A stretch of DNA of 63,135 nt, filler included, from Platydemus manokwari (Eukaryota), in the NCBI GenBank assembly GCA_037951405.1. It is 6 parts of 6 records of this genome, joined end to end, with 100 filler letters (N's around TTAATTAATTAA, not from the genome) between each part and the next. Parts side by side here need not be neighbours in the genome. Positions count along the whole stretch, not along the records: positions 18,112 to 27,184 come from JBBMOY011303762.1; 5 more parts are not named here. One strand, 5' to 3'. Below are positions 1-63,135 of the stretch, piece by piece; the first letter of the stretch is position 1; each line of letters starts with the position of its first letter. Both the position numbers and the translations under genes were made by a program. The notes below the pieces were generated by a model. That model was not told the DNA's origin. It saw only the letters and a program-made list of their open reading frames with translations, and made no database searches.

Positions 1-3000
1 CTCTAAAACATTTCTATTAAGTGTACTTACGTAGCATAAAGTACTTTCTTAAAACACGTTGTCATAACTTTTTCTTTGGTAATTTATTTATTATTATAAG
101 TATTTTATAATCAATAAATATTTAAATAATTCATTAATATTGATATTAAAAATTATATGAATGATCGATTCATGTTTAAGTATATTAATGAAGTATGTTG
201 ATAAATTATACTTTTTATTTTAAAATTGTGATAGCTAACAGTCAAGCAGCTCGCAAGCATGTTTTCGTTTTATGACAATTTGATATTTTATCCTTTATAA
301 CAAATAATATAATCAATCTTATTTTTGTTAATCCGTTGATCCATAATTTTAGAATTTTAAAAATCTTGATATCTTTGTTTTGATAAAAAAATATATTTGT
401 TTAAAATATATTTATTCTTTTAATTCCTCTGGATTTTCAAAACATGGTTTTATCGATCACATTATATTTTTCAAATCTTCATCTTTATTTTTTAGTCTCT
501 CAATAAATATTTTGCAACATTAATATTTTTTACGAAATCAATATTTATTAAATTAAAAATAAATATCTTTTTAGAATTTGTTTGAATATTATTTTAAAAT
601 ATATATTCGGGGTTGAAATTCTAAAAATGGTTTTAAATTCGAATTTTATGAAATAGCAGAATCTAAACGCTCCAATCGATTATTATAAACCCATGACATT
701 ACTTTCCCTAACACATGAAGCAGTATATTATATCACAGGAATTTTACTTTGGATCGATTTAAAACTTGAAAAAGGACGAAAAATAGTAGAAAAAAATAAA
801 TGAATATTTTACTCAGCTAATTAAACCAAATCTGTTACAATGCTGCGAAGTTCTAAAGAACCAAATTAATCTATAGTTTTATATTCTTGTTATTTTTTGA
901 AAAGTTTTGTCGATTATTTTCGATAAAACTCTTAATTCGATGTTTTATTATTTAAAAAAAAAGTTATTTTCCATTCTGATGTCAGTGAAATAAAATGTCG
1001 ACAAAATAAGATTGATATTAAGTTCTACTACCAATATAAAGTAATTTTTCTCATCAATTAAATGTTATTCAAATTGAAAAAACGAGACCAACTTATCTGA
1101 TCGAATAAGAAAAGCTCAGCAATTATCCTCAATTATTCTTCATTAATTACATTAGTAGAGATTAAATTATTTTAATTAATGATTTTATTTATCCTTATTC
1201 ATTCATAGATTGACTTTGGTCACGTGAATCTAGTTGTTGAGAATGATTTCTTTCATCGTAATCCACAATAGACATCAACCGTTATGATTATTAATAAAAT
1301 ATATCGATTTTTCCTTACTCCGATATTCACTATTTTAATTTCCCTAATTAAAAACAACATGTGAACATTCGTTAAAAATAACAAAAGCGTTATCTGGTGG
1401 ATAAAATAATCACTTATCAAGTCATAGAAATATAATTGGTGATAATCAAAGGTATGTCAACAACAATGACTATGAAATTCATTTCATTCATTACTGGTCT
1501 TTATACCAGATAAAATCGATTATCTAATTCTCTGATAATTTCAGAATAATTCACTCACTACTCCACTAAGCTGCCTGACTAGAACAGGAAATCGCATTCT
1601 CATTTTCATTCAACCATTAATAAACGAAGGCGCCCATACTAAAACTATGGTTCTCTAACTTGATAATCATTTTGTACGAGCGACTGTGTTTCACTAGTAT
1701 TGGGTTGATATCAATTGGAAAACCAATGAGTCTGGGTTTGATGAGAAGATAATCATAAGCATCTGATGAGAAGATGGAATAAATGTATGAAAATTACAAC
1801 AGTCAGACCAGTAGGCATTTATTTGTTGGGATTTAGAGTTTTATGGAAATGGAATAAAAATCGACCAGTGTTAATATAGAAAAATAATATGAAGAGGATT
1901 GGGTGAAACCTATATTTTAAAGAGAATAGATTTCGACATTCGTGAGTTCGAATTGGAAAAGTTTAGAGAAAGGTTTCATGAAGTATTTCCTCATTGTTAC
2001 GATTTTTAGGATTTAGTTGGTTAGTTTTAGATTGTGAGCATTTTAAATTGAATCGAAAAAAATTAAATATTATATTTTGTATAAAATTTAATTCCGTATA
2101 AAATTTTCTTGGCTACGTTAAAAAAAGGGTTCTAAAATGAAATTTTATATTTGTGGAGTGTATTGCAAAAATCTATATAGTTTATTTAATCAAATTCTTT
2201 GTAAACATTTGGAATTTTTTATTTAAGTACTTGAGAAAAGTTTTAGTTATTTAGAATCAAATAATATATGCAGAGAATTTTTAAAATTTACTAAAAATTA
2301 ATTATTTTAAAAACTGGTCAAAGTAGAACCCCTTTTAAACATTAGAATCAAATGGAATGATATATCTAAGATTTTTAGAGTTAATTTATGAAAATGTGAC
2401 TTGGAAATAATTGAGGAATTATTTATCAAAGTACAAAATTTGTAAATTCCTTGCAAATGAAGAAATAGTTTGGCATAGAAAAATAATTCGAGGCCTAAAT
2501 ATGGTCGTAGAAATTGACGAGGCCTATTTTGGGAGTGCCAAATATAGTAGCAGGCTTTGAAGACCTGGTTTTTGAGTTTTTGAAAGACGAGACACATAAT
2601 AAGGACGGATTTCTTATTATTTCTACTCAACAACCGATGCGCACCGACTCTAGAAATAATAAATACAAGCTAAATAGAAATTTTATGTTTAAAATGATAC
2701 TTTGATTTAACTGTAGGTTTGTGAAACCATGATCCATAATATATGAGGATTGTTAGAGTTGATTTTTGGTTTTTAATCTAAAATTAAATTATACGTAAAA
2801 GTTTCATTAAAATATGATTGCAAATAAATATTTATTTTAAATAACTCTGGAAAAATCATTACATTTAAATTGGGTCAAAGATCACTTTTTCTTAACTTAA
2901 GCCAATTTTTTGTATAAAATCAAATTCATTGGTTTAAATAATTAACTTTAAATATATTTTGATATCGTGTCTTTTCAGTTAGTTTTTAATGTGTGGGTTC

Positions 3001-6000
3001 TGAAATGGTAGCATTCATTATTCCAACAAAAACTATTTATTTCTATTTTTGTACATCTTTTTCCAAGAAAAGTAATTTCGTTATCAAGCGTCGGGCATTT
3101 TTACCAAGATCTCATAATCTGTTATTTGAATTCTTGGCTAGTTTCATACCCGAATCTCATTTTCTACTCAATATTAGTTTTACAACTGATATCAAGTCTT
3201 TGGAATTGCAGCCGAGTAATAATAAGAATATCTTAACCGGAAAAATTGAATGTCTGAAATGAACGCACCTTAAGAAAAATATTTCTTTTAGTCTTACAGA
3301 ATTAAATTTCCACACCATTTGAATTTGAGATTTATTAAAGTACAGATTTTATTTTTTTTTATTCTTGGATTCAAACTGCTTGATATGAAACGAGAAGCCT
3401 TCGATTTCATGATGACATCAGGGAGTCATCTGCCATTCAAAAATATCATTTGGTTTTTAATATATTTTTTATGGTGTAATGTTGGAGCAAAAACCAACTT
3501 CGGAAGATAATTTTAAAGTAAGCACAACTCTTCAAGTACCGCGTCCAAGCCCCGATTTAATATTTTAATACTAGTAAAATATAATTGATTTATCTAGAAC
3601 TGTTTTATTACAAGTATTATTAAATTTGATCACAACTGATATTATCTGAGGTAAATTCACAGTAACAGATATTTATAAATTCATATTCTCAAATCTTTCA
3701 TCTAATGCTGCGAATGTGAATTCCTTTGTATAGAAATTTTAATTATAGTCCGTGCTAATAATAATTTATAGTTTCCAGCATCATTAATAGATTTGTCTGT
3801 GAAGATAGCTCGAAGATTGTATTGTACTTTTGTATTATCAGAAAAAATCATCTCGGAATCCTTCTCAAGTCAATGTTGATCTATAATTATTTGTTTCTTT
3901 ATCTTACAATCTTGGGAAGAATTTTATGCGATAATATTTATGGCATAAACAAAATCACCGAGAAAATATTTTATATTTTGGTTTGTTTTCAGATAAATAA
4001 TTATTCTCTTTCACATTGGAATTGAAAATATATATTGTAGATATTAAAACAAACTTGCCGATTTTCAAGAATGTTAAAAAATCAACCTCAACTGACTGGA
4101 TTACAAAAAGAAAAATAAGTGTTTCATATAATTTTAAATCTAGATATTTCCCACAAGTGTTGTTGGAAATTTGTTTCGATTTTTTAGGAACATATTTGCG
4201 AGGATATAAAAATTTTAATTTTAAGAAGTTTTATAAGATCATATTAAAAGATATTAATTTATTGAAAAAATTGTTCTTAAATAGTTAATTTGATATCGTG
4301 ACTTTCATTTCGTTTCCAACGCGCCCTTTATAAATTATTAACGACTTACAATATCAATATGAAAAAGGAAGATAAGAAAAACAATTCTGCAATCCCGTTT
4401 ATATTAATAATCAATTGATATACCTTTAATGGTTGTCTTTATAATGTTATACGTTGAACGACAGTCCCAAAATCCCAACCCAAATGTGATTTCAAACTCA
4501 ATCAAATCAGATATTAACATTTAGATCTTTTTATTTATTGTTTTTAAACTTTTAAAAGCTGTTGTTTTAACTTTGCTTGTGATTGATGATACAATTCTTA
4601 AGAAAATTATAATTATTTCTTGTATTGGGTGAGCATGATTTTGCAAATATTCTAAATCGTAAGTTGGAATAACAAAAAGACGATAAAGGTAAAATAAAGA
4701 TAATAAAAAATTGAATAAATTATAATGGAGGTATTAAATAAATATTTATAATTAATGATAATAATAATGCTAATAATGATAATAGTAGTAGTAGTAATTG
4801 TAATGATAATAGTAGTAGTAATAATTATTATAATAATAATAGTAATAATAATATTAATTCTTACTAGAAACTATTGACTGCAAAGATCTTTGAGAGCAAA
4901 TTTTATACGATCTTTAATCATAGCACTCTCGTAAATTTTTGTTACTATTTGCTTCTTGCTCAATGTTTTGGTTTCGTAAATAAATCTTATCCAATATTAA
5001 CCCTTATTGTCCATACTCTCAAATATCAAATTGTAACATTTATATTGAATGATTAACGTGTATATTTATTATTTACTGCAGGGGCACAAATAATCCTTTT
5101 TTCCAACAATCAATCTACAGAACGTCAAATCTTTTTCTGATAATTTTGTCCTCATTAGAGTTACTGTAGCCCTCTAGAACAGTAAGAGCTACCATAAAAC
5201 TCTCCATCAAAACACACACACATATATATCGGTATGAAAATAAGAACATAACATAAAAATAGAACTCCTCGAGTGGTGACGAAGATGATATGAATGAAAA
5301 TTAATTTTAGAAAAAGATTCTTTTAATTTTATTACTTTATTTAGAAGAATTAAAAAAATTATGAAATTTATCGTATATTATATATTTTCCTTGATAACAG
5401 CTTATCTAACTAAATTGACTGTGTATAATGCGAGGTAGATCCGGACCAGTCCAGACACACTTCATAATACTAAATAAAACCAAATAAATTATATAAACTC
5501 ATATTTGACAAAAATCATCTGAAAAACAAAAATAATTTGTTCGTCATTTCAACTCGGAGTACTCCGAACAACAGAATGTTATTGGTAACTTGGTTATTGA
5601 TTTGATAAAAATGATAGTTAAAATACAATTTCAATGACTGGTATTTATATCTTTTGCTCATCTCTATCTCAAAGGAGCAATTAATAATAAAAATACACTG
5701 AAATCATGTTGGAGGAGGAAATATATTAAAAAATATATTTAAAATGGTTTTTGTTATAAGAAACCATATCAATTGAATTGATAACCTCATTGGTGAATAT
5801 TTATTATCAGGATAAAATAAGGTAAATCTGAAAGTCTTAACACTGTCAAGAAAATTGAAGTTGTGAGTTACTGAAATCCTGTCCGTATTAATCCGAACAC
5901 AATTTTTAGCTGCTACTATTTCGGTAAACACGGATTGAAAGTGAATAAACAAGTTCAACTTAAAAATGTATTATTTTAATTTAAATTTTTTTATTTTTAT

Positions 6001-8166
6001 TTATTTAAAATAATTAAAATTATTTCTGAAAGCTTAAAAATCAACACACTTATTCTTAAAATTCTTTGATTTTCTTCGCATATCTTGGTATTGAATTCTC
6101 CATTTATTCACTGTAGTTTTTATCAAATTCTCTTTATTCTCTACATTTATCTCCTCTTTACATTCTATCTAATATTTTTCTGTTTGTGCTCTGTAAACTT
6201 ATTTTCTTTATCCTTTCTATTTCCTCTATTTTCGCTGAATTTTCTATATTCTCTTTATGTTGTATCTTCTCTACATCTATCGATGTCTCTCTTATCTATC
6301 AGTGTGTTTTGTCAATATTTCTGAATTTATTTTAACAAACACAATTTAATGTTTTGCTTCCAAATCGTATATCCTGTGACCGTTTCTCTGATGCATTCCA
6401 AACAAAGAAATCAATTTCTTGGGATGACTTATTTGGAAAATTGTCTCTCATCTTCATTCAACCAATCAAAAACTTGATAATTTGAAAATTAAAAGGTCAA
6501 GTAATATAAATGAATCAAAATCTAAATAGGCAAAACATTCTAAATAAGCTGAAAGAAAAGTTCCTTTGGGAAGCGAAAGCATCCTTTTGGTGTAGCAATA
6601 GTTTAAAACATCTATTATCGTTTCCCTAATGAATATTACAATGCAATTTTTTAAAGACTTTAATCTTGTTCAAAGTAGTTCAATGCCCACCCTATAAATC
6701 ATGTTGTGGGTAGCAGAATCATGTAATCATTAAAATACTCAATTATATTTAAAATATTCTCAAGAAAACATGGAACAAATACATTCCGCTTATGACTTTG
6801 AACAAAGTGCAGATCTAAGCTCCGTTCTTCATTAAAATACTGTAAATAATCTAGTAGTAGAATAGAATTATCTAGTCAAATAGAACCACTCAATCAGAGC
6901 TACACTTTCCGGATTCTCAGTCGCTTTTTGTAATTCTTAGTTATTTCGTAGTCTTACTAAAATTTCATTGAGAGGCTCAAATTAACTAGAAAATCTCTCT
7001 GTCAAGATTGTATGATAACTCTTTCACTAATGCTGTATTACATTTACGGTTTCTCATTGAATTACGAAAATCACTATAAATCTCAAAGTCCATATTTTTC
7101 ATTCATTTTTAGCTTATTTCAAAAAACAAGTTTACTTCTTTCCTTAATACATAAGCTACAAAGAGCGCCTATGAATGAAGATGAATTGAATGATATAGAA
7201 ATATCATAAATGTACGGAAATATTGAGCCTAGGAAGGCCATCATATGATAAAGATATTGAGTGGGGTATAAATTCCTCTCTTAAAAAATAGCAATAATTC
7301 GAAAACTAAAAATAAATTTAAAAAAATGAAATTTAAATAACTACAAGACCAAAATAGTGAAAATTCCTTATCGGCAGACTTATCATTTTCTGTGTGTCCA
7401 TGTTTAATCGAAATGTCACGAGGTACGTGAATCAATTATTCAAGTGTGAATCGATATTTTGAAAGACAGACAAGAGATCAGAACAGCCTGTTCTTGTGAA
7501 AACATTGGAGTGAAAAAATATTTTAATTTCGCTGTCACAATGGGTCTGCTACGACAAATATTTTTTAATGTTTGTTCGAATTCCTCTCCAGGTATTTAAT
7601 TTCTTTTTGGATTTAATGTTAACCATTATGGTATTACATAATTTTCAATCTACTTGGCTTGGATCCAGTCCGACAAAATCATAACTAATTTTAAAATTCA
7701 ATTATAAAATTATCCATCTTATTTTTCGTGTTTGCCCGACTTTTAGATTATGATCATCTGTAAAGCTGCTATCAAATAGAACTCTTACCGCTATCCAACA
7801 TAAGAACACATATAAACGCTCACAAAAAACGATCGTCGTGTCAATGTTTAACTTAATTTATTCCTGATTATTTGTTATTATTTTGACTTGCAATTATATT
7901 TCAAATTCCGTTTATTTTATTTTACTTATAACTGTGCTAAATTTCTTTTAAAGATTTCACATACTGAAGGCATGTTATAATAATAACTTTAGTCATTAGG
8001 TCGTAACAACTTATTAATTTTTACGATTTTGAGAACCTTTACATATCTAATCTAAATCAAGATTATAAAACCCAGTAGAACATAACAATAAGTGGAAGTT
8101 GACCCTCTAGACTCTTTCTTTCAATATTTAGGGCGTTTCGTAATTCCATTATTAATATGATATACA

Positions 8167-8235
8167 TGTGTGTGGGTGTGAGAGAGTGTGTATGTGAGAG
8201 AGAGAAAAAGCAAGAGAGAAAGAGAGAGAGAGAGA
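8167..8235. repeat. Imperfect (GT)/(GA) microsatellite
   Basis: GT and GA dinucleotide runs. Confidence 0.85.
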
Positions 8236-9066
8236 ATGTTTTCGCTTTCATGTTTTTGAAGATCGTTTGTAATTCTCATAAAATAACCATTTCGTAAATT
8301 ATCAAATCATCGAGAGACAGAAAATATTTTCAGAAAACAGTGTCATCCATCTTGTCAACAATTAATAAAAACCCCGAAATTCCATGACAGCAATCAAATC
8401 GATTTTTCAAATAACCTTTAATTCTTTACATTTTTGAAATCCATTAAATACTTTTTGTGCCAAAACCTTAAGCAAAAAATCGATAAATAAAATAAAAAAT
8501 ATAAATTAAAAAAGCTGAAAATTTCTCGGCATTAATTATGATTCACTGTTAGTACAGATGATATTTTTTGCCTTATTTCTGATGAAAGTAAATAAAATAT
8601 AATTATTAGTGAAAGGTAATTATATCAACTCAATACCAGTTATCGTGCCTTATCAAACTTATGAATTCCAACTGAGATTTAATATTTTCTTTTCTCCATT
8701 ACTAGAGTTTTCCCTATCAAGTTAAAATAAGAAGATTAGAGACAGTGGAAATTAGATTATGATGCGAAAATTTTAAATATTCCTAATTTATTAATTACAC
8801 GATAATAGATTCGATTCTCTTAGAATTTTAGAAATTATATATTCGATCAATATGTTAAGTAATTGATTATCGATAATTAATAATCGATATTTGAACAATA
8901 GCTCAAATTTTGTTTAGGTTGAGATATTTATTCAGATTTTTAAAGGGTTTTAGCTTTTAAAATAAGAGGAAATCAATGTTTTGAATAATTAGAAGTATTT
9001 GGCTTGCTTAAATCAGTAATGAAAATTTTCACGGATTTATAAATCATTGATAAATAAAATCTAAAC

Positions 9067-9139
<73 letters not shown>
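9067..9139. repeat. (AAT)n microsatellite abutting a gap
   Basis: Perfect AAT run seen directly. Confidence 0.97.
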
Positions 9140-9555
9140 NNNNNNNNNNNNNNNNNNNNNNNNNNNNNNNNNNNNNNNNNNNNTTAATTAATTAANNNNN
9201 NNNNNNNNNNNNNNNNNNNNNNNNNNNNNNNNNNNNNNNATTAAAAGTTAAATCTGTGATCTCTTGCTTAATTCTCGTGATATAATGTAACTAACATTGA
9301 TACCTGCCAATATTTCGTTAGAATTTCGAATTTGATACAAATTTAGGACCTTTACAAACTTATATTTAAAAAAAAACTCAAATTTATCATTTAAAAGTTA
9401 ATTATTTTGAAAAGTTTTAATAAAAATTTTATAATTCTTATAAATATAACCACTATCAATTCTGTTATCATTGGATTGGACAGTTGTTATTTTATCTTAA
9501 CATGCTACTATAATAATTATCTTAATTTTATAATTTTAAATATAAAAAGTAATTT

Positions 9556-10281
9556 TTACATGAAACTTGGTATGGTTCCTTTGGGGTCAATACTGATAAG
9601 CGTTCCGGGTACAAATTGAGCATGTTCATTAACACTGAGAAAACTATAAATTTGAGTGATTACTTGCTCAAAATAGCCATCAATCAATCTGATTTCCAAA
9701 AGATCATAAACATTTGATGACCAATACTTCGAATTGACATCTATCGTCAAACATATCCAATCGAAGTGAGCGAATGGTTTTATCGATCCATGTGGACATT
9801 CGTACGGTCCGAAAAAGCATTTCGCTAGAAATGTATACCGATGATGAGATAGATTGGAAAAATTGATGTATGGTTTCATTGTTGCCCGAATTGTTGGATT
9901 GAAATCCTTTTGCGTTTTATTTGTTTCGTTTGTTATCATTAGCCAGGCTTGGAAAGCGTTAAATGATGCATTTTCAATGGATATTTCAGGTAATTTATTG
10001 GAAAAATGAGGATAATTCAATTTAAGGCTCATTTGGGTTGACGGACAAACAGTAATATCCGGATAAACGAAGTGTTGAGGATCACCTTTTAAATCAATGT
10101 TTATAATGATTTTATAATCAAAAAATTTTTGTATCAAAAGAGAACTCTGAATAAGACAGGCAATAATTGAACCCATCAATATTATTAACCAAATCATTCT
10201 TGCAATTTTTGAACCGGTACACACCCTGATAAACCCATGGCCACTAGTAAAATATAAAAATTTAACAGTGGGATTTATCAT
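9556..10281 (-). CDS. DEG/ENaC (amiloride-sensitive sodium channel family) subunit, 5' exon; rest of gene unresolved
   Basis: Pre-TM1 'TSGHG' (HG motif), hydrophobic TM1 'MIWLIILMGSIIACLIQ', post-TM1 'FVYPDITVCP' (FPxVTxC-like) and 'FLAKCFFGPYEC...CLTI' extracellular cysteines. No TM2 is present. Possible donor GT at 9559-9558; downstream sequence runs into an N gap at 9140-9239. Confidence 0.85.
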   Translation of the reverse strand: MINPTVKFLYFTSGHGFIRVCTGSKIARMIWLIILMGSIIACLIQSSLLIQKFFDYKIIINIDLKGDPQHFVYPDITVCPSTQMSLKLNYPHFSNKLPEISIENASFNAFQAWLMITNETNKTQKDFNPTIRATMKPYINFSNLSHHRYTFLAKCFFGPYECPHGSIKPFAHFDWICLTIDVNSKYWSSNVYDLLEIRLIDGYFEQVITQIYSFLSVNEHAQFVPGTLISIDPKGTIPSFM

Positions 10282-13200
10282 TGCCTTAATAGGCTTTTAT
10301 AATGAAATTGTACTAGTCGATTTTGCCTTTATATATCACGAGTAAGAGTATGTTCTTCGTGAGATATTGAAAACAAATGTTTATCTTGTCAAATTGTGTA
10401 TATAACATCATTAATATGTCACCAATGTATGTTTATCTATTATTTTTAACTTTATTTTTTACGACAAAATATGAAAACAAAAATGAAAACAAAAAATATT
10501 TGTAAACATTGAATATACAAGTTTGTTTTGCAGTATATTTTAAAAACATTTTATAATAATATCAACAATATTATTATTCTAAGGCCTATGAAAGTTTTCT
10601 GTTCAGAACATTTGTCAATTGAAAACATAGTCCTTGGAAGACTAGTTCAGTAGTCATTTCCACTTATCGCTGTCGACCAGGATCTCATATAGATACACAG
10701 GTTCGTTTCATGATATTTTTCAGAAAATTTGTAAAACGATTTGAAATTATATTTTAAGGATGAAAAATGCTATTATTGTATGGGCTGTATTTTACGAAAG
10801 AAATTCATTTTTTGAAAAAAATAGGTTACGTGCTATCTCATGTTAATGTACAAGGATAATTTTTTGTCGCCACTAACGATTCGGTAAAGAAATCGATGCG
10901 TGTGTCTATGAGTTGAGTGGTGACGAGCAAGAAAAACAGGCAGATTCTGGCTCGTTGATTTTTAGTAATGTCTCTTAAAACATGCAGATCTCATGCTCAA
11001 CAATTCAGAGCCTTTCCAATCGAGCAAAGATACATCTATGTTGCAGTGTAGTAGCATTTCAATCTCTTTATCATTGCCCTTTTCGTTTGAGACAAATTTT
11101 TGTGCTAAAGTTGGTTAAATCGCCCTTCGTATTTCTAAAAAAACCTAGTTTGGCGATTAAATAATTTTAAAAGTCGACGTGAGGTCTTGTGTCACTGAGT
11201 TGCAAAAGGTCAAATTTTTATGAAATTTTAGCTACATCATTTTTAAAGGAAAAGTACAATATCAATGCTATTATGTAAAAAGCATATTACTAGACGAGAA
11301 CTGTAATCAGGGAATAAAATTTGTGCAAGAGTCATGTGCTCGTTTCGACTAATTGATATTTTAGGGTTGATCTTTGATTTGGATATATATCTTTTAAACA
11401 GCAAACCAACTTATCTGTGCATGGAGTCAGATAAAACGACCAGTTGAATTTGCTGTTAATATCAAACTTATCAATAAAAATGAGAAAAATACCGACTACT
11501 TTAATTGTTGAGTTCGATAATATATTGAAAAGATATTAATAGACGAAACTACATTCAAATAATTAGGTTGAAATAAATTCTTATTTTGATTGAAATGTTA
11601 CAAGAAAAAATCTCTCACAATTATAACTGAAATTTTGAAATTCCTTTCCACTTCTGAAAAAATCAAAATGAACGGAAACCGCAAAACAGTGCCCATCTGG
11701 AGTGTAAAAATCTATTATATCACACGGAAAAATATAAAATTAATTATATATAATCAATAACTTGTGTCAGGAAGGCACATTATGAGATAAGCCGCAGTAA
11801 AGACTGTATTCAACAGTCTGGAAAAGAAGTAGTTCTCTTTAAACGATTTATTCGACGATAATTTTTGCTTGAACCGATGGAGTATTTAGTGGTTTGCAAT
11901 TATTTATAATGAGAATGGTACTTGCATGCGTATGGCAGTGGAACAAGTAATTTTATTGTGTGGGTGAGATATTAATACCTATTATAAATTCTCATCTGAT
12001 ATAAAATGTATATTTTTCTATTGAGTTATGAGAAAAATTCCCAAACATTTTGTGGTTCCAGAGAATATTCTTTGAGTTACAAGGAAACCCACCATCTTCA
12101 ATGACAAAATCGGATCATTTTGATTAGTAACATTACTTAATTAGCACATTAAAGTTCTATAGATATATTAAATATTCTAAGTAGTGTGGTCTTATCTTAT
12201 TGTTTCTTTAGAAGCTCCAGTAACAAGTATTGATGAATATTCTAAGGGAAAATCGATCTAAAGGATTTTTGAAATATGTTATAGTGCAACTATGTGTTAG
12301 CTGATTGTAATTCTGAATATAAATGAATGTAATGATTTATTGATATTCAGAATATTGATTAAATGATTTGTAATAATCAAAAAATAAATAATATAACTAC
12401 CGCAATCGACAACGATGGTTTAGAAGATTGATTCTATTAAGAATATTTATTTTGAAAATCGAAAATATTAATCAACATAATGAAACACAAAAATTTAATA
12501 ACCTGTTGTCTAAGTGGATGGAGAAGATGTTGAAGATAGATTAAGTGAAAATATAATGGTGATACCATTTATGGTTAAATGGTCAAACAAATATCAATTA
12601 TATGGGATTAAGAGATGATAAACTAATAGTGCCGTTATAAATTTAAACAAAAGCATAATAATGAAAATATATTCACTCTCTGTTCTCCGAACAATGTAAA
12701 AATCCAAGTGATGATCAACTAATGATGGTTGAGATTAGTGTTTTAGAATTTTTCTGATTAATTTCTCGCAGAATAATGCTTTGAAGATGGCTTATTAACA
12801 ACTAATTTGATAGCTAGTTAATTACTGTGTGTCTCGTTGTGAATTGTGGCTTGATATTTATGATTTACCAATGATTCCATTAGCGTTGTGATTTTCTTAC
12901 GGATTATATTTTCAAATCGTAAAAATATTCTGACCCTAATTTTGAAGTAATTATTATTTTCGTACTTTTAATTATAATAAAATTATTGATTAATATTAAA
13001 ATTTTATCGTTTCTTATTATTTTATTATTTAATACTCATTATAATTTTGTCACTAAATATTTATTACTTTCTTATTTTATAGTTGCCATTATAATCAACT
13101 CTACCATGTATATTTTAATTTACATGGAATATTGCGAGAAAAAGTGATAAAAGGTAAAATTTTAAGTATTCAACAGCATTGATACATAAAATCTACTTTT

Positions 13201-13985
13201 CAATAATTAATTACACAGTACCAATTCAATGGTATTTGTAAGAAAATCAATCATTACAATCGGTTATTTTTCGAGAATTGTTCATTCACAGATTGGATTG
13301 AAATTGATACGGCTTTGATAGAAATACGACAAAATAATAGAAATGCAATTAATAGCGAAGGGAAAATTGGGAATAGGAAACTTAAAATAGGTTGCGATTT
13401 AAGGTTTGTTGGAGATGATTTTGTGAATTGGATTTCTAAAATTATATTTTCAAAGTGCTTTTGAGCTAGGTCAGGCTCGAACAAATAAATAATTGTTTTA
13501 TTTGATGACAGATTTTATTTTTATTTGAAAAGAGGCACTGTTTGGTTCAGTAAGTACTCGATTATGGGTACTGTTATAATCAATTTTGTGAGTTCTATAA
13601 ATCTGAAAACAATTTAGTTCCGCCGACACTTGAATGACGCATAGAAATTCAAAAACTTATTGATTCTTTAACACAAAATGATACCAGTCTCTCTGTAACT
13701 AAATATTTTGAATATCCTGCCATTATGCTCAACAAAAGTCTTACAATGCGAACTATTTGATATTCCAGTTTTATAAAATTTATCATTTATCATTTACCCT
13801 TCATGTTATTGATTACTTAAACAGAAAATAATAGTATCACTACAAAAACTAGAATTATATAAACAATCACAAGAAAGATTCATTCAAATAATTATTTTTT
13901 TCAAAGATGAGAGAATTTATTGATCAGTAAATAATGTTGGGTATTATGATCAGCAATTTAAACATGAAAACTATATCAAACAAAA

Positions 13986-14555
13986 TGTTACAATCTCAGT
14001 CACAATAACTACAGTTAAACCTCTTTTCTAATCACCGATAGTCTATCACACAAAATTGGATCAGCACCCAGAAGTCAAAGATAGAATCCAAAACAACCAA
14101 AAAAAACTGGTTACTAAAAATCACGCAAAGTTAAGATTAATAAACAAGTTACCGACCAAACAAGACTGGTAGTTACTCATGGAACTCAACCTCCTTTATA
14201 GACCTATTGACTGTGTCTGTTTGATGTCACGGATTTTCGTTTGCCATATGCTGAATTCATTCGTATATCGGCCTATTTGCAATTTTCATCGTATATCTTA
14301 TGCTATTGGCAGATATTTGAGCTTGTTGCCATTTGTAAGTATGTGCCTGTTGATTCTTAACTTCTAAATATGGATAAATATTAGGACTAATCTGATTGGC
14401 TGACGGCCCATGTGCTTATTGGATCTGTGCGTGTCGACCCTTTATAGGGTTATTTCCTAGGATCCTCTAAACCTTTTTATTGATTTGTGATCTACCCAAC
14501 AATAATACAGATGTCTTTTTGTGGTGTAAGAAATTCAGATATTGATTTTATGACA
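13986..14555 (-). mobile_element. Solo-LTR-like repeat, 570 bp
   Basis: TG...CA ends with near-identical 5-bp flanks (CAAAA/CAAAT). CCAAT box and TATA-like TATAAAG on the minus strand. Shares several blocks with the 37983-38552 copy. Confidence 0.6.
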
Positions 14556-17500
14556 CAAATATTATGATGTCTGTCAGTATTATCTTAGAATCTATAATTA
14601 ACAAGTTATCTGTATAAAGCTCCATCACTTTTTAAATAATTTTGTCAGAATATTTTGCTCATTGTAAATTCATTTCCACAGAACTTAATAATTATTATAT
14701 TATATTGCATTATATTATATTATTATTAATATTATTGTTAGCATCATAAAAAGCAAATAAACTGTATATCGAGGATATTACGGAATTTAGCATAAATAAA
14801 GATAATTTCAGAAGGTTATTAGGATCATCTATAATGTCTGAATAGCAGGCTTCGGGTCAGTTGTACAAATTGAGTGCATTGAGAGCCCAATTTTGCTGAA
14901 GGACTTCTTGGTATTTCTTTGAAGCTTCGCTGAAAGTGGTTTGTAATTGTCGTTGAAGTCATCAAGTATGTACTAATGGTCAAGATTCGTTGTTCTCGCA
15001 ATATTAGGAAACAACAAAATAAGAATTATTCATATAATAACTATTAATATTATAATGATATTGGTATTATGAATACTTTATTGAATGTTAAAAAATATCA
15101 ACTTGGCAGCTTAAAATATTGATTTTCACAATTTACACAAACTCATGTCTACGCATTTATACTGGTTTTGTTCACTGACTAATCAAAATTATGACAGAAA
15201 GTTTCATCCGGACCAAATCCACAAATTCTTAAAGATTTTGAATCTCAATAAAATTTGAGAAATATATATACATAGGGAGAGTTCAATACAAATAGCACAC
15301 ACAGACTCAAGTTTTGGTTTGTATAATTTAATTATGAAACAATTAGTTATGGGCACATAGCCTTATTGATATTTTTTTCGGTTTAGAGTAGTAATTATTC
15401 GATTTTTTAAAATTCAGATCTGCTTTTCAACAATATTATCGTTATTAAATTTAATAATACTGTTAATTATAGTTTAATACTTATATTAAATGATTCATCA
15501 AACGATTTTGTCGTTGAAGTTTTGATTTGAATTTTAAAATCGAAATTTCAATCTCAATCTTAAGAGAAAATCCAAATAAATTTCAAACGTTAATAAGGAA
15601 GACAAATTAAATCACGAAAAAATCCATCTGAAATCGATTTCTTCACGATTGAATTCAACTTCGACGTTTCACACTTGCCAGGGGACTGGAACAAATTTGC
15701 AAAGTATTTTTCGTTTTTTTTGTTGTCTATTTTTTAGAATCATTTAGAGACTTAAATTTATAGAATGAATTCTGAGAGGAAAACAAAGAACAACAGTCGT
15801 ATTGAATTGGTAAAGCGAGAACTCATTTTTATGATGTTATAAATTTTAAATGATACCATTTGTATTGTGTGTTTTACAATGAAAATTTTTATAATAGAAT
15901 TTTTACTAACATAAATACTTTACTTGCATACAAATGCTTGATTAGAATTAGAATGATAGTCGTAAATGCGTTTTATTTATAAAACTCCATATCATATCAA
16001 GAAATCAGCACTTGTTGAACTAGCAGTTAATAAAAGTACTAATTTTAGTTTATCATAATGACTACATCATGTAAAATAATCAAGCTTAGATCGTGCCAAT
16101 GAAATTTGTTAGTATTTTACACAATAGATAGCTGGTTGTTGTTAAACCCTTCGTTTAATGTTCACATTTAAACAATCATGGCTTTTATAAATCAAAAATA
16201 TTAAATTTTTAAAAGATTAATTTCATAATATTCAATGGCTTAAAAATAAAATCTGGCATTTTTTATTATCAAGGTTAGGATAAATCATTTTCAACACTGA
16301 CTAATTTGTAATCGTATAGGTTCACAAGTTTTACGGGAAAAATTTCCTTTCTATCAATTTATTTGGTGAATATTAGCATATATCAGTTTTAATGTTGTTC
16401 AATGAGCTATCTAAACCGATATATTTGTATCGATTTATTTTCATGATAGTTCTGCTCACATTTACCGAACTCTGAATTGGTTGAATCAAATGAAGTTATC
16501 AACGCAGAAAACAAGTACAATTTACGATTAGCTGTAAAGAAATAAATAGCTATATAAATAAAATAATAAAATAAAATAAGAACATTTTCATTTTTAACTA
16601 TTATTTTAGTTATTTAAACTTTAAATAATATTAATATAGGTAATTTGTAGTTGTGAAACAAATTCTGAAAAAGTAATTTATATATAATTAAGTATAAGTC
16701 GATATCTAATTAACTTTTGTGAAAAATAACGGTAAAGCATTCCTAGTAGTTGTGATTGGATTACTTGAAAATGGATGTGTAGTAAAACTCTGTAATGAAT
16801 TTTTGTTTTCATGGCAGAGTAATTTTCAGGTATTAGCCGATCTCACCTGTTGTGCAAATACCAGAAATTGAGTCATTTGATAACATAACCAAATTGAAAG
16901 CAAACATTTAGTGATTATCTGTGATATAGCAATGGAAATGCTTTGTGACTTCAGGTAAAATTCGGATAAAATAATTCAAATCATTTAAGCTAAGGAACCA
17001 GAATTCAGAACGAAATTGAAGCCGCTTATGGACTCACAAATCTCTATTGAAAATTTATCAAAATCATATCTGAAATAGACGAATATTTATATTCAACAAC
17101 TTCATCAGGTAACACGCTCTGAAAATGGGCTATATGATGCAAGAAGGATGAAGAGAAAAAATAACTACCAACTATGGATTATCCTCACGAAAACCTGATA
17201 TTTGTCATTACTTAAGGTGGTAATTAAGTTATTATAAAGTAATATTATTACATAGATCACACTTTCTGAGAAAGGTTATTGTGTATTAAGAAAGAATCTT
17301 CTGAAAGGATCCATATAAAATATTGAAGAATGATTTTCAATATGAAAGACTACTTGTAATTCAAAGATTCGAACTGGCACATCAATCATTGGAAACCTGG
17401 GACGACTTATGCAATAAAAACGCTACAAATACCATGGTTTTCTAAACTATTACTAAAAATATCATTGTAATATAGTAAATAGACTATCAAATTAATGGTA

Positions 17501-17676
17501 TTATATACAAAATCTTCTGAAAATGCTATTGTCAACAATTTTCATCAAGATATAAAACTAAGGTTACCACGCATTGATAGCTAAAATATCATATTATCAG
17601 AACAAAAGTCAACTTATTTTAGCCGTTTTCATAAATCACATCTGCATTTGTAATATATTGAATTACATTTCCAGGC

Positions 17677-18011
17677 ATGCAGTTTTCATCTATTGAACCA
17701 ACTGATCCTCATCGATCAGCTAATCACAATCGAAATCAACATCATGATAATTTTAAAGAAAACTACAAAAATAGGTATGATAATTGTAAGAGATTTATTT
17801 CTGAAAACATGGAATAATTTAGTTCTCATCTGACAGATCAAATCTGTAACCATGAATGTCACAATAAAGTGACAGAAGATTATTTTCTCGAAAATGATGA
17901 AAGAATTGTTATCAATGTCAGTGGTCTTCTGTTCGAAACTCGATTATCAACTGTCAATAAATTTCCAGAAACTCTTTTGGGAAATCCTCTTAAAAGAAAA
18001 CTATATTTCGA
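17677..18011 (+). CDS. Shaker/Kv1-type voltage-gated potassium channel N-terminus (T1 domain), truncated by assembly gap; exons about 17677-17774 and 17823-18011
   Basis: '[37 protein letters not shown]' matches the start of the Kv1 T1 tetramerisation domain. A 48-nt GT..AG intron (17775-17822) removes an in-frame TAA and joins the upstream ATG at 17677. Confidence 0.85.
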
Positions 18012-19987
18012 NNNNNNNNNNNNNNNNNNNNNNNNNNNNNNNNNNNNNNNNNNNNTTAATTAATTAANNNNNNNNNNNNNNNNNNNNNNNNNNNNNNNNN
18101 NNNNNNNNNNNCATGTAACAAAATAAACATTTGATAATGGTATTTTTAATAATCCACAATTGAAATAGCTATTTAGTTTCTTAACTTGTTAAAATATTGA
18201 GATTATATTTCCAAAAAAACTCAGAATTATAATACATTGTTCGGATTAATAATATTCCAAATTGATCTATATTATTAATCTTTAATTTTTAAAGTTTATT
18301 ACAATGAGTCGTTTTATTATATTGACAATGATAAACTCGTTTTTGACTAAGAAAATAAAAATTGTGATTAATTATTTAATTTAACGATTAATATAAAATT
18401 TTGAAGCTATTTATGAAATATAAAACGCGCAAATAATTTTCTAATTTCCCAGGTTATTAAATCTGAATAATTGACGGATTCAGATTCACCTTGGAAGTCA
18501 ATAAAATTATATTCAATTAGGAAATGACTTTTCGTCTTTAAAAACAATTGAAATTTTTGCTTCGTGAATCCAATTAGAACCTATTTCACGTTTAAGAATT
18601 TTTATTCCGTAATCCAAAGGATTCATATGCTATTTTAGCTTTGATAAATACATACACACATAGGTATATAACTTGAAAATGTATTCATTTTCGATCACAT
18701 GCACACACAACACAGACACATACATTCATATATATATATAGATGTGTATGTGTATAATTATATATATGTATAATTTTATTGCCTACCGTATAAATTTGGG
18801 AGAAGGTTATGTGTAAATTGTTAGATAACGTATAATATTAAAGGATTTTTTTCTTTAACAAAAAAACATTTTATTTAATCACATTCGGTCTGGTCAAATT
18901 TTTGAAAAGATATCATGCAGCCCATGATTGTCACTGCAAGCATATAACAAAACAATGTGGCCGATTAATAACAATTATTTATTTAAATCGATTGACTAAA
19001 TCAATTAATTGGATTACAAATAAACTACAAATTCCACTTATAAAACAAATCTCATCAGTAAATCGAATGGAAAATATCTTCATTCAGCTTGATTTCATTA
19101 TCACTGATGGGGTAAAATATGAAATATCCGATCCAATAGATGTCAAATAATTCCCGAAATTATTATCATTCAAATCTCATTAAAACCAGTAATTAAAAAT
19201 ACGATGAAGTTGCCATATTAAAATTTGATTTGCTGACTTTAAAAAACCCGTTGTCATATTGTGTGAATTTAGATCTCATCGAATCTCATAATCCCAACAA
19301 CTGAAATGGATTTTCAAATAATCGAAACAAATTATTGGGAATTATTTTATGATCAACTGGATATGTTAAATTTTTTTTTATTCATAATTATTCATTTCCG
19401 TGTTGTTTTAGACGTAAAAGAAATATAATAATATTTGTGGCGGTTATGAATAATTGAACAATATTTCAGACGAATTATTGGGAAGCTGATAAATCAGTAG
19501 TGAAATGACAATAATCTAATTATGTCCAATTCGAATCGACTTCATATTCATGAAAACATAAAGCATTCGTTGATGAATACTTTTATCAAACAGTAATGCT
19601 TGAAAGTTATTTAGTATTTTCTTCCCATATTATTTCAAACTTTGATTTCATAAAAATTACCAAAAATACACACGGTTTTTTTATAATCGATAAATTTAAA
19701 AATAATTTTATTAACATATTTGATAATAATATTTATTGTCAAATAAAATTTCAAAAGATGCGGCTATCAAAAGCGTCGGTTTTTAAATCGGTTCTTTGAT
19801 TATTTTGCTACAGTAGTTCATTCATCCATTCATCACGTCGTTCCTATGATAATTAAATACTTATTATCATTTAAATAAAGATGATATCATATTATAGTTA
19901 TTCTTAATTCTTAAAAAACAAAAATCAACTATTAATGATCAATATCGATTAACAGCTATATCGATATTAATTTTCGGTTGTTTGGAT

Positions 19988-20515
19988 TGTTACGATATTT
20001 ACTAGTGTTAAATACCAAAATTATAATCTAGGATCACAATAATTTACAAAACCAAATCATCAGATAATAACACTCTCAATAGTCAAATCAATAAACAACC
20101 CAAGCGGGATCAGCATCGGGAAGATAAATAGTGACAGATAAAGGCTGGTTGCTGGAAAATCACATAAACGTCATACAAATCATGGTTACCGATTAAAAGA
20201 GCATAGTAGATGCTCTTGATATTCAACTTCTTTTATAGGCTCATCTTGTGTATTCACTCGATGTCTCATGGCTTTATTTGTCGTTTCGATGGTTTATAGG
20301 CAAATTGTCTTTCATTTCTCTGGTCATTGGAGTTTCTCAATGTTTATTGTTTGTTACTGCTGTGTGCCAGTTAATTATCGAGTTCTATACATGGATTGAT
20401 ATATAGGGTGAATCTGGTTAGTAATTGGCACGTTTGATTATCAAATCTCTATGTATTGACTATCTGTGAGTTATATTTATGGTTTCTGTAGATATTTTTG
20501 CTTGTTTTTAGGACA
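19988..20515 (-). mobile_element. Solo-LTR-like repeat
   Basis: Starts TGTTACG and ends GGACA. Core TCAACTTCTTTTATAGG and GTGCCAGTT are shared with the family. A-rich left half and T-rich right half. No clear target site duplication. Confidence 0.45.
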
Positions 20516-23500
20516 CACCAACAGAATAAATTATTATTTGAAAGTTAATACGTACATTGTATGACAGTTAATGTACTTCAGTCAACGAAAACTTAAAGAA
20601 AATTGTTAAAACATGTACTTCCTCCAAAATACAATTACAATATTAATCGAAGTTGAACCAATTTCGTTGAAAATGATTCCACAGTCTGAGGTTCTTGATA
20701 AGTGATTTGAAATACCAAGTTAAAAGTGGATTAACTCTAGTAGACAATAAAAGTTGGGACCGTTTCAGTTTGAAGCAACTGATGGCTGTTGATCTTAATT
20801 TCTGAAATATTAAAAATGTATGAACCTAAAGATACGATGTAGAGTTTGTTATTTCACTACTCATAATAACCTATGGCGTTAAGTATAGGTATATGCAACG
20901 TTAGGTGTACTATTCTGCCCTCCTAAACAATTAACTAAGCTCTGACTCCAAAAATAGAAGGCAAAAACTATATGTCAATTGAGTACTGCTCACTACGATT
21001 TACAAAACAATTATACCTGACATACTCTTCCACAAATAAATACAATTTGGCTTCCAATTAGCAGTTCGTCACCTTTACATCGGTATTTATATTCGAGATT
21101 TGTGTGTAATTTTTGTGTCATGTTGTATCACATTTTGATTTGATCTTTGCTTTTTCATGTTTCTTTTTGGGCTTTTATGGTTTTTGTGTGAGTGGGATTA
21201 GTCAATCTCTATGTGTGTGTTACTGTGTCCCATTTTCCAATTGTCGTTTACCATCTAAGTCCACTGTGATTGGCTGATTGCTATACCTGTATAGTTGTGT
21301 AGGCATGCAAATATTTAAACTGCGTTAAAAACGTTCAAAGGTGCAAATCCATTTTTCTTTTTGCAGAATTTCATTTTACTCAACAGTACAATTAAATATA
21401 TGCATTTCAAAATACTCGCGATTGTATCATTGTGTCAGTATCCTATTTCAATTATTTAACTGATTCTGATCAAAAAACGTTTTCAATTATTAAAAAATGG
21501 CTGCTTTGATAGACTGGAAATAAAACTTTACTAGAGGAATACCTTGGAAAAAGAAATACGTTGACGACTTTCGCAATTTCTCGTAATTGGATTAAATGGT
21601 GGAATGCCGAATTACAAACTGTTAATCAATACCTCACCCGAATATTGAAACAACTTAAGAAGCATTGAATTAAAATTTCTACTTCACAACATATCGTCAG
21701 TTCAAACAAATTACCATATTCAATAATAACAAACGTAATCTGTTATGAATTAGTTTAATATATTCAGTAGAATCCATAGAAAATAATTTATTGACTGACA
21801 TTTTATCTGACAAAAGAAATTAGTCAAACAATATCACTTGACAAAGCAATTCAATTTGCAATTAAAGGCTGAGAATTTCATAATATTAGCTCTTAATAAT
21901 AAAGTGCTTTGTTATTTCAGGCTTTTGCAGTTTAAGTATTTTTGAGCTTTTAAACATGACTAAGAATAAAAGCTGATCTGAATCTTCTGATTAAATCCAC
22001 TATGGATTTTTTTCAAATGACAAATTGAAATATAAATATGGATGAGATTGTTGGTGCAAATGTTGATGAAATGATATTTTAAACTTCTTAAACAAAATAA
22101 TTCAGATAAACACGACAATATAAGTAATTTGTGAGAAAATATATAAATATATAAAAATTATTTGAAATGATATATTTTATAGCAAAAGGAAATGAAAGAA
22201 CTCTTATGAAAACATTAAATTAAGGTGCCTTATTAGAAAAATAACAAATTATCATCGATGGATTTTAACAAGCATAAATAATTACATGATCTTTTTCCAA
22301 TTTATTTCTTTTGTCGATATTTTTTTTAATATCTGTTTTCATTAACAAAATTCTTTGTTTAATATATCTGATTTGATTTGGAATATAAAGTTTAAATAAT
22401 AAAAATAATATTAATGAGTTTAATGGAATATTTATATTGTTGAGAAATAATTCTACCTAAATTCGTGTATAAAATATTAACTTAATTGAGATAACAGGTT
22501 AATATGTCCCAAAATTTACTATCCCGATAGGGTCCAGATAAAAGCAGAATCTACAATAGAAATATACACATCGCCTGAGTATAAATAATGAAGCAATCAT
22601 CCGTGATAGATTTTAGATGTACCAATGCAAAGTGGTTATCGATAAGAATTCACATATCTGAGTTCTTCATCAAAACCATTTTATTTGAGAAATGAAACTC
22701 AAGTTACCAACAAGACAACAATAAAACGATTTTATCAAACAGATATTAATTAAATGACCTGGAATTTCTAGGTCGAGATTTTTTTTATTGAACTCATCAC
22801 ATGCCTTTCACAATCAAAGCTAAACGGCCAATATGATGAACATATGATAAAATCGCATATAATGCTTGTGATATTAGTTTATAATTATAATATATTGTTT
22901 TTATTGTAGTTAGAATCATAGCTGCGGAGAGCGCCATCAACATAGTCGATTCCATCTTGAACTCTTACCTGAACTCTTAAAATTTTTTATTATTTTATTT
23001 AATTAACTGGCATAACTTAATCTATGACAGTGAGTCGAATGACTTGATTTTTAAGCATCTTCACGAAAAAAATAAAGATGATTATGAAGTATTCTGTATA
23101 TTCATCTAGTCATAAATAAGTATCCAATAAATTGAAGTTTCTCAAATCCATTGCCGGTTCGATTAAATTATTCCTCTCCTTGGCGATTTGTTCTCTATTC
23201 AATAAAACACAACTCAACATACATCCGATATCGGGATTTAATTCTCACCTCTGTTTAAAATTTACTTCGAAAATCATAATATTATAAAGATTCGAGGGAG
23301 CAAGTACTGAACTCACATCGTGAATTTATCAAAGATATAACACGAGATTTTCTCATTTTGCTACTTTTCGCTAATTTTTAAATGCTCTGGCTACTATGGC
23401 AACCCATATCGATTTACGAATGAGTCTTAACACATATTATATCATTATATATTTATTCACTTCTTCTCGGTACCAGCTTGCATTCATCTCATTTTAACTT

Positions 23501-23851
23501 GGGATCTGAAAAGGTATTTGAATCATATTTCACCTTGGTCATGTTCGTAAAGATTTGTGAGTCATAGAAGACTTAGTTTACACTGTTTTTGATATATATG
23601 TGATATTTGCAATTAATATTTTCAAATAAATCGGGCCTAGATATCAGTGCAGTCATCCGTTACGATATGATGATCATTGAAAAATATATTTTAATTTTTA
23701 AATCCATAATCTTTCAAGCATAAATCATTTGTTTTCAATCATCGCACTGATCCGATCTAATATTAATCAATCATGGCTCAGAATCTCACACAAAATCAAC
23801 TGCAGTCACAAAATACGATTCAGAAACAAATAAAAAATTTCGTTCTATCAT

Positions 23852-23852
<1 letters not shown>

Positions 23853-23894
<42 letters not shown>
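23853..23894. repeat. (AAT)n microsatellite
   Basis: Perfect AAT run seen directly. Confidence 0.95.
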
Positions 23895-23896
<2 letters not shown>

Positions 23897-24219
23897 TCTA
23901 ATTAGATTTTTAATAAAAAATCGTCCAGGTAAAACCAAATGGATTGTTATTTCTCGTTCACATTTATCGGTGATTATACAACCGTATTATGCAATATCAA
24001 TTATCGTGCTGGAAAATAGATTTATTTCGATTTGAATAGATTTAATTTTACTCGACCTTTGACACAAAAATTTTTATTCGCCTCAGTCACTTTTAATCAA
24101 CCCCAACAAATTAATTGAAATCAATCTGCTAAGCTTAATAAATACCGTTTCATTGAATTTGAACACACAATCACCAGACACGCATACCCGTGCGCACACA
24201 TATTATTTCGTTAAGTTAA

Positions 24220-26094
24220 ATGGGTGTATGCTTCTCTATTAAACCTATATTTATGATAAAGCTAATCGATAACAAACATAAATCATTAAATTGTTATTTT
24301 TTTTATTTTGAAATGAAATATCCAATCAAATCGAAAGAAGGTTTTCCAATTTTGACAACAGACAATGCCGCTATCCCTCTCCATGGAATAAAGGATATTT
24401 TTGCAATAGCTTCTAAAGAAGAACATATCGGTCTTTGTAATAAACTCGGTATTGATTTTTCTGACGATTGTTTAACATTGACATTTAAAGAACGTGGTAA
24501 TGCTTATAAACTACCCGATGAAGATCGAAATATAATCGATGAAAATGAAAGTGAACATGCATTCACTTTGATATTTCGACCAGTCATAATTGATGGCAAA
24601 TTGCCTTTGAAGATTTCTTTAAATCTTGATGAATGCACCGGACAACCGTTGGTGAATTTCCTTGGTGAAATTCGATTTCAAAACAGCAAAAATCTCGAAG
24701 TCATAATTCCGCTGACAGGACGTGGAACTGCAGCATTGGAAGGTAAAGTTAATGATGCTCATTCAGGACTTTGTACTAGTGGTAGTTGTGCCAGTTTTCA
24801 AGAACGTGTTGCCATACTCTCAGCTGTTTTGGCATGCTTTGATATATCGAGAGATGAGATTGAAATATTCAGAAATCACATTTTGAAAGCGTGTAATTTA
24901 TTTTACGGTACGGAAGAAATATTAAGTTACACAATCGATAAAGCTTTCAGCCTGACCAATGAAACATATTTCGATTTCATGAAACGTGTTTATGCCGACA
25001 TTGACGAAGATAAGGCACCAATAATGTTGAACCATTTCATCGATTTTGGCGAACCTCATCCATTATATTTCTATGAATTGACAGTGCATATGACATCAGA
25101 AGAAATCGATAGCGAACTGAAAGAAATATCATCCGCTTCTCGCGGACCGGATCATAGACCGATTTCTCCCAAAGTTCGAGATATTATCAACAAATTCATC
25201 TTATCGGATGAAATTTATTTGGTTAAGCCTTATCCGGGAAATTTCACCATTAATTTTGGTAATGAGATTTTTAATATTTATGATGTCGCTAATGAATTTA
25301 ATTCAAATTCTCTGGAAAGAGTGTTCGCAATTTTAGAGAAAATGGGAGTGATTATCAATAACGATTCAGTCATCGTATCATTTGTTGAAAGCGGTAAAAA
25401 ATATGCGGCAAACAAAAATAAAATGGAGATCAGTGATCACATTTCTGATGAGATTTTTCAATTGACACTCAAGAGAAAATCTCATTCAACGGAGTCTTTG
25501 ATGAAATTAAAAATATTTCTTGATATCAAACCAATTGATAACGTTAATTTCTTTGGGAAAATTGAGATTAAAAATTCATTTCTCAACAAACTGGCAATTC
25601 CATTGGTGGGACGAGGTACAGTTGCATTAGATGGATCATTGCAAGACAAACACAAAGGTTTCTGCACATCAGGACATTGTGCATCGTTTTTGCAGAGAGT
25701 AGCAATTATATATTGTTCATTGGTTCTTTTAGATGTCGATTCGAATGATTTGAACATTTTTGAAACCAATATTAGATCGATAAATAATCGATTTCACGGT
25801 CGACATCACATTGTTGATTATATCATTAAAGCTATGAAAGCCGAAGAATCGGAAACATATTTCGAGTACATGAAAAAGACTAATATGGATTATTCTGCAA
25901 TGCCTATCGTACTGAAAACGATAATCACTTATAATCGACTGCCTTCGCGATATTATGAGGATTTAATTGCTAATTATACCGAAGAAGAATTATTAAAAGA
26001 AGAACAGTTGTTTGATAAATCAAGGTCATTAAATTTCTTTTTTGCAGCAATTCGCCAAGCTCGTTTATTCATCAAAAATATCGACATATTTTGA
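24220..26094 (+). CDS. Intronless hypothetical protein with two tandem copies of an unrecognised ~297-aa domain; more likely start is ATG 24313 (593 aa)
   Basis: A 1875-nt open frame in very AT-rich DNA. Internal repeat with a constant 891-nt offset (VNFLG at 24652 vs VNFFG at 25543; CTSGSC at 24772 vs CTSGHC at 25663). Confidence 0.9.
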   Translation: MGVCFSIKPIFMIKLIDNKHKSLNCYFFYFEMKYPIKSKEGFPILTTDNAAIPLHGIKDIFAIASKEEHIGLCNKLGIDFSDDCLTLTFKERGNAYKLPDEDRNIIDENESEHAFTLIFRPVIIDGKLPLKISLNLDECTGQPLVNFLGEIRFQNSKNLEVIIPLTGRGTAALEGKVNDAHSGLCTSGSCASFQERVAILSAVLACFDISRDEIEIFRNHILKACNLFYGTEEILSYTIDKAFSLTNETYFDFMKRVYADIDEDKAPIMLNHFIDFGEPHPLYFYELTVHMTSEEIDSELKEISSASRGPDHRPISPKVRDIINKFILSDEIYLVKPYPGNFTINFGNEIFNIYDVANEFNSNSLERVFAILEKMGVIINNDSVIVSFVESGKKYAANKNKMEISDHISDEIFQLTLKRKSHSTESLMKLKIFLDIKPIDNVNFFGKIEIKNSFLNKLAIPLVGRGTVALDGSLQDKHKGFCTSGHCASFLQRVAIIYCSLVLLDVDSNDLNIFETNIRSINNRFHGRHHIVDYIIKAMKAEESETYFEYMKKTNMDYSAMPIVLKTIITYNRLPSRYYEDLIANYTEEELLKEEQLFDKSRSLNFFFAAIRQARLFIKNIDIF

Positions 26095-29000
26095 ATGATA
26101 GATTCGTTTTCTAGCCCACAATATAAAATGCAGAGATTACAGTACTTGGTATTAGTAACGTGGTCATAGATTTACAATTTGCTTTCAGCGTGCTTGATAA
26201 ATATTATCAATATTTCTTGATATTTTATTTTTATTGTTAAAATTATAATATTATGAGAAAAAAAATGACATGGACTGTGTGATCTTAAAGGCAAATCAAA
26301 CAATAATTTTATTCATATCAGCTTTGTAAATCACGCTTGACTGCGTGTTGTATGAATGAAAAAATTATTTATTCTTGATAAAATTCTTAGACAGATATTG
26401 AGCCTTATATTTAATATCGTTGATATAAAGATAAAAATACAGCACTGAAAATATTGCGATAAGTTTTAGAGAATTCAATTGATTTTACAGCATTTTTTGT
26501 CCACGAGAATTTTGATGCATAACTTTGTCTGGTCCAGATAAAAAAAATCCTGGCATTTACAAACATATTTTTGGGAAATAGTTTCGACATCATCGTGTTA
26601 ATTGGAGTTGACATTTGACCAGTGGTTAATAGATAAAAACATTGTAGAGAATGATTGCACCGGACGACAAATTTTTCTTTATCAAGAAATTTGATTGTTT
26701 CGAATAAATATTTATTTGATAAAACAATATATTTTCTAATACGTCATGCTAGATTGATATGTATGTGTGTGTTGATATTTTTTCTGGTACACAATCAATA
26801 TCGTTATCAGACTATTTCGATTGTTTTCATAAATAATAATCGAAAAAAATGATTTATCAATGGTATTGTCATGAATTATTCGTCAAAATACAAAACACTT
26901 AAACAATTATCTGTGTGAGATATTTTATTAAAATTTAATTCAGAATTAATTTTAATTTTATAAAAAGTTAAATAAATGTAAAATTGGAAATATTTGTTTA
27001 AATATTTGGATTTAAAATAGATTGATTGTGCCTTGACTTTTTTTGGTTTGATTTTAATGTGTGGTTTTTAAAATAGTAGCGGCTAACATGGCGACCAAGC
27101 ATCTGGAATCGAGCTTGCAAAGATCAACGAATGCAAATTATAAAAGAAGATTTTAGAGAAGATATAAAATGAGATATAAAACAANNNNNNNNNNNNNNNN
27201 NNNNNNNNNNNNNNNNNNNNNNNNNNNNTTAATTAATTAANNNNNNNNNNNNNNNNNNNNNNNNNNNNNNNNNNNNNNNNNNNNTTAATATTGATATTAT
27301 AATTACACTTCATATTATTATCATAATAATTATTATTAATAATGATCAAANNNNNNNNNNNNNNNNNNNNNNNNNNNNNNNNNNNNNNNNNNNNNNNNNN
27401 NNNNNNNNNNNNNNNNNNNNNNNNNNNNNNNNNNNNNNNNNNNNNNNNNNNNNNNNNNNNNNNNNNNNNNNNNNNNNNNNNNNNNNNNNNNNNNNNNNNN
27501 TATTTCTAGGATAAAATATTTGGCCAGGAATATAAATTGTTTTGTCGATACATTGACATCTATATGACCCTTTTAAAGATGTTTTCTTCATTATTTTCAT
27601 CATACAATTATTCAGTTCTTGTTGTACTTTATCATTATCGAAAACCCGTAGTTAAAACCGATATATTATGTTTTATTCAATGTTGATATGTAGAACAAAA
27701 TTACCACCTCAACCGATTTATGGTTGACGAGATTCGTTGTAATGATGCCATCATCAAATCAATGGACCGGTAATTGTAAGCGGTTTATTTATGACCATCA
27801 TTAATTCGAAATGAAATGTAAGAGTCTGTGTTCAATAAATTGAGACGTAATTCAATATGCGATATGAAATAAGAACATTTTAACGTTTTAGCTTGTCAGA
27901 GTTTTATTACGATTTTGAAATTGACGATGTCAATATCAATAATAATTAATCGGCCATTCCTGCCCATTTAATTTACTTTATTTTAATTATTATAATTGTC
28001 ATAATTATTATCATTATCAATAATATTATTAATATTATTATTATTGATTTTATTATTATGTCATTATTATTATTATTAACTCGAATATTATTAATGCTAT
28101 TCATAACACACATAATTCATTATTATATTTAAAAAGTGGAGGACAATAATTACCTTTATATTTTCAACGAATGACAACTTGGAACAATGTTTCGATTTCC
28201 TTTTTGTTCTTGGAACTCTGTTTGTACCATTTAGTCTTTTCTTATTTTCTGTTTTGACTTCATTTTCATTAGTTTTACTGGTCGACTATTTGACAATTTT
28301 ACCGAATTGAATTTTTCTTTAAGAGATAAACATTTCCTCTTCTGATATCTTATATTATAGTGCTATGCCTTCGAGTATATTGATTAATTTTTGTTGGAAT
28401 TCGCACTACTTCATTTTAATATTCGATTAACATTACATTGATAAAGGCCTTTAAAAAATATTGATTCATTGAAAACAAAGATTTGGTCTTTTAATCAATA
28501 ATTTTTAATTTAATATATAAACGAAACCATAGCAACATCTAAGATTTATCGTTAACTTTACGATAATTATAAGAATATTTTTATCATTATTACTATTATT
28601 ACAAAATAAGTTTTGATTCGTATTTATATAATTATTTCTATAAACTTAAATTACTTATACTTCCATGATATTAAATGCTGCAATAAATTAATAAACATAG
28701 TGAATCTAAATTTAATTATAACTGACGTTTGTGTTTCAATGACGAATTATAGATTTTTACTTTATCATTTTATTTGTAGTTTAATCCATGGTTTTCAGAC
28801 ATGCAGATACCATTGTACATTCGCCTTATTTGGCAGGAATAACAAATGAGTTCTATTAATGATGTACCAATTAAGTGATGGTACAGAAGTATTTTACTAG
28901 AGTGCTCATAACTATGTATTAAAGTCTGTTTCCGAAATACTGTAATACATGTGATCACAAGAATTGACAGACAGGTATGTGTGTATGGATACTAATGAAT

Positions 29001-29286
29001 AAACCCTCGAAAGATTTGAATGCAAAGTTGTAAGTCGCATATAGATATGATTTCGCTAATTTTCATAATTTTACGGCAGTGGAAATCGGTTATTTGCTCC
29101 AATAGCTTGCTGATCAAAAATAACTTAAAAGTTTTAACGTCTGATCCAATGAATTCGCATGTAATTTAAAACTGTTATTCAGCCAAATTACTACCTCATT
29201 CGTGAACCCTGAGATGAATATCATTGTGGACTAATATACAAACAACTCAGTAGTATAAACAAATTCCAATACGAATGTGTTATTAT

Positions 29287-29779
29287 TGTTACGATAATTA
29301 CTAAGGCTGAATACTCAAAGTTGTAATTGTAAAATGACATTTCGTACAAATTTTATAAGATTGTAAATGCACTATGCTCAAATATTGAAAATCAAAATTA
29401 CTAAGAAGAACTAAAGTCAAATGTCGAATCACAAATGGTTCAGAACCTTGCGTCTTAAAATTAACCACAGAAACTATCGACCATAAAGACTGGCAGTTGC
29501 CTTTGAGAGACAGCTCCTTTTATAGATTTGTTGTGTACGCTGAACTGTTGTCTTGCATCTCTTCAAACCGGCTAAAGACCAGATTAATGACAATTTTTCT
29601 TTTATTATGGTGCATTTCGTTGTTCATCGCTTGTTATTGGACAGCGCCAATAGACGATTAAAATCCAATCAAAAATTAATGATTTTAAGGCATATGATTG
29701 TTTACTGAAACGTGAATTAATTGTGACTCCGTGCATTGCATCTTTGATAGTTGTTCTGATGATTGTGAGTTGTTATACA
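29287..29779 (-). mobile_element. Solo-LTR-like repeat (boundaries approximate)
   Basis: Starts TGTTACGATA as in the 19988 copy, has a central CTCCTTTTATAGA, and shows the same compositional switch. Confidence 0.4.
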
Positions 29780-30852
29780 CGTAAAATAATTATAAAATCT
29801 ATTAATCTCAGAAAATTAGAACTTCTAATTTATTCTTTTATCATCAAAGCTTACTCCAGCTCTGAGAGGCATAGATATGATATCATTATTTCTCTAGAAT
29901 AATGAGTGTAGTTATACATGTTAAATTTATAAAATGGGTATTATAGAATACTTTTATTTGAATTTGTTAATCATAATTATTTTTACTACTCGATGAACTC
30001 AGGGAGCGCTTACTGCATGCTACATTGTTTTTCACCTATTTCACCGACTATTATTCTTTGATTGATCTAGTACCTTCAAAGTCGGTTTCTGGTACCATAA
30101 TAGCTAAGTTGGAAAATTATACTCATTTGGGAGAAAATCTTTTAAAGAGTCAATATAGACATAACTAACAGATGCTATCGGAATGACACCAGTCAGTCAA
30201 TTAGATTAACTGCTTTGTTGATAGCAAATAATTTTATCAATTTTTATTTTATGGTAAATGCGAAGAAAATGATAATATAAATTAAATTGCACTAGATCTA
30301 AGCAGAAATATGTCAAAAATATCATATCGTTTTCTAAAATGAAGAATTTATCAATATTCTTGCTATCAATCCGTGGTTGCCGAAATTTAGCGTCTTAATA
30401 AGTAAACAGTTTACATTTAGACAAAATCATTACGAGGATTCATTTCAAAACATAAAATGAATATATAAATAATGCTTATATTTCATTCTAAGTTCTAATA
30501 ATATTTTTCATATACATATATTAACATAATATTTCAGTCCGGATCAATGTAAATATAATTCTAAGCGCATTCAGATTTTGAAGCAAATAGTTAGACTTAG
30601 ATTTTATTTATTTCATTTTAATTAAGTGACGCATAACAGTACTAAATATATAAAAAATCGAAATTAGATTTTTCTCTAAATAAATAATATTTAAAAAATA
30701 ATATTCATTTAATTATATTTTAGTTTTTTCTTCAAATATAATTATCCAAACTTATATAAGTCAACACAATAAAATTAAATTGTGTTTTAATAAATAAAAT
30801 GTTGACATTTTTTCTGATAATTTAATTACGTGATATTTTTCAATTTTCCATT

Positions 30853-31845
30853 ATGTCTATGATTATGAGGTTGGCTTTATTGTAAATTGTTTATCAAATA
30901 TATTACGTAATAATATATTAAAGTCTTAAATATGGCACTTTTAAAAATGGATTACATCAATATCGTAATATGTTTAATCCTTACACTTCACAAGTTCTTA
31001 GATATTGTTGTGGAAGTGGTGATAAAGTGAAATTGAGAGCTCAAACTGAGATGCAAAATTATTGGGAAAAAAATTTAAAAGGTCCTAGACCTTATTCACC
31101 ACATCTATTGATATACAAAATGGAACTACCAATGCTAACATCTCTTCTTCATAGAGGATCTGGAATAGCAATGGCAATTGGTGAGCTTTGAAATGATAAT
31201 GAATTGAACGTATGAAAGTATCTAAACAAAAATTCGTACTGTACGAGCTGTTTTAATGAATAATTTGATGTTTTTATATTATTTAGCTTGGGCTGGCATT
31301 GGGATCGGAGGGTTTTTCTACACCGGGCATTATGATGAAATGATAAATTTTATTTCCAACATGCATTTCGCAGCTCCAATTTTGTTTGGTGCGAAATTTA
31401 TTATGTGTTGGCCACTGATTTTCCATTACATTAATGGAATGAGGCATTTGGTAATTGTTAATATCTGTTATAACTTCTGCATTGTCAATGATTTTGGGAG
31501 CGGATTTATTTCGATACTTGGTGCAATATATTTCCAGATAATATTCACATTATTTTCCTTTATTGATTATTATAAATATATAATTTTAATTTATTATAAA
31601 TATTATATTTATTAATATTATTACGATTCATTATCTCTCCATTTGAGTTCAATGTTAAAAGAAAGGAATTCTTTTGAATTTTGTAATGCTACTCCAACAC
31701 TGAACGCATTGATAACATTTCTTTCCAGGCCTATGATGCAGCACTGGGATTCGAGGTGAAAACCACAATGACAACCGGTTATATCGCTCTGGCTGTCTCT
31801 TTTATAATTGCTACATTGTTTGCTTCAATAAAATTGTCAGCATAA
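30853..31845 (+). CDS. SDHC: Succinate dehydrogenase cytochrome b560 subunit; exons 30853-30869, 30924-31180, 31287-31450, 31729-31845
   Basis: Motifs 'RPYSPHLLIYK', 'SLLHRGSG' and 'FHYINGMRHL-AYD'. All introns are GT-AG and phase-compatible; stop TAA at 31843-31845. Exon 1 is the least certain. Confidence 0.95.
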
Positions 31846-32952
31846 TTTATTTGAGGTCGAATAATTAATAATAGTTATATATAACTGTTTATAAATTGAT
31901 TTGATTTCCCTTATTTGAATTTGAAAATTTTAATTGTTTATGCTTGATTAATTTTATACACAAAATCGTTTATTTGAGTTTTATTATTATAAATGCTCGA
32001 AACTTTTTTGCTCTTTATTGTGTAGGCAATTGATTATCGATTTAAAACCATTTGAATAGACCAATGTTGTTAATTGTTGTGTAGCAGATAATCTGTATGT
32101 GATCTTATATTCCTTGTTTTCGTCATTTTAATATTTGAAAGTTGGAAGTACTTCACGGATTAGTGGAATGGTCGATACATATTTTATCCAAGAGATCTCG
32201 GTTTAAAATACATGACCATATCGGTATGAAAACATGATGAATTTTCGGCATATAATATTCATCTAATTATTGTTTTATAAGATCAACTTTTCATTTTCTA
32301 TAAATATTATTTTTTAAAATGAATTTTTTTAACAATTAAAATGAAGTCAGTATATGAATCTTGTGATCTTTGTAAGAAATTATTAATATATCAGTCATTA
32401 GGGCTTTACAAATCTGCTTTCTTTTAAATATTTATATGTAGATAATGTCGATTTATAACATTTAATAATAGCAAGTTGAAATGAGGCTTTGTTTTTGTAT
32501 AATTTCATGTCAAACAAATGTTATTTTATTGAATTTTTAATTAACATTATTTATAAAAAGGTTTATAAAGACAATAACTTAACCATGATTGTTGTTTTAT
32601 TAAAACAAAACATCAGCACAACTTTATTATGCAATGCTGAACTTTATCTTTAAATTAAATATTAAAATGGTTTTAAATCGATGGCAGTTTGTTTTTTATG
32701 AAATTGATTGAGTACTATATACGGTTGGGGTTTTTATGTTAAGTGATGTTTATGAAATTCAACAACGTGAGTTATTAATGATAAATTTATATTTGATAGA
32801 TACGAAGGTTAAATTAAAAACATGAATTAATTTTTTAAAAACTTATTTAATATGACAAAATGAAACACGGAGATTATTTAGTGCTATGAAGTTATTTGGT
32901 ACAGTTATCTTATTGAGATCAGAAAACGTGTTAATGTTTTTAATGAGTTTAA

Positions 32953-33022
32953 CACATTGACGAACAGTAGCAACAAATGAAGTTCGAAATTGACAGTTAT
33001 AGACGCATTGTCCGTCAACGTG
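32953..33022. mobile_element. 70-bp TTAA-flanked mini-MITE (piggyBac-like)
   Basis: TTAA-CACATTGACGAAC ... GTCCGTCAACGTG-TTAA: a 13-bp terminal inverted repeat with 2 mismatches and TTAA on both sides. Confidence 0.55.
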
Positions 33023-36000
33023 TTAAAAATATTTTTTAAAGTTTGCTTAATTTTTATTCACAAAGGTCAAGTTATTTTGGCGAGTTAAATTTTCATTATA
33101 AATTACAGTTTTATTAAAAAATATTATAGTTTTCTTTATTATTAATTTTTTCTGATTTCGTTGTCGGAAGATATCAAATATGTGTGATTAATTATTATTT
33201 CCTTTTTATCTCGAATTTCAAGCTTTCACACGAATTCAAACTCTGAGATTTTCTTAAAGATTTAAGAATGTTTTATTGTTGTTCGCGTCAAATTATGTAG
33301 CAATTGATTTTGCGTACTTTAAATCGACGACCATTTAGAAAATTATATCATTTCAGTACTTTGCACCGCTATTCTAATCTTTAAGCTTAAAATTTTATTC
33401 GATCCATAAAAGTCATTTTTTACAAAGACCAAAGTTATTTTTAGAGAATTTAAATTTAAATATTTTAATAGAATCGTTGGGGTCCATTGCATATTAACTA
33501 AAAAATCTAGTGATTTTAAAATATTCAATAATGTTTAAAAATATTAACTAAATATAAATGTGTTGTTTATTGTATAAATTTTTTATATTGTATAAAACTT
33601 TAACAAAAGATGTTACGGTTTAATAATTAACATTTAAATAATTAATAAAGAACTTAATTTTTGAAATAAATGTTAATTTTCCAAAATAAGTAATTTTTAT
33701 TGAAAAATTATAATTTAATGGAAAATAATAATTCTGTAATTATAATAGAAAATTTATGTAACAAAATGATAATACCAAATCCCCGAAAATTTAAATAACT
33801 TTATAAAATAAAATAAATAATGGCCAACGTGAGACAAAACGTATAAATAAGGGTTAAAATTATTACAGTTTTACCATTGTTACTATCTGGAAATTACTAT
33901 TTAAGAAGACATTGACGGACACTTTTCAAGCATCATTTCCTATAAACTTATTACTATTATATATCTATTGTTTATCTTCAGGTATTTGGATTTTTGGTCC
34001 AAGAGAGTGAATTTTATTACACGCAATATTTTGTTTAGATTTTGTTAACGTTTTCGTAATAGGTTTAGTTATATAATGTAATTTTAAAATCAACGTTAAT
34101 TTTAATTTTTATATTCGTTGTAACTAATGTATTAATCAATAAAACATGGTGTATTCAAGTGTTTATTGATCGAGAATTTAATAATAAATTGTACTAGGAT
34201 CTTAGTTGACTACTTGTCTAATAGTGAAATTGATGATACGATACGTAGGATCATCATCGCCACATGTATTAGCTTTAGTTTGATCTAGTAATCCCAAAAT
34301 AAATTTAAATGAAAATAATTAAAAATATTAAGAACCGAACACAACAGAATTATTAATGTTTGAAGTAATCATAAATGTTCCCAGAATCACGAATGGTAAA
34401 TGTTCAATTAAATTCAAATTGTATACGATTCAATTGAATTGGGTTTTGAAGATTGGGATTTGAGTTGGAATTTTCTTCAGCTGTATACTCCTGTCCCTCA
34501 CTTTATTTTTCTTTGGTTCTTCCCAGCGCTTTTTCAGACTGGATCATTGTTTTCATGTTTGCTTTTCAAATTTTATCAACTGATATTTATTTGAGGTCAT
34601 TACATATCTTGCATCCTTTGTCCTGGTTTTTTTCCTTTTCATTATCGAAATCGACTTACCATCATGGATATTTTTATTATAAATTTTCTGTTTTAAATTT
34701 CTTATACAATTTTTTATTTAATGATTTTAGTAGATATACAAATCAGTGTTTGATGGTGTTTTATCAAATAATCTATCAATTTAATTAATTGTGTCGCTGA
34801 TATTTTATAATATGAGCGAACTTATAAAGTGAAGTAGAGTATATCATTAAATATTAGCAATATAAAGAATTAAATATGAAAATAAGTTGATGAAATGTTG
34901 TTAATTGAATAATAACTAATTGGTAATGATTTAAGAAATTACAAATAAATGTTATGATTTTAAACGTAAAATTGTGAAATAAAATCTATTATTAACTATA
35001 AACAGAGACACATCGTGAAAACCCACTTTAGAAAATTATTATCAGACCATATATTTTATTATTTAGTTATCAGAGGGGCTGTCTTATTGTATTTTAGACT
35101 AATTGTGCGATAATAATTACTGGATATTCTAGTAACATGCAGGAGTAGATTTTGAGCCCGTAATCCTACAATGTACACGGTTATGTCTCATTTTATTGAA
35201 TAATGTATTGTTAACTACTATTTGAGTGAAATATTTGAATCACAATTAATAGCTATTATCTACCTTAAACATACCCTTAATTAATGAGCTGTTAGATAAT
35301 GAGATTTTTAAGAAATAAATATCGAGAACCATCCAACTCGTTCTTGATTGAAAATATCCGAAATTTACTCAATCCGATGCACTGGCAGTTTATCATCAAA
35401 ATATTTTTGTATTTTATTTTGAAAGGGTTTTTCGTAACGTTTTCTGGGAATTTTAATTCGATGAGATAAAATTGGATGAAAATTTATAAAAATGTTATTT
35501 AAATAAACATGGAAGATTTTAAAATTAGAAATTCAAAACAGTGTGAAATATTTTGTCACATTGATAGTCATTTCCCATGTTATTCTTTGATTATTTTCTC
35601 TTAGCTTCTATTATTTGCCGAAAGCAATGCTGCATTATTGATATATCCATTATGATAATGTGATATATTATTGATGTTTATGAACTGTTCTCACATTGAG
35701 TCATAGTGTTCGGATCTTTGAATAATAGGAAAATTGGTCACAGTATATACTAGCTAATGGTTTAACTATCGGCCTCATGAGGCTAATTTCATTCCGAGGA
35801 TGCATTGAAACTGTATTTAGTGGAATAAATGATTTATATGAGATAAATATAAAATTACAGCAATAATATTTTAAAATTATCACTTGAGAGACTAAAAATA
35901 TCAGCTGATATTTGGAGAATGTTCTTGTAGATTTCATCCTTTATAAATGTTAATAAATGTCTTTCAGATTTCAATGCCATCATGAACTGTGCTGAAAAAA

Positions 36001-37982
36001 ATTACAAACACAAAGCCAATAAATAATTTGTCAGATAATGAATTTCATTAATAGAACTGCTGTGAAATACAATAAAGTTATTTCGAGAAATAATGATTGA
36101 TGGTTTTACCAAAACACTGTCTCATCCATTTATGATGTTTTCCATATATATGATCTCGGTAGGTGAAGAAATTCGAATTTGATATGAATTGCTAAATGCC
36201 AACAACTGTCTTTAATCAGCTTTTCTCCATTTTTCCCCATTTATCAGAAATTTTATTCCAAATGAAGGAGAAATATGAGATAAACATTGACTTGTCTGGG
36301 AATTATCGATTCCAGTTACAAGTACTTGTCGAATGAATAAAAGTAACAAAAATTTTATCACTGATTTCGTCCTGATTATGATTTATGATATGAAAGGGGA
36401 AAAATTGAAGAAAAAACATATAAACAAGAAGAATTATTCTCAAAATGATTCAGAAATGTCGAATAATGAGATGAACGCAATTACAACATTGAACTGCAAT
36501 CATGCGTCCTTAAATGGTAGCACAATATGGATTCTATTAAAACTATTTAGAAATATTTTTTACAGCCTAATTGTCGACAGTCGCACTAAAGATAGACAGA
36601 CACGTTAATTTTAAACAAAATCAGAATGTGTTAGATAAAAAAATAATTCTGATAAAAGTCATACATTTTTCCATCAATTTCCCCTTGCTGCAGCAATATA
36701 TAAGAAAAAACGAAACGAAAATATCATCATTGGGAAATACTTTAATAACCGTCGAAATGCGGAGAAATAAATATAATTACGAAAACTATTTAGCCGTACA
36801 AAGACCGGCGCAATCTTTAAATATTTCTTTCAAACCATTATCTTGATAATGATGGGATTCTCGAAACAAGAAATGTAATTTATTTCTCACTGCATTCTTC
36901 AGGAAGTTGAATTATGAAGTTTCTTTTAATTTTTCATTTGGGACTCTCGCATGAATGTCTAATGGATAAATTTTTACGCTGGTTTATTAAAAGAGGATAT
37001 GCGATAATGGGTTTGTTAGTGAGGGCAAATCTGTAGAGATTGAGAGAATTATGATTAATATGAAGATTTGAAAGGATTTCATAGAATTTTTGATCAATGG
37101 GAAGTAATGAAAACATAGACTACAATTAATTAAATGACCTCCTTATTAAAACAAATATGTGAAATAATAACGGAATAAAGTGCGTAAGATTTCAACTCAT
37201 TAACTTTCATCGAGGAAGCAGGATTAATAATTATAGTGATAACCTATTGAGACTAGGGATAATATTTTGAATTGTATGCCCTTTAGCACACACAAGAAAA
37301 TAAATGAACCAAATTTTCTTTTAATATCTCGTTATCCGATTCAGAAAAAACTATGACATTACATCAATTAAAGAAATGAAATTCTGCTTAATCCATACTT
37401 AAATTAGCACGAATGGCTAACAATGCCATGAGGTATTTTATATAGAAATGAAGCACGTTTTGAGAATTGGATTTGGGCAAAGTCCATTTCTATAACCGTC
37501 ACTAATATATCACCATCGTCCATTAAAACAACAAATTAATTCCATTTCCCAATACAAAATCACTTCTAAAATCCAATATCTTACCGATAAAATGGAAAAA
37601 AACTGGCAGTATTTTTCTCCAGAGATATCCCTTGTGTCGGCAAAGCTCAGCAGAAGAAAGCAATGAATTATTGTTTTCAAACTGATTATCGCATTGTAAA
37701 ATCCACATCAAATCTGAATTGAATTGATATTGTGTAAAATCTGCGAATAATATCGAATTAATTTGATATATAATGATGACGTAACAAATTATTTTAAAAG
37801 CCAATAAAATCAACTGTAATCAATTTGAGTTCGAATAAGAAAATTTATCAGGCAATTATGAAAAACAATTCGAATTTAAAATTGATAAAACTGTTGATGT
37901 AAACAAACGGTGTAAACAAAAATATTAACAACGATTTTTAGAATTTCCTTCGATTTGACGACTGATAGATAATATTTAACTT

Positions 37983-38552
37983 TGTCATTCTGTTTGAGAA
38001 TGATATCAGAAATCATGGTAAGAAACCGTGCACAGTATAATTGCGAATTGTCAAATCATGTGTGAAATTATTCAAGCGTGGAAATTATGGAATATTTATA
38101 TAAGGATATAAATCTATGACAGCCAATCAGATTGTTTTTAATATTAATCCATATTTAGAAGTTAAAAATCGACTGGCACATACCAAAATATGGCAGCGTG
38201 CTCAGATATATGCCATTGACACAAGAGATGCAAGGAAAATTACAAGCATATCTATTTACGAACGAATTCAGCAAATGAAAAAACGAAACTCCGGGACATC
38301 AAACAGACACACTCGATAGGTCTATAAAAGAGGTTGGATTCCATGAGTAATCTGTGTTGACATGATTTTCAACAGCCAGTGTTTTTGGTTGTTTTCGATT
38401 CTCTGTTTGACTTTAGGGTGCAAATCCCTTCTTGTATGATAATTTGTTACTTACTTGTGTCACGATTTCGGCTGTATCTGTTCATAATTCAGCTTGTGAT
38501 ATTGTAGTTTAAATTATAATTTTCAGGTTTATTGTCAGTTGATATCCCGACA
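37983..38552 (+). mobile_element. Solo-LTR-like repeat, 570 bp, diverged relative of 13986-14555 in opposite orientation
   Basis: TGTCAT...GACA ends. Blocks CAGCCAATCAGA, AATCGACTGGCACATAC and ATAGGTCTATAAAAGAGGTTG match the reverse complement of the 14 kb copy in the same order. Confidence 0.6.
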
Positions 38553-41500
38553 ATACTTTGATTTTGTAAGCTAAATTTCTGCAATGGAATATTACGTTTA
38601 TTGGATCAAATATATTTTTGATATTTTTTGGAGTTTGGAAATATTATTTTGGTTCTATGAATGAATATTTAACCTCATCTGGAATTACACACTGTATATT
38701 TTATAAATATAATCAGATTCAGAGGCAACGCATGGTTACCGGAACTTTTGACATAATCACTTTCAAACATCTAGTGACACCTCAGGTTTCTGTCAGTTAT
38801 TGCTCTAAGATCAGTTCGATCTGATCAGAACCACAAACAATAGAATCATTATTAATAAATTCAATTATTTTTAAAGTCTGATTATCAGTAATCGATTTTA
38901 TTATTTTATTTCATTATTGCATTCACTGCAGTTGTATTTTATTTATTATCTTTTTGATGAATTCAAAAATAAGTAACAAAGATAAATCAAATGAGTATGA
39001 AAGATAAAGTAAAACAAAATAAACAAGTAAAATACAATGTTAAGAATAAACAAATTAAATGCAATTTGATATTAACTAAAATATGATTACATAAAATAAA
39101 ATTAAACGATATTTAAACAAAATGGAATTAAATTATTATTAATTAAGAACTTGACATTAAAAGTAAAATATTTAAAAGGTTATATTAATTATTAGGGTTA
39201 ACAAAATAGTGCAAATATGGAATTTGCAGATAATAATAACAATTACCGTCTATTTCAGGTTATTAGAATAAATAGATAGAAGGTTCATGCTATAGTAAGT
39301 ATGAACAACAGGATGCACACAGAAGGGATGTGCAAGGTGAAAATAAGTATATAAAGAGCGAGCTTACTCTTTGTTTTACCCATTCAACAAGAAACTTCGA
39401 GAGTAGGATATTATTTGTTGTTATAGTAGCTTGCCCTGCAACAAGTGCAGTTGTACGGAATTACAAGTATTGTAAAAGTATTTTGTTTTGCCATTAGCAG
39501 TGCGCTTATCCGCATAGTAATGTATTGTTGTGTAATTATAACCAGGAGTAAATTCTTAGCTAAGGTATTCAGAAGAGGTATCGGGACTTGGCCCTAATCT
39601 TATTAACATAGCTTTTTAGGGCATTAAGCTCCCTCAGTGTAATTTATGGGAGTGAAGTGTTATACAAATATTTCTTAATCAGAAAGACGTATTTGTTTTT
39701 ACTTATTGTGCACCGGAATTTGAATAGGAGTCAGATTAGGAGAATAAAGCCGAGCCGTTAAGTTAGAGTAGTTCTAACATTAACATTTTAAATTTTTTTA
39801 TGTTTTATATATTTACTAATTTTATTTATTTAGAAATTAACGTCATATGGTGTCATTGAGTACTCCTGCTGGAGTCAGATTATTAATCAACTATAATGTC
39901 ACATTGTTCAGAGATTTTTCCAACTCGTGCATTTACACGTAAAAACTCCAACATTTATTTATTTTTGAAAGAGATCATTTATATTTTCATAAATATATCT
40001 TAATACCTCATGTGGCTTAGCAACAATATTAAGAAAAACGATTGTCACAGAATTGTTCATTTACTGGTGGATTTTCAAATCATGATTATCGAATATTTGT
40101 AATCAACTTCCACTCTTCCATTTAGTCATTGAAGAGTATAGAAAAAGTTATCAATAGACATTCTATGGATTCCATTGGATAAAAATTTCGCTTTTATCGC
40201 ATTGTTTTTATTCACTTTCATTCATAATAGCTATGTTCAAGGTCATTAATCGAAATATAAATCAGTACGGCCTTAATAATTTTCAGATTCTCATTCTACT
40301 ATTTAAATAAATAATTTGTTTTATATTTTCAAAGGTTATTGGAAATGATTTTGACTACCAACAATCGAAAAATATCCCTTCATAGAATTTCGTTGAAAGC
40401 CAATTGGATCTTTACATTGGTTTCGTTCTGGAGTATCTACTTGAATACCCATCATGTAGAACACCCATTTTAAAAATTTAATGAATCTAGTTATTAATTC
40501 AATATTTATTTATTATTTTGTTTATTAAATTCGATCCATGATTTATTTAGCGATAGAATTTTCGATGATCTACTTCATCTATCAATCAACTAAATAATTT
40601 TCGGGGGATTTATTTATTCTGCCTTTTTGATTTTCACACATATATTTAGTACAAATGGTGTTTACCAAATTGTCCTTGAATAATTTCATATAATCGTAAC
40701 AGCTATTGTGAAGTTATCAAACTATTGATAGAAGTATCTTTTTAGAGAGTTACTTATTTGATACCATTTCAGTACCAATTGTCACAGTATGAGACTTTTA
40801 TCTCTCATTGAGATTCTTATTGAGTTGATTCTGTTCTAGAAATCTAATGTTGAATTAAATATTTCGCCATGAATACAATCGAAACGATTTATTTCATGTT
40901 CAAGCATAAAAATCTTATTCATACCCTAGGGGTAATACATATTTTTTCGAAATTATTTAACATTTCTCACAGATATCTTCAATCATTTGATAGCTCATAT
41001 TAAAAATGAATTTAGCCAATGCACTTATAAATAAAATAAAACCCACTTATGGTTTCAAATCAGCACAATCCTCTCAATGATTGTAGTTGGCTATGTTTTG
41101 TTATCTTCAAAGAAATAATGACGAATCACAAGAAGATAAAGATGTGATAATCGGAATAATATTTTTCTCTAATATTAGATATTAATATATTGGTCTGTAT
41201 GACGAATAAAGATTTATAATATCATTGTTTCATTTCTTTCACTCATTAACAAAGGATAAGCAAATTACGCCTCCGAGTTTTATGAGCAAAATCTATTTGA
41301 TTAATTAGAATATATTGAATCTATCCGGTACTAAGAAATTATTTAATTGGGATAAATAGATTTATCATTCATTGAACCCACCAAGTACAGCAGAATGATC
41401 TAATGATCATTTATCCCATGCAATGTTTTACAATGATATCATTATCAACAATCAATCGAGCCACGGAATTGTCATTGAAATATAATTCTATGTTCTATTG

Positions 41501-41754
41501 TTTCGAACTAATTATCTCGAATAAAAATAAAAGCAAACCGAATAGGTATTTAAGTATTTTAATAAAAATATATCTATTTGAGAATAAATTATCAACAAAT
41601 ATTTGTGAAGGATATCGCAATAAACAGAATATCGGTTTTGTTGTTAATGGAAAGGAATTATGCTCACCCATTATCGCTTAAGAGACCTCCTTAGCAGTTT
41701 TGGGAAAGGAGGTCATGTCATATAAAATGATTAATTTCAAGAAAATTAATTATA

Positions 41755-41881
41755 TTAGGTTGGTGCAAAAATAATGGCCTTTTTTAAATTGGCTTTTCAT
41801 TTTTAATATTAAATTGAAGATCTTATGAAAATTATTCATATAATATATCATTTTAAAGCTTTCTTTGTGCTCTGTTGTTTA
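41755..41881 (+). mobile_element. Mariner (cecropia/Hsmar1-like) transposon end, remainder lost in gap
   Basis: TA followed by TTAGGTTGGTGCAAAAATAATGGCCTTTT, close to the Hsmar1/MADE1 terminal inverted repeat TTAGGTTGGTGCAAAAGTAATTGCGGTTTT as I recall it. It runs directly into an N gap. Confidence 0.8.
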
Positions 41882-44800
41882 NNNNNNNNNNNNNNNNNNN
41901 NNNNNNNNNNNNNNNNNNNNNNNNNTTAATTAATTAANNNNNNNNNNNNNNNNNNNNNNNNNNNNNNNNNNNNNNNNNNNNGATAATGTTGAGCTTATGT
42001 TACATCAAAACATGTTGTCATTTTAATATTTTAGTTTCGAAAAAAATCCTTAACCATCAACATTAATATATCTAACTAGATTTGAACATAAGGTTTTATT
42101 TGAAAAATATGAAGTTAAAATTTATTGATGAGTTCAACAAAGTCAACAACCAAGTAAAAATAATTCCATTGTGAATATTTCAATTCATAACTCGATACTA
42201 TTATAAACATTATCGAGCTTTGGTTACCCAAACAACAGTCATTAAGTTACTATGAGAAAAAGTCAGTCTCCTTGAATAGGAGGACCTCTTTTAGGAATTC
42301 AATCTCTTAAGTCAATATCAACTTCCTTTCTCCTAACCGGTATAAAATATTTTGTCTATAATATTATCTGTGCTACAAATTCTGAAAATAACAACATTAT
42401 ATGTGTGAGAATTAATTTAAATTAACTAATAATAAATTTAAATAATGGCTTTAATAAAATAATTTTAAATAAAAATTTCAATAAAATTTTTTTATTATAG
42501 TTTAAGATAATAAATTTTAAAAATAACAAATAATGTTTTAAAATTTATGGTTTAGAATAAAATAATTAGAAAATTATTTAAATATTTTTATCTATGCCTG
42601 ATTAAGATTGATAATGAAATCTCTCTAGTAAAGGAATTATAATTTGTTTAAAAAATTGTATTAAGTGTTGTAATTAAATAAATTCTAAGAAACATCAATA
42701 ACAAGTGAACTAGCCGCTACTGACAATATGAAAAAGGGATGATTTGGTGAAGATAATTCAAATATATTATAATTTGTTGCCTTTATCTTCTCTTCTTCAC
42801 TAATGCTATTATAATTAAAACAGCAGCATTTATTTTATCATTGAAATTATAAAATAAAGTTATTAATTCAAATTCTAGATTACATATACTGTTATCTGGG
42901 CCAATAAAAATATTGATGTTAAATGAAATTACTGCCAAATTAATTATTTAAAATTTATAAAAATTTATCTAAGATTAAATTTATAGTCAGGATAGTTTTT
43001 ATAGTTGTTTTTCAGCGGTAATGATTAGTCAAACTAGATCTGTCAATATTTATTTAAGTTTTTCTTGTAATTTACAATAAGATGTGTTAATTTTTTAACA
43101 TTTATTTTCTCCATCAATCCATCTATCTAAATTTAATCACCACTTGATTAAATGATATTGGAATTATATTAAACAACTTTTGATATTAATCGAGATAATA
43201 TAAAATGAAATAAAAAATAAAAGAGAGTACCCAATTGATATTCGAATAGGCTGATTTTAAAGGATTTCAAGTGTTCATTCGATTATTTTTAAATTTAATA
43301 AAAATTTATGAAATATTTCATAGATTAATGAAACTATAATATTTTCAACTCTAATTCTCTATGATTTTCTTTCTTCGTTTGTGTGAAATTTTATAATGAA
43401 TTTTAATTTGAAAAATGATAAAATTAGATTTTTATATAATATTAATTTGTTAGAATTATTGTAATTAAAATATAATTTGGTGTCGTAACTTTTCATTTCG
43501 TTTTCCATGTGTGATTTAAAAAAGTGAAACTACTTCCATGGGGACCACGTAATTGGGTCCGATTCTGAGAATGTGTATAGCATGGAAGTATAGAGTAGAA
43601 TGAGTAAAATATATAAAAGGTGTGAGGAACATATAGAGATGTTATAGAGAAAAGATAAATTGGAGAAGAAATAGAAATTTTTATAAAAATAAATATATAG
43701 AGAATTTTCAGGTATAATTAATAATTCAGAAAAAATTAAAGATTTTAATGAAACTGGGATGTGAGGGTTTTATAATAAATTGAATTTTGAAAATATTAAT
43801 TTGAATAATTGTAATTAAAATATATTCGGATGTCTTGATTTTTCACTTTATTTTCAATGCGTAATTTATTAAAGACTAGCTGATTACAATATGATAAAGG
43901 CTAAACATTGTATATATAAGAACACTATTGTTTTATATATTTCCATGTTTCTCTAAATGATAAAAAGAAAACTGATCGAAAACGTTACATTTGTTGGATA
44001 TTCTGATAAAACAATTGATGAAGGTTGAAAAATCTGTAATAAATAACAATTAATATGTTGGGTTGTGGTAGATGTTTATTTTTTATTTGCTGTTCAAAAC
44101 AACTCAACATCGTGAGTCCCTTGGTTATTTGTTTGATATATATTAACAATACACGAACAATATATCAAAAACTTTTATTTAAATAAAACAATCAAATACA
44201 ATGGTTTGACTCAATGTAGTTTAACTCACACAAGTTTAGGTGAAAACAAATTTAGTATGGTTATCTCACCGAGACCGTGAGAACCAGAAAAATTAACCTT
44301 AAAAATTTAGTATAGATTTTAATAAAGTTTTTTATGTTGCTCCAAAGGGAGAACCTTCAGAGAATAATCATAATTCGTTAAAAAACAAATTAATGCTAAA
44401 AATTATCGATTTTTTTTACTTAGATCTATTTCTCTCAACGTTTGATATTCGTCTGATCGTCGTATTGAAATTTTTATGAGTGAATTGTGATGGAAATCCG
44501 TCAGCTTATATAGATGCCGGGATTCAGTACTTTGCACCTAGGAATTTCCATCACTCTTAAAAATTTTAAACAATTTTTTCACGTTGGATCTTCAATGTTT
44601 ATAATTATAAAAGTTCTAAACCTTAAAAATTCTTAATAACTTAACTAACCTTATAAATTTTATTACTAAATTTTTGACATTAAAAATTAAATATCTTATT
44701 TCTTTTTCACTCTTTGTTATTTCTTTGATTTATAAATAATAATATATATAAATTTATATTTCGTTCCTCAAAAACAAATCATAATTCATAATCGAAATCC

Positions 44801-45139
44801 AGATAATTACAAAATATTCAATATCAATATTGGATCGAAAATGTTCACGATAAAAATAATAAATTACAAAATTTTCATTAATGTTAGATCAAATATTAAC
44901 AAAAATGTTCAAGATTAATATGTTCATCAATTATAAAATATCAGCTCAAAATTAGGATCACATCAAGTCAAAATATTGGATTGATTGGATTGATCACTGG
45001 GATTTGACTCCTTCAATTCGCATATGAGAATTTTTACTGACATCAAGCGTCTAGCTCCACGCTCCAGCTTTGGGTGGCCCATGTTTCCCATTTCGGGCCT
45101 GATTTTATGGGTTTAATTACTATTGTGTCGGGTTTTCAA

Positions 45140-45409
45140 CTATCGGTGCTCCGGGTCTTTTGGGTTTTTGTCTTGGGGGTGTTTTTGGTCTTTTAAACAC
45201 ATCGCGCTTGTTGATGGTTGTGAATTTTCTTGTGAGGGTTTGTGTGGCTTTTGGGATGGCTTGTTTGGCTGTTTTTGAGACTGTTGATTTTGGGACTGTT
45301 TTTTGGACAGCTGTTGTTGCTGTCTCCACTCACTGTATGTCTTAATAGTATATGGGATTTTTTTGTCCTCGTTCTCTTCACTATCTGAATAGAGCACAAG
45401 ACGTTCCAT
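45140..45409 (-). CDS. Small Q/K/P/S-rich ORF within an LTR-like insertion (possibly frameshifted remnant)
   Basis: ATG lies about 65-70 nt downstream of a CTATAAAAAG box. Acidic N-terminus MERLVLYSDSEENED. The region is more GC-rich than its flanks, but low complexity inflates ORF length. Confidence 0.3.
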   Translation of the reverse strand: MERLVLYSDSEENEDKKIPYTIKTYSEWRQQQQLSKKQSQNQQSQKQPNKPSQKPHKPSQENSQPSTSAMCLKDQKHPQDKNPKDPEHR

Positions 45410-45510
45410 GCTATCCCAACACTTACATTGTAGACTCTGATAGGAGGAGGTTGATTAATGGGGCGATTTCATCTTTTTATAGAGGAAAGATATAGAGGAT
45501 GAGTTCACTG

Positions 45511-45546
45511 AGCCAGTTGTTGATTGATAGCTAGTTGTTGATTGAT
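45511..45546. repeat. 18-bp tandem direct repeat (2 copies) upstream of a minus-strand TATA box
   Basis: AGCCAGTTGTTGATTGAT followed by AGCTAGTTGTTGATTGAT. Confidence 0.85.
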
Positions 45547-46750
45547 TTGATGGGTTGTTTGATCCCCATCCCATTCTGTAACAGTTAATAAATATTTATT
45601 TTATAAATATAGAAACAATTAACAATCAGAACAAGAGACAATTTTGAGTTTGGAGTTTACCATTCAAAATTGAATATTTTTGAACAATTCATTAGTATGT
45701 AGCACAATTTTAAATTTGGACAATTTGAAGTTTGAATAATGTGGAGTTTTGACCATTGGTAATTAATGGTGAACTTTGAAATTATTATACTGTTGTTACA
45801 ATAAAACTTCATCTACGAAATTACTGTTCAGGATTCTAATAATTCTAATTTTAAGACAAGCCCAATCTATAATGAAAAAGAATAGGTTTATAGATTAGCC
45901 ACACAATGATAGTCATATTGAAATAAATATCAGAAAATTTATTCAAAGTTAAATATTGAGTGACCCATGTTCTCTTTCAATCGAAGAAATAATGGTTCAT
46001 TTGTTTTCAAAGTCACGTACAGTTTGAGCTAACCTATGTGATTGAGTTTATATTAAGTGTGGTATTAAGTTAAATATTTTTAAAATCAATTGTGTTTAAA
46101 TTTTAGTTTATAACTTTTCTCAACAAATAAATAGTCCCGATTAAGATTAAAAATAAAGAGTAAACAATAAATGAATCTGAAAAATTATTGAAACGGAAAA
46201 AATATTTTTCTGAACCAAAAAGATAATCAGTATTCGAACTAACAAATACACTTTTAATAATATCTTGATTATATCACACTAACATTATATTTTTATATTG
46301 GTATTGAATAATCTAAATATGAATAGTTATTTGATTTAACGATTTCAAATGTAATAACAAAATGTAATAAAATTGAACAAAATAAATAACAAAAAATTTT
46401 GAAATTCATTTATTCGTTGGAAAGTGTGTCATAAAAAATTAAAAATTTTAGAAATTTACTAATTTTTATCATTTTGATTTCTGCTTAAAATCATTAAAAA
46501 ATATTCCTCACGTTCATTTGAAATTCTCGTTTGACATGCTAATTTAATACTTTGATTGAAATCATATATAAAAATATAGAATTTCAAAGATCTGACAATT
46601 AACTATTAAATTATGAAATTATCAAAAAGCATTTGTCTTGTTTAAAATATTATTAGTTTATTTCGGCCATGTTATAATAACTTAATTTTTGTCTTAGTTT
46701 AATGAGATGTTATATTTTCGGCAGGATTACTTTAAATGTTTATGTTTTAG

Positions 46751-47101
<351 letters not shown>

Positions 47102-49654
47102 TCAGTGGTAGTCCAATTTGATACTAGTTTTTAAAATATTAGAATCATATTTGTTGGATTTTGATAGCTCAAATACACAATGTAAAAGAGTTTTTGTTGA
47201 TGAATGATTAACTAAAAAATCAATTCACACTCATGATAAAATATATATTGTGTAAACTGTCTTGGAACAAAACTTTAGAAATTTAAAAATCGGATTATCT
47301 TTTCAAATAATTTGGTTATAAAATACGTACTTTCATTAATTTTATAACAAAAACTGAGGGGTAATAATTATGTGAAGTATAATAATAATTCATGCTGAGA
47401 TGATTTTTTATCATATTGAAATTATAAATATTTTATTAAAGATTTAATGAAATTGTCAACGAATATTGTTTCTATAATTTGTGTATGGTGAGTATGGAAA
47501 GTACAATATTTCAAATTAATATTTTTTATTTAGTAATTTGTATGTTACTTGTAGGATTATTAGCAGAGTTTTCTATAATTAACAATATTTCAGTCATTAG
47601 AGTGGCAATACTGTTATTATGTTGTATTTAAACACCTATGCCTATTGTGATTATAATTTGGTTCCTTGACAAAAAAAATTTTTGAAATCTGTTAGTCTTA
47701 ATTTGCGAGAACTTTTTCTTTCTATTTTTCTTGTAAATAAATACTAACAGTTATAACTATTATAAAGATTAATTTATTTTGATTAACTACTGTTGTTATG
47801 TGGTTTTTAATTATTTGTCATTCAATTTAATAATTTTCCTGTCGACGTCCACATTATTATTCAATTGTAAAGTAGGTCAACTGTTCATAACCCCAGCACA
47901 TGATTTATCTTTTTGATTACTGTGCTATAGGTCTATCATAGCAGACTGTAAAGAACAAAGTATGAGAAATAAATACTAAATCTGGTTACAATACTCGAAA
48001 TGCTTCATAATTGTTGAACTGTGATAATTTTGCAATCACAATCATAAATAATTAATTATAGATATAATTTTTATGTTAGAACTTTGGAAATATTTGTGTA
48101 ATGCAATTAAATGCACTATTTGATTTTTATTGAATGAAGTTCTTATTTCATCACCTGTAACTAATAAAATAATTTTTATCTTTAAAAATTCGTTTAGAAT
48201 CTCAATTAATATTTTTGAAATCCACATTCGGAATAACATCTCGTCTTAATAAACAGAAAATAATAATAGCAAACTGTATAAAACCATTACGAAACCTCCC
48301 GAGACTAAAAATAATTATGGAAAATAAATCGATTTATTGAAAAATTCGATGCGGACGAAGCATATGGCAATTATCAAAGAAGAATTAATTTCGACATTTA
48401 AATTTTAATATTACTTTAGTAATTATTAATGGAATGGCATTGTAAAATTAACTAAAAAAGTATCCTTAGTCGTCTCTGGTAAATAATCCTCAGTGATCAA
48501 AAAGCAATAATGGCTTCAAATTATCTTTTCGTCCAAACTGTGTTATTTAAGAATCGTCGTCTCCTAAAGTTTCGGTTTCCATTATATAGATTAAAACTTG
48601 TGCAGTGGTATCCAAATTGTGTATTTTACTATTTCTCATTTTAGGGCCTTATAACAATTTCATGTGTTTACTTGAATAATGGTATCTTTCATGTGCTTGT
48701 TCCTGTATTTTTAAAATATTTTTTTTATTTTACTCATGCATTTCTAAATATGTTTTATTTTCTGAATATGATTTATTTTCCTTACAATTTGTACTTTAAT
48801 TTCAATTAATTATTATGATTTTTGTCGAAAATAATTATTTTTTCCTTCTTTTACATAAAAATATAAAAAATAAAAAGACATTGATTATAATATTGTAATT
48901 CCATGTCATCAATTATTGACAAATACTTCATATTAAATCATATACAACAATATTCATAAAAATAACCCATAACATTTCAAATATTGTTTGTTAATCAAAA
49001 CATTAATTATTAATCAAAATATCAATTTTTGTTAATATTTGTACTCCACTGCTGCTTGTCATTCAGTTTCACGCTATCCATAGTCGAGAGTCATATTGTG
49101 TAGCTAGATGGTATTTTATATGTTCTGTACAGTTAAATTTCTGTTTAATTGTTTGGGTGCAAGGCTTAAATTTTTTTACATATTATGTGGCTAAAATTTT
49201 TACATATCATGTAGTTGTTGGGTGTGTGATTTCACCAGTTTCAATAACCTCAAGGTCACGAAAAATTCAGAGTTAAAAATTGTATTATAATTTTTTATTA
49301 CCGGAAGCTGTTCGATTATTTTCCAACTTTCAAATCCCATCACGAAAAGCAATCCAGTTCATTTTGTATCAGAACTGTCTAAGGAATTCATTTAATATTC
49401 GTTTTTATTATTCAGAAGATAATTTATGCGAATGAGTAAATTTTTTATTGTTAATTTAATTAATTACAGATTTTAATTCCATTCTAGAAGTAAGTAATCA
49501 TATTTCAATAATAAATTTGTATATTAAAAATTTTTTTTAATTAAATTAAATTTATAATTATTAAAACTATAATTTTCAAGTATTTCAAAATGTTTGTTTC
49601 AATAATATATGCACAAAATTTGAAATTATAAAAATTTAACATAATTAAGATTAA

Positions 49655-52053
49655 ATGTCGCTAAATAAGTATATGCACAAAAGGAATCCTTTTAGAAACA
49701 AGAAAATAGATTTTAAATTGTATTCTGAAAAGTATTCCTTTTTTAAAGATGTATTTAAAAACGTTGAAAATTTGGACCAAGTTACAATTGACTTCAAATC
49801 CCCATCACATATCGCTGCAATTAGCAAAGCGTTACTAATGGACACTTTAAATCTTGATGTTAATTTACCTTTGGATCGTCTCATTCCAACTATTCCTTTG
49901 CGGATGAATTACATTTTATGGATCGAAGACTTATTAGCAAGTAACCAGCCTTTCAAGTTTCATAATGAATTATTTTTCGATCATCCCTAGATGCTCCAAT
50001 CAATAAAGAAGGCCAAATAAATATTTTCGATATCGGTTGCGGAGCCTCTTGTATTTATCCTCTACTGGGAGCAACTAAAAACAAGTGGTTCTTTAAAGCT
50101 TCTGAAATCGATGAAGCAAATTTATCAGGGGCTATGGAAAACATTTCTAGAAATAATCTCATTGACAACATTGAAGGTAATAAATTATTCCGAAAATCAC
50201 AGACCAATAATTTTTTATTAACAATCAAGTGTTCAAAGTCTCCGAAAACGATCCAATAATTTTGGGACATGCTTTTAATAACGGAAGAAATCTCTCCTAT
50301 ATCCATTGTGTTATGTGCAATCCGCCATTTTTCGCCAATACTCTCGATAAAACTTCACTTTTGTCCACCAGAAATCCCGATGAACGAGATGCACCTAAAT
50401 CGATTAACACCGGCGTTAGAAATGAGAGCTTAACTGGTGGTGGCGAAATTAAATTTACAACGAAATTGATTGATGAAAGCTTTCAGTATCAGAATCAGAT
50501 CGGGTAAGCATTATAATGGTAATAAATAATATTGATTTCTATAATGTATTAATAATAATTTATATCTTGATAATATTTTAGATTTAATATTAAAGTGTTA
50601 ATTCACAAGATAGTTTCAAAATTGAATTGTAAAATCTGTTTATCGCAACGAGAATAAATTTTTCAATATTTATAAATTACTTACAATTTGTAAATAGCAA
50701 ATCAAAATAAAATTAATATTTTTTCATTAATTTTTCTCGATTTAATTATTCATCGATGATACTTTCGATTGATGAGAATTATATTTTTTCGGTATGTTTT
50801 ATTCATTTTTTATTCAACTTTCTTTCGATTATGCTCAAACAAATTGTTTAACATTTATAAATTACTTTCTACTTGTAAGTAAGAAATCAGAATTAATTTT
50901 TTCGAACTGATTTACATTAAATGAAATCAACTACAAATTATATTTTCTATTATTTTAGAAATTTTCTTATAATTTCGTTATATTAGCACTGTTAGAATAA
51001 GTAAAATTACTTTTTAAAAATATAAACTACTTACAATTTGTGAGTAACTAATTACAATTTATTTAATTTCTATTTTTCTGTTACTCACGTTACGATTCAC
51101 TGAAAGGTTTAGCGAATAAATTCAATAATTCACTCATCACGATCTCATTGGTTATTTGAAAAACAAAAATCAATACTTCTAAAGATTGTGCTTTCGATCA
51201 CTATTGATTTGTGATTCTGTTGATATTTCTTTTGATTTAGTATTTTCACAATTGTGCTCGGTAAAAAATCGAGTTGTGAAGCAATCAAAAAATATCTCAT
51301 CTCGAAATCCATTTCCAATTATTCAATATTTGAATTTTGTCAAGGTCGAGTGATGAGGTGGGGTGTTGCTTGGTCATTTGTGGCAAATTTTAAACACCCG
51401 GTAATTGTCGTTAGGAAAACTTTATGATTTAAATAATTCTGCCACAGAAATCCGAATTCCAAATGAGCAAAGAACACAATCGACCACCACTGTTGTGGAA
51501 TATTCCCGTTACCGTTAAAGGATTATCGGAATATTCCATTAACGGTGTATATGATGCATTGAAACTCATTTTCAACCAATTGGAAGTGAGATAATTTGAA
51601 TGAATGTGTTCGAGTTTCATGATGATGACGTCATAGATCGATTATTTAGAACAGAAGAATCGCCAATCACAAGGCGGTGGAATTCATTTATTGATCACAG
51701 CTAACAAGAACACTTGGTCCCACCAACGACGACGAAGACGAGAACTGCAGCGATTGGAACAAGCTAATGTCAGCAACACTGCTCACAGTGCCGATTCGGA
51801 ACCGGAAGCTAAACGTCGGAAAATCGATCAAATCTGTTCGGAAGCTGGTGCTCTCGATTGCAGTCAGAGTGAATCGCATTCATCGGATATGTCCGGTGAT
51901 GAATGTGTGCTCAAATGCACATTTAATGCTGTCGTGGTGATGGAGAACAATTTCCCGGCAGTACAATTGCAGGTGCGCTATTTGGACGGCCAGAAGGAAG
52001 CCATGAATCAAGTATTGACATACGTGAAGAATTTTTTACAGAAATCTAATTAA
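49655..52053 (+). CDS. METTL16: RNA N6-adenosine methyltransferase METTL16 (U6 snRNA m6A writer); exons 49655-49940, 49991-50176, 50230-50503, 51241-51400, 51448-51585, 51637-52053
   Basis: N-terminal 'MHKRNPF', 'LIPTIPLRMNYILWIEDLL', SAM-binding 'DIGCGASCIYPLLG', catalytic 'CNPPFF', 'GGEIKF', 'LGKKSS', 'QGRVMRWGVAWSF' and 'NTWSHQRRRRR'. The GT-AG introns keep the frame. Confidence 0.95.
50671..51050 (+). repeat. Three dispersed copies of a ~30-45 bp motif in METTL16 intron 3 (starting at 50671, 50856, 51021)
   Basis: TATAAATTACTTACAATTTGTAAATAG / TATAAATTACTTTCTACTTGTAAGTAA / TATAAACTACTTACAATTTGTGAGTAA. Confidence 0.75.
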
Positions 52054-55000
52054 AACACAATTTTTCGTTATTTTGGCAATGTTTTTTCGTCGTTTTTCAC
52101 TTCAGTAAATTCCATGGTAACCATTATCAACGGTTGTCATGGATTTTCATTGAGTGATGTAGAGGTTGTTTCTATTTTGAGTGTCTTTGGTTGGGGTTCT
52201 CCATCGCCAGTGTTGCTTAGTAATTCTCATTATTTAATCACAACTCGAAATATAAAACAGAACCGAACTGATGAGAGGATGAGATCACATAACAGTCCTT
52301 CACGGTTCAATGAATGTCATTCACCCTTCACTGCTCATTGATATTTGGCAAGACTTTATTTTTCCAATGTTGGAGGGGGTTTCGGGATTATATGACACTG
52401 GGTATCCAATAACAACGGTTGCCGTGTGTAGAAGTGATACTCGATAATTATAAATGACCTTGGGTTTGAAACCATTATCCTGAGATTTATTAACTAGTAA
52501 ACCAGAATATCAATCGACGAGATGTTTAGATTGTCGCATTGTGATTGGCTCAATCATCTAACCAATCATAACTCTTATAATTCAACATCAACTATTTGTT
52601 CATTTAAAATTCATGAAAATTTATTTATTGACAATCAATATATAGATACGACAGGTGAGATCGAAAGTTGATTACAGAAATCTTCATAGCATTAATAATA
52701 TTATCATTAGAAATCAATAAAACAAAAATTGTGAAATTTTTATAAGAAATATGTAGACATTTTGGTCTGTACATTGAGTTATTTTTTAAAAGTTAGTCTT
52801 CGACAAAATCTTAAAATGGAAACAAATAATTAAATTTATCTCGGATAAGAGATTTTTGGTTGATGGCCGATATAATTTATTACCATTCTATTGCGGCTAT
52901 TGATTGAATTTCACTGCAATTTGCCCGATTGTGTTGGTTGTGAGTGAGTAGAATTTGATGGCTGACTAGTTTTCTTGAACTTGTTCTTGAAGCTATATCT
53001 CATTTCCCACGAAATGTTTGGAGATTTCCGATCAATAATATGTTCACAGTGCTGCCAGTGCATCTGGGAAATTATCAAATGTTTGATGAATTTTTGTTGT
53101 GTATTTATACACAGTTTTCAGTGAATATTTAGATATTATTGGTTGCCTGGTGATGCCGTCTGTTCATTAAGTTGTTCTGGTTTCTGGGAACGTTGTTATG
53201 GCGATTCGTTGCATCACGGAGAACAGATCATTTGGATTTCTTATTTATATATACGATTTTATTTATTTGTAGTGATTAATAATGCCGTGTTGTGATTTAA
53301 TTAATTTCTTAAAGTAACTCAATCCTTATATCGGCTATCATTCTCAAATAGGTTGAATCTAATTCCGCCCATAATTTTTCCTCAGAATTTTTTTGAATTT
53401 ATGATTCTAGCGTACATGAAGCTATAATGCAATGACTTATTCTGAGCATCATGATTTGCGTCTAAATTGTTATTTCATCTGGATTATTGATGATTATCAG
53501 TATTTTGATTTGAACTCAGATAGATAATCTGGTTTGGAATTCTCCATACTTGAAATTTAGTGATTTTGTAAGAGAAAAACGAACGACTCAATCGATCTAT
53601 TTATATGTATGGAGCAATACAATCAATCTGATATTCAGTTAATCCTATTCAGATATTCTCGAAATTCATTTTTTGGATTATATTTTCTAAAAAATATTCT
53701 TAAGGATTTGGATTATATTTTATTTTTGTAGAATTTAACAACAACAATTCTCGAAACATTTGAAAAATTCTAATTTGCTTAACTAAATTGAAATTTCAAT
53801 GACAAGATTGGCGTGCTGGAACTGCCTCGTATTTAGCAATAATGATCTGACCCAATAGGTTAACTACTGCTAAATTTTTGAGCGTTTTAGTGGTCTTGCT
53901 AATCTCGAAATGGATTTTTCAATATCATCCCATTCCCTGTATTTCTCCTGTACAAAAGAACTAGTTATGTTTATTGCTAATGGTTGACTTAAGAATTAAG
54001 GGAATCAAACCAATTGAATTTGTCAAATCAATTTTATTCCAGACAAAATGCACGATCATTCGAATTTTTATAAACGAATTTTCTCGTCTAGAGATCAGTC
54101 AATTCCGTGCCTAGAAAATTTTGTTTTATTGTTAATAATAACCTGTAGAATATCTTAACATTGTAATTGTGTTAGGATCCGAATCCACCACAATGAGTCA
54201 TATAAGCACATATCACGCCCACAAATATAATAATATAATTAAATTCCAAAAATAAATCAAATCCNNNNNNNNNNNNNNNNNNNNNNNNNNNNNNNNNNNN
54301 NNNNNNNNTTAATTAATTAANNNNNNNNNNNNNNNNNNNNNNNNNNNNNNNNNNNNNNNNNNNNGTAGCCAAGATTAGAAATTGACTGAATTTTTAACCA
54401 TTTTGATTAGATCAAAATTATATAGATATTTTACTATTAAATATAATATAATTTTCAAATTTCCAAATCTGAATTTTCAATTTACCTTTAAAACAATTCA
54501 GATTGCCTCATATAAACACCAGTCATTTCAAAAAATACACAATTTGAAAATATTTTGAAAATATAAATCCCGATAGAGTTAAATGAAAACTGTATTACAA
54601 TGGGGTTCATGTTAAATAATTTAAACAAAAATTTCTAATACACCTTTTATTCATATCTCTCAACTCATTTTGCATAGATATTATTGAATGTAGGTAAGGT
54701 GGTTGTAAAGATTTTCTGATCGTATCACTGATAATTTTGACAGATAAACAAGTTTCATAATTTCTTCTAATCATGACTTCAAATCAAATGGCTTCATTCA
54801 TTGAACCATGGGAACCAACACTGTATATTCACCTATAATTTAATTTTATGTATCACAACATTTCATTCGATAAGTTATAATTGAAAGTAGTTTTTCCAAC
54901 TTGTCCGATAATTAGAAAACCCAAAACTTAATATTCAATCTAATTTAATAATAAAACCAATTTCAAAAAATCATTAAATTTAATTTGTTTAATAGTCTTC

Positions 55001-56013
55001 CTGCGAAATATAGATTCTTTCAATTTCATAATAATGATTTATTAATTTCGACACCATTCGATATTTTTATTGCCATACGGAAAGATGCAGTATTTGACAA
55101 AAATATAAAATCGTTATTTTCTCCCTGCATCTGTAAATATCATCTGGCATCTATATGTAAATACCACCACCAATATGGATTCATTAAATCTCCAATAAAA
55201 AATTTTTCCTTTCACCCAATATCAATTATATTCGATAGTAAATTATACGATTCTTTAAATTATCTTGGTATAATTATATAATTCGAAAAAAATAAATATT
55301 TATAAATTCTTAATAAAAATATTGAAACAATAACCAGACAGTTATGTAAAAGAATGTTTCAATTCAGTTAGGATTACTAATTGATGGGCTGTACAACAAA
55401 TTAGGAAAAATTGTAACGTTTATCACAATTTTCATTTTTTCAAAAATAAAATTAATCTGATTATAATCAATTATATATATAAATTCAATAAGAAAACAAG
55501 TCAACTAAATTTATTTCTAATACCATATATAAATTATTATTGTTCTACCAAAATAAAATACATTTGTCATAATCATGATAATTGCAAATCAAAATTATAG
55601 TAGTATATAAATATATAACTACTATTTTCAAATTATTTCACCTTTCTTTTTCATTTAACATAAGGAAGGTTGGGGTTACGCGTCAATTGACAAGAAAGAA
55701 GTCTTTAAAGGCAAATTAAGATTTGAAGTTCAATGTTTTTTTTTACTTAAGAAATAATAAATTGTTTATATTTTTTGTTTGTGTATTAAAATTATAAATA
55801 AAATACTGTTCAAAGATCTAGTGAAACACACATTTCAAAGTATCCTAACATTACGTTAAACATTCAGCGTTCTAAGGCAATATCAATTAAATATAACTAA
55901 ATAGATCTTCAAACTGGCATAACTTGGTGGAAATAAAAGAATGTCTGCATCGATTGACATTTAATAGATCTCTCTTTATGTAAATATATATTTCTAATCC
56001 ATTGATATCTGAA

Positions 56014-59000
56014 TCATCTTCCACAATCAGGACACATTATATTATCTTCATTTGTCAAAAATCCTCTGCCAACCAGATTCGTAGCACATTTAGAACATGT
56101 AAAACATTCGGAATGCCAATGTCTGCCTTCGAATGAAATAAATTTGCAACCTCCAAATCCTAAAAATATTTGATATTTATCAATTTCATTACGCATTTAA
56201 GTAGAACATAATATTGTGTTATATTGTATAGAGAGGCAGAGAGAAGGAGAGAGGGAGGGAGTGGGAGAGATAGGGGAGAGAGAGACAGAGAAAGAGAGAG
56301 AGGGGGATGGAGAATAGGAGTGAATAACTAGAGAGATATTCATGTTTCTGAGAAAAGCGATCTTATAGTGGTCCAAAAGTGGAGATATAAAATAGAAATA
56401 TTTGTTTTTCATAAACAAGAGGTACAGATAATTTTGCCATTGATATTCCAAACTATATTTAGAATTATAATTTATTTAATTAATTATATTTTAAGTAAAT
56501 AAGAATTATTATTCAAACATAGTTATTTAATACAATCCAAATTAATTATTATTACACTCCATATTTCGTATCTACAATTGTTTAAAAAATTGATAAATAA
56601 ATTACACATAAGAAATCATAAAAAATTATATTAAACTGTAAATATTTTTATTAAATATAAAGAAATCATTGATTTTCCCTTTTTAATTTAAAGAATTAAA
56701 TTTTTACAAAATCCTAAGTCCTGACAAAGTATTATTAAATAACTTAGTGAAGACGAAATAAATGTCTTACCTATTGAATTGTATGAAAGAAACAGATTAA
56801 TTATTCGAAATGAATATCATTGAATTCCATTCTATGAATTTGTATCCAAATATCAACTAAACAAATTTCCTAATTGAACCCATAAAATATCGATTCAACA
56901 CACCAATAAGCGAAGGACCAAAATAGGAGAATACGTATAAACGTCGAGAAAATGTAAAAATGATATCGAAATAAAAAATGAACTTATATTTGAAATATAA
57001 TTTTAAAGCTTGTCTTTTAATAGGAGTTTTACCGGGTAAAAAACATAAAATACACCAGCATAACAAAAATTGATACCTTTTAAATAGAATATTAGATAAA
57101 TTTATGTATCTTTTATTTTTAGTTGGCAATTATAAATTACGTCTAAGATGGGAAATTTTACGTCCAATAAGAAGTTGAAAATTAGTTGAATGGAAAATGT
57201 CATTATTATTGAAATATCAAATGTTCATAATATATTTAATGGATTCCAAAATCAGATATAGACAATCATGGAATAAATTGAAGATATCGAATTTTAAAAT
57301 TTATCACAAAGCAACTACATTTAATATTAATAAATAGATTTAATACCGAATGACTTATCTTAGTAGCACAAGTTTGACTTGTTAATCAGATGATTTCAAT
57401 CACTATATTCTCTTGAATAAATAAATAATTAGAAAATTCAATAAATAAAGAAATTAAAACTCAAATTAATAAATCAATCATATAAATATATTTGCATTTA
57501 AAAAAATCTCAAAATCAAAGTAATGAGAAAAGCAGATAGACATTCAATTTCAATTATACAAAATAACCGCATTGAGATATAATTTCTCAATACCGTATAG
57601 GCTTGTTCCGGTTTATTATTTAAAATCATTGATTATTCAAAAGGTTTTTTGTGTCGCAACTATATTCTTATTTCTTGTCCGGTTTCATTTTATTTATTTT
57701 CACCCTTATAAATTATTCAACAAAGATCAATTTCACACAGCGTTACATCTTTGATATTAAATTATTAATTCATTATGTTCAAATCTTTTAACTGACAACA
57801 TTTTCGAATGCGCTCAACCTTTCTCAATTTAGACATTATTAATGAATCCATTTATAAAAAATTTAAATATCATTTGAATAGAAACATTTTAGTGTATACC
57901 TATTTCTGTTAAGAAATCTTATACCAATATGGCCAAGAACCTTAGAAATACAAGATCTAAATGTGTAATCAAGATTTAATTATAAGTTTCGTTCACTATA
58001 AATCATAATTATTAACAAAGTATCAATTACTCGATATATTTATAACAAATAGACATCTATTTTGAGTAAATGATCCCCAATCCTAAAATGAAATTGCAAA
58101 AGGACCGTTTCATTCCAATTTGGAAATCTAGATTACAAGTAGATCTAACTGGTGAAGAAAGAATACTTATAAAAAAACATAATTCATTTAAATTATCGAA
58201 AAGATCAATTTTAAATGATTATAAACAAACTTAAAATGATGGCTTAAGTGATCATAGACATTCAATCGAATGATTAGTCAGATAAATTCTATTTATTTTA
58301 CAGAAAAATCATAAACGAAAACTTGAATAATTGATAACAAGAAATAATGCATGTATTGAAAAAGCGTACGTTAAGAACGTAAAATGTTTTTGAAAACCAC
58401 CAAAAATATTTGCAGAAACCATGATCCAAGTAATTGAGAATAAATCAAATATATTGGTGTACCTGTGATTGGTTTCGTACATTTCGTACATTTCTTAGCA
58501 AAAAGTTCCCCATAACAGTCAGCACAGTACGGCTTGTCGTCTTTTGATGTAAATTTAATACCCGCCAGCTGCTTAGTGCAGTTGGTACACGTGAAACATT
58601 CTTTGTGCCACGGGGTACCTTTGTAAGTAACTCCTCCACGTCGGATAACCTAATTTGAAATATTTTTTTATATTGTTAATATGAAATGCTTACTATTATT
58701 AAATACACAATGGATATTTTTTAAGGTTATACTAAAATTTAAATAAACACAAAGATGGAAACAGATTCAATGTAAATAGAGTTTAAAAACTAAAAAATTT
58801 AATAAATGACAGATAACACCGGTGATCGAATTTATTTTCTGATGTTTCATTCCATTTTCTAACTCACTAGTACCATTACAAAATCTTCAAAACCTTAACG
58901 ATATATTACAAGATGATAAACATAATTATGACACAGATTTCATTAACAAATTGTGATATATTTTGACATTGTAAAATGAATTTCATTTCATTTTAAATGA

Positions 59001-61013
59001 AATTTATTTACAAACAAATTATACGATTTAAGATTAATACTAATCAACGTGCTGTTGTTAATAGCAATTTTTATAGTGTCAATTATTAATTAATTATGTT
59101 ATACATTTTGAGATATGAAATGAATGATATATTAATTGATGGATATATATGTCCTTATAAAATCATTGGTACTAAAAGTTCTTATTTGTCATATAGATGT
59201 CCAATAAGCATATGATAATGTTAATAATTTTATCAGTGCCCTGTATACAAAAACTGTCAGATAGATATTATTATGTATCATTAATAATCAGGGAAGACAG
59301 AAACATCATGAATCTTTTTTCCTTTACAATAAAAAATTGATGTGAATACTGCAAATGCACTTATATTGATTTTCGTTAAAAAGTACTTGTGGGAAATTGT
59401 CTGTAAAATTCTGTTTTCATTTGAATTGCTTGCACCTTGTATTAAAAAGTACTTTAATGTATCAATCACTGGAATTTTGAAGGAAGTGGATATTATGTGA
59501 GAATAAAACTAAAAAATCTATCGAATACAAAAAGATAATAAAAATGATTCAATTATTCATTCTAGACCTGTCCAGATACATTTTTTCAACTAGACCAACA
59601 ATCCTATAGAAATGATCATATCGATTGTATTTTATGTTTTATAGCAAATTTTATGTTTCATTTTTATTTTATCATCTCTAAATAATTGATTTTATAATTC
59701 ACATTATATATTATACTTACAAATAGTTATTTAAATTTTAAAAAATCTGATTATAAACAAAAGATCATGTTTGTAGCATTATTTTATTTACTGAGCTGAA
59801 TATTATGAAGTCAGTTTCAAATACAGAAAATGGAATATAACTTATTTTAAATTAATTTCAATTTTTTAATATCATTTAATTTCGATTAAGAAATAACAGC
59901 AATTATTAATAATAGTTATATTAACATGTTTGAAATACAAATTCATTTATTGAACTCATTAACTCACCAAGTAACATCATAGTTGAATAAAAAATTCTTA
60001 TTAATCCGTTGATCTGTTAATATTTGTGTTTTAATTTTACAATAAAGCGCATTTTTATAGCAATTCGACATGTTTTTAAAACTGTAATTCCTTAACTAAA
60101 TGAATTACTAATTGATATCAGTAAATAATATTTCAGAATAGTTGTGAGGATTTTATATTTCCACACAGACAAACACACACACACACATCTATATATAGCT
60201 TTGTTATGTGAATTTAGAAAATGTTGACAAACAAATTTAAATTTATATTAATAATAATACCAAATATTTCTTTTCCAAAAATTTATTAAATTAGTAGCAC
60301 AAAAATAATTGCGTGATAAGATATATCAAGTATTAACATAAATTCTAAATGATCATGACCATTTATAATGTTGAGATAAACTTATTCTATACTTCAATAG
60401 TCAAGATAAATCAATCTTAGAAAATAAATCAGCAGTGCATGTTCGTCAGATATTCTTGAATTATTACTGCTTAAAAGATAAATCAATTTATCAGATATAA
60501 TCTTGTCAAAACAGATAGATTTGAGAAATTTCTAGACGAAGACATTTCAAAATCATAATTATCATTCCATTTCATACATTCTAATAATTGATCGAAATTA
60601 TTAACTCTGTATTTGTTTTCATTTAACAAATATGCATTACAATATTAATAATCATTCATGACACTCACCTCCGTACATTTGCTGCATTTTTGGGCATATT
60701 TATTTTCATAGCATGGAACACAAATTATCTGCTGATCTCGTGGAATGAAACTTTTGGCACCGATAGGCTGTTTGCATTCCAAACACAAAAAGCATTCTTC
60801 ATGCCATTGTTTACCACGATATTCATATTTTCTCATTCCCGCTTTGAACACCTTTGTACAACCATCACATCTTGCAGCAAATTTATTATCATAACATTCC
60901 GAACAGAAGAGACTTTCGTCTTTGGTGGCAAAGGGTCGATCAACAAGAGAGGTATGACATTCAAAGCATTCGAAACATTTTTCATGCCAATGTCTGTCTT
61001 TAAATGATAAATC
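56014..61013 (-). CDS. Four-and-a-half LIM domain protein (FHL2/limpet-like), last three exons 61013-60669, 58649-58463, 56159-56014; 5' exons not located, probably beyond the window
   Basis: Successive LIM domains: 'DLSFKDRHWHEKCFEC', 'YRGKQWHEECFLC', 'YKGTPWHKECFTC', 'FISFEGRHWHSECFTC...MCPDCGR*'. Splice phases 0/0/1 are consistent. Confidence 0.93.
56230..56336. repeat. Polypurine GA-rich tract in the last FHL intron
   Basis: GAGA/GGGA low-complexity run. Confidence 0.85.
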
Positions 61014-63135
61014 CTAAATAAAAATACAATAATAAACAAATTAGAAAGATATAAATGTTAATTTCAATGACAATATTACTTATAACAACTGATATTTGGA
61101 AAAATCGAATCAAGGATTCATAAGTACATTTTAGAAACAATTTATTGTGTATAATTTCCACTATAGTAACATTCAGATATATTTATTACTAGATTATGCA
61201 GCTAGAAATCAGTAAAGAGATTCAATATAAATCCTGTGAAATCAAATTTATAACTGCAGATGTAGCATTAATCATAACAGAAAAGCAAATAATTATAATA
61301 AAGCTATAATTATTAGAAATAAAATGGTAATTAACATTGGATTGTAACAAATTTTCGTTTGTGAAATATTACTTATATCTAGATAGAGACATAAATCAAT
61401 GTAGAATTTAGTTCGGTTAACATCACCTCAAGAGAATTCGTTCATCTTTACAATATGTGACTAATAATATATTTCATTTAATATCTATAATCACCTTAGT
61501 ATTCCGTAGTTTGAAATTTATCAAGATAAAATAAAATTCACATTTAAATAATTATTTTATGTTTATGATTATTTATTATTAAATTTAAGTTTTATTAGAA
61601 GTGTTTCAGATATCTTTCAAATTTTATTTATCAGCATGTCACTGTTAACCATTAAAATTGCTTCATCAATCCCAATTTTGAAGTAAAATTAAATTATAAA
61701 ATTGCTTCATACATGAAAATTCATCATTTTGTGATTTAAAATTAAATAAATCACTTAAATGAAGTTTTAAATAAATTTGTATTTGTTTTTTTACTGGTCA
61801 CCGTTAATATTGCCATTTTTCTGTAACGAGTGTGTTGATATTAACCGTGTTGAACTATGAAATAAATCATAAATATGTGCTGCAAATCAATTTGTTATTA
61901 CACAGGTAATTTCGAAATAAAATAGAAAAAATCAATAATTATCAATTTTCATAACCACTTAATTTAATAGCCACATTCATTATTTATTTGACAATTTGTT
62001 TCGGAATTGTAATCGGTTTAATTTGGAAATTTAATTTATATTCATTGAAATGTATTTCAAATAGGGTAAAATTTGATGGGAAAAAACCAATTTAATTGAT
62101 GAATGGAAATTTTCGAGCATCATTTTCACGATTATAGAATTACAAAAGATTTTCAGTTTCACACACACACACACACAATTCTACAAATATAAACATGATT
62201 GATTGATGAATCAAAGTCGATTTGAATTAAGCCTTCATATTTCAGAAAGCCAAACAACGAAATTCCTCAAGAGTATTCCATTTGTAATTCATAACTGTAC
62301 ACCTATCTCATAATTCTTGAGAATGAATCAATCAAAACTTTTTCGATTTGATTATATTTATTATTCCATATTTACTATATCGATTCAGCCATATTTTATT
62401 AAAAAAAGAATTTTAAACATATAAAAAGCGCTAAATCAATAATAATTTTCTCCTATTTTTCTATGAGCTTAGTAATCCTAATTCAATTTATTAATTACAA
62501 ATAATAATAATAATAATAATGATTGACATGATGTTTCCGAATGGTGAATGCAATTGTATATTTATGACAGATGATTTGTCTAAATATTTATTCGGTATTG
62601 GAATTTCTATCCATTTGTTATCATTATACATGAGAAATTGTAATCTTTAACATATTTTTTATTTCTTCAACTATTTAATATTATTACAGTTTTATTATAT
62701 TACTAAATTATAGTTTTGAAATTACCATTTACATATTATCTTATTATTGTTACATTTATGATTAATATTCTTATATCAATCCCAAACACAATCAGAACTG
62801 CTCCTCACATCACAGGGATAAGTTAAAATGAAGTTAGAAACTAGACCTAGGTCCCAATCCACCAAGGAATGTAGTGTTAAATGATGGATCCGAGATCATA
62901 TCCTATGTTAATGAATAGATAGAATCTAGAAACCGTTCTTACATTGAACAATACAGTAAACAAGCCACCCCCATTATTAGTAAATTATCGTAACCTTATA
63001 ATAATTATTAATTGAAAATAAAAATTATTATTATAATTTTAATAATAATAATAATTAAAATCTTATAATAATAACAATAATTAACATAAGAGGATTTGTA
63101 GGTTGAATAAGTATTTGTTGAATTAATCAAGAATA

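What the first reader, a model, noticed from the sequence alone, without database searches (positions are those of the whole stretch)
24220..26094. Intronless orphan gene made of two tandem copies of an unrecognised enzyme-like domain (GRGT...D-x-H-x-G-x-C-T-S-G-x-C-A-S-F)
Seen: the halves align without gaps over about 110 aa at an exact 297-codon offset (VNFLGEI..NS......IPLTGRGTAALEG...DAHSGLCTSGSCASFQERVAI...ETYFDFMK vs VNFFGKI..NS......IPLVGRGTVALDG...DKHKGFCTSGHCASFLQRVAI...ETYFEYMK). The rest is highly diverged, so the duplication is old and the core is under constraint. There is no clear signal peptide or membrane-spanning architecture from ATG 24313, and no intron over 1.8 kb while neighbouring genes are split into short exons. 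Inference: the conserved Gly-rich loop plus His/Cys/Cys cluster could be a metal-binding or catalytic site in a pseudo-dimeric enzyme. Lack of introns would fit horizontal (bacterial or viral) acquisition or retroposition. I recognise no family. This is the best candidate for a new system in the window.
Basis: partly seen in the sequence, partly recalled or inferred. Interest (0 to 1): 0.85.

Follow-up and report, generated by a model that had tools for sequence, protein, structure and literature searches.

The report
New two-copy domain shared with cyanobacteria
This is a real, conserved, intron-free gene made of two copies of an unnamed protein domain with no recognisable fold; its only other relatives are in acoel worms and a few other eukaryotes, and in filamentous cyanobacteria, where the single-copy form always sits inside an NLR-like immune or cell-death gene cluster.

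Summary
ORF 24220-26094 (+) is real. Its conserved start is ATG 24313 (593 aa). Its two halves are homologous (BLASTP E 3e-38), at a 297-codon offset through the core.

It is not a true orphan. Two roughly 70%-identical orthologues exist, with dN/dS about 0.1. An exhaustive search of 1.84 billion proteins found a tiny family:
- a 4-copy protein in the acoel Convolutriloba macropyga
- a few other eukaryotic sequences
- single-domain "hypothetical proteins" of filamentous, mostly marine cyanobacteria

In every cyanobacterial locus long enough to judge, the gene sits between an AAA-HEAT STAND NTPase and a NACHT-HEAT-WD40 NTPase. A variable first gene lies upstream (caspase-like or CHAT protease fused to GUN4, EAD1/TRADD-N adaptor, or kinase-STAND).

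Best reading: a new domain family, probably acquired from cyanobacteria and duplicated in tandem, acting in an immune or cell-death-type pathway. Family, bacterial context and purifying selection are shown. Function and direction of transfer are inferred.

The parts
24313..26094 (+). Coding sequence, 593 aa plus stop, single exon
   Evidence: The ORF is. The start is fixed by orthologues P0001 and P0002, which begin here and have upstream in-frame stops. dN/dS is 0.10-0.12.
24220..24312 (+). In-frame upstream extension of 31 codons, probably untranslated leader
   Evidence: It is absent from both orthologues, whose frames are closed 3 and 20 codons upstream of the shared ATG.
24313..25200 (+). 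Domain copy 1 (aa 1-296)
   Evidence: Family HMM matches aa 1-296 (independent E 7e-136; the window's own halves were among the HMM seeds). AF2 of aa 1-276 gives pLDDT 91.7 and pTM 0.91. This copy keeps Asp71/Arg72 and Gln163 but has lost the Asn194/His198/Arg200 (FHGR) motif.
25201..26091 (+). Domain copy 2 (aa 297-593)
   Evidence: Family HMM matches aa 302-593 (independent E 3e-131; the window's own halves were among the HMM seeds). This copy keeps the FHGR motif but has lost Asp71/Arg72, Gln163 and Tyr227 equivalents. It is the slower-evolving half against L001 (dN/dS 0.06 versus 0.16), less clearly so between L001 and L002 (0.105 versus 0.125).
24709..24807 (+). Core motif of copy 1: P-L-T-G-R-G-T-A-A-L-E-G ... 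D-A-H ... C-T-S-G-S-C-A-S-F-Q-E-R
   Evidence: Translation. It contains the family's invariant Pro133, Gly136, Gly138 and Phe162, and near-invariant Arg137, Thr139, Asp148, His150, Cys159 and Arg165. It is modelled as an ordered loop running into the first bundle helix.
25600..25698 (+). Core motif of copy 2
   Evidence: Translation. It holds the same conserved positions at an offset of 297 residues.
26026..26091 (+). C-terminal 22-residue tail, hydrophobic and basic, outside the repeated domain
   Evidence: Translation. It is conserved in both orthologues and absent from cyanobacterial members. Other eukaryotic members carry a C-terminal membrane anchor (P0007) or a Cys-rich tail (P0006) at this place.

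Best explanation
The gene encodes a cytosolic protein built from two tandem copies of a roughly 270-aa domain. The domain belongs to a very small, unnamed family and has a fold not seen in solved structures: two N-terminal helices, a beta-rich lobe, an ordered Gly-rich loop, then a seven-helix bundle.

The ancestral form is a single-domain protein of filamentous cyanobacteria. There it is the constant middle gene of a conserved cluster:
- a variable first gene (orthocaspase or CHAT protease fused to GUN4, EAD1/TRADD-N adaptor, or Ser/Thr kinase-STAND)
- an AAA-HEAT STAND NTPase
- this protein
- a NACHT-HEAT-WD40 NTPase

This is an NLR-like conflict or cell-death system of the type described in multicellular bacteria.

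Most likely the domain passed from such cyanobacteria into eukaryotes and became a resident gene. It was then duplicated in tandem independently in this lineage (2 copies) and in acoels (4 copies), giving a single-chain version of what is probably an oligomer.

I infer that it still acts as a regulated module of an innate immune or cell-death-type pathway. Its functional centre would be the conserved loop (Arg137, Thr139, Asp148, His150, Cys159, Arg165) together with the His198-Gly-Arg200 motif. The two copies have lost complementary subsets of the conserved polar residues, which suggests they work as one unit.

Shown: the gene is real, the duplication, purifying selection, family membership, the bacterial gene context, and the absence of a known family or fold match. 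Inferred: direction of transfer, oligomeric logic and function.
For: Gene reality and constraint:
- ORF and internal repeat.
- Two orthologues at 72% and 69% identity.
- dN/dS 0.10-0.12 with dS above 1.2.
- Even genomic read depth of about 14x across the gene and both flanks in the one run that holds it.

Family:
- Exhaustive phmmer over 1.84 billion representatives found 9 hits at E<=1e-3, one of them spurious.
- Named members are XP_075252651.1 of Convolutriloba macropyga and cyanobacterial hypothetical proteins MEO0969885.1, BAY85896.1, WP_027845469.1 and MCL2936337.1.
- There are 14 genome loci, all filamentous cyanobacteria and including the nearly complete chromosome of Calothrix parasitica NIES-267, and 7 metagenome loci.

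Bacterial context:
- The neighbours are the same, on the same strand, in every locus long enough to judge.
- Pfam assignments of the neighbours: Pkinase+AAA_35, AAA_35+HEAT, NACHT+HEAT+WD40, Peptidase_C14+GUN4, CHAT+GUN4, EAD1+TRADD-like_N+GUN4, EAD1+Trypsin_2, and FHA+Trans_reg_C.
- Such systems are described as conflict systems of multicellular bacteria in PMC7159879 and PMC8195603.

Fold:
- AF2 gives pLDDT 91.7 and pTM 0.91.
- Foldseek against PDB gives a best E of 0.027 at TM 0.11.
- BFVD gives nothing.
- The ESM Atlas gives TM of 0.28 or less.

Duplication and residency:
- Window copies 1 and 2 are sisters (96/94), apart from the acoel copies.
- The gene is single-exon here; the acoel gene has one intron; another eukaryotic contig shows a GT donor inside the domain.
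- Complementary loss of conserved residues in the two copies.
Against: - No function has been tested for any member.
- No expression evidence for this gene. No RNA run holds it, and I could not tell whether the orthologue contigs are transcripts.
- In the window the gene stands alone. No STAND NTPase or protease is recognisable in the 9 kb, so the bacterial context may not carry over.
- The tree only splits cyanobacterial from eukaryotic rows (86/91). It has no outgroup, so it cannot give a donor, and long branches make the eukaryotic part star-like.
- Sub-domains were not searched separately, so each lobe might have a known fold.
- I could not verify the organism of the window.
Confidence: 0.55

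Rival explanations
1. Protease- or kinase-triggered executioner, working like a gasdermin but with a different fold. After the NLR-like NTPases sense an invader, the Arg/Lys-specific orthocaspase, CHAT or trypsin-like protease of the cluster cuts the exposed Gly-Arg-Gly-Thr loop at the invariant Arg137; in kinase-type clusters Thr139 is phosphorylated instead. This frees the C-terminal helical bundle, whose first helix is Ala/Val/Leu-rich, to damage the membrane. In animals a host protease would do the same to the tandem protein.
For: - Arg137 and Thr139 are 97% conserved, flanked by invariant Gly residues, in a loop just before a strongly hydrophobic helix (ALVLAVAAAAGA-type in cyanobacteria).
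- Peptidase_C14, CHAT or Trypsin_2 genes are in or next to many clusters, and FHA plus a kinase in the others.
- Orthocaspases and metacaspases cut after Arg/Lys (PMC5756287).
- Bacterial gasdermins are encoded next to caspase-like proteases that activate them (10.1101/2021.06.07.447441).
- The NTPases of the cluster have no N-terminal effector domain of their own; NACHT starts at about aa 47 and AAA_35 at about aa 31.
- Some eukaryotic members carry C-terminal membrane anchors.
Against: - No gasdermin-like or other pore-former fold match.
- A mere cleavage site rarely needs invariant Pro, Gly and Gly plus some 15 further conserved polar residues.
- The Calothrix/Mastigocoleus-type clusters have no protease gene.
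- The hydrophobic helix is about 17 residues long and is modelled as buried.
- No experiment exists.
Confidence: 0.15
2. One reading: a pseudo-dimeric enzyme whose Gly-rich loop and His/Cys/Cys cluster form a metal-binding or catalytic site, with a biochemical role of its own, for example making or modifying a small molecule or a protein.
For: - Many conserved polar residues for a 270-aa domain: Glu60, Asp71, Arg72, Asn115, Arg137, Thr139, Glu143, Asp148, His150, Cys159, Gln163, Arg165, Asn194, His198, Arg200, Tyr206, Tyr219 and Glu264.
- Nearly all bacterial members (17 of 18) keep two cysteines, at shifted positions: 154+159 or 159+161. This fits a metal site or redox pair.
- Gly-rich loops leading into a helix often bind phosphate or metal (general knowledge).
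Against: - Cys154 is not conserved, and several animal copies keep only one Cys or none, although they remain under the same architecture.
- No similarity to any enzyme family or fold.
- The residue geometry was not testable.
- In conflict operons the variable genes, not the constant ones, are usually the enzymes (PMC7159879).
Confidence: 0.2
3. The family is originally eukaryotic, or from an unsampled donor, and cyanobacteria received it; or the eukaryotic genes stem from several separate transfers. On this view the bacterial operon says little about the animal protein.
For: - The tree has no outgroup and shows only one split between cyanobacterial and eukaryotic rows.
- Eukaryotic copies are far more divergent (30% identity or less) than the cyanobacterial ones (48-95%), which could mean greater age.
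- At least four eukaryotic sources carry it, some with introns.
Against: - The single-domain form is embedded in the same operon across several cyanobacterial families: Calotrichaceae, Hapalosiphonaceae, Nostocaceae, Rivulariaceae and Microcoleaceae.
- Among about 15 billion proteins, eukaryotic occurrence is extremely patchy.
- Long eukaryotic branches fit faster evolution after transfer and duplication.
Confidence: 0.08
4. It is not a host gene: contaminant DNA, or a transposon- or virus-borne ORF.
For: It is intronless and isolated in AT-rich DNA, and a very high-copy repeat lies 750 bp downstream.
Against: - Read depth is the same across the gene and its flanks.
- GC3 is 0.29, in line with the AT-rich piece and below the cyanobacterial loci.
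- No terminal repeats, transposase, Pfam or PHROG hit, and no relative on 2.9 million viral contigs.
- Orthologues under purifying selection exist in two other species.
- The acoel homologue lies on a 68.6-Mb chromosome and has an intron.
Confidence: 0.02

Closest known systems
Cyanobacterial hypothetical proteins BAY85896.1 (Calothrix parasitica NIES-267), WP_027845469.1 (Mastigocoleus testarum BC008), MCL2936337.1 (Trichodesmium MAG), MEO0969885.1
   Same: - Same domain over its whole length (phmmer E 6e-24 from one half of the window protein; 25-35% identity).
- Same VNF-G, P-x-x-G-R-G-T-x-A-L-E-G, D-x-H, C-A-S-F-x-x-R, FHGR and EEL motifs.
   Different: - They have one domain of 267-288 aa, not two.
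- They are encoded inside a STAND-NTPase, protease or kinase operon.
- They lack the C-terminal tail.
- The helix after the motif is much richer in Ala.
- All are annotated only as hypothetical.
Convolutriloba macropyga XP_075252651.1 (acoel; 1393 aa) and the related Logan protein P0003
   Same: - A eukaryotic, multi-copy tandem arrangement of the same domain.
- Almost intron-free, with one 3.4-kb intron and a 3.8-kb second exon.
   Different: - Four copies with long linkers, and their second copy has lost most conserved residues.
- Their duplications are independent of the one here.
- About 20-30% identity.
NTP-dependent conflict and apoptosis-like systems of multicellular bacteria (Kaur, Burroughs, Iyer, Aravind; PMC7159879, PMC8195603)
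   Same: - The bacterial relatives sit in clusters with NACHT/STAND NTPases, HEAT and WD40 repeats, caspase-like proteases, and EAD1, TRADD-N and GUN4 domains.
- They occur in filamentous cyanobacteria, with variable effector genes around a constant core.
- Those papers also propose lateral spread of such domains into marine metazoans.
   Different: - I found neither this domain nor its accessions in those papers' text or held supplements, nor anywhere in the library.
- The cluster has no vWA-MoxR core.
- The window gene has no such neighbours.
Bacterial gasdermin - protease systems (10.1101/2021.06.07.447441)
   Same: A protein of about 270 aa encoded beside caspase-like, CHAT or trypsin proteases and NLR-like NTPases, so possibly an executioner activated by cleavage. 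This is an analogy of context only.
   Different: - No sequence or fold similarity to gasdermins.
- The conserved polar loop has no counterpart in gasdermins.

Membership tests
Unnamed BAY85896 / XP_075252651-type domain family (defined here) | Significant full-length sequence similarity of each copy to the family | tested here: met
   - phmmer with copy 2: E 4.7e-67 (P0003), 7.5e-59 (P0004), 6.1e-24 (P0005), 1.7e-20 (P0006).
- Both copies match a family HMM end to end, though both were among its seeds.
Unnamed BAY85896 / XP_075252651-type domain family (defined here) | Invariant Asn115, Gly118, Pro133, Gly136, Gly138 and Phe162, and near-invariant Arg137, Thr139, Asp148, His150, Cys159, Arg165, Tyr206 and Glu264 | tested here: met
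   All are present in both copies of the window protein.
Unnamed BAY85896 / XP_075252651-type domain family (defined here) | Asn194 ... Phe-His198-Gly-Arg200 motif in the second bundle helix region | tested here: inconclusive
   Present in copy 2 (N, H, R) but replaced in copy 1 (C, Y, T), and likewise in both orthologues.
Unnamed BAY85896 / XP_075252651-type domain family (defined here) | Encoded between an AAA-HEAT STAND NTPase and a NACHT-HEAT-WD40 NTPase | tested here: not met
   This holds for all cyanobacterial loci long enough to judge. In the window no other gene is recognisable within 6 kb upstream or 1 kb downstream. The feature belongs to the bacterial branch only.
Gasdermin | Gasdermin N-terminal pore-forming fold, or a Pfam gasdermin match | tested here: not met
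Death-fold, TRADD-N and EAD adaptor domains of conflict systems | Pfam or structural match to Death, TRADD_N, TRADD-like_N or EAD models | tested here: not met
   The neighbour proteins hit EAD1 and TRADD-like_N. This domain hits none and matches no death-fold structure. hhalign against the first 400 aa of the NACHT-HEAT-WD40 protein and the whole AAA_35-HEAT protein found nothing.
Transposon or viral proteins | Match to a transposase, viral or phage protein family, or presence on viral contigs | tested here: not met
   Pfam, PHROGs, BFVD and the IMG/VR scan were all negative.
   His150 is 91% and Cys159 85% conserved. Cys154 is Val in half of the bacterial members, with a Cys at 161 instead. 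Spatial clustering is not testable because no coordinates are returned.

The most novel reading that the evidence does not exclude
The domain is a new-fold core component of a so-far undescribed NLR-plus-caspase immune or cell-death system of multicellular cyanobacteria. It is either the executioner or the switch that the proteases or kinases act on. It was captured by marine worms and other eukaryotes and turned into a single-chain tandem protein of animal innate immunity or cell death. That would be a further, independent bridge between bacterial and animal death machineries.
Probability: 0.3. Interest if true: 0.9.

Novelty: categorically new. Interest (0 to 1): 0.72.

Why it matters
If the inference holds, this is a protein domain with no known family or fold. 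It links an animal gene to a conserved cyanobacterial gene cluster built from the same parts as animal and plant innate immunity: NACHT/STAND NTPases, WD40 and HEAT sensors, caspase-like proteases, and TRADD-N/EAD adaptors. It would do three things:
- add a new component to bacterial NLR-type systems
- give a clean case of bacterium-to-animal transfer followed by independent tandem duplication
- offer a tractable pair of systems (a cyanobacterial operon and a worm gene) to ask how such modules execute or regulate cell death

The caveat is that 'categorically new' applies to the domain family and fold. The class of bacterial system around it is known, and the function is still inferred.

Tried and rejected
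- AF2 of the whole 624-aa ORF with a 3-sequence alignment gave a poor model (pLDDT 41.7) and was not used.
- Complex prediction of copy 1 with copy 2 gave no verdict: score 0.00, the alignments were not used, and the partner fold was uncertain. It is evidence neither for nor against a pseudo-dimer.
- The protein-atlas search on the window protein and on P0005 gave no usable hit.
It worked with the 6 closest rows.
- No RNA run holds the gene. The single holder is a genomic run, so expression is untested.
- Rfam, tRNA and tandem-repeat scans of the piece gave nothing relevant: one sub-threshold miRNA-like hit and a (TAA)14 array.
- hhalign of the bacterial domain profile against the first 400 aa of the NACHT-HEAT-WD40 protein and the whole AAA_35-HEAT protein found no shared adaptor domain.
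- Searches for the accessions or run ids in papers and supplements found nothing.
- P0010 (1822 aa, DUF5018 repeats) from the phmmer list was rejected as a spurious repeat match.
- The window protein itself is not on record in the contig collection, and I could not establish the organism.
- A caspase-like His...Cys dyad and a GHMP-kinase-like Gly-rich loop were considered from memory. Both were dropped: the spacing and predicted secondary structure do not fit, and there is no fold match.
Full report
**1. The observation**

Within the 9-kb piece (18112-27184; GC 0.22-0.37) there is one long open frame, 24220-26094 on the + strand, of 624 codons. No other stop-free stretch in any frame exceeds 110 codons.

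The two halves of the product are homologous. BLASTP of aa 1-296 against aa 297-593 (numbered from ATG 24313) gives E 3e-38, with 30% identity and 51% positives over 261 residues. In the family alignment the offset between the copies is exactly 297 residues from position 114 to position 227. It is 298-299 before that stretch and 295 after it.

One correction concerns the start. Two orthologues begin at the Met encoded by ATG 24313, and their frames are closed 3 and 20 codons upstream. The first 31 codons of the ORF are therefore probably leader, and the product is 593 aa.

**2. A real, constrained host gene**

A word-indexed search of 5.8 billion proteins found two full-length relatives, P0001 (593 aa, 72% identity) and P0002 (595 aa, 69%). 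Both come from Logan assemblies of other sequencing runs and are colinear with the window ORF apart from one two-residue indel in P0002.

Nei-Gojobori estimates give dN 0.16-0.20, dS above 1.2 (saturated) and dN/dS 0.10-0.12. The second copy is the more constrained against L001: 0.06 against 0.16.

The single public run that holds the stretch is genomic. Its contigs cover the gene and both flanks at an even depth of about 14x and break only at simple repeats. GC3 of the gene is 0.29, in line with the AT-rich piece.

Contamination and a recently arrived mobile element are therefore very unlikely. Expression could not be tested, because no RNA run holds the gene.

**3. Not an orphan: a very small family**

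Pfam (E up to 10), PDB sequences, NCBIfam, PADLOC and PHROGs give nothing for the protein or its relatives.

An exhaustive phmmer run with copy 2 against 1.84 billion cluster representatives found nine proteins at E<=1e-3. One of them, P0010 with DUF5018 repeats, is spurious. The rest are:
- P0003 (1117 aa) and P0004 (1256 aa), each with four copies of the domain
- P0005 (270 aa) and P0006 (317 aa), each with one complete copy
- P0007 (242 aa) and P0008 (171 aa), each carrying part of one copy (the C-terminal and N-terminal part respectively)
- P0009 (179 aa), which lacks the middle of the domain

Cluster look-ups name them. P0004's cluster contains XP_075252651.1, an 'uncharacterized protein' of the acoel Convolutriloba macropyga. 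P0005 is MEO0969885.1 of a cyanobacterial MAG. P0009's cluster is from Trichodesmium.

A pattern scan of one genome per prokaryotic species found 14 loci, all in filamentous cyanobacteria:
- Mastigocoleus testarum BC008
- the nearly complete chromosome of Calothrix parasitica NIES-267
- Okeania, Trichodesmium, Rivularia, Richelia and Nostocaceae

Seven metagenome loci resemble them. None of 2.9 million viral contigs carries the gene. Every named member is annotated 'hypothetical'. None of the accessions appears in the paper library or in the supplements of the two most relevant papers.

**4. Eukaryotic members**

- The acoel gene lies on a 68.6-Mb chromosome. It has two exons: aa 1-127, a 3.4-kb intron, then a 3.8-kb exon for aa 126-1393.
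- P0008 lies on a 2.3-kb contig next to a CCDC113/CCDC96-type ciliary coiled-coil gene. Its frame ends at a CAG|GTGAGC donor directly after the C-A-A-F-Q motif, so this is a eukaryotic gene with an intron at another position.
- P0007 ends in a hydrophobic anchor followed by RRRR, and P0006 ends in a Cys-rich tail.
- The window protein and its orthologues end in a conserved hydrophobic and basic 22-residue tail.

The domain is therefore resident in several eukaryotes and is intron-poor, but not everywhere intron-free.

**5. Bacterial gene context**

In every cyanobacterial locus long enough to judge, the gene (267-288 aa) has the same neighbours on the same strand. Pfam assigns them as follows:
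- Directly upstream: a protein of about 660-1050 aa with an AAA_35/AAA_16 NTPase module and HEAT repeats.
- Directly downstream: a protein of about 950-1280 aa with NACHT starting near residue 47-80, then HEAT and WD40 repeats.
- Further upstream, a variable gene:
  - Ser/Thr kinase fused to AAA_35, preceded by an FHA-Trans_reg_C regulator (Calothrix and Mastigocoleus type)
  - Peptidase_C14-GUN4
  - CHAT-GUN4
  - CHAT-TRADD-like_N-GUN4
  - EAD1-TRADD-like_N-GUN4, with EAD1-Trypsin_2 beside it

This vocabulary of domains, its restriction to filamentous bacteria, and the pattern of 'variable effector gene, constant core' are the marks of the NTP-dependent conflict and apoptosis-like systems described by Kaur et al. 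(PMC7159879, PMC8195603). I did not find this particular cluster or domain in those texts.

Neither NTPase carries an N-terminal effector or adaptor domain. hhalign finds no shared domain between them and this protein.

**6. Structure**

AF2 of the whole ORF with three sequences failed (pLDDT 41.7). AF2 of copy 1 (aa 1-276) with an alignment of 20 domain copies gave pLDDT 91.7 and pTM 0.91, and all five models reached 89.8 or more.

The model consists of:
- two helices (23-44)
- eight strands (47-134)
- a confidently placed loop without regular structure (135-156), which carries G-R-G-T...D-x-H...C
- seven helices (157-275), the first of them strongly hydrophobic

Structure searches found nothing convincing:
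- Foldseek against 350,542 PDB chains: no match at E<=0.001; the best is E 0.027 at TM 0.11.
- BFVD: likewise nothing.
- ESM Atlas representatives: TM of 0.28 or less.

**7. Conservation**

Over 33 domain copies:
- Invariant: Asn115, Pro133, Gly136, Gly138, Phe162 and Ala167.
- At 91-97%: Glu60, Gly118, Arg137, Thr139, Leu142, Asp148, His150, Arg165, Tyr206, Tyr219 and Glu264.
- Invariant in all 18 bacterial rows (15 cyanobacterial genome loci plus three unnamed sequences that group with them) and kept in most eukaryotic ones: Asp71, Arg72, Cys159, Gln163, Asn194, His198 and Arg200.

All but one of these then have a Cys at 161, so two cysteines are nearly always kept but at shifted places. Acoel copies 3 and 4 keep only one, and copy 2 has lost nearly the whole set.

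In the window protein, copy 1 has lost Asn194, His198 and Arg200 (C, Y, T). Copy 2 has lost Asp71, Arg72, Gln163 and Tyr227. Both orthologues share these losses, which suggests the two copies complement each other.

**8. Phylogeny**

An IQ-TREE (LG+C20) tree of 33 domain copies puts all cyanobacterial rows, plus three unnamed cyanobacteria-like sequences, on one side of a branch (86/91). All eukaryotic rows lie on the other side, on long branches that radiate almost as a star.

Window copies 1 and 2, with their orthologous copies, form one group (96/94, flagged as a meeting of long branches). Acoel copies 2, 3 and 4 each pair between the two acoel-type proteins. The 2x and 4x architectures therefore arose independently.

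The tree has no outgroup and shows no nesting, so it does not give the direction of transfer. I favour cyanobacteria to eukaryote for three reasons: the single-domain form is operon-embedded across several cyanobacterial families, eukaryotic occurrence is extremely patchy, and eukaryotic branches are long.

**9. How it most likely works**

Shown: a constrained two-copy protein of a new family whose bacterial members are a constant core gene of an NLR-like cluster.

Inferred, with about 0.55 for the overall picture: the domain is a regulated module of an immune or cell-death-type pathway, it acts as an oligomer that tandem duplication has made single-chain, and its functional centre is the conserved loop plus the FHGR motif.

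Two more specific mechanisms compete:

(a) A gasdermin-like logic (about 0.15). The cluster's proteases are of types that cut after Arg/Lys (orthocaspases and metacaspases, PMC5756287; trypsin-like). The invariant Arg137 sits between invariant glycines just ahead of a hydrophobic helix. In kinase-type clusters, Thr139 with Arg at -2 and an FHA protein upstream would fit phospho-regulation. Bacterial gasdermins give the precedent for an executioner encoded beside caspase-like proteases (10.1101/2021.06.07.447441). There is no fold similarity, however, and the loop is more conserved than a cleavage site needs to be.

This fits the many conserved polar residues and the maintained pair of cysteines. 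It is weakened by the variable Cys154, by single-Cys copies, and by the constant rather than variable position of the gene in the cluster.

**10. Verdict**

The finding is real and more interesting than an orphan ORF. It is a new domain family and probably a new fold, shared only between a handful of eukaryotes and filamentous cyanobacteria, where it belongs to an NLR-like cluster containing caspase-like protease or kinase genes. Function, direction of transfer, the organism of the window and expression remain open.

Noticed in passing
window 26844-27184: Contig word depth in the one genomic run jumps from about 14 to 39,000-55,000 here, with many short divergent contigs and loose ends. This is a very high-copy repeat at the right edge of the piece, about 750 bp downstream of the gene. 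It has no Rfam or tRNA match.
   Followed up: partly
window 23853-23894: A perfect (TAA)14 microsatellite lies 420 bp upstream of the start codon. Genomic contigs break there.
   Followed up: no
L003 5176-5715 (Trichodesmium-type contigs; protein P0013, 179 aa): This is a natural short form of the domain that lacks exactly the middle part (HMM positions 89-181: last strands, G-R-G-T/His/Cys loop and first bundle helix). It still sits in the cluster order GUN4 protein, AAA_16-HEAT, short form, NACHT. The same Trichodesmium MAG also has a full-length copy (L017). It could be a decoy or regulator, or a decaying paralogue.
   Followed up: partly
L032 1725-2240 (Logan ERR14224704): A eukaryotic genomic contig carries a member of the family next to a CCDC113/CCDC96-type ciliary gene. 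The ORF stops at a canonical CAG|GTGAGC donor right after the C-A-A-F-Q motif, so there is an intron inside the domain, at a different place from the acoel intron.
   Followed up: partly
P0007 (JGI 3300030602, L033) and P0006 (L024): These are single-domain members of probable eukaryotic origin with C-terminal additions. P0007 has a hydrophobic tail-anchor followed by RRRR, and P0006 has a Cys-rich CFCCWE end. Both hint at membrane attachment. The window protein has a conserved hydrophobic and basic tail at the same place.
   Followed up: no
L008-L021, first gene of the cyanobacterial clusters: The gene upstream of the AAA-HEAT NTPase is swapped between lineages: Pkinase-AAA_35 with FHA-Trans_reg_C; Peptidase_C14-GUN4; CHAT-GUN4; CHAT-TRADD-like_N-GUN4; and EAD1-TRADD-like_N-GUN4 with EAD1-Trypsin_2. 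The three downstream genes stay constant. I did not find this cluster described in the papers I could search.
   Followed up: partly
L027 6906-10751: In one metagenome locus the NACHT-HEAT-WD40 gene is split into two ORFs (796 and 361 aa). This may be a frameshift or an assembly error.
   Followed up: no
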